Source: Candidatus Saccharimonadia bacterium
GTDB taxonomy: Bacteria; Patescibacteriota; Saccharimonadia; UBA4664
Assembly (NCBI GenBank): GCA_036488585.1
Contig: DASXHH010000007.1
Location: 1 to 57,874 of the forward strand
Direction: 5' to 3'
DNA: 57,874 nucleotides
Shown: in pieces, positions 1 to 57,874 of the stretch
Numbering within the stretch: position 1 is the stretch's first letter
Layout: the number at the start of each line of letters is the position of its first letter
Notes under the pieces: model-generated
Database searches by the model: none
What the model was told of the DNA's origin: nothing
Seen by the model: only the letters and a program-made list of their open reading frames with translations
Position numbers and translations under genes: made by a program

Positions 1-738
1 AGACGTCAGCTCCAAGCCTTTATGGGCCATGCTGACAAACGCCGTATTAGTGCTTGGCTGAAAGACCTAAGACAAAAGCAGTATATCGATTGGATCTATG
101 ACCCAACTAACCCAGGCGATATGTCCAAGCCGGCTATCTACTTTTTGGGCACCAATGGTATTCGGCTCCTCCGCCAGGCCGGCGCCTATTGCGAAGCCGA
201 ACTCAAAAAGCGCTATAAAGACGCCTCCCGGCAGCCAAGCTATATTGCGAGTTGTCTGCTGCTGGTGGGCTGCTGCTTGCATCTCGAAGGTCGCAACCAG
301 AGCATGCAGAACGCAACTTACTCCTATGCTGTAAAGGCCGATATGGCCGAACCAGATAGCACATATCATTACCTACGAGAAAGCGACCTTGCTCCGGATC
401 TCGCCTTCATTAAGCAGGTCCCGGACGAAGATCCCGCGACTTATCTACTCCAACTTTTAGATCTCACCACTCCGCGCTACATGGTAAAAAGCCGGATAAG
501 AGGCTATGTCGATTTCCTGGGTTCAGGCGAATGGAACCAACCAGAGACTGGTGCCGAACCCCCCATTGTCCTGGTAGCCTGCCCGTCTCTCCCTGAGCTG
601 ATATTTGCCAAGCGCTATGCTAAGAAACGGCTCAAAGAGCTTGACCTGGAAGACTCGCAAAACCTACGAGTCCGGTTTGCCATCATCGAGCAAGTGAAGA
701 AACAAGGACTGACCGCTATCATTTGGGAGCAGGCCTAG
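1..738 (+). CDS. replication-relaxation (Replic_Relax)-like protein, probably 5'-truncated by the window edge
   Basis: Frame 1 is open from base 1 to TAG 736-738 (first ATG at 22), so the gene probably starts upstream. The basic helix RRISAWLKDLRQKQYIDWIY followed by KPAIYFLGTNGIRLL is the pattern I associate with PF13814-type plasmid/ICE proteins. Family call is from memory only. Confidence 0.5.
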   Translation, partial: RRQLQAFMGHADKRRISAWLKDLRQKQYIDWIYDPTNPGDMSKPAIYFLGTNGIRLLRQAGAYCEAELKKRYKDASRQPSYIASCLLLVGCCLHLEGRNQSMQNATYSYAVKADMAEPDSTYHYLRESDLAPDLAFIKQVPDEDPATYLLQLLDLTTPRYMVKSRIRGYVDFLGSGEWNQPETGAEPPIVLVACPSLPELIFAKRYAKKRLKELDLEDSQNLRVRFAIIEQVKKQGLTAIIWEQA

Positions 739-750
739 CTCGACCCAAGA

Positions 751-787
751 AAAGGGCCCGGAAGCCTCGTAAGGCCCCGGGCCCTTT
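751..787. terminator. bidirectional hairpin between convergent genes
   Basis: Perfect 11-bp stem AAAGGGCCCGG (751-761) / CCGGGCCCTTT (777-787) with a 15-nt loop. It lies between the stop at 738 (+) and the stop at 790 (-). Confidence 0.6.
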
Positions 788-789
788 CT

Positions 790-1110
790 CTAGTATTCCT
801 CGGCAAGCATCACCGTTAGTATCCGCCGGCAATGCCGTGATAGCGGATTCTCACCGCCCTTCAGCGCCTGGTCGTAGTAGTCTATCTTCCATAGCACCGT
901 CTCACCTTGCCAGATAATGCTACCAAAGTCATGTTCACCGTATGGATCGTTATCCTCGGTAAACTTATCAAACGTCCGTACTGCCCGCAGCAACCCCGGC
1001 AAGTCATCCAAGGCCCGCACGCCCACTGTCACTGTCACCCCAAACCCTCCGCGCCGGAACGCGTCATTAAATTCCGCGATCATTTTTCTCTGCTCTGTCT
1101 GTGTCTCCAT
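790..1110 (-). CDS. DUF3768 domain protein
   Basis: Hallmark blocks NDPYGEHDFGSI, WKIDYYD and C-terminal ILTVMLAEEY. The longest ORF starts at GTG 1119. ATG 1110 has GAGAGGAG 8 nt upstream, so I prefer it. Confidence 0.8.
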   Translation of the reverse strand: METQTEQRKMIAEFNDAFRRGGFGVTVTVGVRALDDLPGLLRAVRTFDKFTEDNDPYGEHDFGSIIWQGETVLWKIDYYDQALKGGENPLSRHCRRILTVMLAEEY

Positions 1111-1304
1111 ATCACACACTCCTCTCTTCTTAATGCCGGCCGAGTCGACCTCTCGCCCTGGCCCAAGGGCAAGGGCGCACCACTGGGAGCCGTCAAGGTG
1201 GAGCTAGGCCCAGCCAGAACACCTTGACGGCCAATGTGCGCCCTTACGATGAGGAGGCAGGGGAGAGGAAAACCGCATCTAACAGGCCTATTTACCCCGG
1301 TCTG

Positions 1305-1310
1305 TATAAT
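1305..1310 (+). promoter_or_regulatory. -10 box TATAAT placed 6 nt before GTG 1317 (leaderless-type arrangement)
   Basis: tcTGTATAATtaggggGTG. I found no convincing -35. Confidence 0.35.
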
Positions 1311-1316
1311 TAGGGG

Positions 1317-1904
1317 GTGAAAAATATTCTTGAGTTTGCTGTGGCCGTACTTAACGAGTGGATGGCGTTGATAACAGGCGGCATCATCGCGGCCGTTCTT
1401 TGGCTTATCCCAGTGTTGAAGCCTGACTCATTCGGAGCTGCTCGGCAAATATCGTATGCCGCCATTGTGTTAGCCTTTGCCGCCGCCTGCTACAGAGCCT
1501 GGCTAAAGGAACGAGATGCAGTTCGGGCACTAAATGAGAGCATTGCCGACGAGGGACCGTTACAGCACCCCTACATTTTTATATCTGGCGCAGGTATAAC
1601 CAGCTACCCACCGCATATGATTCAGTTTCATAATGATGAGCAACACACATACCATCTCGATGGTATTCAGTGGGGTGAGACATATGTGAACGCTGACATA
1701 GCTCTTCCGCCAGGCATGGAACGGGCGTCGGTTGGGGCTCCGGCCCAGCCTTTTAGCATCAAATTCGAGAATATAGAGCTTTATGTTTCGCGGATGAATG
1801 AAAAATATCGGATAACACAAGAAGCAATTTGGCAAGACAGGGCAGACGATAGATTCAACCTAACGGGGTTTAAGCCTCACCCCAGTAAGATTGAGAGGCT
1901 TTGA
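1317..1904 (+). CDS. hypothetical membrane protein
   Basis: 195-aa ORF with a GTG start and two N-terminal hydrophobic helices (ALITGGIIAAVLWLIPVL, ISYAAIVLAFAAACY). No family recognised. Confidence 0.45.
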   Translation: MKNILEFAVAVLNEWMALITGGIIAAVLWLIPVLKPDSFGAARQISYAAIVLAFAAACYRAWLKERDAVRALNESIADEGPLQHPYIFISGAGITSYPPHMIQFHNDEQHTYHLDGIQWGETYVNADIALPPGMERASVGAPAQPFSIKFENIELYVSRMNEKYRITQEAIWQDRADDRFNLTGFKPHPSKIERL

Positions 1905-1938
1905 CACCCACCGTATGAGGGGTGCAACAACTTTAAGC

Positions 1939-3924
1939 TCAACCTGTAAATGCGGCAATCGCTTCCACCCAACTACGTAAGACCATAGGCAGGTCTGCGA
2001 TGTCTCCTTCGAGAACCCCTGTTCTATAAACCAGCAGGTCCTTCGACCTTAAAACGCCACCGTTTGTAGCCAAGGCTGCTCCAAAACTCGGCCATTTGCT
2101 CAGTTCTTCTTCGATATCGTCTTCCCAAACTGTAAAATGCCCAGCAACGGTCGAAGCATTGCCGAATGCGTAGGGGAGGCTGCCATGCTTAACACTGGAA
2201 GCGGGTAGCCACCCAAGTACGCGCTCCGTGTCGCCTTTATGACTGGCATGCGCCCTAGCTCGCGCGGCCACGTTTGAAGGGTATTTTCTTGCTGCACCGA
2301 GCGCATCACCATCAACTACCACATATACTGGGATGCTGAGCTTCATAAACATTTCATACGGGATGCGCAGGCCTGATTTGCCTGACATTTCCAGAACAGA
2401 AATGCCTTTGCTATCGAGTGGCATCCCTAACTTTTCAGCTAGCGCCTCCAAGACAACCTTATCTGTTCCTCCCTCAACCAATGCAACCGCATCACAAAAG
2501 AAGCCTTCAGAAAATGTAGCAGGCAATTGCTTTTCAACAAACTTCTTAACCTGGGGCTCACTACAAGACGCAGCTGCTGAAACTTTTGATGTGTCGGTTT
2601 GCGTAACATTTGTCTCCCCTGAGCTAAGTCTGAAGCGCCTAAGAGAGGAAAACTGATCTGGTCTAACAAAATATGGACTATGCGTAGCTATGATCACCTG
2701 GGCGGTGGGCTGACTTGCAAGCTCGGCAAGTATGCGAGCAAAAGCACGGGCACGGATAGGGTGTTGATATATCTCGGGTTCTTCGATGCACACCAGTAAT
2801 ACAGGCAAGTTCTCCAGTTCTGCCCTCAGTCTATCGGCCGCCTCCTCTGGCGTCTCGCCTTCCTCCGGCTGGTGCATCTGCCGAGCATAAGCTTCATCCG
2901 GTACCAGTGATTGGAACATCGCTATCATCACGGCTCTCTGCACGCCATGTCCCTGGCGTGATACGTCGTTGGTTAAACCATCTATTGATACATCTGTAAC
3001 TACCGTCGCATCGCTCCGAGGAACAAATTCCGGTACTGTAGGGGTGAATATAACGCTCGCATTAGGCACCAGGCCGGCGAGCCGCTCATTTATCCTATCC
3101 GCCTGCATACCCGTGGACGTCTCAATGCTCTCCCTTACTAGGCTGTTCAATTCCTCGAACTTGTCCGCGTTTTCTGTTAGCCATTTGGTACGTGTCTCGG
3201 CGCTGGCCTTGGTCATGAGCGAGCCGATGAGTTCATTAAGTGCCGACCCTTTGCCGGAAGTGCCAACTTGGGACGCAATATCAGCTGCTGCCGGCACAAG
3301 AATAATCCGCATACAATCTTTTATAACGTTCGGGCCGTTTATCCCAAACATGTGAGTTGCATCAGCGTCGCTCACGGTCACAAGATGCTGAACATTCTCT
3401 GGTTTGCTCTCCCACTCAGCGAGCGCTGCATGGACCTGATCTTTGGAGGGAGCCGAACCTAGGTCCGGCAAATCAGAAAAACGGCTACGCAGCCTAACAT
3501 AAGCCGGACGAAATTCAGCGACCCGTGTAAAGCCTCGTACATCAGCAAAACCAGGCCCCTGAGTCGCATTTCCAACTACTTTGCTCTTGTCGTCACCCAA
3601 CCTCCACGAACGGCGAAAGCGGGCCGTTGCACCTCTCCCATATTCTTTTAGCCGCTCCTTGTCCCGTACCGTCAACGAGCCGAACGTCACGGTAACCTCA
3701 ATAGTCTGGTTTTGTTCTGTAGCCGGCCCCTCCTCGCCCACATGGCTATTACCAGTTACATCTGTAGCGCTCAAAGGTAAACCGTTAAAAAACCAATCAA
3801 GAGCATACAATGCACACGACTTTCCGGAGCCATTAGCACCAATCAATGCGGTGTAGTCATCTACATCGATGTCAAAGAGTTTCAGGCTCCGATAGTTTTT
3901 GACGGCGATGTGGATTATCTTCAT
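1939..3924 (-). CDS. OLD-family ATP-dependent endonuclease (ABC-type ATPase + Toprim)
   Basis: Walker A is IGANGSGKSCAL and Walker B/D-loop is LLVCIEEPEIYQHP. The C-terminal Toprim has AVALVEGGTDKVVLEAL and VYVVVDGDALG. The longest ORF starts at TTG 3942, and ATG 3924 (MKIIHIAVKNYRSL) is the typical family N-terminus. Confidence 0.85.
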   Translation of the reverse strand: MKIIHIAVKNYRSLKLFDIDVDDYTALIGANGSGKSCALYALDWFFNGLPLSATDVTGNSHVGEEGPATEQNQTIEVTVTFGSLTVRDKERLKEYGRGATARFRRSWRLGDDKSKVVGNATQGPGFADVRGFTRVAEFRPAYVRLRSRFSDLPDLGSAPSKDQVHAALAEWESKPENVQHLVTVSDADATHMFGINGPNVIKDCMRIILVPAAADIASQVGTSGKGSALNELIGSLMTKASAETRTKWLTENADKFEELNSLVRESIETSTGMQADRINERLAGLVPNASVIFTPTVPEFVPRSDATVVTDVSIDGLTNDVSRQGHGVQRAVMIAMFQSLVPDEAYARQMHQPEEGETPEEAADRLRAELENLPVLLVCIEEPEIYQHPIRARAFARILAELASQPTAQVIIATHSPYFVRPDQFSSLRRFRLSSGETNVTQTDTSKVSAAASCSEPQVKKFVEKQLPATFSEGFFCDAVALVEGGTDKVVLEALAEKLGMPLDSKGISVLEMSGKSGLRIPYEMFMKLSIPVYVVVDGDALGAARKYPSNVAARARAHASHKGDTERVLGWLPASSVKHGSLPYAFGNASTVAGHFTVWEDDIEEELSKWPSFGAALATNGGVLRSKDLLVYRTGVLEGDIADLPMVLRSWVEAIAAFTG

Positions 3925-4252
3925 AGCTATTATTTTCCCCAAGGTAAAGGCATCTTAAGTTCTCATGCTAGTATTTGACGATACCGCCGATCAATTCACA
4001 AGCATAAGCATTCTGACTCAGCAAAGGCAAAATGTCTGCTGCCATGGAAGCATGAGGGCACGACCCTGCGGGTCTGGGCATCACGTAAGAACAGCCAGGT
4101 TGATACCCTAGCCTGGATTTGATAACGCCGGAGACTGAATTTATTGTTCCAGTTCCCGGTTTGTACGCTCTCTATCAAGAAGCATATACTTATTGAGTAA
4201 TTGGGCATTAGATTATCATCGCCCAACCCATAATCCCCCCAAGGAGATCCTG

Positions 4253-5341
4253 GTGGCCCAAACGCTTCAAACAGCGAAGACGCAAAAAAATGACGAATTT
4301 TACACTCAGCTTGCTGATATCGAGAACGAACTGAGGCATTACAAAGAGCAGTTTCGCGGCCAAGTAGTTTTTTGCAACTGCGACGACCCGTATGAGAGTA
4401 ATTTTTTTAAGTATTTTGCGAACAATTTCAACCACTTAGGTCTAAAAAAACTTATAACTACGAGCTACACCAAGTCGCCGATAGCCGGAACACAACTTTT
4501 GCTGTTTGAAATGGAAGGGCTAAAGCCTGATGGCAAGCAGCCGTTTAAGGTGGAGATTAACGAAGTTCCAGACAGTGATGGCAGCGGCGCCGTGGACTTG
4601 AGTGATGTCCAATATTTGCTCAAGCACGACAAAAACACAGCCACTCCCCTTAGCGGGAACGGAGACTTCAGGAGTAAGGAGTGTATCGAGCTGCTTAAGC
4701 AAGCCGACATAGTGGTAACAAACCCGCCGTTCTCATTATTTCGCGAGTACGTCACACAACTTGCCAACCATAACAAGAAGTTTTTAATTCTGGGAAGTCA
4801 GAACGCCCTAACCTATAAGGAAGTCTTCCAGCTCATTAAAGAGAACAGAACGTGGCTAGGCTACGACAATGGCGGAACCAAATGGTTCCAAGTACCTGAT
4901 GACTACGATATTCAAACAGAGTCAAGGAAAAAGTATGTGAACGGCGTTAAGTACTTCAGTATGGGCAGCATCATGTGGTTTACAAACCTTGAGACCACAA
5001 AACGTCATGAGGAGATAGTGCTCTATAGGAAATTCGCGGGTGAAACATACCCTCACTATGTAAATTATGATGCAATAGAAGTATCGAAAGTCGCGGATAT
5101 TCCGCTCGATTACGAAGGGGAAATGGGAGTGCCGATTACCTTCCTCGATAAATACAATCCCGACCAATTTGAAATCATTGGCCAGAGTCGACGGCTAGGA
5201 AAGCCAATGTCTCAAATCGCAGAAAAAGGTACGTATGCCCAAGGAGGGGTGCGTTTTTACACCGCCGAGACAAATGGAACGTACAAGTACAGATGTCTGT
5301 ATGACCGAATTGTTATAAAGCACAAGAAAATTAAGGATTAA
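4253..5341 (+). CDS. EcoRI-family N6-adenine DNA methyltransferase
   Basis: Contains KNDEFYTQLADIENEL, VVFCNCDDPYESNFFKYF and catalytic TNPPF (motif IV NPPF), which resembles the M.EcoRI/PF13651 N-terminus as I recall it. The longest ORF starts at TTG 4193. GTG 4253 follows AAGGAG (4241-4246) by 6 nt. Confidence 0.85.
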   Translation: MAQTLQTAKTQKNDEFYTQLADIENELRHYKEQFRGQVVFCNCDDPYESNFFKYFANNFNHLGLKKLITTSYTKSPIAGTQLLLFEMEGLKPDGKQPFKVEINEVPDSDGSGAVDLSDVQYLLKHDKNTATPLSGNGDFRSKECIELLKQADIVVTNPPFSLFREYVTQLANHNKKFLILGSQNALTYKEVFQLIKENRTWLGYDNGGTKWFQVPDDYDIQTESRKKYVNGVKYFSMGSIMWFTNLETTKRHEEIVLYRKFAGETYPHYVNYDAIEVSKVADIPLDYEGEMGVPITFLDKYNPDQFEIIGQSRRLGKPMSQIAEKGTYAQGGVRFYTAETNGTYKYRCLYDRIVIKHKKIKD

Positions 5342-5346
5342 GACTT

Positions 5347-6438
5347 ATGAAAATCGAGCTGCAGCCACTGAAGGTGCGCGAGGTAATTGAAGGCTACAAA
5401 GATAGCGCTGAATTGGGGGTGACGGCGTATAACGGACAGCTCGACGTCCGCCCGAAATACCAACGCGAATTTGTCTACACCGGTAGGCAGCGAGACGAAG
5501 TCATACGCACCATCAAGAACGGCTTCCCCCTCAACGTGATGTATTGGGTGAAGACGGACCAAGGCGGGTTCGAGGTGCTGGACGGTCAGCAGCGAACAAT
5601 TAGCATAGGCCAATATGTAAATAACGATTTTTCCTTAGACGACAGGTTCTTCCATAATTTAACCTCAGAAGAGCAGAATCAAATACTAGAGTATGAGTTA
5701 ATGATCTATTTTTGTGAGGGCACCGATAGAGAACGGCTGGATTGGTTCAAAATCATCAATATCGCTGGTGAAAAACTAACCGACCAAGAGCTGCGGAACG
5801 CAGTATATACCGGGCCATGGCTTTCGGATGCTAAGCTAAAGTTCAGTAAGTCAAACTGTGCTGCGTACTTGCTGGCCAATGATGGAGGAGCGCTGATTAG
5901 CGGTTCGCCCATCCGACAGGAGATCCTTGAAACTGCGCTGTCGTGGATCAATAAGGGCGAAGCGGCAGATTATATGGCTAGACATCAGCATGACGAAAGT
6001 GCCGACGGGTTATGGGAGTATTTTCAAAACGTCATCGAATGGGTGCGGCAAACATTTCCCCATTACCGCAAACAAATGCACGGGGTCGGCTGGGGGCCTC
6101 TCTATAACGAGTTCAAGGATTCTGTGCTGGACTCGGCAAATCTTGAATCAGAGGTAGCGGATCTAATACAAGATGATGACGTGACCAAGCTATCGGGCAT
6201 TTATCCGTATGTGCTAACTAGACAGGAAAGATATCTCAGTCTTCGCGGATTTGATGAGAAGACGAAGCTGGCTGCCTATGAGCGACAAAAGGGTATATGT
6301 ATAAGATGCGGCAAGCATTTTGACTTCAGCGGAATGGAAGCTGACCATATTAAACCATGGTCTGAAGGAGGCCATACTACGGCAGAAAACTGTCAAATGC
6401 TATGTAAAGACGATAACCGTCGCAAGAGCAGCATATAG
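5347..6438 (+). CDS. DUF262 (ParB/GmrSD-N-like) domain protein with C-terminal HNH nuclease
   Basis: N-terminus has RPKYQREFVY and LDGQQRT (DUF262 DGQQR motif). C-terminus has CIRCGK...ADHIKPWSEGGHTTAENCQMLCKDDNRRK (HNH). It starts 5 nt after the methylase stop, with TAAGGA 9 nt upstream. Confidence 0.8.
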   Translation: MKIELQPLKVREVIEGYKDSAELGVTAYNGQLDVRPKYQREFVYTGRQRDEVIRTIKNGFPLNVMYWVKTDQGGFEVLDGQQRTISIGQYVNNDFSLDDRFFHNLTSEEQNQILEYELMIYFCEGTDRERLDWFKIINIAGEKLTDQELRNAVYTGPWLSDAKLKFSKSNCAAYLLANDGGALISGSPIRQEILETALSWINKGEAADYMARHQHDESADGLWEYFQNVIEWVRQTFPHYRKQMHGVGWGPLYNEFKDSVLDSANLESEVADLIQDDDVTKLSGIYPYVLTRQERYLSLRGFDEKTKLAAYERQKGICIRCGKHFDFSGMEADHIKPWSEGGHTTAENCQMLCKDDNRRKSSI

Positions 6439-6490
6439 CGAAACCCCAGTGTTGATACCAAGCCCACTCTTACTAGCTTTACTCTTATGC

Positions 6491-6519
6491 TTGGTTATCC
6501 AGGTCTACGAGAAGATAAT
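6491..6519 (+). promoter_or_regulatory. candidate sigma70-type promoter for the DUF2130 gene
   Basis: TTGGTT (6491-6496), 17 nt, GATAAT (6514-6519), lying 32 nt before ATG 6551. Confidence 0.35.
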
Positions 6520-6550
6520 TACCTAAACCACTATTTGAGCGAGAGCCAGC

Positions 6551-7834
6551 ATGAACGAAATCAAATGCCCAAAATGTAACAATGTATTCAAAGTAGACGA
6601 GGCCGGCTATGCGGATATCCTAAAGCAAGTTCGAGACCATGAATTCCAAAAGGAAATCCATGACCGAGAAGAGATGCTAAACGCCGATAAAGTAAGCGCT
6701 GTCAAACTAGCCGAGGCCAACACTAAGAACGAACTGCAGGCAGAAGTCTCGAAGAGGGATACCGAAATCGCTCAGCTCAAAGCGCAACGGGACTCGCTTG
6801 TGGGCGAGCTCAAGGCCGAGAAGGATGCAGAAATTGCACGGCTTCAGGCAAAATTGGAGTCTTATGAGATAGAGAAGAAGCTCGCCGTCAACGAGGCAGT
6901 CACCATCGTAGAAAAGGAACGTGACGAACTTGCCGGTGAGCTGAAAAGCAAGGATACGGAGAAGCAACTGCTCGAGTCGTCCCTAAAGGAGAAATTCGCT
7001 GCCGAACTTAGAACAAAGGACGATATCATTAAGTTCAAAGATGAAGAGATTGCTCTCCGCAAAGATATGAAGGTCCGACTCTCCACCAAAATGGTCGGCG
7101 AAACCCTAGAGCAGCATTGCGAAATAGAGTTCAATAGGCTCCGCGCTACTGGCTTCCAAAACGCGTATTTCGAGAAAGACAATAACGCTATCTCCGGCAG
7201 CAAAGGCGACTACATTTACCGCGAAACCGACGAAGTCGGCAACGAGGTCGTTTCGATAATGTTCGAGATGAAGAACGAAGGCGATGAAACTGCCACCAAG
7301 CATAAAAACGAAGATTTCTTGCGCGAGCTTGATAAAGATCGCACAGAGAAGGGCTGTGAGTACGCGGTCCTCGTCTCGCTCCTGGAACCAGACAGTGAGC
7401 TCTATAACGCCGGGATCGTCGATGTTTCTCACCGATACCCCAAGATGTATGTCATTCGCCCACAATTCTTTATCCCAATAATTACGCTCCTGCGAAATGC
7501 TGCGCTGAACTCACTAAAATACAAGGCTGAGCTTGCGCTTATCCGAAATCAAAATATTGATATCACGAATTTCGAAGACAACATTAGCAAGTTCAAAGAA
7601 GGCTTCGCCCGCAACTATGATCTTGCCAGTCGCAAGTTCAAAACTGCCATCGATGAGATCGACAAGACTATCGATCACCTGCAAAAGACCAAAGACAACC
7701 TACTGGCCTCGGAAAATAATCTTCGCCTAGCAAATAACAAGGCGGAAGACCTAACGGTCAAGAAGCTTACGCGAGGGAACCCCACAATGGCTACAAAATT
7801 CGCTGAGCTTGAGAACGAAAAAACTTTGGTCTAG
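6551..7834 (+). CDS. DUF2130 domain protein (zinc-ribbon, coiled coil, PD-(D/E)xK-like C-terminus)
   Basis: N-terminus [32 protein letters not shown] is typical of DUF2130. It has a long coiled-coil middle and a C-terminal GDYIYRE...[10 protein letters not shown] (D...E-x-K). Confidence 0.8.
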
Positions 7835-7960
7835 CCACAACATTAGCCATTGCTGACGCGGTTGAAGTGCTGGGCGGTGTCGAGGAAATACGGGCTACCT
7901 TCTACGATTTGCAAAAACAGCTCTACGCCAAACGCCAATTAACGAAGAAGTAAATAATTT

Positions 7961-7988
7961 GGGGTTCGCGACCAGTGCCGCGAACCCC
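7961..7988. terminator. bidirectional hairpin between convergent genes
   Basis: Perfect 10-bp stem GGGGTTCGCG (7961-7970) / CGCGAACCCC (7979-7988) with an 8-nt loop. There is no clear U-tract. Confidence 0.55.
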
Positions 7989-8010
7989 AGACAGCCGAGC
8001 AGTCGTCAGC

Positions 8011-8397
8011 TCAGATGGTCGAAATATGTTCGAAAAGCGCTCTCTTCACAGACGCAGCTGTCTCTGTCGCCACCTGATTGCCGACACGTTCCCCGAGCTC
8101 AGCAGCGTCTATGAAAGTGAACTGACCGGCCGTAAGTACCAGGGATATGCTGAGACGCTGGCCTTGGCGTGAACTGCGTTCGCTGGTGATGAGATGATCT
8201 TCATGTTCCAGCTCGAACATTCCTTGACTCACGGCATCGAGGCTCAGCCGCGTCATCCCCGTCAGAAGCTGTCGAACTGACAGATGAGTTTCCGTAATAG
8301 TGCCGCCTTCAGACACGATCGCCTCTAGGATAGCTAGCTTGTCCCCGCTCATTGCGAGCCCAGTTGACGTACGCGGAGTCCATCTGAGGTAAAACAT
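8011..8397 (-). CDS. hypothetical protein
   Basis: The longest ORF starts at TTG 8505. ATG 8397 is preceded by GAAAGAGG 5 nt upstream. No family recognised. Confidence 0.4.
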   Translation of the reverse strand: MFYLRWTPRTSTGLAMSGDKLAILEAIVSEGGTITETHLSVRQLLTGMTRLSLDAVSQGMFELEHEDHLITSERSSRQGQRLSISLVLTAGQFTFIDAAELGERVGNQVATETAASVKRALFEHISTI

Positions 8398-8506
8398 AGT
8401 TGCCTCTTTCCATGGTCCGGATCTGGCGCTACGTATGTTAATCCACGAGTAGCCACCGTGCAATAGGACTGATATCGCTATTTCCAGCACACATGGCTTT
8501 GCCAAG

Positions 8507-8515
8507 TGCTAGAAT
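8507..8515 (+). promoter_or_regulatory. extended -10 (TGcTAGAAT) placed 6 nt before ATG 8522
   Basis: agTGcTAGAATcgaaccATG. No SD, so a leaderless-type arrangement. Confidence 0.45.
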
Positions 8516-8521
8516 CGAACC

Positions 8522-8752
8522 ATGAGGCGTGAACATCCCCACAAGAAGCCAGTAAGACGCGGCCGTAACAAGCCTCGAGCGCGATTTCGTAAAACTAATT
8601 ATGCAGAACTCACAGTTGCAGCCCTCGTTCTTTTGATCCTGATCGGAGGGGCGGCCCTCATAAAGATTGGGCTAATAATAGGTGCTGGAATAATTCTCGT
8701 CGCACTGGTTGGTTCCTGTCTCGTTTTATGGCTGAGACGAAGGAATTCGTAG
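8522..8752 (+). CDS. small membrane protein (basic N-terminus, two hydrophobic helices)
   Basis: 76 aa: RRGRNKPRARFRK then LTVAALVLLILIGGAALI and GLIIGAGIILVALVGSCLVLW. The promoter-like element directly upstream supports a real gene. Confidence 0.45.
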   Translation: MRREHPHKKPVRRGRNKPRARFRKTNYAELTVAALVLLILIGGAALIKIGLIIGAGIILVALVGSCLVLWLRRRNS

Positions 8753-8878
8753 TAGAATACTACCGATTTTTTCTGAAATACATTACAATGCACCCATAAC
8801 GAGCCCCCAAGGACAAATTCCCGTTAGGAAGAGTCTCACGACTACTTGGCAGGCTGGCCACTCGCAAGGGTGGCATTT

Positions 8879-9409
8879 CTATTGCAAACGTTTAGACATA
8901 GCCTTCATAAGGACCTTGGTTTTGTCACTGGGTTTATTAGCATGAGCTCCTAACACACCAGCAACCGCATCGGCCACTCGCAGCATCGGGTAAGCTTCGT
9001 CATCTGCGGTTCGCAATCGTTTTGACGACAGTCCTTTATCGCGCAGTACCTTTTTGAGTCTACGTTCATAACTCTTATCTTTACGCCCATCAAGGATTAT
9101 TCGCTGTACGTCCACGCCCTCAGCAGCCGTTATTAAAGTGCTCTCCAGCGCCACACCGAAGTCTCGCAGGGGGTTCTTGCTAAGCTGGTATCTAACTACA
9201 AAATCGCCTTTTACCACAGCTTTCAAAAATGTTTCCCTAACAGGCCACGGCGCTTTTGACCAGTGAAACGACTTAACTTTGGCTTTCGCTTCGGCAGCCA
9301 CTACCAAATCGTTCAGTGGATCCAGTTGCTCGGTCTCAACCAGTATCGCAGCAAATACGCAGACACCACTGGACTTATTGGTACCGGACTCGTCCACGAA
9401 AACATACAT
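8879..9409 (-). CDS. DUF3800 domain protein
   Basis: N-terminus MYVFVDESGT and C-terminal LRVADAVAGVL are the two conserved DUF3800 blocks as I recall them. Confidence 0.7.
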   Translation of the reverse strand: MYVFVDESGTNKSSGVCVFAAILVETEQLDPLNDLVVAAEAKAKVKSFHWSKAPWPVRETFLKAVVKGDFVVRYQLSKNPLRDFGVALESTLITAAEGVDVQRIILDGRKDKSYERRLKKVLRDKGLSSKRLRTADDEAYPMLRVADAVAGVLGAHANKPSDKTKVLMKAMSKRLQ

Positions 9410-9472
9410 GTTGGCAGGATAGTGTTATGCATTGCAGACGTCAAATCAGCTTTAGCGTAAAATAGCCTCACT

Positions 9473-10972
9473 ATGAAGTGGCTAACCAAATCCGACTACC
9501 TTAAATATCTCGTCCACCCAGACTACCTCTGGCTAGCCAAGCATGATAAAGATAAGCTCCCACAGCACTCAGAGAACGACCAGGCCAGATTCGCAGCAGG
9601 GGATGAAGTCGAGTCCTACGCACGCCAGCTCTTCCCGGAGACTATCCTCATCGAACCTCCCAACTTTTTCGATGGCCCCGACGTAACAGCTGCAGCCATG
9701 AAACAGCCGGCAATCACGTCGCTATTCCAAGCGAGCGTCCTCACCGACAACAAGCTCTACGCCGCCGCCGACGTTATCGTCCGCACCCCAGACGGCTGGG
9801 ACCTATATGAAATTAAATCCGGCACCAAAGTCGCAGATAGCCATCTGCACGACCTGGCCTTTCAGTACCTGGTCTTTGCCAAAGCCGGCCATAAAGTCAG
9901 CCGCTGCTTCGTTATGCATATCAATCCCCACTACACCCGCCATGGTGATATTGAACCAAGCCAACTCTTCATGACCGAAGAGGTTACCGACAAAGTTCTG
10001 CCCCTGCTCAAACAAACCGCCAAGAACATTGTCGAAGCCCGCAAAGTCATAGACAGCCCAAACTGCCCCAAGTACGATTTCGATCTCTGCGGCAATCTGT
10101 ACGCCTGGCGTGATATCTATCGCCATCTCCATCCGGACTTGCCCTCTTCCACTCTGCTTAATCTCACCCGCCTCAAGCTCGAACAACTTCTTGAACTCCA
10201 AGGCCTAGGCATCACAGCCATTGCTGAAATCCCTCAGGACTTCAATCTTGGGCCTGAGCAATTGTCCCAAGTTGAAGTCACACGCTCTGGAGCTGCCCGT
10301 CTCCACCCAGACAAGATCACTCACGAACTAGCAAAGCTCGAGTACCCACTCTACTTCCTGGATTACGAAACCTTCTCCAGTGCCATCCCTATGTGGGACG
10401 GCGTCCGCCCGTACCAACAATTGCCCTTCCAATACAGCCTCCATGCCATCCCGTTCCAGGGCGCCAAACTCACCCATTACGAACATCTAGCCCAAGGTAC
10501 CGAGTATCCTGCAGAAAAGCTCCTGGATCACTTGACTAAAGACCTCGGCCCCGAAGGCAGCGTCATCGTCTGGAACAAGAGTTTCGAAATGGGGTGTAAC
10601 GATGCTATGGCCGCCCTCCACCCTAAATACAAAGACTTCCTGGAAGGCGTTAACGCTCGCGTTTATGACCTTATGGAAATATTTGCCAACGGTTACTATG
10701 CTCATCCCGAGTTCATGGGATCAGCCTCGATCAAGAAGGTCCTGCCTGTTCTTGTTCCAGAATTAAGCTATAAAGACTTGGCGATAGGGGAAGGCATGAC
10801 CGCTCAAGTCCAATGGATGAAAGCGGCCCGCGGCATCATGTCTGAGGAAGAAGCCGAGCGCCTGTATGCGCACCTGATCACCTATTGCGGCCAGGACACG
10901 CTAGCCATGGTCAGAATCTTCGAGGTTCTGCAGGCAGTTACATCAGAGACTGCCCCCGCTGCCCAAGCATAA
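9473..10972 (+). CDS. DUF2779 domain protein (N-terminal PD-(D/E)xK-like, C-terminal RNase H-like exonuclease fold)
   Basis: YFLDYETFSSAIPMWDGVRPYQQLPFQYSLH is the DUF2779 hallmark. The N-terminal AADVIVRTPDGWDLYEIKSGTK fits D...E-x-K. Confidence 0.75.
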   Translation: MKWLTKSDYLKYLVHPDYLWLAKHDKDKLPQHSENDQARFAAGDEVESYARQLFPETILIEPPNFFDGPDVTAAAMKQPAITSLFQASVLTDNKLYAAADVIVRTPDGWDLYEIKSGTKVADSHLHDLAFQYLVFAKAGHKVSRCFVMHINPHYTRHGDIEPSQLFMTEEVTDKVLPLLKQTAKNIVEARKVIDSPNCPKYDFDLCGNLYAWRDIYRHLHPDLPSSTLLNLTRLKLEQLLELQGLGITAIAEIPQDFNLGPEQLSQVEVTRSGAARLHPDKITHELAKLEYPLYFLDYETFSSAIPMWDGVRPYQQLPFQYSLHAIPFQGAKLTHYEHLAQGTEYPAEKLLDHLTKDLGPEGSVIVWNKSFEMGCNDAMAALHPKYKDFLEGVNARVYDLMEIFANGYYAHPEFMGSASIKKVLPVLVPELSYKDLAIGEGMTAQVQWMKAARGIMSEEEAERLYAHLITYCGQDTLAMVRIFEVLQAVTSETAPAAQA

Positions 10973-11021
10973 GTACAAACTGGCAACAACCCAGTCTGTC
11001 ACCAAGGTCTACCGAGTGGCG

Positions 11022-11052
11022 AGGGACCGTAATCTTTACGATTACGGTCCCT
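11022..11052. terminator. strong bidirectional hairpin between convergent genes
   Basis: Perfect 13-bp stem AGGGACCGTAATC (11022-11034) / GATTACGGTCCCT (11040-11052) with loop TTTAC, followed by TCGTTT. Confidence 0.7.
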
Positions 11053-11056
11053 TCGT

Positions 11057-11557
11057 TTACCAACTCACCCGAACTATGACCGGGTCTCCTCCGGGGAATA
11101 CGATTTTTCCGCCGGAATGATCACTGCCTGCCGGGGGCTCAACATCATCCTCTGCCGGGACGATGCGAGCATTGAGACCCCGGGCCCTATATTCCTCTGC
11201 TAGATATACAGCAGATGTTGTGGCTGAGATAAACTCGCCATGATCATACACACTACCGCCGTGATAACCCGGCGCCCTGACCTCGATGGGGTTAACCCAG
11301 TGGTCATAGTAACCCTTGGGGCCACTCTCGAGAATGTAGCGGCCATGGCCATCGGCCTCCTGTCTGGCCCATTCCCGGCGTCTGTCTTGCTCTTCTTGGA
11401 GGTACCCTTCGGCCCGAGCCTTGGCTGCGGCCCTGTCTGCCCTCCTCTCTCCGAAGCTGCGACTTCTGGGCGGCTGGGACTGGTACGCGACTGGTGGTGG
11501 CGGTGATGGTGGCTTCATGGCCCGAAGCTCTTCGGGTGTTGGAAAATCGCTCGACAT
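11057..11557 (-). CDS. hypothetical protein with Pro-rich N-terminus
   Basis: 166-aa ORF with TAGGAGG 4 nt upstream of the ATG. No family recognised. Confidence 0.5.
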   Translation of the reverse strand: MSSDFPTPEELRAMKPPSPPPPVAYQSQPPRSRSFGERRADRAAAKARAEGYLQEEQDRRREWARQEADGHGRYILESGPKGYYDHWVNPIEVRAPGYHGGSVYDHGEFISATTSAVYLAEEYRARGLNARIVPAEDDVEPPAGSDHSGGKIVFPGGDPVIVRVSW

Positions 11558-11867
11558 ATCGCCTCCTAAATAGACTCGCCGAGTAAGGCGATTATGTCCT
11601 TAGGTCATAACCCCGTCAACATTCTTAGTCGCCCATGGGTACCATTCCGTGCCCTCAATCTTTCGCACCGTATCAAGCACAAACTTAGGGCAAATTTGTT
11701 CACCCCTTAAATCGACTGAGATACCCCAGGGTGGCTTGCCCGGTCAAGTGATGGGTTAAGAATCAATTCGAGATTCTGCTGGTACTGCTCGTTACTGGGA
11801 TCCAGCTGAAGTGCTTTGTTGATGTCCGCCAATGCCTGGGCGTGGGTACAGGTTTTCACTTTTACTA

Positions 11868-14582
11868 TCACGCTCCATGAACCTCACGTGTCTTCTCACC
11901 CTCAGGCTCCCGCTTAGCCGGACTTTGAATAGTCGTGCTCTGATATACCTGAAATAGCTTTTTCATGTCTTTCTCCACCTCGGCCTTAGCCTTGCCATAC
12001 TGCTTTCGACTCAGCTCCATCACGTAGTCTCTGGTCTCAGCCGAGCGCTTAGCCCGAAGTGGCACTGTTTGTCCGGAAAACGCGTCCTCACTCTCATCAG
12101 CCGTGGTCTTCATAAAGAAGTTATAGGGGCTCAGGTTCACAATATCTCCCTTCTGTACCGCTGGCTCCATGTACGGCAAGATAAAGCCCTCGTCTTCCGG
12201 GCTCGCCTTCAAGCAGATTATGGTATGTGAGTTGCCGGCTACAATCTTTAAGATTGCCTTATCCTCAACCTGGGCAATGTTCTGATGCGAAGCTATTACT
12301 GAAACATGGAACTTCCGGCCCTCACTGGTGATATCGGTAAATTGCCTGGTGGCAAAGTTCTGAAACTCGTCCACGTACAAAAAGAAGTCCCGGCGCTCCT
12401 TTTCCGGAATCTTCGTCCGTTGATAAGCCGCCATCCAAACAAGCGATGTCAGGATCGTCCCGAAGAAATAGCTTTGGTCTTTACCAATGTCGCCCTTACT
12501 GAGGTTCACCAGCAGAATCTTACCCTCGTTCATAATCTCTGCCACCCGTAGGGTGCTCTTTTCCTGTAGCAGTATGTGCCGAGACATTTTGGTGGTTATA
12601 AAGTGCCCCAGCCGGTGGGTGAGTGGGGCAGTGGCATTAGACAACTGCATGCTGCCCATTAGCTTAAACTCCTTCTCCCAAAACTGCCTGAGCACTGGGT
12701 CTTTGAGAGTTCCAGCCACTTCTTGCTGGTACTTCTTATCCGTCAGTAGCCGCTGAATGGTATATAGGCTCGGCTTGGGTAGGTGTAGGGCGGTCAGCGT
12801 GGCATTACGTAAAATATGCTCCATGCGTGGACCCCACTGTTTCTCATCAGCCAACCGCTCGAACACCGACAATACTATGCTCGTTATCCAGTCACGCCTG
12901 TCATCCTCGTCCGTAAACTCTACGCCCGGATCGAGTAAGTTGAGCCCCAGTGGGTATTCCCGGTCTGATGGGTCAAACACAATCACGTCTTGCTTGCGAT
13001 GCTCCGGCACTACCTCGAGTAGCTCCCTAAACATATCGCCGTGCGGATCCAGTACCGCCAGGCCCTTGCCGTTGACCATATCTTGGTAGATCGAGCTCGC
13101 AAGTAGGGTGGTTTTGCCGGTCCCGGTCTTGCCAATCACGTAGGTATGTTTCTGGCGCTGCGCTACAGTTAGTCCAATCGGCTGCTCCTCGCCACCATGC
13201 TTATTTACGCCCACTATCACATCCAACTTGGCCTCCGTGTGCTTAATCGACAGCGGGGCCGGCAGTTCCTGGGTTCGGCTCTTCACCAAGCCCTCGGTCT
13301 TGGTCAGATCAGTATTAGGGAAATGGTACAGATCGGATAGCTCTGAACTACTTAAAATCGTTTGCTGGCTGAAGTGGTGGGTGGAAAGCCTCCGGGCCTT
13401 AAAATCAGTCAAGTGCCGATTGCCGGGTGCAAGTAGGGGAACATCCTGGCGTATACCAAATCGCTGGTAAGACGACCTGAAAGGTTCAAATGCCCCAAAT
13501 AAGCCCCGGATCCTATCATTAATCACGTCCCTGTCTGGGGATGCCACCAGTAGTCGGATGGTTACCTCAAACAGCGGCTGGTCCAGCTTGCTCTTAATCA
13601 TCTTCCCCAGTTCCTCCTCATACGGGTTGGTGGGGGAGTGGGTATCGACCCGGGTCTTCATATAATCCGGCAAGTCATGATCCTGTGAGAACATGCTGTA
13701 TAAAATCTCTCCCACCCCGGCTACCAGCCGGACCATCGCCGCCACGAACCACAGCGGCGGATACCATACGCACCACCATGCCCATCCAACCGGCGTACGC
13801 TGTCTTATAAGCTGGTCCGATGCCGCCTTGTTCAAGGCAATGGTCTCTCGGAGCTTCGCAGTGTGCCTCGTCACCCGGTGGTGCGTCATCCCAAACACCG
13901 GCACGGCCACCACCTGTAACGAGGCCAGTTCATCTGGTGCCAGTTTCGTCATCTGCCCGGTCAGGTAGGCGATAGGGTCATGCTCGGCCAGGGCTTTGTG
14001 GTCTTGCAGCGGTAGTACAAAGTCCTGGGCCAGCCTCAGCTCCAGCACTCCAATAGCTGTCTTGGACAATGCGCTCATATAATCTTCCACCCGCTTCACC
14101 TTTATACCCGGTAGGTACGACAACAAGTTGCGGCTGACAAATTCCACCGCCTCTTCCGGAACCATTAGTACATAGCGGATACCTTCGTTGTTGGTCCCGA
14201 CCAGCTCCAGCGAGTACGGCTTCTTACGAGCCACCAGCCGGTTCCATAGTCCTCGGTATCCCACCAGCGTCCGAAGTAATATATGCAGCTGCTCCGTCGC
14301 AAACGCCGATTTAGTGGTATCAGCTGGGAACCGCAATTCCAAAAACACCTGCGGGGATTCCGGCTCGCCCACGCCGAAGGCTCTAAGTATGAAACTCAAA
14401 GAAGCCGGCGTATATAAAATGACCTTGGTAAGTAGCACTGCTAGCACATATACAACCACCATTTCGGCCAGTAAGGCGCCAATAATAATCACCAGCGTCT
14501 CACCCGGCCCCATATGATGAGACACGGTATAGCGGGCCGGGCTATTGATAAGAGTATCTATAAAGTGTCGGATGAGTTGCAT
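11868..14582 (-). CDS. type IV secretion coupling protein-like ATPase (VirD4/TraD/TraG family) with large membrane-anchored N-terminal region
   Basis: Walker A is VIGKTGTGKTT and Walker B is DFFLYVDEFQNFAT, then SEGRKFHVSVIASHQNIAQ (TraD/TraG C-terminal type). TM helices lie near aa 30-75 and 265-290. Confidence 0.75.
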   Translation of the reverse strand: MQLIRHFIDTLINSPARYTVSHHMGPGETLVIIIGALLAEMVVVYVLAVLLTKVILYTPASLSFILRAFGVGEPESPQVFLELRFPADTTKSAFATEQLHILLRTLVGYRGLWNRLVARKKPYSLELVGTNNEGIRYVLMVPEEAVEFVSRNLLSYLPGIKVKRVEDYMSALSKTAIGVLELRLAQDFVLPLQDHKALAEHDPIAYLTGQMTKLAPDELASLQVVAVPVFGMTHHRVTRHTAKLRETIALNKAASDQLIRQRTPVGWAWWCVWYPPLWFVAAMVRLVAGVGEILYSMFSQDHDLPDYMKTRVDTHSPTNPYEEELGKMIKSKLDQPLFEVTIRLLVASPDRDVINDRIRGLFGAFEPFRSSYQRFGIRQDVPLLAPGNRHLTDFKARRLSTHHFSQQTILSSSELSDLYHFPNTDLTKTEGLVKSRTQELPAPLSIKHTEAKLDVIVGVNKHGGEEQPIGLTVAQRQKHTYVIGKTGTGKTTLLASSIYQDMVNGKGLAVLDPHGDMFRELLEVVPEHRKQDVIVFDPSDREYPLGLNLLDPGVEFTDEDDRRDWITSIVLSVFERLADEKQWGPRMEHILRNATLTALHLPKPSLYTIQRLLTDKKYQQEVAGTLKDPVLRQFWEKEFKLMGSMQLSNATAPLTHRLGHFITTKMSRHILLQEKSTLRVAEIMNEGKILLVNLSKGDIGKDQSYFFGTILTSLVWMAAYQRTKIPEKERRDFFLYVDEFQNFATRQFTDITSEGRKFHVSVIASHQNIAQVEDKAILKIVAGNSHTIICLKASPEDEGFILPYMEPAVQKGDIVNLSPYNFFMKTTADESEDAFSGQTVPLRAKRSAETRDYVMELSRKQYGKAKAEVEKDMKKLFQVYQSTTIQSPAKREPEGEKTREVHGA

Positions 14583-14767
14583 TGCATAGGAAGGGTTAGT
14601 TTAACCACCCTCCGATGCAAGCAGCGTACAATCCGTTGCTATCTGTAGCGAAATACTATCATCTGCACCTAGTTAGCGCCAACCCTAGATCTCAGCCCCT
14701 CCCGACAATAATTGAGTGCCTAGCGGCGAGGTCACAATCGAGACGAAATATTTCGAAGCTCGCTGAG

Positions 14768-15625
14768 CTATTTGTCACGCTCCCAAATAGAATCGAGCTG
14801 CCTGGTATCTTCTTCACTTAGCTCAACCTTTCCAGCACCCATATTATCTTCAAGATGGTCAATGCTGGATGTGCCAGGGATCAGTATGATGTTGTCTGCA
14901 TGATGTAATAGCCAACTCAGAGCTATCTGGTGCGTAGTGGCTTTATGAACATTTGCAACACGTTGCAGCACCTCCTCTCCTTTCATCTCCCCGCCGCCAG
15001 TAGGCCGCCAGGGGACAAAGGCGATGTCTTGCTCTTTGCAGTAATCAAGAACTGGTTCCCATTTGCGATAATCAACGCTATATCTGTTCTGTACCGACGC
15101 TACTTTAAAGAACTGCTGTGCCTGTTTGATGTCATCTATCGAGACCTCCGATAACCCAACATGTTTAATTTTGCCGTCTTGCTGAGACTGCTTTAAAAAT
15201 TCAAAGGTGGCCTGCACGGGCACTTTAGGGTCGATCCGGTGCAACTGGTACAAATCAATGCACTCCAGGCGCAAACGCCGTAGGCTACCCTCAAGTGCTT
15301 CGTGTAAATGCTGGGGAGTCGCGTCCTGGTTATAGTCATGCAGTGGCCCAAAGCGTACTAAACCGCCCTTGGTAGCGACCACAAGGCCTGTCGGGTACGG
15401 ATACAGAGCTTCGGCCACTAATTGCTCTGACGTGAATGGACCGTACATATCTGCCGTGTCGATAAAATTTACACCGAGCTCAACTGCTCGCCTCAGCACG
15501 TCGATGGAATCCTGCGGCCTATCCGGCATCCCAAAAGTGTCTTTACCGGTGATGCGCATAGCGCCAAAACCCATACGGTTTACTTCTAGCTCTCCACCTA
15601 TTTTGTACGTGTTAACATCCGGCAT
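14768..15625 (-). CDS. aldo/keto reductase
   Basis: Contains GFGAMRITG, NFIDTADMYGP, GLSEVSIDD and IPGTSSIDHLEDN. The longest ORF starts at TTG 15640. ATG 15625 has GAGGGA 7 nt upstream. Confidence 0.9.
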   Translation of the reverse strand: MPDVNTYKIGGELEVNRMGFGAMRITGKDTFGMPDRPQDSIDVLRRAVELGVNFIDTADMYGPFTSEQLVAEALYPYPTGLVVATKGGLVRFGPLHDYNQDATPQHLHEALEGSLRRLRLECIDLYQLHRIDPKVPVQATFEFLKQSQQDGKIKHVGLSEVSIDDIKQAQQFFKVASVQNRYSVDYRKWEPVLDYCKEQDIAFVPWRPTGGGEMKGEEVLQRVANVHKATTHQIALSWLLHHADNIILIPGTSSIDHLEDNMGAGKVELSEEDTRQLDSIWERDK

Positions 15626-15874
15626 GACGCGTTCCCTCAATTTTCGGTATTTTATGCTTTCAGATGCGCACCTAGCATCGTAAATTTGATCATTTCCCTG
15701 ACCGGGGCTAGCCAGGAATTATTACGCGACTTATGCTTGGCGCACCGTCGACTCACGGCATTTATGGAAATCCTTCACAATACGCCAGCCTGATTTTGGC
15801 ATTCTGACGCAGCCAAATGCTTGGGTCCTGCGTAGAATTCTTTGGTAAGTAATCGCACATAGGGGCTAGCCGGC

Positions 15875-17821
15875 ATGAGCAAGAATCAAGCAGCAGCCAC
15901 AAAGGCCATTAGGACTGCCGTCGTTGCCTTTGCGGGATTTGCCATTGGGCTGTGGGGACTGCAAAACGTCAACGTCGCCATATTCGCAACATTCTCAAGC
16001 TTTGCTCTGCTGGGCCAAGCCGACTTTGGCGGGAGCTTGCGCGCCAGATGCGTTGCCTACCTTGCCGCCACTGCCGCTGGGCTTATATTTGTTGCACTCG
16101 GCACCCTGGCCTCCACCACGCCTATTCTGGTCGAGGCGATCGTAACGTTTGTGGCAGCTGTCGTAATCGTCATGCTGGGTCTGCTCGGTGGCTACTTCGC
16201 CGCGGCAGCCAACGCTATTCCTTTGTTCTACCTGGTAGCTGTGGGCACCCCGGCGACAGCTAGCATGATTCCCAGTCGCCTGGTTGGCGTAGTATTCGGC
16301 GGCATCCTCTCCGCCGTTGCCGCTGTTACTCTGTGGCCCCGCCCCTCCCAGTCCAGCGTCCTGCCGGTGTTGGGCCAAAAGATCCAAAAACTCAACGACC
16401 GACTAACGCATCTACTCGCCGGTGACCCTTCTGACGGCACCACCGAACTGCATAGTAGTGAAGCTCGCCGCTTCATTGACTCACTTGCAGCCCGCCCCGC
16501 CTCGCCCTCCGCCTCGGATCGGGCAGCCGTATACCTCATTACCGACATTGAGCGACTCGGACGCCTCCTAGGGGGCCTTGACCAGGCCGTATTATCAGAT
16601 CATGAGCACAAAATGCTGCAAGCAGCTAGCAAGCAACTCTCATCGGCTAGCCGCCTACTGATTGGCGCGTCGGACTCGGCCGCAGTTCCTGGCTCGCCTC
16701 CCGATTTCGTGGTTGAATTCACCATCGCCGCCCGTCTGTCAGTCGCCGCGCAACAAATCATTGAACACGCCTCCATCGCCATCGGGCGCAACACCCAGGC
16801 CAGCTCCAGACTCCAAGGTATCGACTTGGACGGCTCAGCCCGCGGGGTATGGCGGCATGGCGTACACCGCGTCAGGTCTAACCTGTCACTTCGTTCCGGC
16901 CACTTCCAGGATGGCTTGCGTCTGGGTCTTGCGCTCGCTATCTCCATCGCCATCGCCCGCATATTCCACCTTCAGCATGGATTCTGGGTAGCACTCGCCA
17001 CCCTAACCGTCGTGCGCAGCTCTATCGTCGCCACCGGTCAACGCGTAGTCGAGGTCATAGCCGGAACACTGGCCGGCCTGGCCTTTAGCTTTTTCGTCAT
17101 AGCTATACTGGGTTCAAATCAATTGGGCTACGCCATTCTAACCCCGGTCCTGATAGCCCTCGCCATTTACGCCTCGTCCGCCCTTGGCTTCATCATGGGG
17201 CAAGCCGCTTTTACGGCCACCGTCATCGTCCTATTTAACTTGCTGGCACCGGCTGGCTGGCCTGTCGGCGTAGCCCGTGTTGAAGACGTCCTGGCCGGCT
17301 GCGTTATTGGACTTGTAGTCGGCGCTTTGGCCTGGCCACAGGGCGCCGCGTCAGCCCTGAGACAAACCATGGCAGAACTTATTACCTCTGGTACCCAGTA
17401 CTTGGCCGGCACCATTGAACAGGTCTTTTTGCATCAACCACACTCGGACGAAGTAGCCATCAAGGAGCGCGTCATGAACGACGCGGCCAATGCCGAAGAC
17501 GCCTTCGCCCAATATCTGAGCGAAAAGCCCTCATCCACGGAAATAGAATCCTGGTCCATGTTACTTGCAAGGGCCAACCGCCTTTGGAACGCCGCCGATT
17601 TTATCGGTGCCTACAGTTTTACCAGTGACTCGGATCCCAGCGAAAAAGATCTAGAGAGCTCCCTCTGGCAGCTCGAACATTCCAATGCCAAAGCCGCCCA
17701 ATTGTTAAAAAACGGTGGGCTCGTCCGTCCCAACCGAGACCAGTTCCAGCCACCCGTCGGCGACACGAGCATTATTGGCTGGCTGCACCAGCTATCCACG
17801 CTATTCAAAGAGGGAACCTAA
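15875..17821 (+). CDS. FUSC-family (fusaric-acid-resistance-like) membrane protein
   Basis: 648 aa with two blocks of about 5-6 TM helices separated and followed by soluble helical regions, which is the usual FUSC/aromatic acid exporter layout. Family call is by architecture. Confidence 0.6.
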   Translation: MSKNQAAATKAIRTAVVAFAGFAIGLWGLQNVNVAIFATFSSFALLGQADFGGSLRARCVAYLAATAAGLIFVALGTLASTTPILVEAIVTFVAAVVIVMLGLLGGYFAAAANAIPLFYLVAVGTPATASMIPSRLVGVVFGGILSAVAAVTLWPRPSQSSVLPVLGQKIQKLNDRLTHLLAGDPSDGTTELHSSEARRFIDSLAARPASPSASDRAAVYLITDIERLGRLLGGLDQAVLSDHEHKMLQAASKQLSSASRLLIGASDSAAVPGSPPDFVVEFTIAARLSVAAQQIIEHASIAIGRNTQASSRLQGIDLDGSARGVWRHGVHRVRSNLSLRSGHFQDGLRLGLALAISIAIARIFHLQHGFWVALATLTVVRSSIVATGQRVVEVIAGTLAGLAFSFFVIAILGSNQLGYAILTPVLIALAIYASSALGFIMGQAAFTATVIVLFNLLAPAGWPVGVARVEDVLAGCVIGLVVGALAWPQGAASALRQTMAELITSGTQYLAGTIEQVFLHQPHSDEVAIKERVMNDAANAEDAFAQYLSEKPSSTEIESWSMLLARANRLWNAADFIGAYSFTSDSDPSEKDLESSLWQLEHSNAKAAQLLKNGGLVRPNRDQFQPPVGDTSIIGWLHQLSTLFKEGT

Positions 17822-18059
17822 CCTCGTTTATACAATGAGCTGACTGGACGAAGCCATTTCGCAAGCTGATGAGTGACGACGTAGCCGGTTCTACCCCCCA
17901 GCCATATATAACGGAGGGCGCCATAGGGTACTGACATGTCTCTCTTGGAGGCGCTCACTGCGCTAGGGATCGAGGTATTTTATATCAGTATTGGAAAGGT
18001 AGGGTATATTGATAGCATAAGTACTATCCAGCGCAGCCAAGAAAGGGCCTAAGTCACTC

Positions 18060-19142
18060 ATGAATAGTTTGCTTCCGAGGAGAATTAGGTTAAACAGAGC
18101 AAACGCTGCCATGTTCGCAATAGCAATAGTTGCAATAGGCGTGCTAGTAATATTCTTTACCTATGCTGCCGGGAACTCGGCACTCACGATTTGGCCACAG
18201 TCAGGCGTTATAACCGGAAATGCATCGGTAGTAGCAAACATCTCAGCCATAGGCGGATCTGCCCTTAAATTCGGCGCCAACACTACCACCCCAACCCCAA
18301 CGCCAGCCCCAACACCAACTCCAGCTCCTGGTAGTGCTGGTTGCTGGCAAGGCAGCACACCAACTCCATGCATGAGTGGTGGCGCCAGCGGCACTGGTAC
18401 TAGTGGCTACGGTACACCAGCGTTTGATGACGAATTCAATGGCACCTCGCTCGACACCACCAACTGGATCGCCGGGAGACGAGAGGGCGGCACCTCCGTG
18501 TGTACTATCGACTGCGGCGGATACAACCCGAGCTACGAAAGCGAGTTGTTCGAGCCAAGCGCTGTTACTGAATCGAACGGCGCCCTGAATATAACGGCGA
18601 CTAAGCAGTCGCCTGATGGCGGTAAGCATTCGTGGACCAGCGGGGCCGTCGAAGCAAAACCTGGTAAGAACTACATCTATGGATACTTCGAAGCCCGCGT
18701 AAAAGTTCCAGCCCCCACCCAAGCCTGGACGGCTTACTGGCTGAACGGCGCTGATACGTGGCCGCCTGAACTGGATATTTTTGAATTCCACTTCTATAAG
18801 GGCCAGCCGACCTTCAATAATGACGGTCCGCCTGGTACCCAGGGAGCCAACCTGTCAGGCTGGCCGAATGCTGAGGCCTACGGTGGCACCAGCACAGATT
18901 TCACTCAGTGGCATACGTACGGCTTACTGTGGACCTCCAGCTCACTCAAAGTGTACTTTGATGGGGTATTGCAGAATATTGATACGTCCGACACCGGTAT
19001 ACCAACAACCTCTATGTATCCGCTTTTTGATTATGCAATCGATAGTAGTTCCGCCAATCCCCCCAGCGGCACCCAGATGAACGTCGACTATCTGCGTATC
19101 TGGTGCCCAGGCGGTGGCACGGGCTGCACCACCAGCAAATAG
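18060..19142 (+). CDS. membrane-anchored glycoside hydrolase family 16 (beta-glucanase-like)
   Basis: N-terminal TM, PT linker (TPTPTPAPTPTPAP), FDDEFNG, YGYFEARVKVP and catalytic E-x-D-x-x-E as ELDIFEF. Confidence 0.8.
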   Translation: MNSLLPRRIRLNRANAAMFAIAIVAIGVLVIFFTYAAGNSALTIWPQSGVITGNASVVANISAIGGSALKFGANTTTPTPTPAPTPTPAPGSAGCWQGSTPTPCMSGGASGTGTSGYGTPAFDDEFNGTSLDTTNWIAGRREGGTSVCTIDCGGYNPSYESELFEPSAVTESNGALNITATKQSPDGGKHSWTSGAVEAKPGKNYIYGYFEARVKVPAPTQAWTAYWLNGADTWPPELDIFEFHFYKGQPTFNNDGPPGTQGANLSGWPNAEAYGGTSTDFTQWHTYGLLWTSSSLKVYFDGVLQNIDTSDTGIPTTSMYPLFDYAIDSSSANPPSGTQMNVDYLRIWCPGGGTGCTTSK

Positions 19143-19292
19143 CTGGGTTTAGGGGATTTCTTTGAAGTACTTGTGCTTGTTAAGCCAAGCTTCGCTATAT
19201 ATGCCTGAAGTACGAGATACATGCAACAGTGTACAAAGCATAAGCGTATAGATAATCGTAATGTGCTTATGCTAAGATCTACTCATATCGCT

Positions 19293-19952
19293 ATGCCTGA
19301 AAAAACTACCGGTTTCACCTTAATCGAAATCGTGCTGGTACTCGCTATCAGTGGCTTGCTATTTATTATCGCCTTCGCCGGCCAGCGCCAACTACGCGAC
19401 CGAGCCACCTTTGATGGCGGTGTTAACAAGATTGTCCAAGACATTAATTACGCCCGCACCTACGGCACCAGCAATGTCAACGAGGTCGGCAATGGTACCG
19501 ATACGCAGGATTTGGTTGTGGGTGCGAGCATTGAGTTCGATTCACCCGGTGGCCATTACACGGACGAAATTGAGCCCGTCTACACCTCTACAGACGCAAG
19601 CGGCGGCCCCGACTGGAGTACTCTTAGTAAATGGCCACCACATGCCACCCTCGCCGATTGCCCCAACAGCCAGCACCCCGATGAACCAGGCCTTGGTTAC
19701 GCCTGCAAGGAAACGTTCTTCTATTCTAGTGACCCTACGCTCTCTAGCGTTGACAAGGTGGTTGTATACTTCCTCAACAAAGGGCAGGGATTGTTCGTGT
19801 GCTCAAACATTAACGACCAGTACCCAGATCCCTCCTCAGCCTGCTCTAATACCCCCCCTGGCCCGATAAGTATCGGTCTTATAGATGGCGCTGGGTACAA
19901 AGCCACCATTCAGGTGGATCCTTCTTCAGGCTTAGCCCACCGGATAAACTAA
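19293..19952 (+). CDS. type IV pilin-like protein (prepilin N-terminal cleavage/methylation domain)
   Basis: MPEKTTG|FTLIEIVLVLAISGLLFII is a class III signal. The longest ORF starts at 19221, and ATG 19293 gives a normal 7-aa leader. Confidence 0.8.
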   Translation: MPEKTTGFTLIEIVLVLAISGLLFIIAFAGQRQLRDRATFDGGVNKIVQDINYARTYGTSNVNEVGNGTDTQDLVVGASIEFDSPGGHYTDEIEPVYTSTDASGGPDWSTLSKWPPHATLADCPNSQHPDEPGLGYACKETFFYSSDPTLSSVDKVVVYFLNKGQGLFVCSNINDQYPDPSSACSNTPPGPISIGLIDGAGYKATIQVDPSSGLAHRIN

Positions 19953-20174
19953 ACCATCAGGCATTAGTGCGTTATACCCCAAGATAGTCGACGATCTATA
20001 AGGTTAGTGCGACTAAACAATAAGATGCTTTTTATGTGTGGGACCAGGGTCCTCTTGAGCCGCGTTTAAACCCTGCGCGTTTTTATTATTAGCGTTATCG
20101 AGAAAGAAGGAAATCGTATCGCTTAGCGCCAAATATTTTGCTTGATTCGGCCTAAAAAGTGGTATATTTCAATT

Positions 20175-20954
20175 ATGGTTAAGATTATTCCTCTCACCGA
20201 ATTGATGACGGGCACCTCGTGTCTGTTTTTCGCCGGCATGTGGTTATATGTCAGGTACCGAACCCGGAAAGCCCACATGACTGTCGCACCGTCTCTCAAG
20301 TATTTAACGAACTATTTCGGTTGGTTGGCGATTTTTGTCTTCATTATGACGGTGCCCTATTTGTGGCTATCCGTGAGCCCGGCAGCGTTCTCCACGGCCA
20401 TGGCCTGGGGCTATGTAGTCGGTCATATCTTCCTCTATATTTCATTCATGTACATTGCGCTCATGGTCTGTGAGCTCCTACCGAGCCTTAATAACAAGAT
20501 ACCTCTGGTGGTGACAGTCTTCCTATTAGCGGACGTCGTAACCACCATAATTAATGCCAAGACCATGATTTGGGGAATCCAACCCGTATATGATGCCGCC
20601 CACAACCTAACTTATCTCCAGCCTGCGGCGGCGGTTGGTGCAGCGATTGGCATAATGAGCTTATTATCAATCTTCCCGGCCATCATTCTATTCGCTCAAA
20701 ACGCTTTTCGTAGCAAGGGGGCTCGTCGCCTTAAGTCGGTGTTAATGGTTGTGGGCTTCGCCCTCATCATGGTCGGCGGTCCGCTGAATGACAACTCACA
20801 TACCACTACCATGTACCTTGCGGCAGTGATCATCGTAATCTTGGGCGACTTGATCCTTGGCACGGGTGTCGGGTTCCGCCTTGAGAGTGGCCTGGCCGAT
20901 GCTCCTGCTCCAGTGCCTAGCCCCGCTAAGATCGCCTCATCCAATACCGTTTAG
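20175..20954 (+). CDS. polytopic membrane protein, unknown function
   Basis: About 7 hydrophobic helices. The longest ORF starts at TTG 20142. ATG 20175 sits 6 nt after TGgTATATT (20160-20168). Confidence 0.5.
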   Translation: MVKIIPLTELMTGTSCLFFAGMWLYVRYRTRKAHMTVAPSLKYLTNYFGWLAIFVFIMTVPYLWLSVSPAAFSTAMAWGYVVGHIFLYISFMYIALMVCELLPSLNNKIPLVVTVFLLADVVTTIINAKTMIWGIQPVYDAAHNLTYLQPAAAVGAAIGIMSLLSIFPAIILFAQNAFRSKGARRLKSVLMVVGFALIMVGGPLNDNSHTTTMYLAAVIIVILGDLILGTGVGFRLESGLADAPAPVPSPAKIASSNTV

Positions 20955-21073
20955 GCGAGAGACCACCATTCTTCTAGGCGCCATTTGCGCCCTAATATCC
21001 CTGCCTTAAAAGTATTGCGCTTATGCTTATAGACCATTACGCTATGTTTAAGCTTTAAAGGCACATAAAATCC

Positions 21074-23449
21074 ATGCCCAAAAACAAGAAGAATAAATCT
21101 TCGAAAAGGTTTAGAACCCTATTACACCAAGTTACACCCCCGAGACGCTGGGCGATTTTTTCATTTATCGCGCTGTTTGCTGTTTTGGGGGTTACGCTGG
21201 TTGCGTTTTCTCACGCCTCAAGTACTCCCTCTACTCGCCTAGGTGTATATGTTACGGCAGAAAACAGTGGAGCATTCTCGACCATTTCAGGCCAAAAACC
21301 GGATGTGGCCAACACCTACGAGGCCTGGGGGCAATCGTACCCTGCACAGTTCATTAGCGGCGCGGAAGCAGCGGGAGCAACCCCCTTCATTGAGCTTGAA
21401 CCATGGCATGGTGGACCAAATTGGGACCAGACCCCACAGTTTAGCGCCATTATATCTGGACAATACGACTCGTGGCTCGCAAGCATCGGCAGCAACATCA
21501 ACGGGTTGGGAAAGCCTGTCATCTTAACATTCGCCCACGAGTTTAACGTCTCGGGACAATACCCCTGGTCCCGCGGAGACACCGGCAGTTGTGGCTCAAG
21601 TTCGTGCACTCCCAGCCAATGGATTCAGGCCTGGAATCACGTCGAGTCGGTAATAAATAGTAAAGCCGGCGGCCACGCCTACTGGATGTGGGCCCCGAAC
21701 GCGGACACGGGCGGCAGCACGACGGACCCAACACCTTGGTGGCCAGGGGCGAGCGAGGTGCAGATGATAGGGGTTGACGGCTACCCCGACACCCAGTGGG
21801 GCTCCCAGTTTGGTACCTTTTCTGGGCTGTTCGGCCCGGTGTTTAGTGAGATCCACAAGCTAACCTCACTGCCCATCTTCATATCGGAAACAAACCTCGC
21901 TCCCCTTGGAGGCAGTGGGTATGAATCAATTGCAAACTTCGTTCACGACATGTTTGCGAGTGGCGGCGATGGCATTCTGGAGTGGGAAGATGGCTCGCAG
22001 CATATGACCTCCTCTCAGTGGTCGCAGCTAGATACCGCACTCGCTCAATACTCGGCAACCACTCCCGCATCCACCCCCACGCCTACTCACACCCCGACCC
22101 CAACGCCTACTATTAGTACCGCTACCTCACCAAGCGCGAGTACAACTGCCGTATCCTGTCCCGCGCCCGCTACCGACTACGGTACCGACACCATGGCTGT
22201 AAATATTCCGCAAACTGGTAGCTACACGTTTTGGCTACATATGCTTGCGCCAAGTACGAACAGCAACACAATTGACGCTCAAGTCGATACGGCCGCCTGC
22301 TTTAAGGTTGGTGCCAGCTCCAGTATGCCAACCAATACCTTAACCTGGATCAACTACCAAAGCGGCGCCACTACGACCCCAATGACTGTTAGCCTGACCT
22401 CGGGTAGCCACACCATAAAGCTCATCGGAATTACACCCGGAGTCGAAACCGGTCGCATCATCCTAACGACCGATAGCGCCTGCGTCCCCACTGGCACAGG
22501 AGACAACTGTCTAACTGCTCCGTCGGCCTCCGCGACCCCCAACCCTACGCCTACCCCAACACCTACTCACACCCCGACCACCACTGGCACGCCCACACCT
22601 ACGCCCACCGTCAGCTCGACCCCTTCGCCAACGCCAGCCCCCACCGCGGGCATATCGGGCGCTATCCGCAATGGCGTCGCCTACAACTGCCTCGACAATT
22701 CGCATAGTGGCACTAGTAACGGCACCAAGATCGATCTCTACACCTGTAACGGTTCAGGAGCCCAGAAGTGGAGCCTATCCACGGAACAGCCAGGCCCCAT
22801 CGTTAACTCGGACGGCAAGTGCTTGGCAGTGAACGCCACCACCAGCGGTACCTACGCTCAGCTATGGGACTGCATCGGCAGCTCTGGCGAGACCTGGGCC
22901 TACAATGCTTCCAATCACACGATTGTAAATCCGACCTCTGGGTTGTGCCTAGATGATAAATGGAGCGCTCAGGCCCCCGGCAACCCCATCTGGGCCTACA
23001 AGTGTAACGGTACGCTCGCTCAAGTTTGGTACCTACCCGGCACAGTTCACTATTCCAGCGGTACCATCAAAAACGCGATCGCCAGTAACTGCCTCGATAA
23101 CTTAAGCAGCAGCACCAGTAACGGCAACAAGATCGACCTGTACACCTGTAATGGTTCGGGAGCCCAGAAGTGGACCATTGCAACAGGGGTAAAAGGCCCC
23201 ATCGTTAACTCGAATGGTAAATGTCTAGCAGTGAATGCCAATGCTACCACTAGCGGCACCTATACTCAGCTATGGGATTGTGCCGGCAGCTCCGGGGAAA
23301 TCTGGACCTACAATGCCACTAGTCACACGCTTATAAATCCGCACTCAGGGCTATGCCTAGACGATAGATGGAGCTCTCAAGCTCCCGGTAACCCCATCTG
23401 GGTCTACACCTGCAATGGCACACAGGCTCAAAAATGGAACTTGCAGTGA
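21074..23449 (+). CDS. GH26-like glycoside hydrolase with beta-sandwich CBM-like domain and two ricin-type beta-trefoil lectin domains
   Basis: GH26 blocks are FAHEFNVSGQYPWS, YWMWAPN, MIGVDGYP and IFISETN. PT linkers separate the domains. The CBM-like domain is aa 362-479. Two ricin domains carry QxW-type repeats (AQKW, QLWDC, ETWAY/EIWTY, AQVW/AQKW). Confidence 0.75.
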   Translation: MPKNKKNKSSKRFRTLLHQVTPPRRWAIFSFIALFAVLGVTLVAFSHASSTPSTRLGVYVTAENSGAFSTISGQKPDVANTYEAWGQSYPAQFISGAEAAGATPFIELEPWHGGPNWDQTPQFSAIISGQYDSWLASIGSNINGLGKPVILTFAHEFNVSGQYPWSRGDTGSCGSSSCTPSQWIQAWNHVESVINSKAGGHAYWMWAPNADTGGSTTDPTPWWPGASEVQMIGVDGYPDTQWGSQFGTFSGLFGPVFSEIHKLTSLPIFISETNLAPLGGSGYESIANFVHDMFASGGDGILEWEDGSQHMTSSQWSQLDTALAQYSATTPASTPTPTHTPTPTPTISTATSPSASTTAVSCPAPATDYGTDTMAVNIPQTGSYTFWLHMLAPSTNSNTIDAQVDTAACFKVGASSSMPTNTLTWINYQSGATTTPMTVSLTSGSHTIKLIGITPGVETGRIILTTDSACVPTGTGDNCLTAPSASATPNPTPTPTPTHTPTTTGTPTPTPTVSSTPSPTPAPTAGISGAIRNGVAYNCLDNSHSGTSNGTKIDLYTCNGSGAQKWSLSTEQPGPIVNSDGKCLAVNATTSGTYAQLWDCIGSSGETWAYNASNHTIVNPTSGLCLDDKWSAQAPGNPIWAYKCNGTLAQVWYLPGTVHYSSGTIKNAIASNCLDNLSSSTSNGNKIDLYTCNGSGAQKWTIATGVKGPIVNSNGKCLAVNANATTSGTYTQLWDCAGSSGEIWTYNATSHTLINPHSGLCLDDRWSSQAPGNPIWVYTCNGTQAQKWNLQ
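22649..23446 (+). repeat. tandem duplication encoding two ricin-type lectin domains
   Basis: aa 526-657 and 658-791 align end to end with most positions identical (CLDN...SNG.KIDLYTCNGSGAQKW...GPIVNS.GKCLAVNA...LCLDD.WS.QAPGNPIW.Y.CNGT.AQ.W). Confidence 0.8.
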
Positions 23450-23485
23450 TGAAGATTAATACCAAGCACGTCGGGAGCCTTATCC

Positions 23486-24718
23486 ATGGCTAAGCAGATA
23501 CGCAAAGGAAAATCTCAGATGAACACATTGGCCCGCCGTCCCAAGTCATCGTTTCAGCTATTTGGCAAAATCCCCATTAGCCGCCGGAATGGTCTATTGT
23601 CCATGGCCGCCGTCATCGTTGTAGGCGTCCTGGTCATCTACTATACCCGCGCTGCGACCACTGGTCCCGTTGCCACTCAGTCAGCAACCGGAACACTGGC
23701 CGGCAACGCTCAGTTGGTAAGTAATAGTGCCGAGGTTGGGGGACAGCTAGTCCGGTTTGGTGGTAGTAGTACCCCCACCAATACCCCCACTCCCACACCT
23801 AGCTCCGGTGGTGCGGGACTATCCGTAAATGGTGTTTCCTTGGTTAGTAACGGTACGCGCTTCATCTTCAAGGGGGTTAACCTGGAGTACTTCCGTGACT
23901 CCGGCAACGCCTCGATTTCAAACTCCGAGGTACCCATAGCTGCTCAAATCGTAGCTAAGATGAAAGCTACCGGTATCAACGCCGTGCGACTAGATTATTC
24001 ACCAGCCTTCGTGAACCAAGGCAGTAACATGACGAACTACCTGGCCATGATGAAACTGCTCGCCACTAATGGCATCTACGTTATGCCCTGCGACCATTCG
24101 TACACGGGCAAAGACATCTCGGGTTACACTACCACTTCATTCCCTGACTTTAAGACCATCATTAATTACGCCGCCCAGCAGGGGATTACCAACTACCTGA
24201 TTATGAACCCCTACAACGAGCCCTATAGCAGCGACAATGCGTCGTCCTGGAACACAGCCAACGAAGCTACACTCCAGTATTTCCGGAGCACGCTAGGGTT
24301 TAAGGGCGTCGTGGTGCTGGATACGACAGCCTGGGCCACCACCGACAACACCTCAAGCTTCCAGACCCTCATGAGCTATGACGCAACGCTACTTGGCGGA
24401 AAATCAAACGTCATCTTCTCCAACCACTGGTACCCCAATTATGGGTATCAGACATCCATGACGCTCGCCCGGCAGTATCCCCTCGTTATCGGGGAACTCG
24501 GGAACACGCTGAACGGCTCTTATAGCTCTTCCGGTGCGAGCTACGTCAACACAGTGTTCCAGGCAGTAATTTCCACCGCTATTCCTAACGGCCACAATGG
24601 GGTGTTTCCCTGGATCTGGTGGTGGAGCGACGGTAACCAGATGACCAATGACGGGCTAAACCTAAACAGCTTTGGCCAGTCGATAGTTACAAACTACTAC
24701 AGCAAAGTAACTAATTAA
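23486..24718 (+). CDS. membrane-anchored glycoside hydrolase family 5
   Basis: N-terminal TM, PT linker, FKGVNLEYF, INAVRLDY, acid/base NEP in IMNPYNEPY, HWYP and nucleophile VIGELG. Confidence 0.75.
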   Translation: MAKQIRKGKSQMNTLARRPKSSFQLFGKIPISRRNGLLSMAAVIVVGVLVIYYTRAATTGPVATQSATGTLAGNAQLVSNSAEVGGQLVRFGGSSTPTNTPTPTPSSGGAGLSVNGVSLVSNGTRFIFKGVNLEYFRDSGNASISNSEVPIAAQIVAKMKATGINAVRLDYSPAFVNQGSNMTNYLAMMKLLATNGIYVMPCDHSYTGKDISGYTTTSFPDFKTIINYAAQQGITNYLIMNPYNEPYSSDNASSWNTANEATLQYFRSTLGFKGVVVLDTTAWATTDNTSSFQTLMSYDATLLGGKSNVIFSNHWYPNYGYQTSMTLARQYPLVIGELGNTLNGSYSSSGASYVNTVFQAVISTAIPNGHNGVFPWIWWWSDGNQMTNDGLNLNSFGQSIVTNYYSKVTN

Positions 24719-24807
24719 GCCCGTCTCCAGACAAACCATAAGTTTTCCTATATACTCTTATACTGTCTGTTTAGCAAAAGAAAAATTAGTAGGAGCTCAA
24801 ACCCCAT

Positions 24808-26502
24808 ATGCCAACCGGCACCGCCGTGCTGAGTGCGCGCGAACACTCACAAAACCTCAGCCCTAAAACCCGCAAAATTGCCATGACCGTGGTAGCGCTA
24901 GCGTTCATAATGGACCTGCTCGACTCCACGATTGTAAACATCGCCATTCCGTCGATCCAAGCTAACCTGGGTGCGAGCTACACCGCCATTCAATGGCTGG
25001 TTGCCGGCTACGCGCTAGCCTTTTCGCTGCTATTAATTACCGGTGGGCGCATGGGCGACGTCTTTGGCTACCGCAAGATCTTCATGTTCGGAGTTGCCGG
25101 TTTTACCGTAGCTTCACTACTTAGTGGTGTCGCCTGGAATCCAACCGTGCTAATCGGCGCCCGACTGCTCCAAGGCGCGATGGCGGCACTAATGGTTCCT
25201 CAGGTAATGAGCATGATGCAAGTCATGTATCCCCCCGAGGAACGTGGGCAAATCAACGGTTTATTCGGCGGCATGGCCGGCATCGCCGCGTCGCTGGGAC
25301 CCGTGATCGGCGGACTCCTAATTAAGGCTAATATTTTTGGCCTCGATTGGCGTCCAATTTTCCTGATTAACATTCCGGTTGGACTGTTCGCACTCTGGGC
25401 TGCGCCCAGGTACCTTCCTGGTGGCAAGAGCTCCCACCCACTCAAACTCGACCTAGTCGGCACCGGCATCGTAATGCTAGCACTGGCTCTAGTCGTATTC
25501 CCGCTCATCCAAGGGCGTGAGCTCAATTGGCCGGCCTGGACCTTCTACTCGATGGCGGCATCCCTGCCCGTCTTCTTGGCCTTTGCACTTTGGCAGGTCC
25601 ACAAACAGCGCTCCGATGGCTCACCACTTGTCCTGCCGGCTCTATTTAAGAAACGGTCATTCAGCCTCGGTCTCATTACCAACATCGTCTTTGAGGGCGT
25701 GATGATCAGCTACTTCCTGATCTCCACCCTAACCCTGCAAGTCGGACTTGGCTACAGTGTAGTGAAAGCCGCGCTCACCGGCATTCCGCTGTCCATTGGC
25801 ATCGCAGCCACATTCGGCATTCTGGGCGCCAAAGTGATTCCTCGCCTCGGCCGCTACTCGGTAACCCTGGGCACGGTAGTGATGGGCGCCGGGTTGGTAT
25901 ACGCGGCTTGGGCGTTCCAGCATTTCGGCATTAACACCAGCCCATGGGAGATCATTCCCGGCCTCCTGCCAATCGGAGTAGGCATGGGCTTAATCATGAT
26001 GCCGGTGTTTGCAGTAGTACTCAATGACGTCGACCATAACCACGCCGGCTCCGCCTCCGGAGTGCTCAACGCAGTGCAGCAGCTTGGTGGCGCCATTGGT
26101 GTCGCAGCCATTGGTGTAGTGTTCTTCGGTCAACTCTCGTCCTACGCCGGACCGAGCGTCGACAAAGCCATACCGCAAATTCAGGCCACATTAAACCAGC
26201 AGCACGTTCCGTCGGCCTATGATGCCGCCATCATCAACGGTTTCAAAACATGCTACACCGATCGGTTGAACGAGAAAGATACCAGCGTCACCCCCGATAG
26301 CTGCAAGCAAAATGCCAGCACCCCAGCCAACCCTCAGTTGCAACAAGCCTTCGAAAGCGCCGCAAAGACTGCCGTAAATGCCAATTTCACGCATGCCTTT
26401 AAGACCGGCATCACCTATGCGCTCACCTTACTTGTAGTCGTATTCGGCCTGAGCTTCCTGCTACCAAGGCACATCCGCCAGGAAGCCTTCCAAGAGAGTT
26501 AA
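24808..26502 (+). CDS. MFS transporter, DHA2 (EmrB/QacA-like, 14-TMS) family
   Basis: LDSTIVNIAIPSIQANLGAS...QWLVAGYALAFSLLLITGGRMGDVFGYRKIF, with about 14 helices. Confidence 0.9.
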   Translation: MPTGTAVLSAREHSQNLSPKTRKIAMTVVALAFIMDLLDSTIVNIAIPSIQANLGASYTAIQWLVAGYALAFSLLLITGGRMGDVFGYRKIFMFGVAGFTVASLLSGVAWNPTVLIGARLLQGAMAALMVPQVMSMMQVMYPPEERGQINGLFGGMAGIAASLGPVIGGLLIKANIFGLDWRPIFLINIPVGLFALWAAPRYLPGGKSSHPLKLDLVGTGIVMLALALVVFPLIQGRELNWPAWTFYSMAASLPVFLAFALWQVHKQRSDGSPLVLPALFKKRSFSLGLITNIVFEGVMISYFLISTLTLQVGLGYSVVKAALTGIPLSIGIAATFGILGAKVIPRLGRYSVTLGTVVMGAGLVYAAWAFQHFGINTSPWEIIPGLLPIGVGMGLIMMPVFAVVLNDVDHNHAGSASGVLNAVQQLGGAIGVAAIGVVFFGQLSSYAGPSVDKAIPQIQATLNQQHVPSAYDAAIINGFKTCYTDRLNEKDTSVTPDSCKQNASTPANPQLQQAFESAAKTAVNANFTHAFKTGITYALTLLVVVFGLSFLLPRHIRQEAFQES

Positions 26503-26599
26503 CGAGCTCCCGTTCATAGCAAAAGAAGCTAATCAGTCCATCCAGCTCATTAATTGACAATCATAAGCGTCATTGTCTACCATTAGGCAAGAATGCATT

Positions 26600-27712
26600 A
26601 TGTCAAAGCATCATAAGATGAATAAAAGGGCAGCCAGGCATGACGCCAAACCCTGGCGGATCCTGGCCCATTTCAGCCAACTATCCAACCGCATGCCGCT
26701 GCGTCAACCGAAAGCTATCGGCTTTGCGGCCTTGTTTGGCTTCGCCGGCTTCGTCTTGCTTGTCTTCGCCTATGCCGCCTCCGGCTACTTTATTTCCATC
26801 TCACCCCAGCAGGGCACCCTCCAAGGTAACGCCCGTATCGTCAGTAACACCTCGGCCCTAGGTGGATCTGCGATCGAATTCAGTACATCCGCCACACCGA
26901 CACCGACGCCAAAGCCGTCGTCCACGCCGACGCCAACTCCGGCTCCAACGTCCACGCCGGCGCCCACGGGCTCTGGTTGTACCTCTGGTGGTGTGACCGC
27001 TCCCTGCATTGGGAGTGCCACCACAGGCGCGAGCGGCTGGGGCACAACCGTGTTTGACGATGAGTTTAACGGATCGTCACTGAATGCGAACAATTGGGCC
27101 CCGGTGGCGGATGGGGGCGAAACCTACGAGAATAATGTCAGAGTCAGTGCTTCTAACGTTTCCGTCTCCGGCGGCAGCCTCATCCTTACGCTCAGCTCTT
27201 CCAGCCTTGGCGCCAACGTCACCAGCGATCCTAACATGGTTGGGAGTGGTAAAGGTTTTCAATTCGGCGATGGTTACTACCTCGAGGGCCGTATCTATTT
27301 TCCAGGAGCGGCCGCGAATAACCTCTACAACTGGCCCGCGTTCTGGACTTCGGGCCATAACTGGCCCGCTACCGGAGAAATCGACATTGCCGAGGTCGGC
27401 AACGGCCCCCTCACGACAAGCTACCACTGCTCCAGTGGTGCTGGCTCTAATTGCGGTACCGCATCACCCGGCGGTACGTGGGCGAACGCCTACCATATCT
27501 ACGGGGTCGACCGCGAAGCCGGTAAGGCTACCGTATATTGGGACGGCAAGGCCGTTAAAACCTTTACAACCAGCGACGGCGGCGCCGCTGAGTATTTCCT
27601 CATAAATGTCGGAAACTCAACCGGTTCTCAGTGCAACTGCGGCGGACCGTCGGTGTACGGCACTGGCTCCCAAGTGAAAATCGATTACGTCCGGGCATGG
27701 AAACACCCTTAG
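26600..27712 (+). CDS. membrane-anchored glycoside hydrolase family 16 (paralog of 18060-19142)
   Basis: TM, PT linker, VFDDEFNGSSL and catalytic GEIDIAEV (E-x-D-x-x-E). The longest ORF starts at TTG 26573, inside the putative promoter. ATG 26600 is preferred. Confidence 0.8.
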   Translation: MSKHHKMNKRAARHDAKPWRILAHFSQLSNRMPLRQPKAIGFAALFGFAGFVLLVFAYAASGYFISISPQQGTLQGNARIVSNTSALGGSAIEFSTSATPTPTPKPSSTPTPTPAPTSTPAPTGSGCTSGGVTAPCIGSATTGASGWGTTVFDDEFNGSSLNANNWAPVADGGETYENNVRVSASNVSVSGGSLILTLSSSSLGANVTSDPNMVGSGKGFQFGDGYYLEGRIYFPGAAANNLYNWPAFWTSGHNWPATGEIDIAEVGNGPLTTSYHCSSGAGSNCGTASPGGTWANAYHIYGVDREAGKATVYWDGKAVKTFTTSDGGAAEYFLINVGNSTGSQCNCGGPSVYGTGSQVKIDYVRAWKHP

Positions 27713-27720
27713 AAATTGTC

Positions 27721-28176
27721 TTAATGCTCACCGTGAATCAAAGCATGGCCCTGGTCTCGCACAATCAGCCATCGATTAACCGGTACAGTCACAATAAATG
27801 CCGCCCCTAGTGAAACTCCTAGCCCCAGCCAAAACAGGAACGAACTAATAGGCGCCGTAAGAAACGCTGGGACCAAGAATAGCACCAGGTTATCTGTTAT
27901 CTCCATGCTAGTTATCGACACCGTGTCTGATGCCAGTGCAATCCTGAGTGCTCGCCTAAATTCCACCCCACTTCGAACCAGCGACCAAATTGTAAGCGCA
28001 TATCCAAACACAAAGGCGAGTATTATCGAAACCACAATCGACATACCGGCTTTGCGGTGCGGTGAATTTGTAATTACCATCCCTAACACTTCGCCGATAC
28101 CACATCCGATAAGACAGTGGCCAGTCGCCATTACCGCCATCCTCGTCGCTCTATCAATCATGTAGTCCCTTTGCAT
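27721..28176 (-). CDS. DUF4396 membrane protein
   Basis: GHCLIGCGIGEVLG motif followed by three further helices. TAGAAT sits 5 nt upstream of the ATG. Confidence 0.7.
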   Translation of the reverse strand: MQRDYMIDRATRMAVMATGHCLIGCGIGEVLGMVITNSPHRKAGMSIVVSIILAFVFGYALTIWSLVRSGVEFRRALRIALASDTVSITSMEITDNLVLFLVPAFLTAPISSFLFWLGLGVSLGAAFIVTVPVNRWLIVRDQGHALIHGEH

Positions 28177-28201
28177 CTTCTATTCTAATTTTACTAGGAT
28201 T

Positions 28202-28225
28202 AAAAAGCGGGGGCTCAAAGCCTCC
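28202..28225 (-). terminator. candidate rho-independent terminator of the GH12 gene
   Basis: On the minus strand: GGAGGCT-TTG-AGCCCCC (one internal mismatch), then GCTTTTT. Confidence 0.4.
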
Positions 28226-28243
28226 TCTGGTAATTGGCGCTGT

Positions 28244-29947
28244 TTAGTTCGATGTGAACGTCAGACCCGTCATTGGGAACGTTTCAGTGCCGCTCGTCGA
28301 GCAGATCTCTACACCATACTCTAGCTGAGTGGGCACATCAGTGGACTTAACGAGACCTTGAGACTGGAGGTATTTCAGCGCGGACAAGATGTCGACGGAA
28401 CCAGATTGGGCCATAGTCTGTCGGAAGAACATCAGTTCTCCTCCGTTATTTTGGAACCAGTAGGGAACACCACCGAGCATAACGGTAACTGATTTGTTAT
28501 TGGGCCAGTAGAGCTGTGTCCCGGTCCACTGGTTCCAGATCATAATTTCGGTGCTCCAATTATTGAGCCACAAGTCGTACGCTGCGTCCCATGAGCCAGC
28601 TGCCGGAAAGTTCTCCGAAAACGTCGATGTAATCGAGTTGTACTGCGCAATTGTCTTGGTAGCATTCCCACGACCCGCGACATCATACTCGCTATCCGGA
28701 TAGGTCTCGACGGCACCACCATTATTTGGTTGGTTGGATACGGCATACCACGACGATTGATTGCATACGTACAGAGTCTGCGGACCATGAGACCCACTCC
28801 AGGCATCGTTATTTATCCACCACACACCGTCGGTGCCTAATGGGTCTGTACCCTGAGGGTCACTGCTACTCCAGGAGGGATTGGTACAGTTGCTACTCAC
28901 CGGGGTAGGTGTAGGGGTCGCAGGGGTCGCGGTTGGCTTTGGAGTGGCTTTGGGCGTAGCCGTAGGCGCAGGCGTCGCACTCTGAAAAGCGGTAGCTCCA
29001 ACGCCAAACTGCACCATGTGCCCATTAATAGCATTCGCGTTCGCTACCAGCTGAGCCCCACCAGAAACCTTGGCTCCAGATAGATCAATCATAATCGTGT
29101 CACTCTGAGCCGCCAAAGCCACTGCCGCCACCAACAGCCCGCAAATAACTCCAAACGCTATCGCTATCACAAGCGACTTGCGCCAACCATACCGGAGTGT
29201 GTCAAGGTTGCCGCCACTAGACGTTTCCGTCGCCAGCGATGGGTTCCCAGCCGTTTGAATCTGTCCGCTTGCCTTTCTCAGCCGCACTCGCCACATGACA
29301 TACAAGAAAGCCAGGCACAAAAGCGCTGCCAGGGCCGCAATGGAGGCCGCATTCTTTGCCGCCTGTATAACAGATGGCTTCAGCACCAACGGTTTTAGCA
29401 GCGCAGATGTCGCATTAGTGTTTGTGTCGGAATTAGCATTAACATAAACATTACTAGGCACGGGCGAATTCGAGCTACCGGTACTCACCTGGCCCTGCTG
29501 GCAATTAGTCCCATTACCGGTTGGAACGCAAGCGGTATTTGCAGTTAGCATGATTCGGTCTACGCCTACGCTTGCAGCTTGACCAGCGATCGTAAGCGTA
29601 TGCGCACCACTTGCCAGGTTAACGATTATCGGGTTAACCGTGCCGGCCGTATAACCCGACCAGTTAAACGCCCCCGCTGTCACCGTGCCGCCGCCAACGC
29701 TAATTGACGGGCAATCGTTGTCGAAATCGAGCTCAAAAGTATTGCTGCTCGAGCTAGGCGCCAGTATGTGCGCCCACAGCCGGTATGCACCTGATGTCGG
29801 AACGCTGAAAGTTGTGCTGGCTGTACCTTTATCCGTAGGAAGAGCGCATGTCGCAGCGTGAGCATGCAGGCTGATGTATATACCTACTATTGGTACTACC
29901 AGCAACACCAGTTTTAGCGGCAATGGAGCGTTTTTGAAAATATTCAT
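28244..29947 (-). CDS. bipartite surface protein: signal peptide + CBM-like beta-sandwich, two TM helices, PT linker, GH12 endoglucanase-like domain
   Basis: GH12 blocks are WWINNDAW, AAYDLWLNNWSTEIMIWNQ (nucleophile Glu) and QLEYGVEI (second Glu). The N-terminal domain (aa 34-150) is homologous to aa 362-479 of the GH26 protein. TM helices lie at about aa 201-219 and 259-280. Confidence 0.75.
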   Translation of the reverse strand: MNIFKNAPLPLKLVLLVVPIVGIYISLHAHAATCALPTDKGTASTTFSVPTSGAYRLWAHILAPSSSSNTFELDFDNDCPSISVGGGTVTAGAFNWSGYTAGTVNPIIVNLASGAHTLTIAGQAASVGVDRIMLTANTACVPTGNGTNCQQGQVSTGSSNSPVPSNVYVNANSDTNTNATSALLKPLVLKPSVIQAAKNAASIAALAALLCLAFLYVMWRVRLRKASGQIQTAGNPSLATETSSGGNLDTLRYGWRKSLVIAIAFGVICGLLVAAVALAAQSDTIMIDLSGAKVSGGAQLVANANAINGHMVQFGVGATAFQSATPAPTATPKATPKPTATPATPTPTPVSSNCTNPSWSSSDPQGTDPLGTDGVWWINNDAWSGSHGPQTLYVCNQSSWYAVSNQPNNGGAVETYPDSEYDVAGRGNATKTIAQYNSITSTFSENFPAAGSWDAAYDLWLNNWSTEIMIWNQWTGTQLYWPNNKSVTVMLGGVPYWFQNNGGELMFFRQTMAQSGSVDILSALKYLQSQGLVKSTDVPTQLEYGVEICSTSGTETFPMTGLTFTSN

Positions 29948-30063
29948 CTAAAACACTTATCCTAAGCTAATACTAGCAGATTTCTTAAACGTAGGCGTTT
30001 TAGGGGGCTGGTGTCAGGCTCTCAAGATATGCCGAAGGATAACACTTATGTTAATATTCCAGC

Positions 30064-30849
30064 ATGAAGCGTAGACACTTTGCCACGGCGGCCATCGTTG
30101 TTGCCGTCACCGGCGTTGGGTCATACATCTACGAAGACGTCACCGTACCAGACACGAACCCGCAAAATGCTAACGACCCCACCCGGTGGACTTCTCCCAG
30201 CACGAACGCGATTCAGCTGTACAGTTCCAGCATTGGCAACTTTGGCCTAGGCACTGCTGATGCTTGCTCCGGAGCTTCGTGCCCCGCACCTACCCCGGCT
30301 CCCACTCCCAAACCCACTCCAAAACCTACGCCCACCCCAACATCCGCCTCGTCACCCACTTCTGCTCCGGTATCAGGAGGCGCCCCCAACTCACCCGTTA
30401 CGGGCCCGGGCCAAACCTCGACCTCCGGACAAACCTCTGGCAGCAACCAAACTTCGGGCAGCACCGGTATGTCCAGTACAGATCAAACTGGCTCAACTCC
30501 GACAACCTCCACCAGCCTGAGCGCCAACCCCACCCCCGGCCCTGGCGGTGGCGGTGGCGGCGACGTAGCAACCACTTTGAATCCAGCATCACCCGAATCG
30601 TCTAACTTCCAACCCATTAGCAAAACCACCCTCACCGCATTTGCAGCTCAGTTTATTACCCGCCCGGTTGTGATCGGCGCCTACATCCTACTTGGACTCG
30701 TCACTCTCTGGACCGCAGCTTGGTTAGGCAGGTCGCTCCAGGGCTTCGCTCAACCCAAGAATATGAAGTTCATCAAAATCATCGTTGGAATTTCGCTAGT
30801 ACTATCTGTAGCCGCATTGGTCTGGCTGATTACGGTCGGATTGCTCTAG
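30064..30849 (+). CDS. Pro/Thr/Ser/Gly-rich low-complexity membrane protein
   Basis: N-terminal TM (ATAAIVVAVTGVG), about 130 aa of PT/S/G-rich sequence including GGGGGG, and two C-terminal TM helices. TGtTAATAT lies 6 nt upstream of the ATG. Confidence 0.5.
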   Translation: MKRRHFATAAIVVAVTGVGSYIYEDVTVPDTNPQNANDPTRWTSPSTNAIQLYSSSIGNFGLGTADACSGASCPAPTPAPTPKPTPKPTPTPTSASSPTSAPVSGGAPNSPVTGPGQTSTSGQTSGSNQTSGSTGMSSTDQTGSTPTTSTSLSANPTPGPGGGGGGDVATTLNPASPESSNFQPISKTTLTAFAAQFITRPVVIGAYILLGLVTLWTAAWLGRSLQGFAQPKNMKFIKIIVGISLVLSVAALVWLITVGLL

Positions 30850-32453
30850 AATCCGAACTCTTCGGAATGAATGTGCTGCTCCGGCACGCCCATCTTTACT
30901 AGCTGGCTGGTCACCGATCTCATCATGGCCGGCGGACCGCAGAGCAGGAAATCGTGAGCCGGTAAGTTCCCGGTATGTTGATCGATGAAAGTCGCCGACA
31001 AGTGGTTGCCATATCGATCGTTAATGTAGGGGAATACCCGGAAGGCCTGCCCGGGCCTGCGCGACTGGTGAGCCGCCAGCTTCTCCAGATCAATCAGCTC
31101 GCTATTGTTCTTCACGGTGTAGTACAGATCAATATTGTAAGGTCCATTCCCCAGAGCCTGAGCCATGCTCAAAAATGGTGTAATGCCAATCCCGCCGGCA
31201 ATCCACACCTGGTTCACATTGCCAAAGTTACGGTACGAAAATCGGCCATAAGCGCCTTCCACCCGTACCGTTGAGCCAACCAGGTAGGGGAGTAACTTGT
31301 TCAATGATTCGGTGTATGCACCCAGCGACCGAATATCCAGCGTCAGGCTCTTCGAAGTATCAGCCGAAGCTACGCTAAACGGATGCCATTCCCTGGTTAC
31401 TTTGTCACTATTTACCGACAGGAAAATAAATTGCCCCGGCTTAAAATGGATGGCCTTGCCCACCGGCTGCAACGTTACCTCTACCACGTTTGAGGCTTTG
31501 GGCACCGCCGATTGAATCGTATACAGATAGCGCCGCACAAAAACATCCGGCATCAGGGTTCGGTAAATGTAGGCCAAGGCGCCCACAATCAGCGTCCCAT
31601 ACATAAAAGCCGCCATATTGTGATCTCTCATTACCTGATTGGGCGTCAGAATAATATGCAGCGCAATCAGGAGATAGACCACCCCCAACAACCGATGCGT
31701 GCTCAGCCACAGCTTATAAGCCAGCTTAACGAACAATGTCAGCACCAACAGCACTATCATGGTGATGAGCGCGATGATACCGAAAGCCGACCCAATATAG
31801 GCTAGCTGCGGCACAAAGAAGTGCGCGACTACCGCTAGGCCGTACTCATAGTAGGAGGCCGCCGAGAAGAAGGGATGCATGAGCAGAATCATAAGCGATG
31901 CGCTACCCACAATTGCGTGACTGACGTAAACTCGGTTGAGGCCGCCAAACATGTTCTCGACCAAACCGATTCGAGTCGACAAAACCAATCCCCACACGTA
32001 TAAAACTAGCCCGATGATTCCAGAAATATCACCAAGCGTAAGCAGGGCATAAGACAAGTTGGCATACCTATCCGGGGAATCAAACGACAAAGCCAAAGTC
32101 GGCACGAGACATGTTAAAACAATGGCAATCCAACCCGACTTAGGCTGGACCATCGAAGCCACCTTACTGAGCGGAATAATATCTGGCGCAGTATAACCCC
32201 GAAAAGTCGGCCCGGCCTGCGGGGCGACTCCTAGCGATGCGAGTGCCCGAGCCAACGCACCCGGCGGTGCCGCCATAGCTGTTTGGCCTGTCCGAGCGGC
32301 AACCAGCGGACTCGTGGCAGTTGGTTGACCTGAAGGCAGAATCGGCAGCGCGGTCTCCTGCTGAGGCAAGCCGCTCAAGGCATCGCGGATCTGCTCGGTG
32401 CTTTTGCCCTCCCCGAGCATCCGTTGGACCATTTCAAGAGCTGTCTCTTCCAT
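30846..32453 (-). CDS. NOX/ferric-reductase-type flavocytochrome (6-TM bis-heme domain + FAD/NAD(P)H-binding FNR-like domain)
   Basis: His pairs are spaced 14 and 13 residues apart (HAIVGSASLMILLMH, HRLLGVVYLLIALH), as in NOX/FRE. FAD motif is WHPFSVAS, NAD motif is IAGGIGITPFLS, and the C-terminus has LLCGPPAMM. Confidence 0.8.
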   Translation of the reverse strand: MEETALEMVQRMLGEGKSTEQIRDALSGLPQQETALPILPSGQPTATSPLVAARTGQTAMAAPPGALARALASLGVAPQAGPTFRGYTAPDIIPLSKVASMVQPKSGWIAIVLTCLVPTLALSFDSPDRYANLSYALLTLGDISGIIGLVLYVWGLVLSTRIGLVENMFGGLNRVYVSHAIVGSASLMILLMHPFFSAASYYEYGLAVVAHFFVPQLAYIGSAFGIIALITMIVLLVLTLFVKLAYKLWLSTHRLLGVVYLLIALHIILTPNQVMRDHNMAAFMYGTLIVGALAYIYRTLMPDVFVRRYLYTIQSAVPKASNVVEVTLQPVGKAIHFKPGQFIFLSVNSDKVTREWHPFSVASADTSKSLTLDIRSLGAYTESLNKLLPYLVGSTVRVEGAYGRFSYRNFGNVNQVWIAGGIGITPFLSMAQALGNGPYNIDLYYTVKNNSELIDLEKLAAHQSRRPGQAFRVFPYINDRYGNHLSATFIDQHTGNLPAHDFLLCGPPAMMRSVTSQLVKMGVPEQHIHSEEFGF

Positions 32454-32461
32454 TCCTCCTT

Positions 32462-32471
32462 ATTGTACAAT
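32462..32471. promoter_or_regulatory. 10-bp palindrome ATTGTACAAT giving a TACAAT -10 box on both strands
   Basis: Plus-strand TACAAT (32466-32471) is 6 nt before ATG 32478. Minus-strand TACAAT (32462-32467) is 8 nt before ATG 32453. Only 24 nt separate the two ATGs. Confidence 0.45.
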
Positions 32472-32477
32472 GCCGCC

Positions 32478-33272
32478 ATGATAGTAAGGAAAAGAATTAT
32501 GGGAATGCCGGTGGTGCTTTGGGCCATCGGCTCGCCTAAGGCCGTCCAGGCCATTCAATCTGCCATCGTTTTTTTACACGAGGTCGACCAAACCTTTAGC
32601 ACCTTCAAGCCTACCAGCGAAATCAGCCGTCTAAACTCGGGTGAACTTACCTCCGAGCAGCTCAGCCAGCAAGTTAAGGATGTGCTTGCTGAATGCGAGC
32701 GCCTTAAGCAGATTTCAGACGGTTTCTTTGACGCCCACTACGGCCGACAGCTCGACCCATCTGGGTACGTAAAAGGTTGGGCCATCCGTGAGGCTGCCAA
32801 GATCTTGGAATCATTCGGCATCGACCGCTATTTGGTTGAGATCTCGGGGGATCTCCAGGCGAAGGGCGATGGACCCACCGGCGATGGCTGGGTGATCGCC
32901 ATCGCCAATCCCGCAGCCCCAGGCCGTGCCGCCACCTTTATCCGCTTGCACAGTGGCGCAGTGGCCACCTCGGGAATCTACACCCAGGGACTACATATCA
33001 TTAACCCCAAGACAGGGGAGCCGGTGAAAGATCCGCTCAGCCTGACCGTGGTGGGAGACGATATCGGGCTGGTCGACGCCTACGCCACCGCGGCGTATTG
33101 CATGGGCGCGCAGGGGCAAGGTCTCGCCTGGCTAAAACTCATGGGCTTCGAGGGCCTGCAGATCGACCACCGCGGGCAAGCCCTGGCCACCGACGGCTTT
33201 CAAAGCCTCGAAGCCCTGGCTAATTTGAAACCGGGTGAGCGGCCTCCTCATCGGCCACCGGCTCAGGATTGA
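32478..33272 (+). CDS. apbE: ApbE-family FAD:protein FMN transferase
   Basis: Contains FSTFKPTSEISRLN, GYVKGWA, GDGW and VATSGIY. The longest ORF starts at TTG 32424 and would overlap the divergent gene. Candidate starts are ATG 32478 (leaderless-type) or ATG 32499 (TAAGGA 8 nt upstream). Confidence 0.8.
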   Translation: MIVRKRIMGMPVVLWAIGSPKAVQAIQSAIVFLHEVDQTFSTFKPTSEISRLNSGELTSEQLSQQVKDVLAECERLKQISDGFFDAHYGRQLDPSGYVKGWAIREAAKILESFGIDRYLVEISGDLQAKGDGPTGDGWVIAIANPAAPGRAATFIRLHSGAVATSGIYTQGLHIINPKTGEPVKDPLSLTVVGDDIGLVDAYATAAYCMGAQGQGLAWLKLMGFEGLQIDHRGQALATDGFQSLEALANLKPGERPPHRPPAQD

Positions 33273-34686
33273 ACCACACACAGCCGTAGTTGGCCGCCAG
33301 CTGCTCAGCTGCCTTCGGCCCCCACGAACCTTTCTCGTACAGCTCGGGGCTCCCGTCGGAAGCCATCCACGCGTCAAGCACCGGCTGCAGCAACTCCCAG
33401 CTCGCCGTCACCTCTTCACTCGATGCAAACAAGGACTGATCACCGCGCATCGCGTCGATCAGCACGCGTTGGTATGAATCCGGCTGTGTGCCGGAGAAGG
33501 AATCCTGGTACAAGAAATTCATGTTCACCGGCTGCAGCCGATCGGTAAAGCCCGGCCGTTTCGCCAGCAGCTTTAGGAATATGCCCTCATTAGGCTGAAT
33601 CCGAATCACGAGTAAATTATCATTGGAGCCCGCTCGCAGCCGGTCTTTAAACACCACGCAGATTTCTGTAGCGGTCGTAGCCAACCCCTTGCCGGTTCTA
33701 AGCAATATCGGCACGCCGCCCCAACGCGTGTTCGCGACTTCAAGCTTGAGAGCCGCAAAGGTTTCGGTCCTGGTGTCCTCCTTCGCTACTTCGTCCCTGT
33801 AGCCTACATACTGGCCCCGCGCCGCCACTTCGTCGACGTGTTGCGGCTTTATTCGCTCAATGCTCTGTAGTAACCTGAGTTTCTCTTTGTGTATCCCGTG
33901 CGCCGACAGACTATCCGGACGCTCCATTAGTATCAGCGACACCAGCTGCATGAGGTGGTTTTGAATAATGTCCCGAAGCGCCCCCATATGCTCGTAAAAA
34001 TTCACCCGGCCTTGGATGCCAATCGATTCGGCCATCGTAATCTGAATGTGATCTATAAACTGCCGGCTCCAAATCCCTTCCACCAGCGGGTTTTCAAACC
34101 GAAAAGCCAGAATATTTTGCGCCGTCTCTTTCGCCAGATAATGGTCAATCCGAAAAACCTGACGCTCCTCAAAGTTTTTGGACAGATCTTTAATTAGCTC
34201 CTGCGAAGAGGCCAAGTTGTTACCAAACGGCTTCTCCACCAGCACCCGCACATCCACCCCCAGATCCGGCCGGTTCAGTCCCACCGAGCTCAAATTTTGA
34301 ATAACTTTCGTGAAGATATCGGGCGGAATGGCCAGATAAAACAGGCGGTTGTGCTTAACTTTTTCATCTAGCTGCTTCAAACAATCGCGTAAAGTTTTAA
34401 AATCATCCGGATTGGTCGAATCCATCTGAACGGGCACCAAGAAACGCCGCAGGGAAGCCAAGATATCAGGATCAAAATCTCTGTGATCCCGAAGTATCTG
34501 CAGCTCAGTCTGCTGCATAACCGACTCCACATCTGGCACGCCGTGAAATACGGCCACAATGCGAAAATCCTCAGGCAAACGTTTCTGGCGCTCGAGTTCG
34601 TACAGAGCCGGCATGAGTTTTCGTTGCGACAAATTCCCGGTGATCCCGAAAATGGTCAGCACAGTTGGGGGTAACGTATGTCTCAT
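33220..34686 (-). CDS. zwf: glucose-6-phosphate 1-dehydrogenase
   Basis: Contains IFGITGNLSQRKLMPALYEL, the active-site block RIDHYLAKE, and NHLMQL. Confidence 0.95.
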   Translation of the reverse strand: MRHTLPPTVLTIFGITGNLSQRKLMPALYELERQKRLPEDFRIVAVFHGVPDVESVMQQTELQILRDHRDFDPDILASLRRFLVPVQMDSTNPDDFKTLRDCLKQLDEKVKHNRLFYLAIPPDIFTKVIQNLSSVGLNRPDLGVDVRVLVEKPFGNNLASSQELIKDLSKNFEERQVFRIDHYLAKETAQNILAFRFENPLVEGIWSRQFIDHIQITMAESIGIQGRVNFYEHMGALRDIIQNHLMQLVSLILMERPDSLSAHGIHKEKLRLLQSIERIKPQHVDEVAARGQYVGYRDEVAKEDTRTETFAALKLEVANTRWGGVPILLRTGKGLATTATEICVVFKDRLRAGSNDNLLVIRIQPNEGIFLKLLAKRPGFTDRLQPVNMNFLYQDSFSGTQPDSYQRVLIDAMRGDQSLFASSEEVTASWELLQPVLDAWMASDGSPELYEKGSWGPKAAEQLAANYGCVWFNPEPVADEEAAHPVSN

Positions 34687-34717
34687 TCTCGCCGGCTCCC
34701 GTTAACGCTTTTGCCTG

Positions 34718-34726
34718 ATTATACCA
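34718..34726 (-). promoter_or_regulatory. extended -10 (TGgTATAAT) upstream of zwf
   Basis: The minus strand reads TGGTATAAT. A 31-nt leader carries GGGAG 9 nt before the ATG. Confidence 0.45.
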
Positions 34727-34794
34727 ACAATTATGAGTAGTGCCTTGGCATGGGAAACCGCTATACTGTTTGCAGGATAATTAAGGGCCGGCCT

Positions 34795-35697
34795 ATGCGT
34801 ATACGGCTAACCCCCATAACCTGGTTCGTCGTCCTCGCCGTAATTGCGGTTGGCCTCGCATTAGGCCTGCCACCCGACCCGCACGCCGTCAGCCAGCTCC
34901 ATGCCTCCCAAACTAGCTACCGCATAGCCATCGCCGTACTGCTCATACCTTACGTAATTATCTGGTACGCCAGCTTCTACGCCTTCGCCAAACTCCAAGA
35001 ATACTCCCGCCCAATTAGACACACAAAGGATGGTGCCGCCTTCCACATCCTCACTATTGGAACGGGCACCGTAGCCTTCAGTCTGGTCGTCCCCACCATT
35101 ATTGCCTACCTTTTAAGTATCATTACCGCCCACTACCATTCCTTCCACCCAGCCGCTGTAATTATTAACGACTACCTCGGTCTATTCCCGGGCCTAGTGG
35201 CTTTCCTACTCATATATAACGGCGCCCGCATGCTCGTCAGTACCACGGATGTCAAAACCCACCATCCTGACCTGCGCTGGCACGCACCCTGGTTTCTGCT
35301 GCTAAGTGCCACCTTCGCCTACCTTGCCATTCAAAACCAATATCAATCCAACCCCTACCACTTAAACAACGTCTGGATTTTGGTCGCAACCTATATTGTC
35401 CCGTTTCTGTACGGCTGGATGGTTGGCCTGCTTGCAGCCGACGCCCTGAGCGTCTACGCCAAGACCGTCAAAGGCCTGCTCTACAAACGCGCCGTTAAAC
35501 AGCTAGCCAACGGCATCGCCATTACCGTCTGGGGCTCCATCGCCATCCAGTTTGTCAACGCCACTCTCGCTCAACGCATTAACCATTCCCTTGTTTCGGT
35601 TCTCTTGGCCGACTACGGACTGCTCATCATTGTTCTAGTTGGGCTCGTGTTTATGGCCCTCGGGACCAAGAAGCTCAAGTCGCTCGAAGACATTTAG
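34795..35697 (+). CDS. polytopic membrane protein, unknown function
   Basis: About 8 hydrophobic helices. The longest ORF starts at ATG 34750, and ATG 34795 has AAGGG 7 nt upstream. Confidence 0.5.
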   Translation: MRIRLTPITWFVVLAVIAVGLALGLPPDPHAVSQLHASQTSYRIAIAVLLIPYVIIWYASFYAFAKLQEYSRPIRHTKDGAAFHILTIGTGTVAFSLVVPTIIAYLLSIITAHYHSFHPAAVIINDYLGLFPGLVAFLLIYNGARMLVSTTDVKTHHPDLRWHAPWFLLLSATFAYLAIQNQYQSNPYHLNNVWILVATYIVPFLYGWMVGLLAADALSVYAKTVKGLLYKRAVKQLANGIAITVWGSIAIQFVNATLAQRINHSLVSVLLADYGLLIIVLVGLVFMALGTKKLKSLEDI

Positions 35698-35821
35698 CTA
35701 CCACCAACCGCACCGTTCTATAAATCAAAAACTTCTATTAACCGCGAGCGCCAAGTCATAAAATTCTTGCGCCGTTTTTTTTGTTAAGCGCAATCTTTAT
35801 CTGGGGTGTAAGATAAGTAAT

Positions 35822-38608
35822 ATGCCCAACAACGAACCTCCTATAACTCTTCACGTCATTAACCACACCCACTGGGACAGAGAATGGTTCGTTCCGTACA
35901 CCATCACGCGTCGCTGGATACCCAACCTCATTCACAACCTCGAAAAAGTCGTTCAGAAAAATCCCGATTACAGCTTCCTGTTCGACGCCCAGACTATGGT
36001 CATTGAAGACCTCGAGGCCAGTAGTAAGGAAAGCTACGCCGTCGCCCGTCGTCTAATCGAAAACCACAACCTCGAAATCGGCCCCTATTACGCCCAGCTC
36101 GAAATGCGCAACCCCGGAGCCGAATCCCTAGTCCGCAACCTCCGCATCGGCATCGACAAGGCCCTCGAACTAGGCGGCTCACCTCAATTTACCGCCTGGG
36201 ACGTTGACACCTTTGGTCACATTTCGCAATCTCCCCAAATCCACGCCTTATTCGGTATCCGTAACGTTTATATGTGGCGTGGTCCTAGCGAGCTGGCCCC
36301 ATTCTTCTGGTGGAAAGGCGCCGACGGCACCAGCATGCTCGCCATCGACCTATTCGCCGGTGGTTACCGCAACTTTTATAAGGTCACATCCAAAAACAAG
36401 CTCGCTATCAAGCGGCTCAATCACGAGGTCCGCAAGCTTTATCCGTTCTATAAATTTGGCCACATCCCGGTCTTCGATGGTTTCGACCTTGACAAGGAGC
36501 CTGGCGACGCAGCCTCCTACTTCCATAAGCACCATGCCAGTGAACTGGCCCAAAGTAATGTCCAGGTCGTCAATTCGTCGCCCTACCAGTTCGCCGACGC
36601 CATCCGCCGCATAGACGGCGATTTCCCTACGTTTACTAGCGAGCTTATTAGCGGCAAGTACTCATCGGTCTTCCCGGGAACCTTATCCGCCCGGGTCTAC
36701 TCGAAGTTGTTGGCCACCCATGCCGAGCAATTGCTTTATCGCTATGCCGAGCCTATTAGCCTACTCCTGCCGCCTGATCGCTATCCTGAGAAGCTCTTCG
36801 AAAATCAAACCAAGCTCATCCTGCAAAACCTGGTTCACGACGTTATCAGCGGTTGTAGCATCGATCAGGTTCACGACTACTCCGAGCTCCGCGCCGCCGA
36901 GGTCGACCGCACCCTCAAACAATCGGTTTCACAAACACTCACCGATACCGCCGGCGTTCTCGCAGACGGTACTTACGCCTTCGTTCCCAATGGCGGCCCC
37001 ACCGACCTCACCCTCGAAGTCGACGGCCAACTCTACCAAGTCACGAACCAGGAAATCGGGATCACCAGGGTTAAGCCCACGCAGGCCCTAAAACTCGATC
37101 CCCAAAATGTGGAGAATTTCAGCTGGAAAAACCAGCACTACCAGGCCGAACTCAAATCCGATGGTATTCTGAGCCTCGGTGAAGGACAGTTCGGTGAACT
37201 CGTAGTGCGAGCCGACGATGGCGACACCTACTGGGACGAGCCGCGCGGGCAGGGAATCCCGCTAAAGATCTCCGGACCGATCCAGGTCATGAACGAATCC
37301 ACCAATTTCGCCCAGCTAGCCTTCACCGCCGCCGCCAAGAATCCGGATTACGATATTCAGGTTAAAGTTAAGCTTACCTTCGACCAATCGCCCATCATTA
37401 AATGGCAGCTCATCCTTCTCACCGTCGGCTCTGGTTTCAGTGTAGCCTTGCGCCACAACTACGGCCACAAAATCCCAAAGCTGAACGTCGGCATGCAGTT
37501 CGACAACACTGAACGCGACTTCCAAGACACTAACCTGATGGAGCGCGACCTCAGCCCCAAAATGCGTTCGCTCCTAATTGGACAGCGCGACCTCTACCAG
37601 ATCTTTACATTCCCATTCCATACCTACGTCACACCGTCTGACAACCCAGATCACGTCCATCTCTTGGCTAAAGGTCTTAGGGCCTACCAGACCGAGCAGC
37701 CCGGCATTATCGATCTCATTCTTACCCGACCAGTCGATTGGGTGATGAAGCCCGGCCTCCACAAGTACCACTCCGGTGATGCCGGCCCCAAATTCTTGGT
37801 CCCCGGCGCCCGCTGTGAACGCGAAACTACCATCGAATGCGCCCTACTAGTAAATCCAGACGGCCCCGGTAGCATCAACTTCCACCAAATGGCCAACCAT
37901 TTCCTCAATCCACCCTTGCTGTTCCAGGTTACAGGCTCAAGCGGCCGAAAAAAGTCAATCTCACTCTTTAAAGAAACTGCTCCGATATCGTCCCTGCACC
38001 AGTACCACAGTCAGCGGCTGGCCCGTATCTATAACCCCACCGACCAGTCAGTGCCGCTATCTGAAACCCAAACCATATTGACCCGCGACTGCGTTGCCGA
38101 TGGTACCGCCAGTGAACTTTCGCCCAAGCGCATCGCCACTCTCAGACTCACCCAACCCACTCCCACCAAATTGGCCGCTGGTCCTAAGCCTAGCGTAACT
38201 CTCATTAACTGGCCAAAGTACCCGGTCGGACCCGACATGTCCAAACCTAGCCCAGAATCCCTAGCTCAGCTCAGCCAAATGCAAGACCGACTCCAAACCG
38301 AGCACGACCAGCTAAAAACCGAGATCGAGGCTAACGGCGATGATTCCCCGAGTCGCTTATTGCACCGCTTCTACATCATCACGCGCGAGCTTATGGAGGC
38401 CAGGCTATCGCTGGAATGGAACCTTAAACGTCTCAGCGCCAAAACCCCCACCGATAACCCCTACACTATCAACGAAGAACTATACAAAATGGCCACGGAA
38501 TATAACGATATGCGCATTGTCCGGCGTATGTACGATTACATCGTTGATATTGACGCCAAGGGTCAGGAGCAAGCCCGGCCGACCCACCATTCCAGCCAAA
38601 CTTCATAG
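35822..38608 (+). CDS. glycoside hydrolase family 38 (alpha-mannosidase / mannosylglycerate hydrolase-like)
   Basis: N-terminal metal-site block HVINHTHWDREWF and GH38-type length (928 aa). No signal peptide. TAAGAT lies 7 nt upstream of the ATG. Confidence 0.8.
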   Translation: MPNNEPPITLHVINHTHWDREWFVPYTITRRWIPNLIHNLEKVVQKNPDYSFLFDAQTMVIEDLEASSKESYAVARRLIENHNLEIGPYYAQLEMRNPGAESLVRNLRIGIDKALELGGSPQFTAWDVDTFGHISQSPQIHALFGIRNVYMWRGPSELAPFFWWKGADGTSMLAIDLFAGGYRNFYKVTSKNKLAIKRLNHEVRKLYPFYKFGHIPVFDGFDLDKEPGDAASYFHKHHASELAQSNVQVVNSSPYQFADAIRRIDGDFPTFTSELISGKYSSVFPGTLSARVYSKLLATHAEQLLYRYAEPISLLLPPDRYPEKLFENQTKLILQNLVHDVISGCSIDQVHDYSELRAAEVDRTLKQSVSQTLTDTAGVLADGTYAFVPNGGPTDLTLEVDGQLYQVTNQEIGITRVKPTQALKLDPQNVENFSWKNQHYQAELKSDGILSLGEGQFGELVVRADDGDTYWDEPRGQGIPLKISGPIQVMNESTNFAQLAFTAAAKNPDYDIQVKVKLTFDQSPIIKWQLILLTVGSGFSVALRHNYGHKIPKLNVGMQFDNTERDFQDTNLMERDLSPKMRSLLIGQRDLYQIFTFPFHTYVTPSDNPDHVHLLAKGLRAYQTEQPGIIDLILTRPVDWVMKPGLHKYHSGDAGPKFLVPGARCERETTIECALLVNPDGPGSINFHQMANHFLNPPLLFQVTGSSGRKKSISLFKETAPISSLHQYHSQRLARIYNPTDQSVPLSETQTILTRDCVADGTASELSPKRIATLRLTQPTPTKLAAGPKPSVTLINWPKYPVGPDMSKPSPESLAQLSQMQDRLQTEHDQLKTEIEANGDDSPSRLLHRFYIITRELMEARLSLEWNLKRLSAKTPTDNPYTINEELYKMATEYNDMRIVRRMYDYIVDIDAKGQEQARPTHHSSQTS

Positions 38609-38646
38609 CACCCAGCGCCAATACCCACTCCTGTCATACTTTAGTA

Positions 38647-38674
38647 TTGACTTAATTAAGTAGCGGGTTATATT
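38647..38674 (+). promoter_or_regulatory. sigma70-type promoter of the ArsR operon, leaderless-type
   Basis: TTGACT (38647-38652), 16 nt, TATATT (38669-38674), then 7 nt to ATG 38682. Confidence 0.55.
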
Positions 38675-38681
38675 TATAAAT

Positions 38682-38975
38682 ATGGACGTCTTTTTCGCTC
38701 TCGCCGAACCCACCCGCCGCAGCATCATCGAGATGCTGGCAGAACGTGGCCAGCTATCAGCCACTGCCATCGCCGGACGATTTCACTCTACGCCTTCAGC
38801 CATTTCGCAACACCTCAAGGTCTTGCGCGAGGCCCGGCTAGTTTCGGTCGAGAAACGCAACCAACAACGCCTGTACTCACTCAATACTGAGGCCGTAAAA
38901 CAGCTGGAAGACTGGGCCCGGCAGATGTCGGCTCGTTACGATGCGCTTGAAGCCATGATAGATAACAATAATTAA
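38682..38975 (+). CDS. ArsR/SmtB-family transcriptional regulator
   Basis: FFALAEPTRRSIIEMLAERGQLSATAIAGRFHSTPSAISQHLKVLREARLV. Confidence 0.9.
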   Translation: MDVFFALAEPTRRSIIEMLAERGQLSATAIAGRFHSTPSAISQHLKVLREARLVSVEKRNQQRLYSLNTEAVKQLEDWARQMSARYDALEAMIDNNN

Positions 38976-38986
38976 GGAGGCACGAC

Positions 38987-39451
38987 ATGCCTGAGACCGA
39001 AACCAATTACCAATTCGAAATCGACCGCGACAAACTCGAGGTACGGATTAGCCGCATCTTCCGCACCACCCCGGAGCGCATGTGGCAGGCCCACACCGAG
39101 CCTAAACTGCTCATGCGCTGGTGGACCAACACCAAAATCGACAAGCTCGACCTCAAGCCCGGTGGCGAATGGCGGTTTGTCAGTAATGCGAATGGCCAGG
39201 ACTTTACCGTCGGCGGTCAGTTCAAGGAGCTCGAGAAACCGAAAAAAATCGTCCGCACCTTTGAATTCGCCCCCGGCCACTCAATTCTCGAAACCACCAC
39301 CTTCGAGGCACTCCCCAACGGTACCACGAGGCAACTAGCCGTCTCCAAGTTTGCCAACCTCGACGACCTCAACCAAATGAGCAAGGGCATGCAGTACGGT
39401 GCCGAACCGGGAATGGAGCTACTAGCCCAGGTAGCCGAGTCCGAAGATTAA
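38987..39451 (+). CDS. SRPBCC (AHSA1/START-like) domain protein
   Basis: Size and the blocks ERMWQAHTEPKLLMRWW...GGEWRF fit the family. It forms the classic ArsR-SRPBCC pair. AAGGAGG lies upstream. Confidence 0.85.
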   Translation: MPETETNYQFEIDRDKLEVRISRIFRTTPERMWQAHTEPKLLMRWWTNTKIDKLDLKPGGEWRFVSNANGQDFTVGGQFKELEKPKKIVRTFEFAPGHSILETTTFEALPNGTTRQLAVSKFANLDDLNQMSKGMQYGAEPGMELLAQVAESED

Positions 39452-39469
39452 CCCCCGAAGGAGTACAAA

Positions 39470-39847
39470 ATGCCGACAGCAGATAAACTAACCATGTTCC
39501 AGATGGCCGTGGGCGACATGCCCAAAGCCAAGGAGTTTTACTCTGACCACCTCGGTCTCAAGGTCGCCAAGGATTACCGCCAAGACGAGGACCACTGGTG
39601 GGTCTCGCTGGACGGAGCCCAGGGCGGCGCCACCATCACTCTCACAACCTACAAGAGCAATATGAAGCCCGGCAACCTCGTGCTCTATTTCTCAACCTCC
39701 GATGTGACGGCCAACCACCAAGCGCTAGCAAAGCAGGGCGTGAAGGTCGGCGACATCCAAAACGACCTCTATGGACCAGGCTCGGGCGTCAAGTTTTTCC
39801 AGGTCGAAGACCCCGACCACAACCTCGTTCACGTCTGGCAGGCATAA
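39470..39847 (+). CDS. VOC (glyoxalase/bleomycin-resistance) family protein
   Basis: 125 aa with DMPKAKEFYSDHLGLKV...FQVEDPDHNLVHV. GAAGGAG lies upstream. Confidence 0.85.
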   Translation: MPTADKLTMFQMAVGDMPKAKEFYSDHLGLKVAKDYRQDEDHWWVSLDGAQGGATITLTTYKSNMKPGNLVLYFSTSDVTANHQALAKQGVKVGDIQNDLYGPGSGVKFFQVEDPDHNLVHVWQA

Positions 39848-39870
39848 AGCACAAGGCCCATAATTAACAC

Positions 39871-42108
39871 ATGCAAGAATACATCGAAATCCGCGGTGCC
39901 CGCGAAAATAATCTAAAAGATATTAGCCTCAAAATCCCTAAGCGCAAGATCACCATCTTTACGGGAGTGTCCGGCTCTGGCAAGTCCAGTCTTGTGTTCG
40001 ACACCATCGCCGCCGAAGCCCAGCGCCTTCTGAACGAAAATTTCAGCATGTTCGTCCGCAACTTCTTGCCTCGCATTAGCCAGCCGGACGCCGACGAAAT
40101 CAAGAACCTGGGCATGGCGGTGATAGTGGACCAAAAACCCCTCGGTGGCGGCGCGCACTCCACCGTTGGCACGGTCACCGATATCTCAACCGCCCTACGC
40201 CTCATGTTCTCTCGCTTTGGTACGCCGCATGTTGGTAATGCCAACATGTTCTCGTTCAATGATCCGGCCGGCATGTGCCCAGAGTGTCATGGCCAAGGCC
40301 AAAAGCTGGACCTCGACCTAGAACTCGCCTTCGATATGAATAAGTCCATCAACGACGGTGCCCTAAAGCTACCGGAGTATACCGGCAAAAACGCCTGGGG
40401 CTTGGAGATAGTCAAACATTCCAAGCTCTTCGACAACGACAAGCCGCTCAAGGATTTCACCGACCAGGAACTTAACGATCTCTTTCACTCCAAGCCCATC
40501 CCCACCGACACGATGCAGGGCGTGAAGTTAAAATTTGAAGGCGTAGTCGATAAGTTCGTGCGCAAGTATCTTGTCGAGTTCGACTACCGGACCATGTCGG
40601 ATCGCACCCAAAAAACCATCGGTCCATTCGTTACCATGGGCCCCTGCCACCTTTGCCATGGCGCCCGCATTAATCAAAAAGCCTTGGCCTGCAAGATCGA
40701 CGGGTTCAACATCGCCGACCTTACTGCCATGCAGGTAGACAAGCTACTATCAATCGTAAGCAAGCTTGAGACTACCCAAAACCACGCCCTCATCAAAACC
40801 GTCCATGAACGTCTCACCAATCTAGTCGAAATCGGTCTGGGCTATCTCACTCTCGACCGACCCACCGACACCCTCTCAGGTGGCGAGTCCCAGCGAGTCA
40901 AGTTAGTAAAGCACCTCAACGGTGCCCTGGTCGATTGCATGTATATCTTCGACGAGCCCAGCGTCGGCCTCCACCCCCGCGATGTTCACCGGCTCAACGA
41001 GCTTCTAGCCAAGCTCCGCGATCAAGGCAACACCGTGCTAGTAGTGGAGCACGACCCCGACGTCATCAAGGCCGCCGATCACGTGGTAGATGTTGGCCCC
41101 AAGGCTGGCGCGGCCGGAGGCAAGATCGTCTTCGAGGGTACCTACCCAGAGCTCCTCAAGGCCAAGACCGTTACCGGCGAGCATCTCAAGGATCGGACGC
41201 CCATAAAGCCCCAGTTCCGTTCACCTTCCGGAAAGCTCTCCATCACAGGCGCTCACGCCAATAACCTTAAGCACATTACCGTCGACATCCCCACCGGTAT
41301 CTTTACCGTCATTACCGGCGTGGCCGGCTCGGGCAAGAGCTCGCTCATCCACCAGGTCTTTCTCAAACAGCACCCCGATGCCATAGTGGTCGACCAAACG
41401 GCCATCGGCACCTCCAACCGCTCCAACCCGGCCACCTACATTGGCATCTTTGACCCCATTCGCAAAGGCTTTGCTAAAGCGAACCAAGTTGACGCCGGGT
41501 TGTTCAGTTTCAACTCCAAAGGAGCCTGCGATAACTGTAACGGCGCCGGTTTTCTTACCCAAAACCTCGGCTTTCTCGACGACGCCAAGACCCCCTGCGA
41601 TGTCTGCGGTGGTAAACGTTTTAAAGATGAGGTTCTGGGATATAAATACCATGGCAAAACCATTACCGAGGTACTCGACCTTACTATGGCCGAAGCTCAA
41701 GACTTCTTCGACCTTAAAGAAATCGGCCCCAGCCTGCAGGCCCTCAATGATGTCGGCCTCGAATACCTCACTCTAGGCCAACCGCTCAGCACCCTGTCTG
41801 GTGGCGAATGTCAACGCATCAAGTTGGCCCAGCAACTACACAAGAAGGGGAGTGTGTACGTGCTCGACGAACCCACCACCGGACTGCACATCTCCGATAC
41901 CGCGCGCCTGCACCAGCTCATCGACCGGCTAGTCGATGACGGCAACACCGTCATCACCATTGAGCACAACACCGATGTCATCCGACGCGCCGACTGGATC
42001 ATAGATCTCGGCCCCGAAGGCGGCGATAAGGGCGGACAAATTATGTTTGAAGGCACACCAGCCGAGTTACTACTATCCAAGCAGGCCCTGATCGCCCATT
42101 ATTTGTGA
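39871..42108 (+). CDS. UvrA-like ABC ATPase, short class (UvrA2/DrrC-like, lacks the UvrB-binding insert)
   Basis: Contains IEIRGARENNLKDISLKIP, GVSGSGKSSLVFDTI, LSGGESQRVKL, GVAGSGKSSL, LSGGECQRIKLA and Cys4 fingers (CPECHGQG, CHLCHG, CDNCNGAG...CDVCGG). It is 745 aa, against about 940 for canonical UvrA. Confidence 0.9.
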   Translation: MQEYIEIRGARENNLKDISLKIPKRKITIFTGVSGSGKSSLVFDTIAAEAQRLLNENFSMFVRNFLPRISQPDADEIKNLGMAVIVDQKPLGGGAHSTVGTVTDISTALRLMFSRFGTPHVGNANMFSFNDPAGMCPECHGQGQKLDLDLELAFDMNKSINDGALKLPEYTGKNAWGLEIVKHSKLFDNDKPLKDFTDQELNDLFHSKPIPTDTMQGVKLKFEGVVDKFVRKYLVEFDYRTMSDRTQKTIGPFVTMGPCHLCHGARINQKALACKIDGFNIADLTAMQVDKLLSIVSKLETTQNHALIKTVHERLTNLVEIGLGYLTLDRPTDTLSGGESQRVKLVKHLNGALVDCMYIFDEPSVGLHPRDVHRLNELLAKLRDQGNTVLVVEHDPDVIKAADHVVDVGPKAGAAGGKIVFEGTYPELLKAKTVTGEHLKDRTPIKPQFRSPSGKLSITGAHANNLKHITVDIPTGIFTVITGVAGSGKSSLIHQVFLKQHPDAIVVDQTAIGTSNRSNPATYIGIFDPIRKGFAKANQVDAGLFSFNSKGACDNCNGAGFLTQNLGFLDDAKTPCDVCGGKRFKDEVLGYKYHGKTITEVLDLTMAEAQDFFDLKEIGPSLQALNDVGLEYLTLGQPLSTLSGGECQRIKLAQQLHKKGSVYVLDEPTTGLHISDTARLHQLIDRLVDDGNTVITIEHNTDVIRRADWIIDLGPEGGDKGGQIMFEGTPAELLLSKQALIAHYL

Positions 42109-42144
42109 TGAAAATCGAACTCTGCTCCTACAGTATATAAATTG

Positions 42145-42173
42145 TTGCAATTTATATACATAAGTGTTATTAT
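42145..42173 (+). promoter_or_regulatory. near-consensus promoter of island ORF 1
   Basis: TTGCAA (42145-42150), 17 nt, TGtTATTAT (-10 at 42168-42173), in a 60-nt line that is only 23% GC. Confidence 0.6.
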
Positions 42174-42209
42174 AACTAAACCCATCAACCGCTCGAAAGA
42201 AGGAATGTG

Positions 42210-42731
42210 ATGGACGTACCCGAACTCCCACGGCTGCAACCGCGACCGGTGGGCCAAGAGGCCCTGGAATTGGTGCGGGCAGCTCGCACCATCGCCGATC
42301 GGTACTTCGAGGTCTGCCGGACAACTCCCGGCGCGGATTTCGACGACTGGCGGCCAATGGTCCCGATGATCAACTACCACGGCTACGAAGGTGCACTAAC
42401 TCGCTCGGGACTCTTCGTGGGCTGCGATGTCGACGGCAGTTACTGGCGGCCGCACGTGGTCGTGACACCCTGGGGCCAGTGGGTCTTCGTCGGCTCCGGC
42501 AGAGAAGGCGCTGGCCTCCAGTTCCGCAATAACCCCACCTTCATGAACGGCCTTGCGCTTGGTCAGGTCTACATCTCGCCGAGCAACCAACGCGCTCACA
42601 TGTACCCCGTGCTGTCGATAGACGGCACGCAGCTACCTGATCCGCAGCTTTACTGCTGGACTGCGCGCATCCGTGCCATGGAGCACGGCCCCCTCGAAGA
42701 TGAGTGGCGAGAACTGTTCGCCGCCGCCTAG
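42210..42731 (+). CDS. hypothetical protein (GC-rich island ORF 1)
   Basis: 173-174 aa with GAAGGAAT 5 nt upstream of ATG 42210 (GTG 42207 also in frame). Strong G/C third-position bias. No family recognised. Confidence 0.55.
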   Translation: MDVPELPRLQPRPVGQEALELVRAARTIADRYFEVCRTTPGADFDDWRPMVPMINYHGYEGALTRSGLFVGCDVDGSYWRPHVVVTPWGQWVFVGSGREGAGLQFRNNPTFMNGLALGQVYISPSNQRAHMYPVLSIDGTQLPDPQLYCWTARIRAMEHGPLEDEWRELFAAA

Positions 42732-42746
42732 CTTCCACTCGCCCGT

Positions 42747-42767
42747 CCCGGCTGCAACAACGCCGGG
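42747..42767 (+). terminator. GC hairpin after island ORF 1
   Basis: CCCGGC (42747-42752) / GCCGGG (42762-42767) with a 9-nt loop. No U-tract. Confidence 0.4.
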
Positions 42768-42798
42768 CTCCGGGCCCTACCCGAGCTTTCAAATCCGA

Positions 42799-42886
42799 TT
42801 TGAAGTCTCAGGCAGGTATAAACGACCGAAACCTAATATCGTTCATCATGGCCAATATCTCCCTCGCATACTGAGTTCGAAACTCG
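42799..42886 (+). repeat. copy A of a ~85-nt repeated 3' element
   Basis: By hand it aligns with 43429-43515 at roughly two-thirds identity, with colinear perfect blocks TTTGAA, ACCTAAT, TCGTTCAT, ATCTCC and TTCGAA. Confidence 0.45.
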
Positions 42887-42906
42887 AATAGTAGTTCGCC
42901 CCAGTA

Positions 42907-42935
42907 TTGTAATTATTTTATATTTGTGCTATAAT
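42907..42935 (+). promoter_or_regulatory. consensus promoter of island ORF 2
   Basis: TTGTAA (42907-42912), 17 nt, TGcTATAAT (-10 at 42930-42935). Confidence 0.65.
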
Positions 42936-43005
42936 AATCTAAGTGTTGCCCAGATGGTAACCTCCAAGCCGACGCAATTGGACCTCCACTGAGGAAGGAA
43001 TATCG

Positions 43006-43350
43006 ATGCGCGCGAACCTTGACCCAAGAGCCGCCACGGCCGCATCAATCGCATTCGACTCGGCACTACCCTACGTCTTCGCGCCAGGCGCGGAGATTCT
43101 TGAGGTTGTAGTCAAATGGGACGGGCGTGTTCACCCGACCCTCCGCACGTTCTCAGTTACCGCCAAGGTGCAGGCACCGGGGGCGCCTGAAGCTGTGGAG
43201 GTTTCGTCGGAGATTTCCGTCAACCTAACCTCCGACGGCTGGACCAACTGCCTCTTCACGTGGTGGGGTCTAAAAGACGACCCCCAGCCTCATGTCCGGT
43301 ACTACGTCAACCTCAATGCGGAGCCTGAACCCACGTTCAGAATCGCTTAA
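43006..43350 (+). CDS. hypothetical protein (GC-rich island ORF 2)
   Basis: 114 aa with GAGGAAGGAAT 5 nt upstream of the ATG. No family recognised. Confidence 0.5.
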   Translation: MRANLDPRAATAASIAFDSALPYVFAPGAEILEVVVKWDGRVHPTLRTFSVTAKVQAPGAPEAVEVSSEISVNLTSDGWTNCLFTWWGLKDDPQPHVRYYVNLNAEPEPTFRIA

Positions 43351-43382
43351 GCCGTGAGGCGGTTCGTCAGGTCAGGGACTCA

Positions 43383-43404
43383 CTCCCCCGCGAACGCGGG
43401 GGAG
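43383..43404 (+). terminator. GC hairpin after island ORF 2
   Basis: CTCCCCCGCG-AA-CGCGGGGGAG, a perfect 22-nt palindrome. No U-tract. Confidence 0.5.
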
Positions 43405-43428
43405 CCCACCCCAAGATTTTAAGCATTC

Positions 43429-43515
43429 TTTGAAATCTTAGGCTGGGCTAATGACTGAACGAACCTAATGTCGTTCATAATGCGACTAATCTCCGCACCC
43501 ACATTTCGAACCCGG
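43429..43515 (+). repeat. copy B of the ~85-nt repeated 3' element
   Basis: See copy A. It contains the hairpin TGAACGA-N8-TCGTTCA. Confidence 0.45.
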
Positions 43516-43585
43516 TTTAGGAAAGAGATTCTTTCGATAGCGAATAAAATTAATTTTAAGTCTTTAACTCCTATTAACTGAAGGA

Positions 43586-43606
43586 CCCCCGGCTGGCTGC
43601 CGGGGG
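43586..43606 (-). terminator. GC hairpin downstream of island ORF 3
   Basis: CCCCCGGC (43586-43593) / GCCGGGGG (43599-43606) with a 5-nt loop, 84 nt past the stop at 43690. Confidence 0.45.
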
Positions 43607-43689
43607 GTATTGGGGGACCGGGCAGCTTTGCACTGCCACCTACTTATGTAGGGCACTCACTTGAGCTACTGGCCCTCGTTGTGTATGGG

Positions 43690-44613
43690 CTAGAGGTTGA
43701 TCGCGCGGAGACGCCGCTCCAGATCGGCGGCGATAGTCAGGACGTAATCCTCGTGCTCGCTGCCAACGATCGGGAGACCGGCGTAGCCGCCGGCGCCGAA
43801 GATGGGAGACAGGTCGAGAATCTCCGGATTGACCGATCCGACCACCGTGAAGCGGAAGGCCGGGGCGTGAACGGTTCCAGCCAACTCCTTGGCGTAAGTG
43901 CTCGTGTCGCGCTTGAGCGACACGAGCATGGTCCAGGGCTCGCCCTCCTTCTGGTGCCAGCCGGAGTGGAAGCTCCCCACGGTGTCATCATTGACGTCGA
44001 GGACCACGCAGGCCAGAGAGTCGAGGAACATCGGCACTTTGCCGCCCCTGTGCGATCGCGTTTCCCCTGGGTAGAGGAAGCCGCCACAGATGGTGGTGGC
44101 GAGTTGCGCCGCCGTGAACCGGGAGAGGCGGGTGCCGTGCAAGGCCTGCACCACCGGCCTCAGGTCCAGCTCCACTATCTCGCCTGCTCGCGCGGACGCG
44201 GGAAGTGGGAACTGGGCTTCGAGCCACAGCGCTCGGAGCGACTGCTGTTGCTGGCCGTAATAGGCGGCGAGATCGTCCATTACGCAGACGTAATCCGTAG
44301 TAGAGACGTGGTACACCCCGTTGAGGCGGCGAACTGTCGGCATCCAATCGAACGGCGCATCGTAGCTTTGAGACCAGTAGTCGCCGCTATCGAGAGCCGA
44401 CTCGATGGCGCCGAGGACTTCGTCGATGTGAGCTTGGAGCATTTCGTGCAGCTCCGCATGGGACTTCAGCTCGCTCAGGGTGATCCGGCCATCCTTGAGG
44501 TTGACTGAGTCCCAGTTGACGCGCCCGACGGCGGCGCGCGCGAGGACAAGCTTGAGCTCGTCAAGATCAGGAACGGTGAAACCGTGGCGGTACTCATGCC
44601 GCTCGACATCCAT
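43690..44613 (-). CDS. hypothetical protein (GC-rich island ORF 3)
   Basis: 307 aa with GGAGAGAGG 6 nt upstream of the ATG. Sampled 60-nt lines are 57-73% GC with very strong G/C third positions. No family recognised. Confidence 0.6.
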   Translation of the reverse strand: MDVERHEYRHGFTVPDLDELKLVLARAAVGRVNWDSVNLKDGRITLSELKSHAELHEMLQAHIDEVLGAIESALDSGDYWSQSYDAPFDWMPTVRRLNGVYHVSTTDYVCVMDDLAAYYGQQQQSLRALWLEAQFPLPASARAGEIVELDLRPVVQALHGTRLSRFTAAQLATTICGGFLYPGETRSHRGGKVPMFLDSLACVVLDVNDDTVGSFHSGWHQKEGEPWTMLVSLKRDTSTYAKELAGTVHAPAFRFTVVGSVNPEILDLSPIFGAGGYAGLPIVGSEHEDYVLTIAADLERRLRAINL

Positions 44614-44681
44614 CGTAAACCTCTCTCCAAATCAGGGTTCGCCTGGCTATGCCAGGAAATATCCATTGTGGATAGTTATAT

Positions 44682-44710
44682 ATTAAAGCATAAAGTTACG
44701 ATACTTGCAA
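44682..44710 (-). promoter_or_regulatory. promoter of island ORF 3
   Basis: The minus strand reads TTGCAA (44710-44705), 17 nt, TGcTTTAAT (-10 at 44687-44682). Confidence 0.55.
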
Positions 44711-44836
44711 GATGCTGAAAAGTTGGAAAAAGCTTTCTTGAAAATGGATAACAAAATAACGGCTTTGACGCGCTATTTAAGCATAAGTGCTTTGGGGCCC
44801 CAGTGCGACCAACTACCATTATTGCCGAGGATAAGC

Positions 44837-44865
44837 GTGACAATTCTGGCCAGATGTGTTAAGAT
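44837..44865 (+). promoter_or_regulatory. candidate typA promoter
   Basis: GTGACA (44837-44842), 17 nt, TGtTAAGAT (-10 at 44860-44865), followed by a 58-nt structured leader. Confidence 0.5.
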
Positions 44866-44923
44866 AATTTAAACGCGCCGACGGCGTAACCTTACCCGCG
44901 GCGTTTTAAATTGCGCACACACT

Positions 44924-46765
44924 ATGGACCAAACTCTCACCACCACCGAACACATTCGCAACGTGGCCATCATCGCCCACGTCGACCATGGCAAAACCAC
45001 CCTCGTGGATGGCCTGCTTAAGCAAGCAAAAACTTTCCGCGACAACCAGGCCGAAATGCAGCAAACTACCATCCTTGATACGGGCGACCTGGAGCGAGAG
45101 CGGGGGATTACCATCTCCGCTAAAACCACCGCAGTCACCTACGATGGCTACAAGATCAACATCATCGACACTCCCGGACACGCCGACTTCTCCGGCGAAG
45201 TGGAGCGCACCCTGGGCATGGCCGATGGCTGCCTGCTGATCGTTGATGCCCAGGAAGGCCCCATGCCCCAGACCAAATTTGTGCTTTCAAAAGCCCTCGG
45301 GCTCGGCCTTAAGCCGGTAGTCGTAATCAACAAGGTCGACAAGCGCGACGCCCGCGGCGACGAAGTCATTACCGAAATCGAGCATCTGTTCCTGGACTTA
45401 GCGGTCTCAGATGACCAGCTCGAGTTCCCGGTGTACTACTGTGTCGGCCGCGATGGCAAGGCCTGGGACCACCAACCGGATGCCGCCGAGATCTCCGCCG
45501 CCGGCGACCTCACGCCCATCTTTAGTGCCATCATCAATGACATTCCCGCCCCCCGTGTTGAACCGGGCGGCCCCTTCCAGATGCTCGTAACTTCGCTGGC
45601 CTGGGACTCGTACCAGGGCAAATACGCCATCGGCCGCATCCAACGAGGTAGCATTCAAGCCGGACAGGCACTCAGCTACATCCATAGAGACGGCACCGTC
45701 TCAAACGCCAAGGCCGACAAATTGTTCGTGGCTCAAGGCCTCGACCGAGTGGAAGTAACAGAGGCCTTCGCCGGAGACATCGTCTGGATTACCGGCGTCG
45801 GTGCAGCCAACATTGGCGGCAGTATCACCGACCCTGGCACCCCCGAGGCTCTGCCCGTTATGGAAATCGAAGCCCCTACCCTCCAGATTCAAATCGGCCC
45901 CAACACCAGCCCCTTCGCCGGCCGCGAAGGCAAGTTCACCACCAGCCGCCAAATCGGCGCCCGTCTCGAGCGCGAGCTCGAAACCAATGTTGGTCTGCGC
46001 GTGGAAGACCGCGGTACCGGCTTCTTAGTAAGTGGCCGTGGCGAGCTCCACCTCTCGGTACTCATCGAGACCCTGCGTCGCGAAGGCTTCGAAATGGAGG
46101 TCGGTCGGCCGCAAGTGGTCACAAAAGAGCAGGATGGTCGCACCGTTGAGCCGATCGAAGAGCTCACCATCGAGGTACCCGAGGAACACGTCGGCGCCAT
46201 CACTTCCGAACTCGGCCGCCGCCGCGCCAACCTGGTAACCATGGAAGCCACCACCAAAGCCACTACCCGGCTCATCTATACCTTGCCCACTCGCGCCCTG
46301 CTGGGTCTACGCAACATTCTCCTCACCGCCACCAAGGGTACCGCCACCGTCAACAGCCTACTCACCGGCTACGAACCACTCGGCGCCCCGTTGCAGCAGC
46401 TGCGCAATGGCGTGCTCATTTCCGCCGAAACCGGCACCGCCACCACTTACAGTCTCAAAACCGTCGAGGAGCGCGGCACCGCTTACATCGGCCCCGGCAC
46501 CAAGGTTTACGAAGGCATGATTATCGGCCTCAACCGCCGCGGCGACGATATGGAGATCAACGTCACCAAAGAAAAGAAGCTCACCAACGTCCGGGCTTCT
46601 GCCACCGACATGACCACCCAGCTCACCCCATTTACCCAGCTCACACTTGAAGAAGCCCTCGACTTTATCGAAAACGATGAGCTGCTCGAGACTACTCCCG
46701 AGAACCTACGCATGCGCAAGCGATACCTGCTTCCCCACGAGCGCAAGCGTAATCGCCAGTCCTAA
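44924..46765 (+). CDS. typA: translational GTPase TypA/BipA
   Basis: Contains IRNVAIIAHVDHGKTTLVDGLL, IIDTPGHADF and NKVD, with length and C-terminal domain typical of BipA. Confidence 0.95.
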   Translation: MDQTLTTTEHIRNVAIIAHVDHGKTTLVDGLLKQAKTFRDNQAEMQQTTILDTGDLERERGITISAKTTAVTYDGYKINIIDTPGHADFSGEVERTLGMADGCLLIVDAQEGPMPQTKFVLSKALGLGLKPVVVINKVDKRDARGDEVITEIEHLFLDLAVSDDQLEFPVYYCVGRDGKAWDHQPDAAEISAAGDLTPIFSAIINDIPAPRVEPGGPFQMLVTSLAWDSYQGKYAIGRIQRGSIQAGQALSYIHRDGTVSNAKADKLFVAQGLDRVEVTEAFAGDIVWITGVGAANIGGSITDPGTPEALPVMEIEAPTLQIQIGPNTSPFAGREGKFTTSRQIGARLERELETNVGLRVEDRGTGFLVSGRGELHLSVLIETLRREGFEMEVGRPQVVTKEQDGRTVEPIEELTIEVPEEHVGAITSELGRRRANLVTMEATTKATTRLIYTLPTRALLGLRNILLTATKGTATVNSLLTGYEPLGAPLQQLRNGVLISAETGTATTYSLKTVEERGTAYIGPGTKVYEGMIIGLNRRGDDMEINVTKEKKLTNVRASATDMTTQLTPFTQLTLEEALDFIENDELLETTPENLRMRKRYLLPHERKRNRQS

Positions 46766-46815
46766 TAAGAAACGGCCGTAAGTCACTCGACACGATGTTA
46801 GAGCTAGACTAGTGC

Positions 46816-46849
46816 TATTATTGCAATAATAAGTCTTTTCTTTTATAAT
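46816..46849 (+). promoter_or_regulatory. consensus promoter with -35 embedded in a perfect 16-bp palindrome
   Basis: The palindrome is TATTATTGCAATAATA (46816-46831). The promoter is TTGCAA (46821-46826), 17 nt, TATAAT (46844-46849). A 56-nt leader carries GGGAGGGGG before ATG 46906. Confidence 0.6.
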
Positions 46850-46905
46850 ATAAAACCGTCATACGTGACAGCCCATAGATCTCCGACAATTGGGAGGGGG
46901 ATCGC

Positions 46906-47754
46906 ATGAATTGCGATACCTTCAGTGACTACTTCCAGCGCTACGGGCATTGCCCGCCGGACCCGTCAACGCCTTGGTGGCACTACGCACTCATGGTTGT
47001 GGGCGGGCTGGTAGTTCTGGGCATCATCCTGTCAGCCTTCCGCATCGTGCAGCAGTATCAGCGCGGCGTGGTTACCCGCTTCGGCCGAGTGGTCGGCGAG
47101 CGCGAACCGGGCCTACGCCTGGTTGTACCACTCATCGACCGAATGGTGCACGTGGACATGCAGATCTTCACGCTGCCGCTCCAGCCCCAGCAGGTAATCA
47201 CAAAGGACAGCGTGTCTCTCAGCATTCGAGCCGTCGTCTACTACCGGGTGTTCGACGCCACCCAGAACTACACGCAGCTGGATGATGACGAGGTGGCAAT
47301 TGAGCAACTCGGCCAGTCCATCATGCGCCGACTCGTCGGTCAGCGCGATCTCGCCGAACTCCTGGAGCATGGGGAAGCTGTAACGACCGCCATCCACAAT
47401 GAGCTCAAGCGGCCCGCCGTGCAGTGGGGTCTCGAGATCACTTACCTGGAAATCAAGGACATCGATCTGCCGCAGGCAATGCAGCGGGCCATGGCCGCCC
47501 AGGCCGAAGCCACTCGCATGGCTGACGCCAAGGTCACAGAAGCCGGTGGCGAACAGCGGAGCGCTGAGCTCCTAGCCCAGGCGGCCTCCCAGCTAACTCC
47601 GGCCGCACTCCGTCTGCGTGAACTCCTGGCGATGCAGGCCATCGGAGCCGACAACGCGACGGTGATCGTCGTCCCCTCAGGAAATTCAGCCGAGCTGGCC
47701 GGTTCTGCCGCCGCCGGCGCCATCGCTGCCGAAAGGGGGCAGGCGCTGGGCTAG
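46906..47754 (+). CDS. SPFH/band-7 (stomatin/slipin-like) membrane protein
   Basis: A TM helix is followed by FRIVQQYQRGVVTRFGR...PGLRLVVPLIDRM and an Ala-rich coiled C-terminus. Confidence 0.85.
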   Translation: MNCDTFSDYFQRYGHCPPDPSTPWWHYALMVVGGLVVLGIILSAFRIVQQYQRGVVTRFGRVVGEREPGLRLVVPLIDRMVHVDMQIFTLPLQPQQVITKDSVSLSIRAVVYYRVFDATQNYTQLDDDEVAIEQLGQSIMRRLVGQRDLAELLEHGEAVTTAIHNELKRPAVQWGLEITYLEIKDIDLPQAMQRAMAAQAEATRMADAKVTEAGGEQRSAELLAQAASQLTPAALRLRELLAMQAIGADNATVIVVPSGNSAELAGSAAAGAIAAERGQALG

Positions 47755-47769
47755 CCCATCACTGGGCTT

Positions 47770-47816
47770 GACCCACGGGAGAAGACTCATGGTCTATCCC
47801 GTGGGTCTTCTCTTTT
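47770..47816 (+). terminator. rho-independent terminator
   Basis: 11-bp stem GACCCACGGGA (47770-47780) / TCCCGTGGGTC (47797-47807), followed by TTCTCTTTT. Confidence 0.75.
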
Positions 47817-47874
47817 CATACCAGCACCGACTAAACCTCCCTAGTTCTCAAAAAAAGTCGGGATTAGCTTCCTA

Positions 47875-48111
47875 CTACTGGCCTTTTTCTTGCTCCTTTT
47901 CCTTACCTTCTTCTACGAGTTCACGCACCCGCTGGCCACCTTTTTCACCGATTTCTTCGTAATACTCATGTCCGCGCTCATCGCGCACTGTTTCGCCGCC
48001 CTTCTTGCCAATCTCGGCATAAAACTCGCGGCCGTACTTGTCACGCACTTTAATACCACCCTTGTGGCCGGCCTCGCTTACGGTCATATCGCCCTTGTTG
48101 TCACTAGCCAT
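47875..48111 (-). CDS. KGG-repeat general stress protein (YciG-like)
   Basis: Repeats GHKGG, GKKGGE and GEKGGQ, each followed by VRD/VRE. AAGGAG lies 5 nt upstream. Confidence 0.8.
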   Translation of the reverse strand: MASDNKGDMTVSEAGHKGGIKVRDKYGREFYAEIGKKGGETVRDERGHEYYEEIGEKGGQRVRELVEEGKEKEQEKGQ

Positions 48112-48288
48112 AATTTCTCCTTAATTTACGCTGTCATCTGAAAATATGATGAATCCAGCACGGGGTCATTGCCCATTGTTACAATCCTTTCCACCTCCTC
48201 CATGGCCAACATCGTTAGAAATATGTACATGCATACCCGGCCCCAATCGTGATACACCGTATGTCTAACAGTAAGGAGGAACTAGTCT

Positions 48289-48522
48289 ATGGCACACAAG
48301 GATGAAGTTCGCAGTGAAGATGAAGGTCAAATGAGTGTTCAGGAGGCAGGACATCGCGGAGGTGAGGCCACCAGCAAAACTCACGATCACGAATATTACG
48401 AGGAGATCGGCCACAAGGGCGGAGAGGCTGGCGGCAAGAAGGGCGGCGAGCGAGTACGCGAGCTGATCGAGGAAGGCAAGGAGAAAGAAGCCGAGGACCG
48501 CTCCTCCGACGCCAGCCAGTAG
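48289..48522 (+). CDS. KGG-repeat general stress protein (paralog, divergent)
   Basis: Contains GHRGGE, GHKGGEAGGKKGGERVRELIEEGKEKE. AAGGAGG lies 8 nt upstream. Confidence 0.8.
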   Translation: MAHKDEVRSEDEGQMSVQEAGHRGGEATSKTHDHEYYEEIGHKGGEAGGKKGGERVRELIEEGKEKEAEDRSSDASQ

Positions 48523-48559
48523 ATCGCCAAAAACTAATACTTAAACGAATACCACAATC

Positions 48560-48583
48560 GAGGCCGGACCAGTTTCCGGCCTC
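48560..48583 (+). terminator. hairpin after the KGG gene
   Basis: GAGGCCGGA (48560-48568) / TCCGGCCTC (48575-48583). No U-tract. Confidence 0.45.
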
Positions 48584-48602
48584 CAAAGTACTTATGCACA
48601 TC

Positions 48603-48631
48603 TTGCTAAAATTTAGTTAAGAGACTAATAT
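48603..48631 (+). promoter_or_regulatory. promoter of the MarR-MFS operon, leaderless-type
   Basis: TTGCTA (48603-48608), 17 nt, TAATAT (48626-48631), then 6 nt to GTG 48638. Confidence 0.55.
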
Positions 48632-48637
48632 ATATAA

Positions 48638-49078
48638 GTGATTACTACTACTCAGAAACTGTCCCGGGTCGAACAAGCCATGGACGCTATGAAGCGAGCC
48701 ATGACCAACGCCCGGCACCGGATGGGGGAGGGCCTCGGGCTCACCCGCACCCAACTCGACATCCTGCTCCTCCTGGCCGGCGGGCCTAAGAGCACCGGCG
48801 ACCTTGCCCGGTCACTGGTCGTCACCCAGAGTGCCACCACCCAGACCATCGACACCTTGGTGCGCCAAAAACTGGTGGAGCGCCACCCCGACGAAGACGA
48901 CCGGCGGGTGGTTCGGCTAGGGCTCAGCCCGGAAGGTCACCGGCTTACCGACCAGCTCTGTGACCACCGCCGCCGCTTTATCAAATCACTAGTGGACCAA
49001 CTTACAGACAGCGAAGTCGAATCGCTGATTTCTATTACAGGCAAACTCACCAACCTCTTAAGCGTCGAAAAAAATTAA
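48638..49078 (+). CDS. MarR-family transcriptional regulator
   Basis: The winged HTH is LTRTQLDILLLLAGGPKSTGDLARSLVVTQSATTQTIDTLVRQKLVERHPDEDDRRVV. Confidence 0.85.
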   Translation: MITTTQKLSRVEQAMDAMKRAMTNARHRMGEGLGLTRTQLDILLLLAGGPKSTGDLARSLVVTQSATTQTIDTLVRQKLVERHPDEDDRRVVRLGLSPEGHRLTDQLCDHRRRFIKSLVDQLTDSEVESLISITGKLTNLLSVEKN

Positions 49079-49090
49079 CAGGATAGATTC

Positions 49091-50923
49091 ATGCCCCAGC
49101 TAGATGGAATTAGACCAAAATCCGACAAAACCGCCAATAATACCCTAAGGCAGCCTGCATCGGTCCCAGATCCAGCCGCTACCACTCCGCCTACTATCAG
49201 CCCAGAAGCCGCCAGTTCTGCAGCCCCCAGTGCTTCAGCCGAGGTGACCTCGTTCGCCGACCTACACCCTAGCCGCAAAAAAATCACCATGATCGGCGTC
49301 ATTCTGGCAATGCTCTTGGCCGCCCTCGACCAAACCATCGTTGGTACAGCCTTGCCGCGCATCGTCCGCGACCTGGGCGGCGCCGACCACCTCACCTGGG
49401 TCGTCACCGCCTACATGCTGGCCTCCACCGTCACCGTCCCGATCTACGGTAAACTGTCCGACCTGTTCGGCCGCAAGTGGTTCTTCTTCTCGGGCATCGT
49501 CATTTTCCTCATCGGCTCCATCCTCTGCGGCCTGTCGCAAAACATGTTCGAGCTCGTGGCCTTCCGCGCCCTTCAAGGTATCGGCGGCGGCGCCATCATG
49601 GGTAATGCCTTCGCCATCATTGGCGACCTGTTCTCACCGGCCGAACGCGCCCGCTGGCAGGGTGTACTTGGTGGTGTTTTCGGCCTTGCTTCGGTCATCG
49701 GCCCCGCACTCGGCGGCTGGCTCACCGACCACGCTTCTTGGCGCTGGGTGTTCTACATTAACCTCCCGCTCGGCCTGGTAGCGCTCGGCTTCATCGGCTT
49801 CCTCATGCCCCGGGTTGCATCACAGATTAAAGACAAGGTCATCGACTTCTGGGGCGCCGGCCTCATCGTCACCTCGCTGGTACCGCTCCTCATAGCCCTC
49901 AGCTGGGGTGGCAGCCAGTACGCCTGGAACTCCAACATTATCCTCAGTCTCTTTGCTTTTGGCGCCGCCTCCCTTGCCGCCTTCATATTTGCCGAACACA
50001 AGGCCAAAGAGCCCATCATACCCCTGAGCCTATTCAAGAACTCCATCTTCACCACCTCTGCCATCGTGACGTTCCTCACGGCCGCGGCCATGTTTGGCGC
50101 CATCGTCTATATCCCGCTCTTCGGCCAACTCGTGCAAGATGTATCCGCCACCGATTCCGGCACTATTCTCACCCCGCTCATGGTCGGCCTCATAAGCGCA
50201 TCGGTGGTGTCGGGCCAAATCATCGCCCGCACCGGCAAGTACCGCTTCCTAGCCCTCTGCGGCGTCGCCCTACTGGTAGTAAGCTTACTGTGGCTCAGCG
50301 GCATTACTGCCTCCACCACTACCATCGAACTCGTCATGCGTATGGTTGCACTCGGCATCAGCCTAGGTCTCATCATGCCTATCTTCAACATTGTGGTCCA
50401 AAACGCCTTCGACCAAAGCAAAATCGGCGTAGTCACCGCCGCCACCCAGACCTTCCGCAACGTCGGCGGCACCGTTGGCACCGCCGTCTTGGGCGCGGTG
50501 TTCAACAACACCCTGTCACACAATTCCGCCGCTCTAGCCGGCACCACATACGGCCAGTCGCTGGCTACTCAACACCTCAGTACTACCGACCCCAATGTGC
50601 TGGAAAAAATGTTGTCCCCCGAAGGACAGGCAGCCATCTTGCACAAAATCGCTTCTTTGCCCCTGCCCGGCCCTGCCATCACCGCCGCCCGCAGCTCCTT
50701 CATCGATTTTATCTCTCAGGGCAAAATCGTGTTCGCCGACTCCATCAGCCACCTCTTCCTCATTAGCGCCATCGTGGCCTGCGCGGCTATGGTCGCCACT
50801 CTGTTCCTCAAAGAAATCCCGCTCAAGCGTGCCGCCAAGCCCAAGAAGGCGGTTCAAGCTGGTGAAGAGCTCGCGGTCGAACTCGGCCAATCCGAGCCCA
50901 AAGACGAGCCAGCCCTCACCTAA
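49091..50923 (+). CDS. MFS transporter, DHA2 (EmrB/QacA-like) family
   Basis: Contains LDQTIVGTALPRIVRDLGG and LSDLFGRKWFF, with about 14 helices and a Pro/Ala/Ser-rich N-terminal tail. Confidence 0.9.
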   Translation: MPQLDGIRPKSDKTANNTLRQPASVPDPAATTPPTISPEAASSAAPSASAEVTSFADLHPSRKKITMIGVILAMLLAALDQTIVGTALPRIVRDLGGADHLTWVVTAYMLASTVTVPIYGKLSDLFGRKWFFFSGIVIFLIGSILCGLSQNMFELVAFRALQGIGGGAIMGNAFAIIGDLFSPAERARWQGVLGGVFGLASVIGPALGGWLTDHASWRWVFYINLPLGLVALGFIGFLMPRVASQIKDKVIDFWGAGLIVTSLVPLLIALSWGGSQYAWNSNIILSLFAFGAASLAAFIFAEHKAKEPIIPLSLFKNSIFTTSAIVTFLTAAAMFGAIVYIPLFGQLVQDVSATDSGTILTPLMVGLISASVVSGQIIARTGKYRFLALCGVALLVVSLLWLSGITASTTTIELVMRMVALGISLGLIMPIFNIVVQNAFDQSKIGVVTAATQTFRNVGGTVGTAVLGAVFNNTLSHNSAALAGTTYGQSLATQHLSTTDPNVLEKMLSPEGQAAILHKIASLPLPGPAITAARSSFIDFISQGKIVFADSISHLFLISAIVACAAMVATLFLKEIPLKRAAKPKKAVQAGEELAVELGQSEPKDEPALT

Positions 50924-50930
50924 CCATCAC

Positions 50931-52184
50931 TTACTCTACAGCTGGGCTCGTAGTCACTCCACTTGTGCGTTCCCCGCGAAGGCTTAACCAGCCAACCACC
51001 GCCGCCAGTATGGCCGCCACGCCACCCACCGCCAAACCCATACGCGGCGAGGCATGATCACAAATCCAGCCCACCACCGGCCCACCCAGCGGTGTGGTGC
51101 CCAAAAATGCCACTGCCCATAAAGACATTACCCGGCCGCGCATCTCGGGACTGGTTGCAAGCTGCAAAGTACTGTTAGCCAGCGCCGAAAAGATTATCGA
51201 CCCAAAGCCCACGCCCACCAACAACACAGCCTCAAATTGAGCCCCAGGCGCCAGGGAACTCACTAGCATGCACACTCCAAACAACGCTGAGGCGCGAACG
51301 AGCGATTTCTGACCCGCCTTCAGCCGCCCCGCCGCCAGCACGCCGCCTATCACCGATCCCACGCTCATCGCCGCCATAAACAGCGCATAGGTGCTAGCGC
51401 CGCCATGAAACGTCCGGCTGGCCAGTAGCGGCATCACTACTTGAAATTCGTAAGTGAAGGTACCGATTATTACCAACATGAAGATCGTAAACCTCAGCAC
51501 CGGGTGGTTCCATACGTACCTCAACCCCTCCTGCAGCTGCCCTCTAATGTGCTCGGAGTGCTTCGCCGGGTGTAACTCAGAAGCGTGCATCAAAGCTAGG
51601 CTCGTTAACACCACCACATACGAAGCCGCATTCAGCAAAAAACAGTAGGCCATACCTACGCCCGCGATCAGCACCGCCGCCACACTTGGGCCAATCACCC
51701 GAGCCAGGTTAAGCGCGATGCCGTTAAGCGTCACCGCATTAATCAGGCGTTCCGGCCCCACCATCTCCACCACAAAAGTCTGCCGCGCTGGATTATCAAA
51801 CACTGTCACCAGGCCCAACATCGAGGCCAGCACAAACACCATCCAGACCTGCACCACATGCGTCAGCACGAGTAGTCCCAGCACAAACGCCAGTAGCATC
51901 GCCGAGCTCTGAGTAATGTACAACAATTTGCGCTTAGGGAAGCGATCGGCGATCACGCCGCCAATCGGCCCCAGCAATAAAATCGGTAAAAATTGCGCCG
52001 CCACCAGTAGACCAATCGCGGTACCCGAATGCGTCAGTTCAAGTACCAACCAGGTCTGAGCAATGGTCTGCATCCAGGTACCGGTGAGAGAAATTCCCTG
52101 ACCGAAGAAATAAAGCCGGTAATTATGGACCTCAAACGAACTAAAAGTATCTTTGGTGTAGTTCTGTATCTTTTGAAACATCAA
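50931..52184 (-). CDS. MFS transporter (MFS_3 / EntS-like)
   Basis: NYRLYFFGQGISLTGTWMQTIAQTWLVLELT, with 12 helices. Confidence 0.85.
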   Translation of the reverse strand: MMFQKIQNYTKDTFSSFEVHNYRLYFFGQGISLTGTWMQTIAQTWLVLELTHSGTAIGLLVAAQFLPILLLGPIGGVIADRFPKRKLLYITQSSAMLLAFVLGLLVLTHVVQVWMVFVLASMLGLVTVFDNPARQTFVVEMVGPERLINAVTLNGIALNLARVIGPSVAAVLIAGVGMAYCFLLNAASYVVVLTSLALMHASELHPAKHSEHIRGQLQEGLRYVWNHPVLRFTIFMLVIIGTFTYEFQVVMPLLASRTFHGGASTYALFMAAMSVGSVIGGVLAAGRLKAGQKSLVRASALFGVCMLVSSLAPGAQFEAVLLVGVGFGSIIFSALANSTLQLATSPEMRGRVMSLWAVAFLGTTPLGGPVVGWICDHASPRMGLAVGGVAAILAAVVGWLSLRGERTSGVTTSPAVE

Positions 52185-52226
52185 TCTCCCGCGTTAACAC
52201 ACCATATTAGTATATCCCCGGATAAA

Positions 52227-52922
52227 CTACGCCGCCACTAGACGGGAAATGACCAAGATTGTGAGGCTCGTCCAGGTAAGCGCAAACACTATACCGCCAA
52301 GCACATCGCTCGGCCAATGCACCCCCAGGTAAACGCGCGAGCACCCCACCGCCAGGCCCATTGCTACGGCGGCCAGCGCCGCCGTTCGCCCAGCGCGACG
52401 ATCCCATCTCCACAGCAACCACGCCGCCAACCCCACCGCCACACCCGAAAGTGCCGTGTGCCCCGATGGGTAGGAGTACGAGCTAGCCTGCACTAGCCAG
52501 TACTCGTGCGGCGGCCGCGGGCGATGCACCAACAGATTAATGCCAGTCCGCACGATATCAGCGCCCAAAAGCGACGCCACCGCCAGCACTACATACTTCC
52601 CACCTTGCCGCCGAACAAGCGGCCAACCCCCAGCCAGCACCACCAGGTAGGCGAGCCAGGTGCCGAGCCAGGTCACGCCCCGCATCACCGTCGTGAGAGT
52701 AGGGGACCGCCATCCGTAAGCTAGCCGCATCCCTGCCGCGTCCATCATGGACAGCCTTGAATTTTGACTCACTACCAGCCAGGTCAGTACCAAAAACACC
52801 AGCACCCCACCAGCCGCCAGTACATACCAACTGTTACGACGCCAAAAATCAGACCATTTCGCCATTATCATGCAGTATACATAATGCCCCTTCAGACCGC
52901 GCAGACTATAATTACTCTTCAC
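52227..52922 (-). CDS. PAP2-family phosphatase
   Basis: Contains SYPSGHTA and SRVYLGVHWPSDVLGG. The start is uncertain: GTG 52922, or ATG 52871/52865. Confidence 0.85.
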   Translation of the reverse strand: MKSNYSLRGLKGHYVYCMIMAKWSDFWRRNSWYVLAAGGVLVFLVLTWLVVSQNSRLSMMDAAGMRLAYGWRSPTLTTVMRGVTWLGTWLAYLVVLAGGWPLVRRQGGKYVVLAVASLLGADIVRTGINLLVHRPRPPHEYWLVQASSYSYPSGHTALSGVAVGLAAWLLWRWDRRAGRTAALAAVAMGLAVGCSRVYLGVHWPSDVLGGIVFALTWTSLTILVISRLVAA

Positions 52923-52957
52923 TCACAACTACCCCCGGAAAGGCCTGTGAGAGCACC

Positions 52958-54538
52958 ATGACTCAAATTTGGCCCCTGTCAGCATCCGGCTGGCAGCCCC
53001 AGACCATGACCATATCGGCCTACCTCGCCGGCTTGCTCGACCTCCGCGGAGGGCTCAAGGCCTCGGACGCTGAATACGGCTACCTGTTTGGCCGCGACTC
53101 CCTGCGCACAGCCAAGGCGCTAGCCTCGAATCACCCCAATGCCGCACTGGAAATCCTAGCCGTACTGGCCGGTTTCATGGGTGTAAAAACCGATCCGGCC
53201 ACCGGCGAATTCCCGAACGCCATCCCGCACCAGGTCTACCGCCAAGTAGAAAACGGTCTGTTCGTCCCCGACGAACTCGGCACACTCATCGAAAAGTGGC
53301 CGGCGGGCTGGGGCATTCCTATCGAAACCAACCAGCACTTCGGACGACATTTCGTCACCTACAATGCCAGCGACGTCCAACCTCTGTTTGTCATCGTGCT
53401 CGCGCGATTGCACCGCTTGCACCCACGCCAGCAGATCCTCACCCGGCGTTTCACGCACTGGGCAACCGGCGAACCCCGAACCCTGGGCGAAGCCGCCGAG
53501 CGAGTATTGGGCCACATCGCTCGCATGATAGGCATATCCGACCTGGAGCTATACGAGGTTCCTAGCACCAACCCTAGGCAAACCAGCCCCAGCGGCGTAC
53601 TGTTCGACGCTTTCGACGCCTACATGCACCCCACGCCGCAGGGCCCGAAGCCGATTAACTGGACGCGTGTAGCCTACGTCCACAACCAGTCACTAGCCTA
53701 CGAGGCTCTGCTGTGCGGCCACGATCTTGGCCTCCGGCCAGATGGCCCCTCCTGGACCGACCTAGCGCGCTCACTCCGCCGCCACGCCATTAGCCGCTTC
53801 GAGCTCGACGACGGCAGCAACGTCCTACCACCCGCCGCCATCGACCGCACGCCGCAGGGCCAACCCCGACCGGTCCGGCTGCAAAGCCTGGCCGTTCTGG
53901 AGCTGCTAGCCGGCCGGTTCCTACGCGACCTCCCGTTCGCGCCCGACCTCGTCTGCCAGCTGATCAAATGGCTCTACAACCCCGAGGTACTCACGCCAGT
54001 GGGTGGGCGCTGCCAACCGTTGGTTTACGCATGGTCCGAAGGAGGCTACGCACCTTACCAGGGTACGGCCAGCGTCTGGGCCATTATGCAATGGATCGTC
54101 GCCGAGGGCCTACTAGACTGGGAGCTCTACCCGCTATTCCACGACCTGGCCATACATCGCATGGCTGCCGGCCTGGACCGGTCGGGCTCCGGCCTGGAGT
54201 TTTGGCCGGTTCATCGCGAAACCGGACTGGTCTGCTACCATCCCGACCAGACTAATCGGCACCGCCACGGCCTAGAGATGGCCTTTGCCGAACTACCCCA
54301 AGCCCGCCAGAGTTGGAGCCTCGCCTCAGGCTACGCCGCCTTGGGCAGACTAGCTGAGGGGTACCCGAATCTACAGCGGGGCAGCTGGCAACGCCGGCTA
54401 GTCCGCGAGGCATTGGCTGTGGCCAAGTCCATTCCACCAGCCGCAACCATGCGCCCCGAAGTTCCAATCTATATCAACACCACTCTGGGTCGCCGGCTCC
54501 AAACCGAGCGCATCCGCAGTCTGGGACTTCCGGCCTAA
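52958..54538 (+). CDS. six-hairpin glycosidase-like protein (amylo-alpha-1,6-glucosidase / GDE_C-like)
   Basis: Blocks GYLFGRDSL, NAIPHQV, NASDVQPLF, HNQSLAYEALL, LTPVGG and YQGTASVW are colinear with the GDE_C pattern as I recall it. The longest ORF starts at 52757 and would overlap PAP2 by 166 nt, so ATG 52958 is preferred. Confidence 0.55.
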   Translation: MTQIWPLSASGWQPQTMTISAYLAGLLDLRGGLKASDAEYGYLFGRDSLRTAKALASNHPNAALEILAVLAGFMGVKTDPATGEFPNAIPHQVYRQVENGLFVPDELGTLIEKWPAGWGIPIETNQHFGRHFVTYNASDVQPLFVIVLARLHRLHPRQQILTRRFTHWATGEPRTLGEAAERVLGHIARMIGISDLELYEVPSTNPRQTSPSGVLFDAFDAYMHPTPQGPKPINWTRVAYVHNQSLAYEALLCGHDLGLRPDGPSWTDLARSLRRHAISRFELDDGSNVLPPAAIDRTPQGQPRPVRLQSLAVLELLAGRFLRDLPFAPDLVCQLIKWLYNPEVLTPVGGRCQPLVYAWSEGGYAPYQGTASVWAIMQWIVAEGLLDWELYPLFHDLAIHRMAAGLDRSGSGLEFWPVHRETGLVCYHPDQTNRHRHGLEMAFAELPQARQSWSLASGYAALGRLAEGYPNLQRGSWQRRLVREALAVAKSIPPAATMRPEVPIYINTTLGRRLQTERIRSLGLPA

Positions 54539-54541
54539 GCA

Positions 54542-54569
54542 CTCCCTCGGTCAGCACTGACCGGGGGAG
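54542..54569 (+). terminator. hairpin after the GDE-like gene
   Basis: CTCCCTCGGTCAG (54542-54554) / CTGACCGGGGGAG (54557-54569), 13 bp with one G-U pair. Confidence 0.5.
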
Positions 54570-54575
54570 TAACCT

Positions 54576-55208
54576 TTGGCACTTGCACCCGCCGGCGCTT
54601 GCCGTCATGCTAATTTAGTGAATCTAGCCGTCATTATCACCACTTTCGCCATCATTTTGCCAGCTGAGCTCCCCGACAAAAGCATGATTGCCGCACTCGT
54701 ACTCGGCACAAGGTTCCGACCGCTCTACGTCTACCTCGGCGTCATCACCGCCTTCGCCGTACACGTCGTAATTGCCGTTATCGCGGGTAGCCTCCTCTCT
54801 AAGCTGCCCCGGCAGCCACTTGAGCTGATAGTGGCGCTCCTATTCCTGATCGGCGCTTATTTGCTACTAAAACACCACGGGGGAGAAGGAGACGCCGAAA
54901 AACTCACGTCTAAGCCGCCCGACCGTCCATCTTTCTGGAAAGTCGTCTCACTGGGCTTCATGGTGATATTCATTCCCGAATTCGGCGACCTTACCCAAAT
55001 TGCCACCGCCAACCTCGCCGCCAAATTCCATGATCCGCTCTCCGTAGGCCTCGGTAGCTTACTAGCCCTCTGGACCGCCGGCGCCATTGGTGTGTGGGGC
55101 GGCCGCAACCTCCTGCGTCTTATTCCAATAAAATGGTTCACCCGCCTGGCCGCGACCCTGCTCTTCATCCTGGCCCTCGGTAGCTTCGTCACCGCCGCCC
55201 GCTCCTAA
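54576..55208 (+). CDS. GDT1/TMEM165 (UPF0016) family cation transporter
   Basis: Two copies of the E-x-x-D-(K/L)-(S/T) motif: AELPDKSM and PEFGDLTQ. It has 6 helices. It starts at TTG with GGGGGAG 6 nt upstream, and GTG 54618 is an alternative. Confidence 0.85.
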   Translation: MALAPAGACRHANLVNLAVIITTFAIILPAELPDKSMIAALVLGTRFRPLYVYLGVITAFAVHVVIAVIAGSLLSKLPRQPLELIVALLFLIGAYLLLKHHGGEGDAEKLTSKPPDRPSFWKVVSLGFMVIFIPEFGDLTQIATANLAAKFHDPLSVGLGSLLALWTAGAIGVWGGRNLLRLIPIKWFTRLAATLLFILALGSFVTAARS

Positions 55209-55930
55209 GCGATATCAATCCGCACAAACGCCTCAGCATACCTGCAGCCGTACTTCTTTCCCGCCGCCACAGCCCACCTGGTGACGCGGCTTTGTGTAGC
55301 CTCCCAATCCGGTATTTGGCTTTTGTGCTTTGCCAGCGCCTTCAGCTTCACATCCAAAGTCTCGCTAATATCAACGCCGAAATTTTGCTGCTCGAAATTC
55401 GAAAGCAACACAGTCCTCACTTTGTGAGGCTCAAACCCCTCGGCCATCAGTTCCGGAAACGACAAGTGGTCCCGAGCCAGCGGGTATGCCGCATCGAGCA
55501 CCGCTTGCCCAGCCGCCCGATGATCCGGATGGTTAATATAACCACTATCCGCCGAGTACAGTACCGACGGGTCATTGGTCACCATCACATCTGGCCTCAG
55601 TCGCCTAATTGCCCGTGCCACATCACGCTTCACATCCAGACTGTTTTCGAGCATACCGTCCGGATAATCCAAAAACAGCACTTCCTTTAGACCCAAGATC
55701 TTACCAGCTGCCAGCTGTTCCTCACGCCGCTGCTCAATGAGCTTGGCCGGTGGAATATCTCGATCTTCCGTGCCCTTGCTACCATCTGTTAGCACCAGAT
55801 AGCACACGTCAGCTCCAGCCGCCGCCCAACCGGCCATTGCTCCAGCCGCCACAAAGTCCAGGTCATCAGGATGTGCTGCCACCCCTAACACCACCTGAGG
55901 CATCAGTTTTACCGAATATCGCTCTCTCAT
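55205..55930 (-). CDS. PIG-L/LmbE-family deacetylase
   Basis: Contains LGVAAHPDDLDF and INHPDHRAAG. Confidence 0.85.
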   Translation of the reverse strand: MRERYSVKLMPQVVLGVAAHPDDLDFVAAGAMAGWAAAGADVCYLVLTDGSKGTEDRDIPPAKLIEQRREEQLAAGKILGLKEVLFLDYPDGMLENSLDVKRDVARAIRRLRPDVMVTNDPSVLYSADSGYINHPDHRAAGQAVLDAAYPLARDHLSFPELMAEGFEPHKVRTVLLSNFEQQNFGVDISETLDVKLKALAKHKSQIPDWEATQSRVTRWAVAAGKKYGCRYAEAFVRIDIA

Positions 55931-56002
55931 GCACTAACCTTACACCCTTACACGAGAAGCATCGAACCCACCAGCGCACCTACGATAACAGGAGAAGCCC
56001 AA

Positions 56003-56665
56003 TTACGGAGTTACGGTGAAGTCTCCAATCACCTCAGCATGGAGATGATCGTGGAACATGTACGTACCCGACTCGTTTAGAGTAAGCGTCTGCTGCTCCT
56101 GCACACTATTAAGCGCCAGGGCGGCCACCCCTCCGTACGGCTCATGGTTCTCATGGGGACCGAAAGCAATTTCACGCGGCACGTTGTCCTCGTTCATAAA
56201 CATGATCGTGTCACACCTGTGAGCGTCGGTGTGGTAAGGGCTAACAGCGCCGTTCTTAATCACAACCATATGCATTTCGGAATTTCCCACACAAGCGCCG
56301 GTCGCCTTACCGCCGACCTGGCCAATGCCCTCGTCTTGGGCCAATTTCAACTCCGTTTCGGTCGGCGTCATGTTCTCATGCAGGTGGTACATGATCCAAG
56401 TTGTCCCCACCGTCACCACAAAAATTCCACCAACCGTAATGGCAAGGAACTTAGATTGCCAATGTGGTGATTGTTCCCGCCCCAAGTGCAAAAAGAAGAA
56501 AACCTGGACAGCTGCCTGCAAGAGCGCAAATGTCAGTATTGTTCCAAGCAGCACGTTTCCCGTCACTGTATGAGTGACCGCCAAGTAGTACGGTATCAGC
56601 GTAAAGACCAGCGACAGGATAAATCCAATCACATAATTCTGGATTGTACCGTGCTCTTTTTTCAT
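56003..56665 (-). CDS. cyoD: cytochrome o ubiquinol oxidase subunit IV fused to a C-terminal cupredoxin-like domain
   Basis: The first ~110 aa (HGTIQNYVIGFILSLVFTLIPYYL, 3 TM) match CyoD/QoxD. Another ~110 aa follow. ATG 56665 overlaps the cyoC stop as ATGA. Confidence 0.8.
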   Translation of the reverse strand: MKKEHGTIQNYVIGFILSLVFTLIPYYLAVTHTVTGNVLLGTILTFALLQAAVQVFFFLHLGREQSPHWQSKFLAITVGGIFVVTVGTTWIMYHLHENMTPTETELKLAQDEGIGQVGGKATGACVGNSEMHMVVIKNGAVSPYHTDAHRCDTIMFMNEDNVPREIAFGPHENHEPYGGVAALALNSVQEQQTLTLNESGTYMFHDHLHAEVIGDFTVTP

Positions 56666-57303
56666 ACGAGTGCTCGCAAGTAAACGATGGTGAAGATAAA
56701 GATCCAAACGATATCAAGGAAATGCCAGAACAAACTGAGCAAGCTCAGTTTTCGCACTAGACTGTCTTTGAGTCCACGCACCGACACCACGATGAGCGTA
56801 GTCCCCATCCAGAGCAGCCCCGAGGTAATGTGCAGACCGTGTGTGCCGACGAGTACGAAGAACGAAGACAAGAAGCCGTTACTCTGTAACGTATGCCCCT
56901 CGTGGAAAAACTTCGTAAATTCGCTAATCTCCAGCCCCAAGAAGGCGAGACCCATCAAAAAGGTCATGCCAAACCATACCAGCACTTGGTTCTTGTTGCC
57001 CTGCCGCGCCCTGTACATGCCGATGCCACAAGTAAAGCTACTGGTGAGTAGTAGCAACGTCTCAGTCAGCGCTACTGGTTGACTAAAGAGCTCTCGTCCC
57101 GATTCTCCGGCACCAGTATTGCCATGTAGCACTGAATAGGCCGCAAACAGGATCGAAAACATCAACAAGTCGGTCATTAAATAGACCCAGAAACCAAACG
57201 TGGCCCGGTCGCTGGCTGCTTCTTCGTGCTCGCGCAGCTTAGCCTCGTCTATTTTGGGGGCAGCCTGCTTTTCCGGCCCCAGTTTAGCTACAGCTTCCGC
57301 CAT
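56662..57303 (-). CDS. cyoC: cytochrome o ubiquinol oxidase subunit III
   Basis: Contains FGFWVYLMTDLLMFSILFAAY, GTHGLHITSGLLWM and WHFLDIVWIFIFT. ATG 57303 has GAGGAGGA 4 nt upstream. The longest ORF starts at 57360. Confidence 0.9.
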   Translation of the reverse strand: MAEAVAKLGPEKQAAPKIDEAKLREHEEAASDRATFGFWVYLMTDLLMFSILFAAYSVLHGNTGAGESGRELFSQPVALTETLLLLTSSFTCGIGMYRARQGNKNQVLVWFGMTFLMGLAFLGLEISEFTKFFHEGHTLQSNGFLSSFFVLVGTHGLHITSGLLWMGTTLIVVSVRGLKDSLVRKLSLLSLFWHFLDIVWIFIFTIVYLRALV

Positions 57304-57874
57304 TGCTTCCTCCTCACCACATCCAGGCCATACTGGATCAGCCACTTCATCAGTTCCCATACACCCATGTCTTTATCGGGATCGGCTTCAACAGCAGAGG
57401 GAGCCTTAGGTACGTGTCTCAGCCTCTCTTCCTCCATCTTCTTCACCGTTTCCGCTGGAATGGTGTACTCGGTATCTTCGGTGAAGGCCTTTACGCCGAT
57501 ACTCACAATGATCGCTACCAAGCTCACAATCCAAAGCCAGGTAATCTCCCAGACGAACCCCAAGCCGGCCAGAAAGGCGAACAAAGAAATCCAGATGCCG
57601 GCGCTGGTGTTCTTAACGACATGAATATCTTCGTACTGGGGTTTCCCCAGGCCTTTTTGCTTCATCTCCCAAAAGGCGTCTCGAGTAGTGACGGTCGGTG
57701 TCATGGTGATGTTGTAATCCGGCGGGGGAGAGGGAACCGCCCACTCCAGCGACCGACCGTTCCAAGGATCACCCGTCGTGTCGGCCAGACGTTTGCGCTC
57801 AATGATGCTGGCCAAAATCTGAGCCAGCTGGAGAATTACACCGATCATAATGGTAACCCCCCCGATGAGCATAG
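57288..57874 (-). CDS. cyoB: cytochrome o ubiquinol oxidase subunit I, C-terminal part (5' end outside window)
   Basis: The frame is open to the window edge. GDPWNGRSLEWAVPSPPP and the following TM helix are typical of the CyoB C-terminus. Confidence 0.9.
   Translation of the reverse strand, partial: MLIGGVTIMIGVILQLAQILASIIERKRLADTTGDPWNGRSLEWAVPSPPPDYNITMTPTVTTRDAFWEMKQKGLGKPQYEDIHVVKNTSAGIWISLFAFLAGLGFVWEITWLWIVSLVAIIVSIGVKAFTEDTEYTIPAETVKKMEEERLRHVPKAPSAVEADPDKDMGVWELMKWLIQYGLDVVRRKQWRKL

Follow-up and report, generated by a model that had tools for sequence, protein, structure and literature searches.

A small islet of three orphan genes with a shared 3′ repeat in a Saccharimonadia chromosome

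Between a UvrA-like gene and typA on the chromosome of a Saccharimonadia (CPR) bacterium, we found an islet (positions 42,109–44,923 of the 57,874-nt stretch of DNA analysed here, referred to as the window) that carries three ORFs, each followed by a copy of a shared repeat of 75–95 nt. One of them, ORF3, recurs as a complete 1.3-kb unit on the metagenomic contig L003, directly 3′ of a tRNA-His gene; the repeat after each ORF and the recurrence of the ORF3 unit at tRNA-His are the new observations reported here. Because of this shared repeat of about 80 bases and the recurrence of the ORF3 unit beside tRNA-His, the genes look like small movable cassettes. We tentatively favour, at somewhat under an even chance, the reading that the locus is a small accessory islet of three independent single-gene modules that are exchanged as units at a tRNA-like core. 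The acquisition and shuffling of accessory genes in CPR bacteria are poorly understood, because their genomes are tiny and, to our knowledge, hold few recognised mobile elements. If the favoured reading is true, the boundary-repeat cassette system would offer a concrete handle on the CPR flexible gene pool and on its recombinase, and would single out three to four new protein families, which lineages have apparently exchanged, as candidates for roles in host interaction or conflict; if the repeat is merely a local duplication, the locus is one more set of hypothetical genes.

Genomic setting and composition

The islet arrangement is present in three assemblies. The first-pass annotation had described it as wedged between two conserved housekeeping genes, a description that was not supported. 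The UvrA-like neighbour is a 745-aa UvrA paralogue within a resistance-like ArsR/SRPBCC/glyoxalase cluster, and neither the UvrA-like gene nor Band_7 lies beside typA in any of the eight closest relatives, whose typA neighbours are shared among those relatives and differ from those of the window. No synteny with the window was found in 80 related genomes fetched via typA, and ORF1, ORF2 and ORF3 were all absent from the typA-centred loci (up to 10 kb on each side) of 80 related Saccharimonadia species. Blast matches that would have placed tRNA-His beside typA in relatives were rejected as generic tRNA 5′ similarity (Ile, Ala, Thr and others). Genes for mobility and defence (relaxase-like, coupling-protein-like, OLD-family and restriction–modification) form a block at the left end of the window; phage genes and conjugation genes were both missing from the 27 kb or so nearest the islet.

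The islet had also been taken for a GC-rich island of foreign composition. The hand counts behind this idea were right for the spacer at 42,121–42,180 (0.23 GC) and for the 60-nt lines of ORF3 (0.57–0.73) and wrong for typA, which was given as about 53% GC and has 0.60 over the whole gene (GC3 0.73). The island itself was not borne out: the GC content of the islet is 0.568, compared with 0.542 in the left flank and 0.587 in the right flank, and its codon usage is typical of the window. The gene next after typA has a GC content of 0.63 and a GC3 of 0.76. Among the three ORFs, ORF3 alone stands out, with a GC3 of 0.81 that is the maximum of the window and about 2.3 s.d. above the genes of the right half (0.68 ± 0.057). 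Karlin codon bias against the rest of the window gave z = 1.4 for ORF1, 2.5 for ORF2 and 4.4 for ORF3, compared with 9.3 for typA and 8.2 for the UvrA-like gene by the same measure. Neither GC content nor codon usage deviates from the background in the way by which a compositional genomic island is recognised, and the composition shows no sign of recent import into the genome.

Three orphan genes and their expression signals

The three ORFs were recovered as first delineated. ORF1 (42,210–42,731, plus strand) encodes an acidic orphan protein of 173 aa (pI 5.3) with no transmembrane segment, ORF2 (43,006–43,350, plus strand) an acidic orphan of 114 aa (pI 5.0) and ORF3 (43,690–44,613, minus strand) an acidic, soluble protein of 307 aa; all three products are predicted to be soluble, acidic and cytoplasmic. 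Measured against its homologous unit on L003, ORF3 has a dN/dS of 0.25 and is under purifying selection. That the ORFs match no recognised family was confirmed by searches of Pfam, NCBIfam, PADLOC, PHROGs and PDB, all negative for the three, and tblastn and blastn searches of phage and plasmid collections returned nothing for them. Among 5.8 billion proteins, there were no relatives of ORF1 or ORF2 (in a k-mer-prefiltered search, these two being otherwise compared with library HMMs only) and three of ORF3, which sit in three other genomic contexts, one of them beside tRNA-His with a flanking direct repeat. An ORF3 HMMER profile run against 1.84 billion representatives added a single remote relative, P0008, located in a GC-rich block inside lower-GC DNA. 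Three further candidates (P0006, P0007 and P0009) were rejected as long repeat proteins with E-values summed over many weak stretches; for P0006 against ORF3, the hhalign probability was 8%. No similarity was detected between ORF1–ORF3 and the neighbouring orphans on L003. The AlphaFold2 models of ORF3 (pLDDT 44.7, from a three-sequence alignment) and ORF1 (pLDDT 36.3, from a single sequence) were too poor for Foldseek. Taken with the absence from the typA loci of the 80 related species, the dearth of relatives supports, at the level of sequence searches, the proposal that the islet genes are accessory and lineage-restricted; that the three proteins might have accessory roles in conflict or host interaction is a guess, as are the immunity and anti-defence functions suggested by the first-pass annotation.

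In each module, a strong extended −10 promoter and a Shine–Dalgarno site precede the coding sequence of an orphan gene, which is followed by GC hairpins (one or two) and the core repeat. Promoter-like sites of the form TTG(C/T)AA-17 with TG, as the first-pass annotation had proposed, were found ahead of all three ORFs: TTGCAA-17-TATTAT with TG upstream for ORF1 (42,145–42,173, plus strand), TTGTAA-17-TATAAT with TG for ORF2 (42,907–42,935, plus strand) and TTGCAA-17-TTTAAT with TG for ORF3 (44,682–44,710, minus strand). The purine-rich Shine–Dalgarno sequence said to be common to ORF1 and ORF2, GAAGGAAT, is indeed read from the sequence upstream of both (42,199–42,206 and 42,994–43,001, both plus strand). 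The predicted GC hairpin 3′ of each ORF is likewise present for all three, as CCCGGC...GCCGGG after ORF1 (42,747–42,767, plus strand), as CTCCCCCGC...GCGGGGGAG after ORF2 (43,383–43,404, plus strand) and as CCCCCGG..CCGGGGGG, conserved in L003, at the 3′ end of the ORF3 transcript (43,586–43,607). ORF1 and ORF2 are each followed by a second hairpin (42,776–42,816 and 43,405–43,447, both plus strand), the two being homologous and of common architecture, and the 3′ flank of ORF2 folds with z = −6.2. ORF3 has a conserved 5′UTR hairpin (CCTGGC-N3-GCCAGG; 44,641–44,655, minus strand) and, in its 3′UTR, a conserved four-way-junction structure (43,613–43,677, minus strand) with two compensatory changes, two half-compensatory changes and no broken pairs. 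The scanner detected no T-tract terminators, the 3′ signals being GC hairpins without a U-run, and Rfam gave no match at E ≤ 5 over 42,000–45,000 and only noise for the 3′UTRs at E ≤ 10.

These signals had been called locally styled. The strict pattern TTGNNN-N14-15-TGNTWNWWT has only four occurrences in 58 kb, three of them ahead of islet ORFs; on L003, the ORF3 promoter and UTRs are conserved along with the gene. Because the pattern is rare in the window and the ORF3 promoter and UTRs travel with the gene, the expression signals belong to the cassettes and not to the locality.

The core repeat and the ORF3 unit beside tRNA-His

The core repeat follows the GC hairpins of each ORF. Copy W1 (42,820–42,905, plus strand) is complete and has the pattern AACCTAAT..ATCTCC..GAGTTCGAAAC..TAGTTCGCCCCA; copy W2 (43,453–43,523, plus strand) is truncated after TTCGAAC; and copy W3 (43,488–43,566, minus strand), which is part of the ORF3 unit, overlaps W2 tail-to-tail at the palindromic TTCGAA. 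The 3′ flanks of ORF1 and ORF2 align with a local score of 50, compared with 16 ± 2 in shuffles (0/500), and the ORF1 flank (W1) aligns with the flank of the ORF3 homologue on L003 with a score of 56, compared with 16.6 ± 2.2 in shuffles (0/500). The 21-mer AACCTAATRTCGTTCATMATG has two occurrences where none is expected. These alignments show homology among the 3′ repeats that follow three unrelated genes on two contigs. The four known copies are confined to these two contigs: the only hits that nhmmer returned were those at the three cassettes and in L003, the search having also covered the rest of the window (55 kb) and 83 loci that amount to 1.2 Mb of related DNA, and scans of IMG/VR for the core, the ORF3 family and a 19-mer of the ORF3 3′UTR were all negative. 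The sole match to the core pattern in a metagenome collection (L084) lies inside an AT-rich coding region and was set aside as chance. The dispersed copies of a MITE or REP element are thus lacking, and terminal inverted repeats were likewise not reported.

At its end the core carries a T-loop-like string, GGGTTCGAA, and an acceptor-end-like one, CTCGCCCCA. A tRNA-like fold of the whole core was rejected, as the T-stem is not complementary, its 3′ strand not being preserved, and there was neither a covariance-model match nor a consensus structure. Folding both strands as single-stranded DNA produced no hairpin that spans the element (z = −0.7 to −2.0), and RNAalifold returned 0 pairs. No enrichment was seen for short tRNA-like motifs such as TCACTCGCCCCA, and short 'tRNA-His-end' motifs just past the stop codons of ORF1 and ORF2 were dropped as indistinguishable from chance.

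On L003, the tRNA-His gene lies at 7,594–7,670, and its 3′ end with the adjoining flank, CTCGCCCCAAAGCAATTAT, is repeated at 8,978–8,996, such that the two copies bound the ORF3 unit. This direct repeat is 19 nt long with one gap and one mismatch, and was reached by 1 of 2,000 shuffles. Comparison of the window with L003 gave 68–71% nucleotide identity within the unit and 44–46% outside it, and homology breaks off sharply at two points, the tRNA-end-like sequence and the core TTCGAA. The boundary of the unit in the window (44,784–44,799, minus strand) reads GCCCCAAAGCACTTAT and is colinear with the tRNA-His 3′ end and downstream flank in L003; this tRNA-end-like 16-mer scores 27, compared with 23 ± 2 in shuffles, and alone is not significant in 58 kb. 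The position of the L003 unit is the one expected of insertion at the 3′ part of an intact tRNA gene; ARAGORN found no tRNA gene in the 58-kb window. No recombinase or integrase was found in the window ORFs scanned with Pfam, in the precomputed table for L001 or in the 9.7 kb of L003. When the proteins of the flanking genes were looked up by exact match, the same contig alone came back, with no empty site or excised form.

Interpretation and rival explanations

According to the favoured reading, each module would move as a unit, exchanged through site-specific recombination at the core, in which the T-loop-like and acceptor-end-like strings may correspond to parts of the att sites of tRNA-targeting elements. 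The recombinase would be encoded elsewhere in the genome and act in trans, and the tandem and tail-to-tail array could have arisen from successive insertions or inversions. A bolder version, which we consider improbable, would make the locus an instance of an undescribed Saccharimonadia gene-capture and exchange system, in which integrase-less cassettes with their own promoter, structured UTRs and an att-like repeat of about 90 nt derived from the tRNA-His 3′ end are served by a chromosomal recombinase in trans and accrete in tandem or inverted order, a system integron-like in function and mechanistically distinct.

Among known elements, tRNA-targeting islands (including integrase-less, cis-mobilizable ones and those with tandem accretion at att) share with this locus the position of the L003 unit 3′ of tRNA-His, with a repeat of the tRNA 3′ end as its boundary, the T-loop-like and acceptor-end-like strings in the islet core and the tandem order of the modules, which is expected if att is regenerated at each insertion. 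They differ in that the islet units are tiny (0.8–1.3 kb, one gene each) and have no integrase in or near them, and in that the array in the window lies away from tRNA genes, with degenerate repeats and a mobility that we only infer. Strain-specific hypothetical-gene islets of CPR bacteria and Saccharibacteria are similar in taxon, in their small, unannotated soluble proteins and in having no synteny with relatives, but here the boundary element is defined and repeated, and one cassette is common to two contigs.

On balance unlikely, but to be taken seriously, is the explanation that these are ordinary lineage-specific hypothetical genes, inherited vertically in a heavily rearranged, accessory-rich region, where the repeat is a duplicated intergenic segment of regulatory or terminator type that plays no part in mobility and ORF3 was moved by ordinary rearrangement or homologous recombination. 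Unannotated genes are common and numerous in CPR genomes, and this explanation accommodates the window-typical composition and codon usage, the absence of a nearby recombinase, the rearrangement of the whole typA neighbourhood relative to relatives and the shortness of the att-like similarities, some of which are not significant. It sits less well with a repeat found downstream of each of three unrelated genes but neither elsewhere in the window (55 kb) nor in the 1.2 Mb of related DNA, with sharp boundaries of the ORF3 unit that coincide with the tRNA 3′ end and the core TTCGAA, and with the tRNA-end direct repeat that flanks the unit in L003. We give little credence to the idea that the modules are moron-like cargo, a remnant of a prophage or integrative/conjugative element that has decayed. 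Morons, typical of phage accessory genes, are autonomous promoter–gene–terminator units; the self-contained promoter–gene–hairpin architecture and the lack of assigned function fit, as do the mobile/defence block at the left end of the window and the GC-rich setting of P0008. However, the 27 kb or so around the islet without phage or conjugation genes and the negative results from PHROGs, the phage and plasmid tblastn and blastn searches and the IMG/VR scans speak against a phage context, and morons do not characteristically share a 3′ repeat.

An integron-type cassette array or CALIN (an attC cluster without an integrase) is brought to mind by short, mostly orphan genes in an array, each followed by a related, family-specific repeat, and by cassette content that varies by genome, as in chromosomal integrons, but has already been effectively refuted by the attC tests and retains a negligible probability. 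A regular-expression search of 41.5–45.5 kb found no RYYYAAC...GTTRRRY pair in any spacer, the single GTTRRRY/RYYYAAC occurrence being inside ORF2; the core lacks attC core sites and the hairpin fold, as single-stranded DNA or as RNA (z as above); no integrase domain, and no IntI, was found in the Pfam-scanned window ORFs; and the cassettes bring their own strong promoters, with one of them inverted and convergent. It is also very improbable that ORF1, ORF2 or both are reading frames left open by chance in the GC-rich DNA that separates regulatory or RNA elements, although neither has a homologue that would demonstrate conservation, the coding score of ORF2 is weak (0.037 bit per codon) and the single-sequence AlphaFold2 model of ORF1 is unstructured by its confidence (pLDDT 36). 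In a codon log-odds test, the annotated frame was clearly the best of six for both; the GC1 > GC2 < GC3 profile of both is what coding sequence typically shows; each is preceded by the same Shine–Dalgarno site and by a promoter at the correct spacing; and the JGI gene caller independently called both ORFs.

Orphan genes between a UvrA paralogue and typA

Three genes occupy 42109-44923, between a UvrA-like gene and typA: ORF1 (42210-42731, + strand, 173 amino acids (aa)), ORF2 (43006-43350, +, 114 aa) and ORF3 (43690-44613, -, 307 aa), all found where the first-pass annotation had placed them. The locus was also present in a JGI contig (3 mismatches over 20.9 kb) and, identically, in a Logan contig, so the arrangement is no assembly artefact, and typA shares 82-86% identity with its counterparts in Saccharimonadia MAGs, placing the host in the Saccharibacteria/CPR lineage. 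As had been claimed, the ORFs match no family: all three gave zero matches in Pfam, NCBIfam, PADLOC and PHROGs, and PDB sequence searches returned noise only. A search of 5.8 billion proteins matched ORF1 and ORF2 only to themselves and gave two relatives for ORF3, P0002 (68% identity) and P0003 (50%); a HMMER profile of the ORF3 family searched against 1.84 billion representatives added one remote relative, P0008 (302 aa; 29% identity across ~200 residues; hhalign probability 96%), the remaining matches being repeat-protein artefacts. Phage collections, plasmid collections and IMG/VR yielded nothing. The three products are acidic (pI 5.0-5.3) and free of hydrophobic segments, and AlphaFold2 confidence was low (pLDDT 44.7 for ORF3 and 36.3 for ORF1).

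The ORFs appear to be coding and host-adapted. Of the six frames, a codon log-odds test trained on genes of the window clearly favoured the annotated one for each of them, with a weak value for ORF2 (0.037 bit per codon), and a dN/dS of 0.25 between ORF3 and its homologue on another metagenomic contig, L003 (9.7 kb), shows that purifying selection acts on ORF3, which is thus a real gene. The region is not a compositional island. The low GC of the spacer (0.23) and the 0.57-0.73 of ORF3 lines reported earlier were reproduced, but the contrast drawn from them was not: GC of the feature is 0.568, within the range of its left (0.542) and right (0.587) sides (whole window, 54.1%), and GC is 0.60 in typA (GC3 0.73) and 0.63 in the gene after it (GC3 0.76). 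GC3 is 0.75, 0.69 and 0.81 in ORF1, ORF2 and ORF3, against a mean of 0.68 +/- 0.057 for genes in the right half of the window, and Karlin codon bias versus the remaining window (z = 1.4, 2.5 and 4.4, respectively) is unremarkable beside typA (9.3) and the UvrA-like gene (8.2). The original observation is confirmed in part: the ORFs stand, as do the signals around them and the orphan status, and the GC-island contrast does not.

Nor was there support for genes wedged between conserved housekeeping genes, as had been proposed. The eight closest relatives have typA neighbours in common, none of which is in the window, and neither a UvrA-like gene nor Band_7 lies beside typA in any of 80 related loci; the uvrA-like/typA junction is therefore not a conserved housekeeping one. 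The 745-aa UvrA paralogue (TIGR00630, 762.6 bits; cut-off 729.8) is short by ~180 residues and ends a run of genes in a single orientation (38682-42108) comprising an ArsR/SmtB regulator, an SRPBCC (AHSA1) protein and a glyoxalase-fold protein. The run resembles a cluster for self-resistance to a toxin or drug more than one for housekeeping repair.

Expression signals and a shared 3′ repeat

TG-extended -10 promoter-like sites precede all three ORFs, GC hairpins follow all three, and GAAGGAAT lies upstream of both ORF1 and ORF2, in agreement with the promoter, purine-rich Shine-Dalgarno sequence and hairpin previously assigned to each; no T-tract terminators were found. Scanning both strands of the 58 kb for the strict pattern TTGNNN-N14-15-TGNTWNWWT gave just four matches, three of them being these promoters, and the promoter, 5′UTR hairpin and 3′UTR of ORF3 are conserved along with the gene on L003. 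The signals are a property of the cassettes and not, as first described, of local host style.

The conserved ORF3 5′UTR (44614-44680, -; L003 7795-7860) contains the hairpin CCTGGC-N3-GCCAGG and a second stem in which AACCC pairs with the Shine-Dalgarno region, suggesting possible translational control. The 3′UTR (43613-43677, -; L003 8792-8857) forms a conserved four-way junction of an outer stem and three hairpins, with two compensatory and two half-compensatory changes between the contigs and no broken pairs; it shares GTAGCTCA with tRNA positions 7-14 and was not recognised by the Rfam tRNA model.

A 3′ module is an addition to the first-pass annotation. The 3′ flanks of ORF1 and ORF2 are homologous across ~110 nt (local score 50 versus 16 +/- 2 for shuffles, 0/500); one 21-mer has two copies, against a chance expectation of zero. 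The core, ~85 nt long, reads AACCTaAtaTCgTTCaTaAT-N7-ATCTCC-N10-GrGTTCGAAAC-N11-TAGyTCGCCCCA. It also lies 3′ of the ORF3 homologue on L003 (score 56 versus 16.6 +/- 2.2, 0/500), and a third copy in the window lies behind ORF3 on the minus strand; it and the ORF2 copy meet tail-to-tail, overlapping at a palindromic TTCGAA near 43508. A core profile detected no more copies in the other 55 kb of the window or in 83 fetched loci (~1.2 Mb, mostly Saccharimonadia DNA), and the sole match of a metagenome scan was due to chance; the core is known from only two contigs. Neither a consensus secondary structure nor an Rfam match was found for it, making a DNA-level role likelier than an RNA role. The att sites of tRNA-targeting elements, whose integrases prefer certain tRNA sublocations, combine T-loop-like and 3′-acceptor-end-like motifs; the core likewise has a T-loop-like GGGTTCGAA and an acceptor-end-like motif.

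The ORF3 unit and its possible mobility

On L003, the ORF3 homologue lies immediately 3′ of tRNA-His(GTG). Alignment with the reverse complement of the window begins at the last tRNA bases, GCCCCA|AAGCAcTTAT (window 44784-44799), spans promoter, 5′UTR, CDS, 3′UTR and hairpin, and ends at GGGTTCGAAAyGTG in the core. The CDS is 75% identical, the 5′ flank 68% and the 3′ flank 71%; just outside the unit, identity falls to 44-46%. On L003, CTCGCCCCAAAGCAATTAT, a string across the 3′ end of the tRNA, is repeated at the end of the core (8978-8996), a score reached by 1/2000 shuffles; the tRNA-end-like string in the window is not significant alone, and shorter tRNA-like motifs there are at chance level.

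Tentatively, the most likely reading is that ORF1-ORF3 are integrase-less single-gene cassettes, each with its own promoter, that have an att-like 3′ repeat in common and would be exchanged by recombination. This mobility model is weakened by the lack of a recombinase in the window and L003, of tRNA genes in the window and of an empty site (exact-protein look-ups of flanking genes matched the same contig only), and by the restriction of the core to two contigs. The main rival, somewhat less likely, is ordinary lineage-specific genes plus a duplicated intergenic segment. An integron/attC reading fails every testable feature. The earlier interpretation is partly supported: the genes are accessory, and at least one of them appears to be mobile; compositional foreignness and host-style signals found no support.

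L003 6843-9678 is an array of unannotated genes interspersed with tRNAs, in which tRNA-Pro(-) comes first, followed by an orphan of 157 aa, a hairpin and tRNA-His(+), next by the ORF3 homologue and the core repeat, and finally by a promoter and an orphan (at least 177 aa) that runs off the contig end. P0003 and P0008 occupy two other, unrelated contexts; the P0008 gene block has 0.60-0.62 GC and its adjoining DNA 0.38-0.51. A ~27-nt string (ACACCCGTTGGGCAACTCATGCGGAAC...) precedes P0008 in both contigs carrying it, L085 (180-230) and L086 (340-390). In L085 its first ~21 nt, read by eye, presumably extend a glmS-like N-terminal coding fragment (GHTRWATH); in L086 it lies 3′ of another gene and promoter. 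This reflects either chimeric assembly at a repeat or an att-like remnant derived from glmS.

Other features of the window

Mobile-element and defence-type genes form a block at 1-14600: a Replic_Relax-like gene, DUF3768, an OLD-family AAA_15+TOPRIM nuclease, an EcoRI-type adenine methylase, GmrSD_N+HNH, DUF2130, DUF3800, DUF2779 and a HerA/TrwB-like ATPase. With GC down to 0.44-0.48 at 4-8 kb, it is this block that truly stands out in composition within the window. A DUF3800-II RNA (Rfam; 8796-8859, +; 62 bits, above the gathering score) lies just past the 3′ end of the DUF3800 gene (8879-9409, -), on the opposite strand. Genes for proteins that act on or bind glycans cluster at 18060-27712 and encode two GH16, a GH5 cellulase, an MFS transporter and a 791-aa protein with triple ricin-B lectin domains. 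COX3 and COX4_pro, cytochrome oxidase subunit III/IV-like genes, occur at 56003-57360 (-) in this CPR genome. The typA leader carries an inverted repeat, AAACGCGCCG...CGGCGTTT (44872-44908, +), just downstream of a promoter-like site at 44837-44865.
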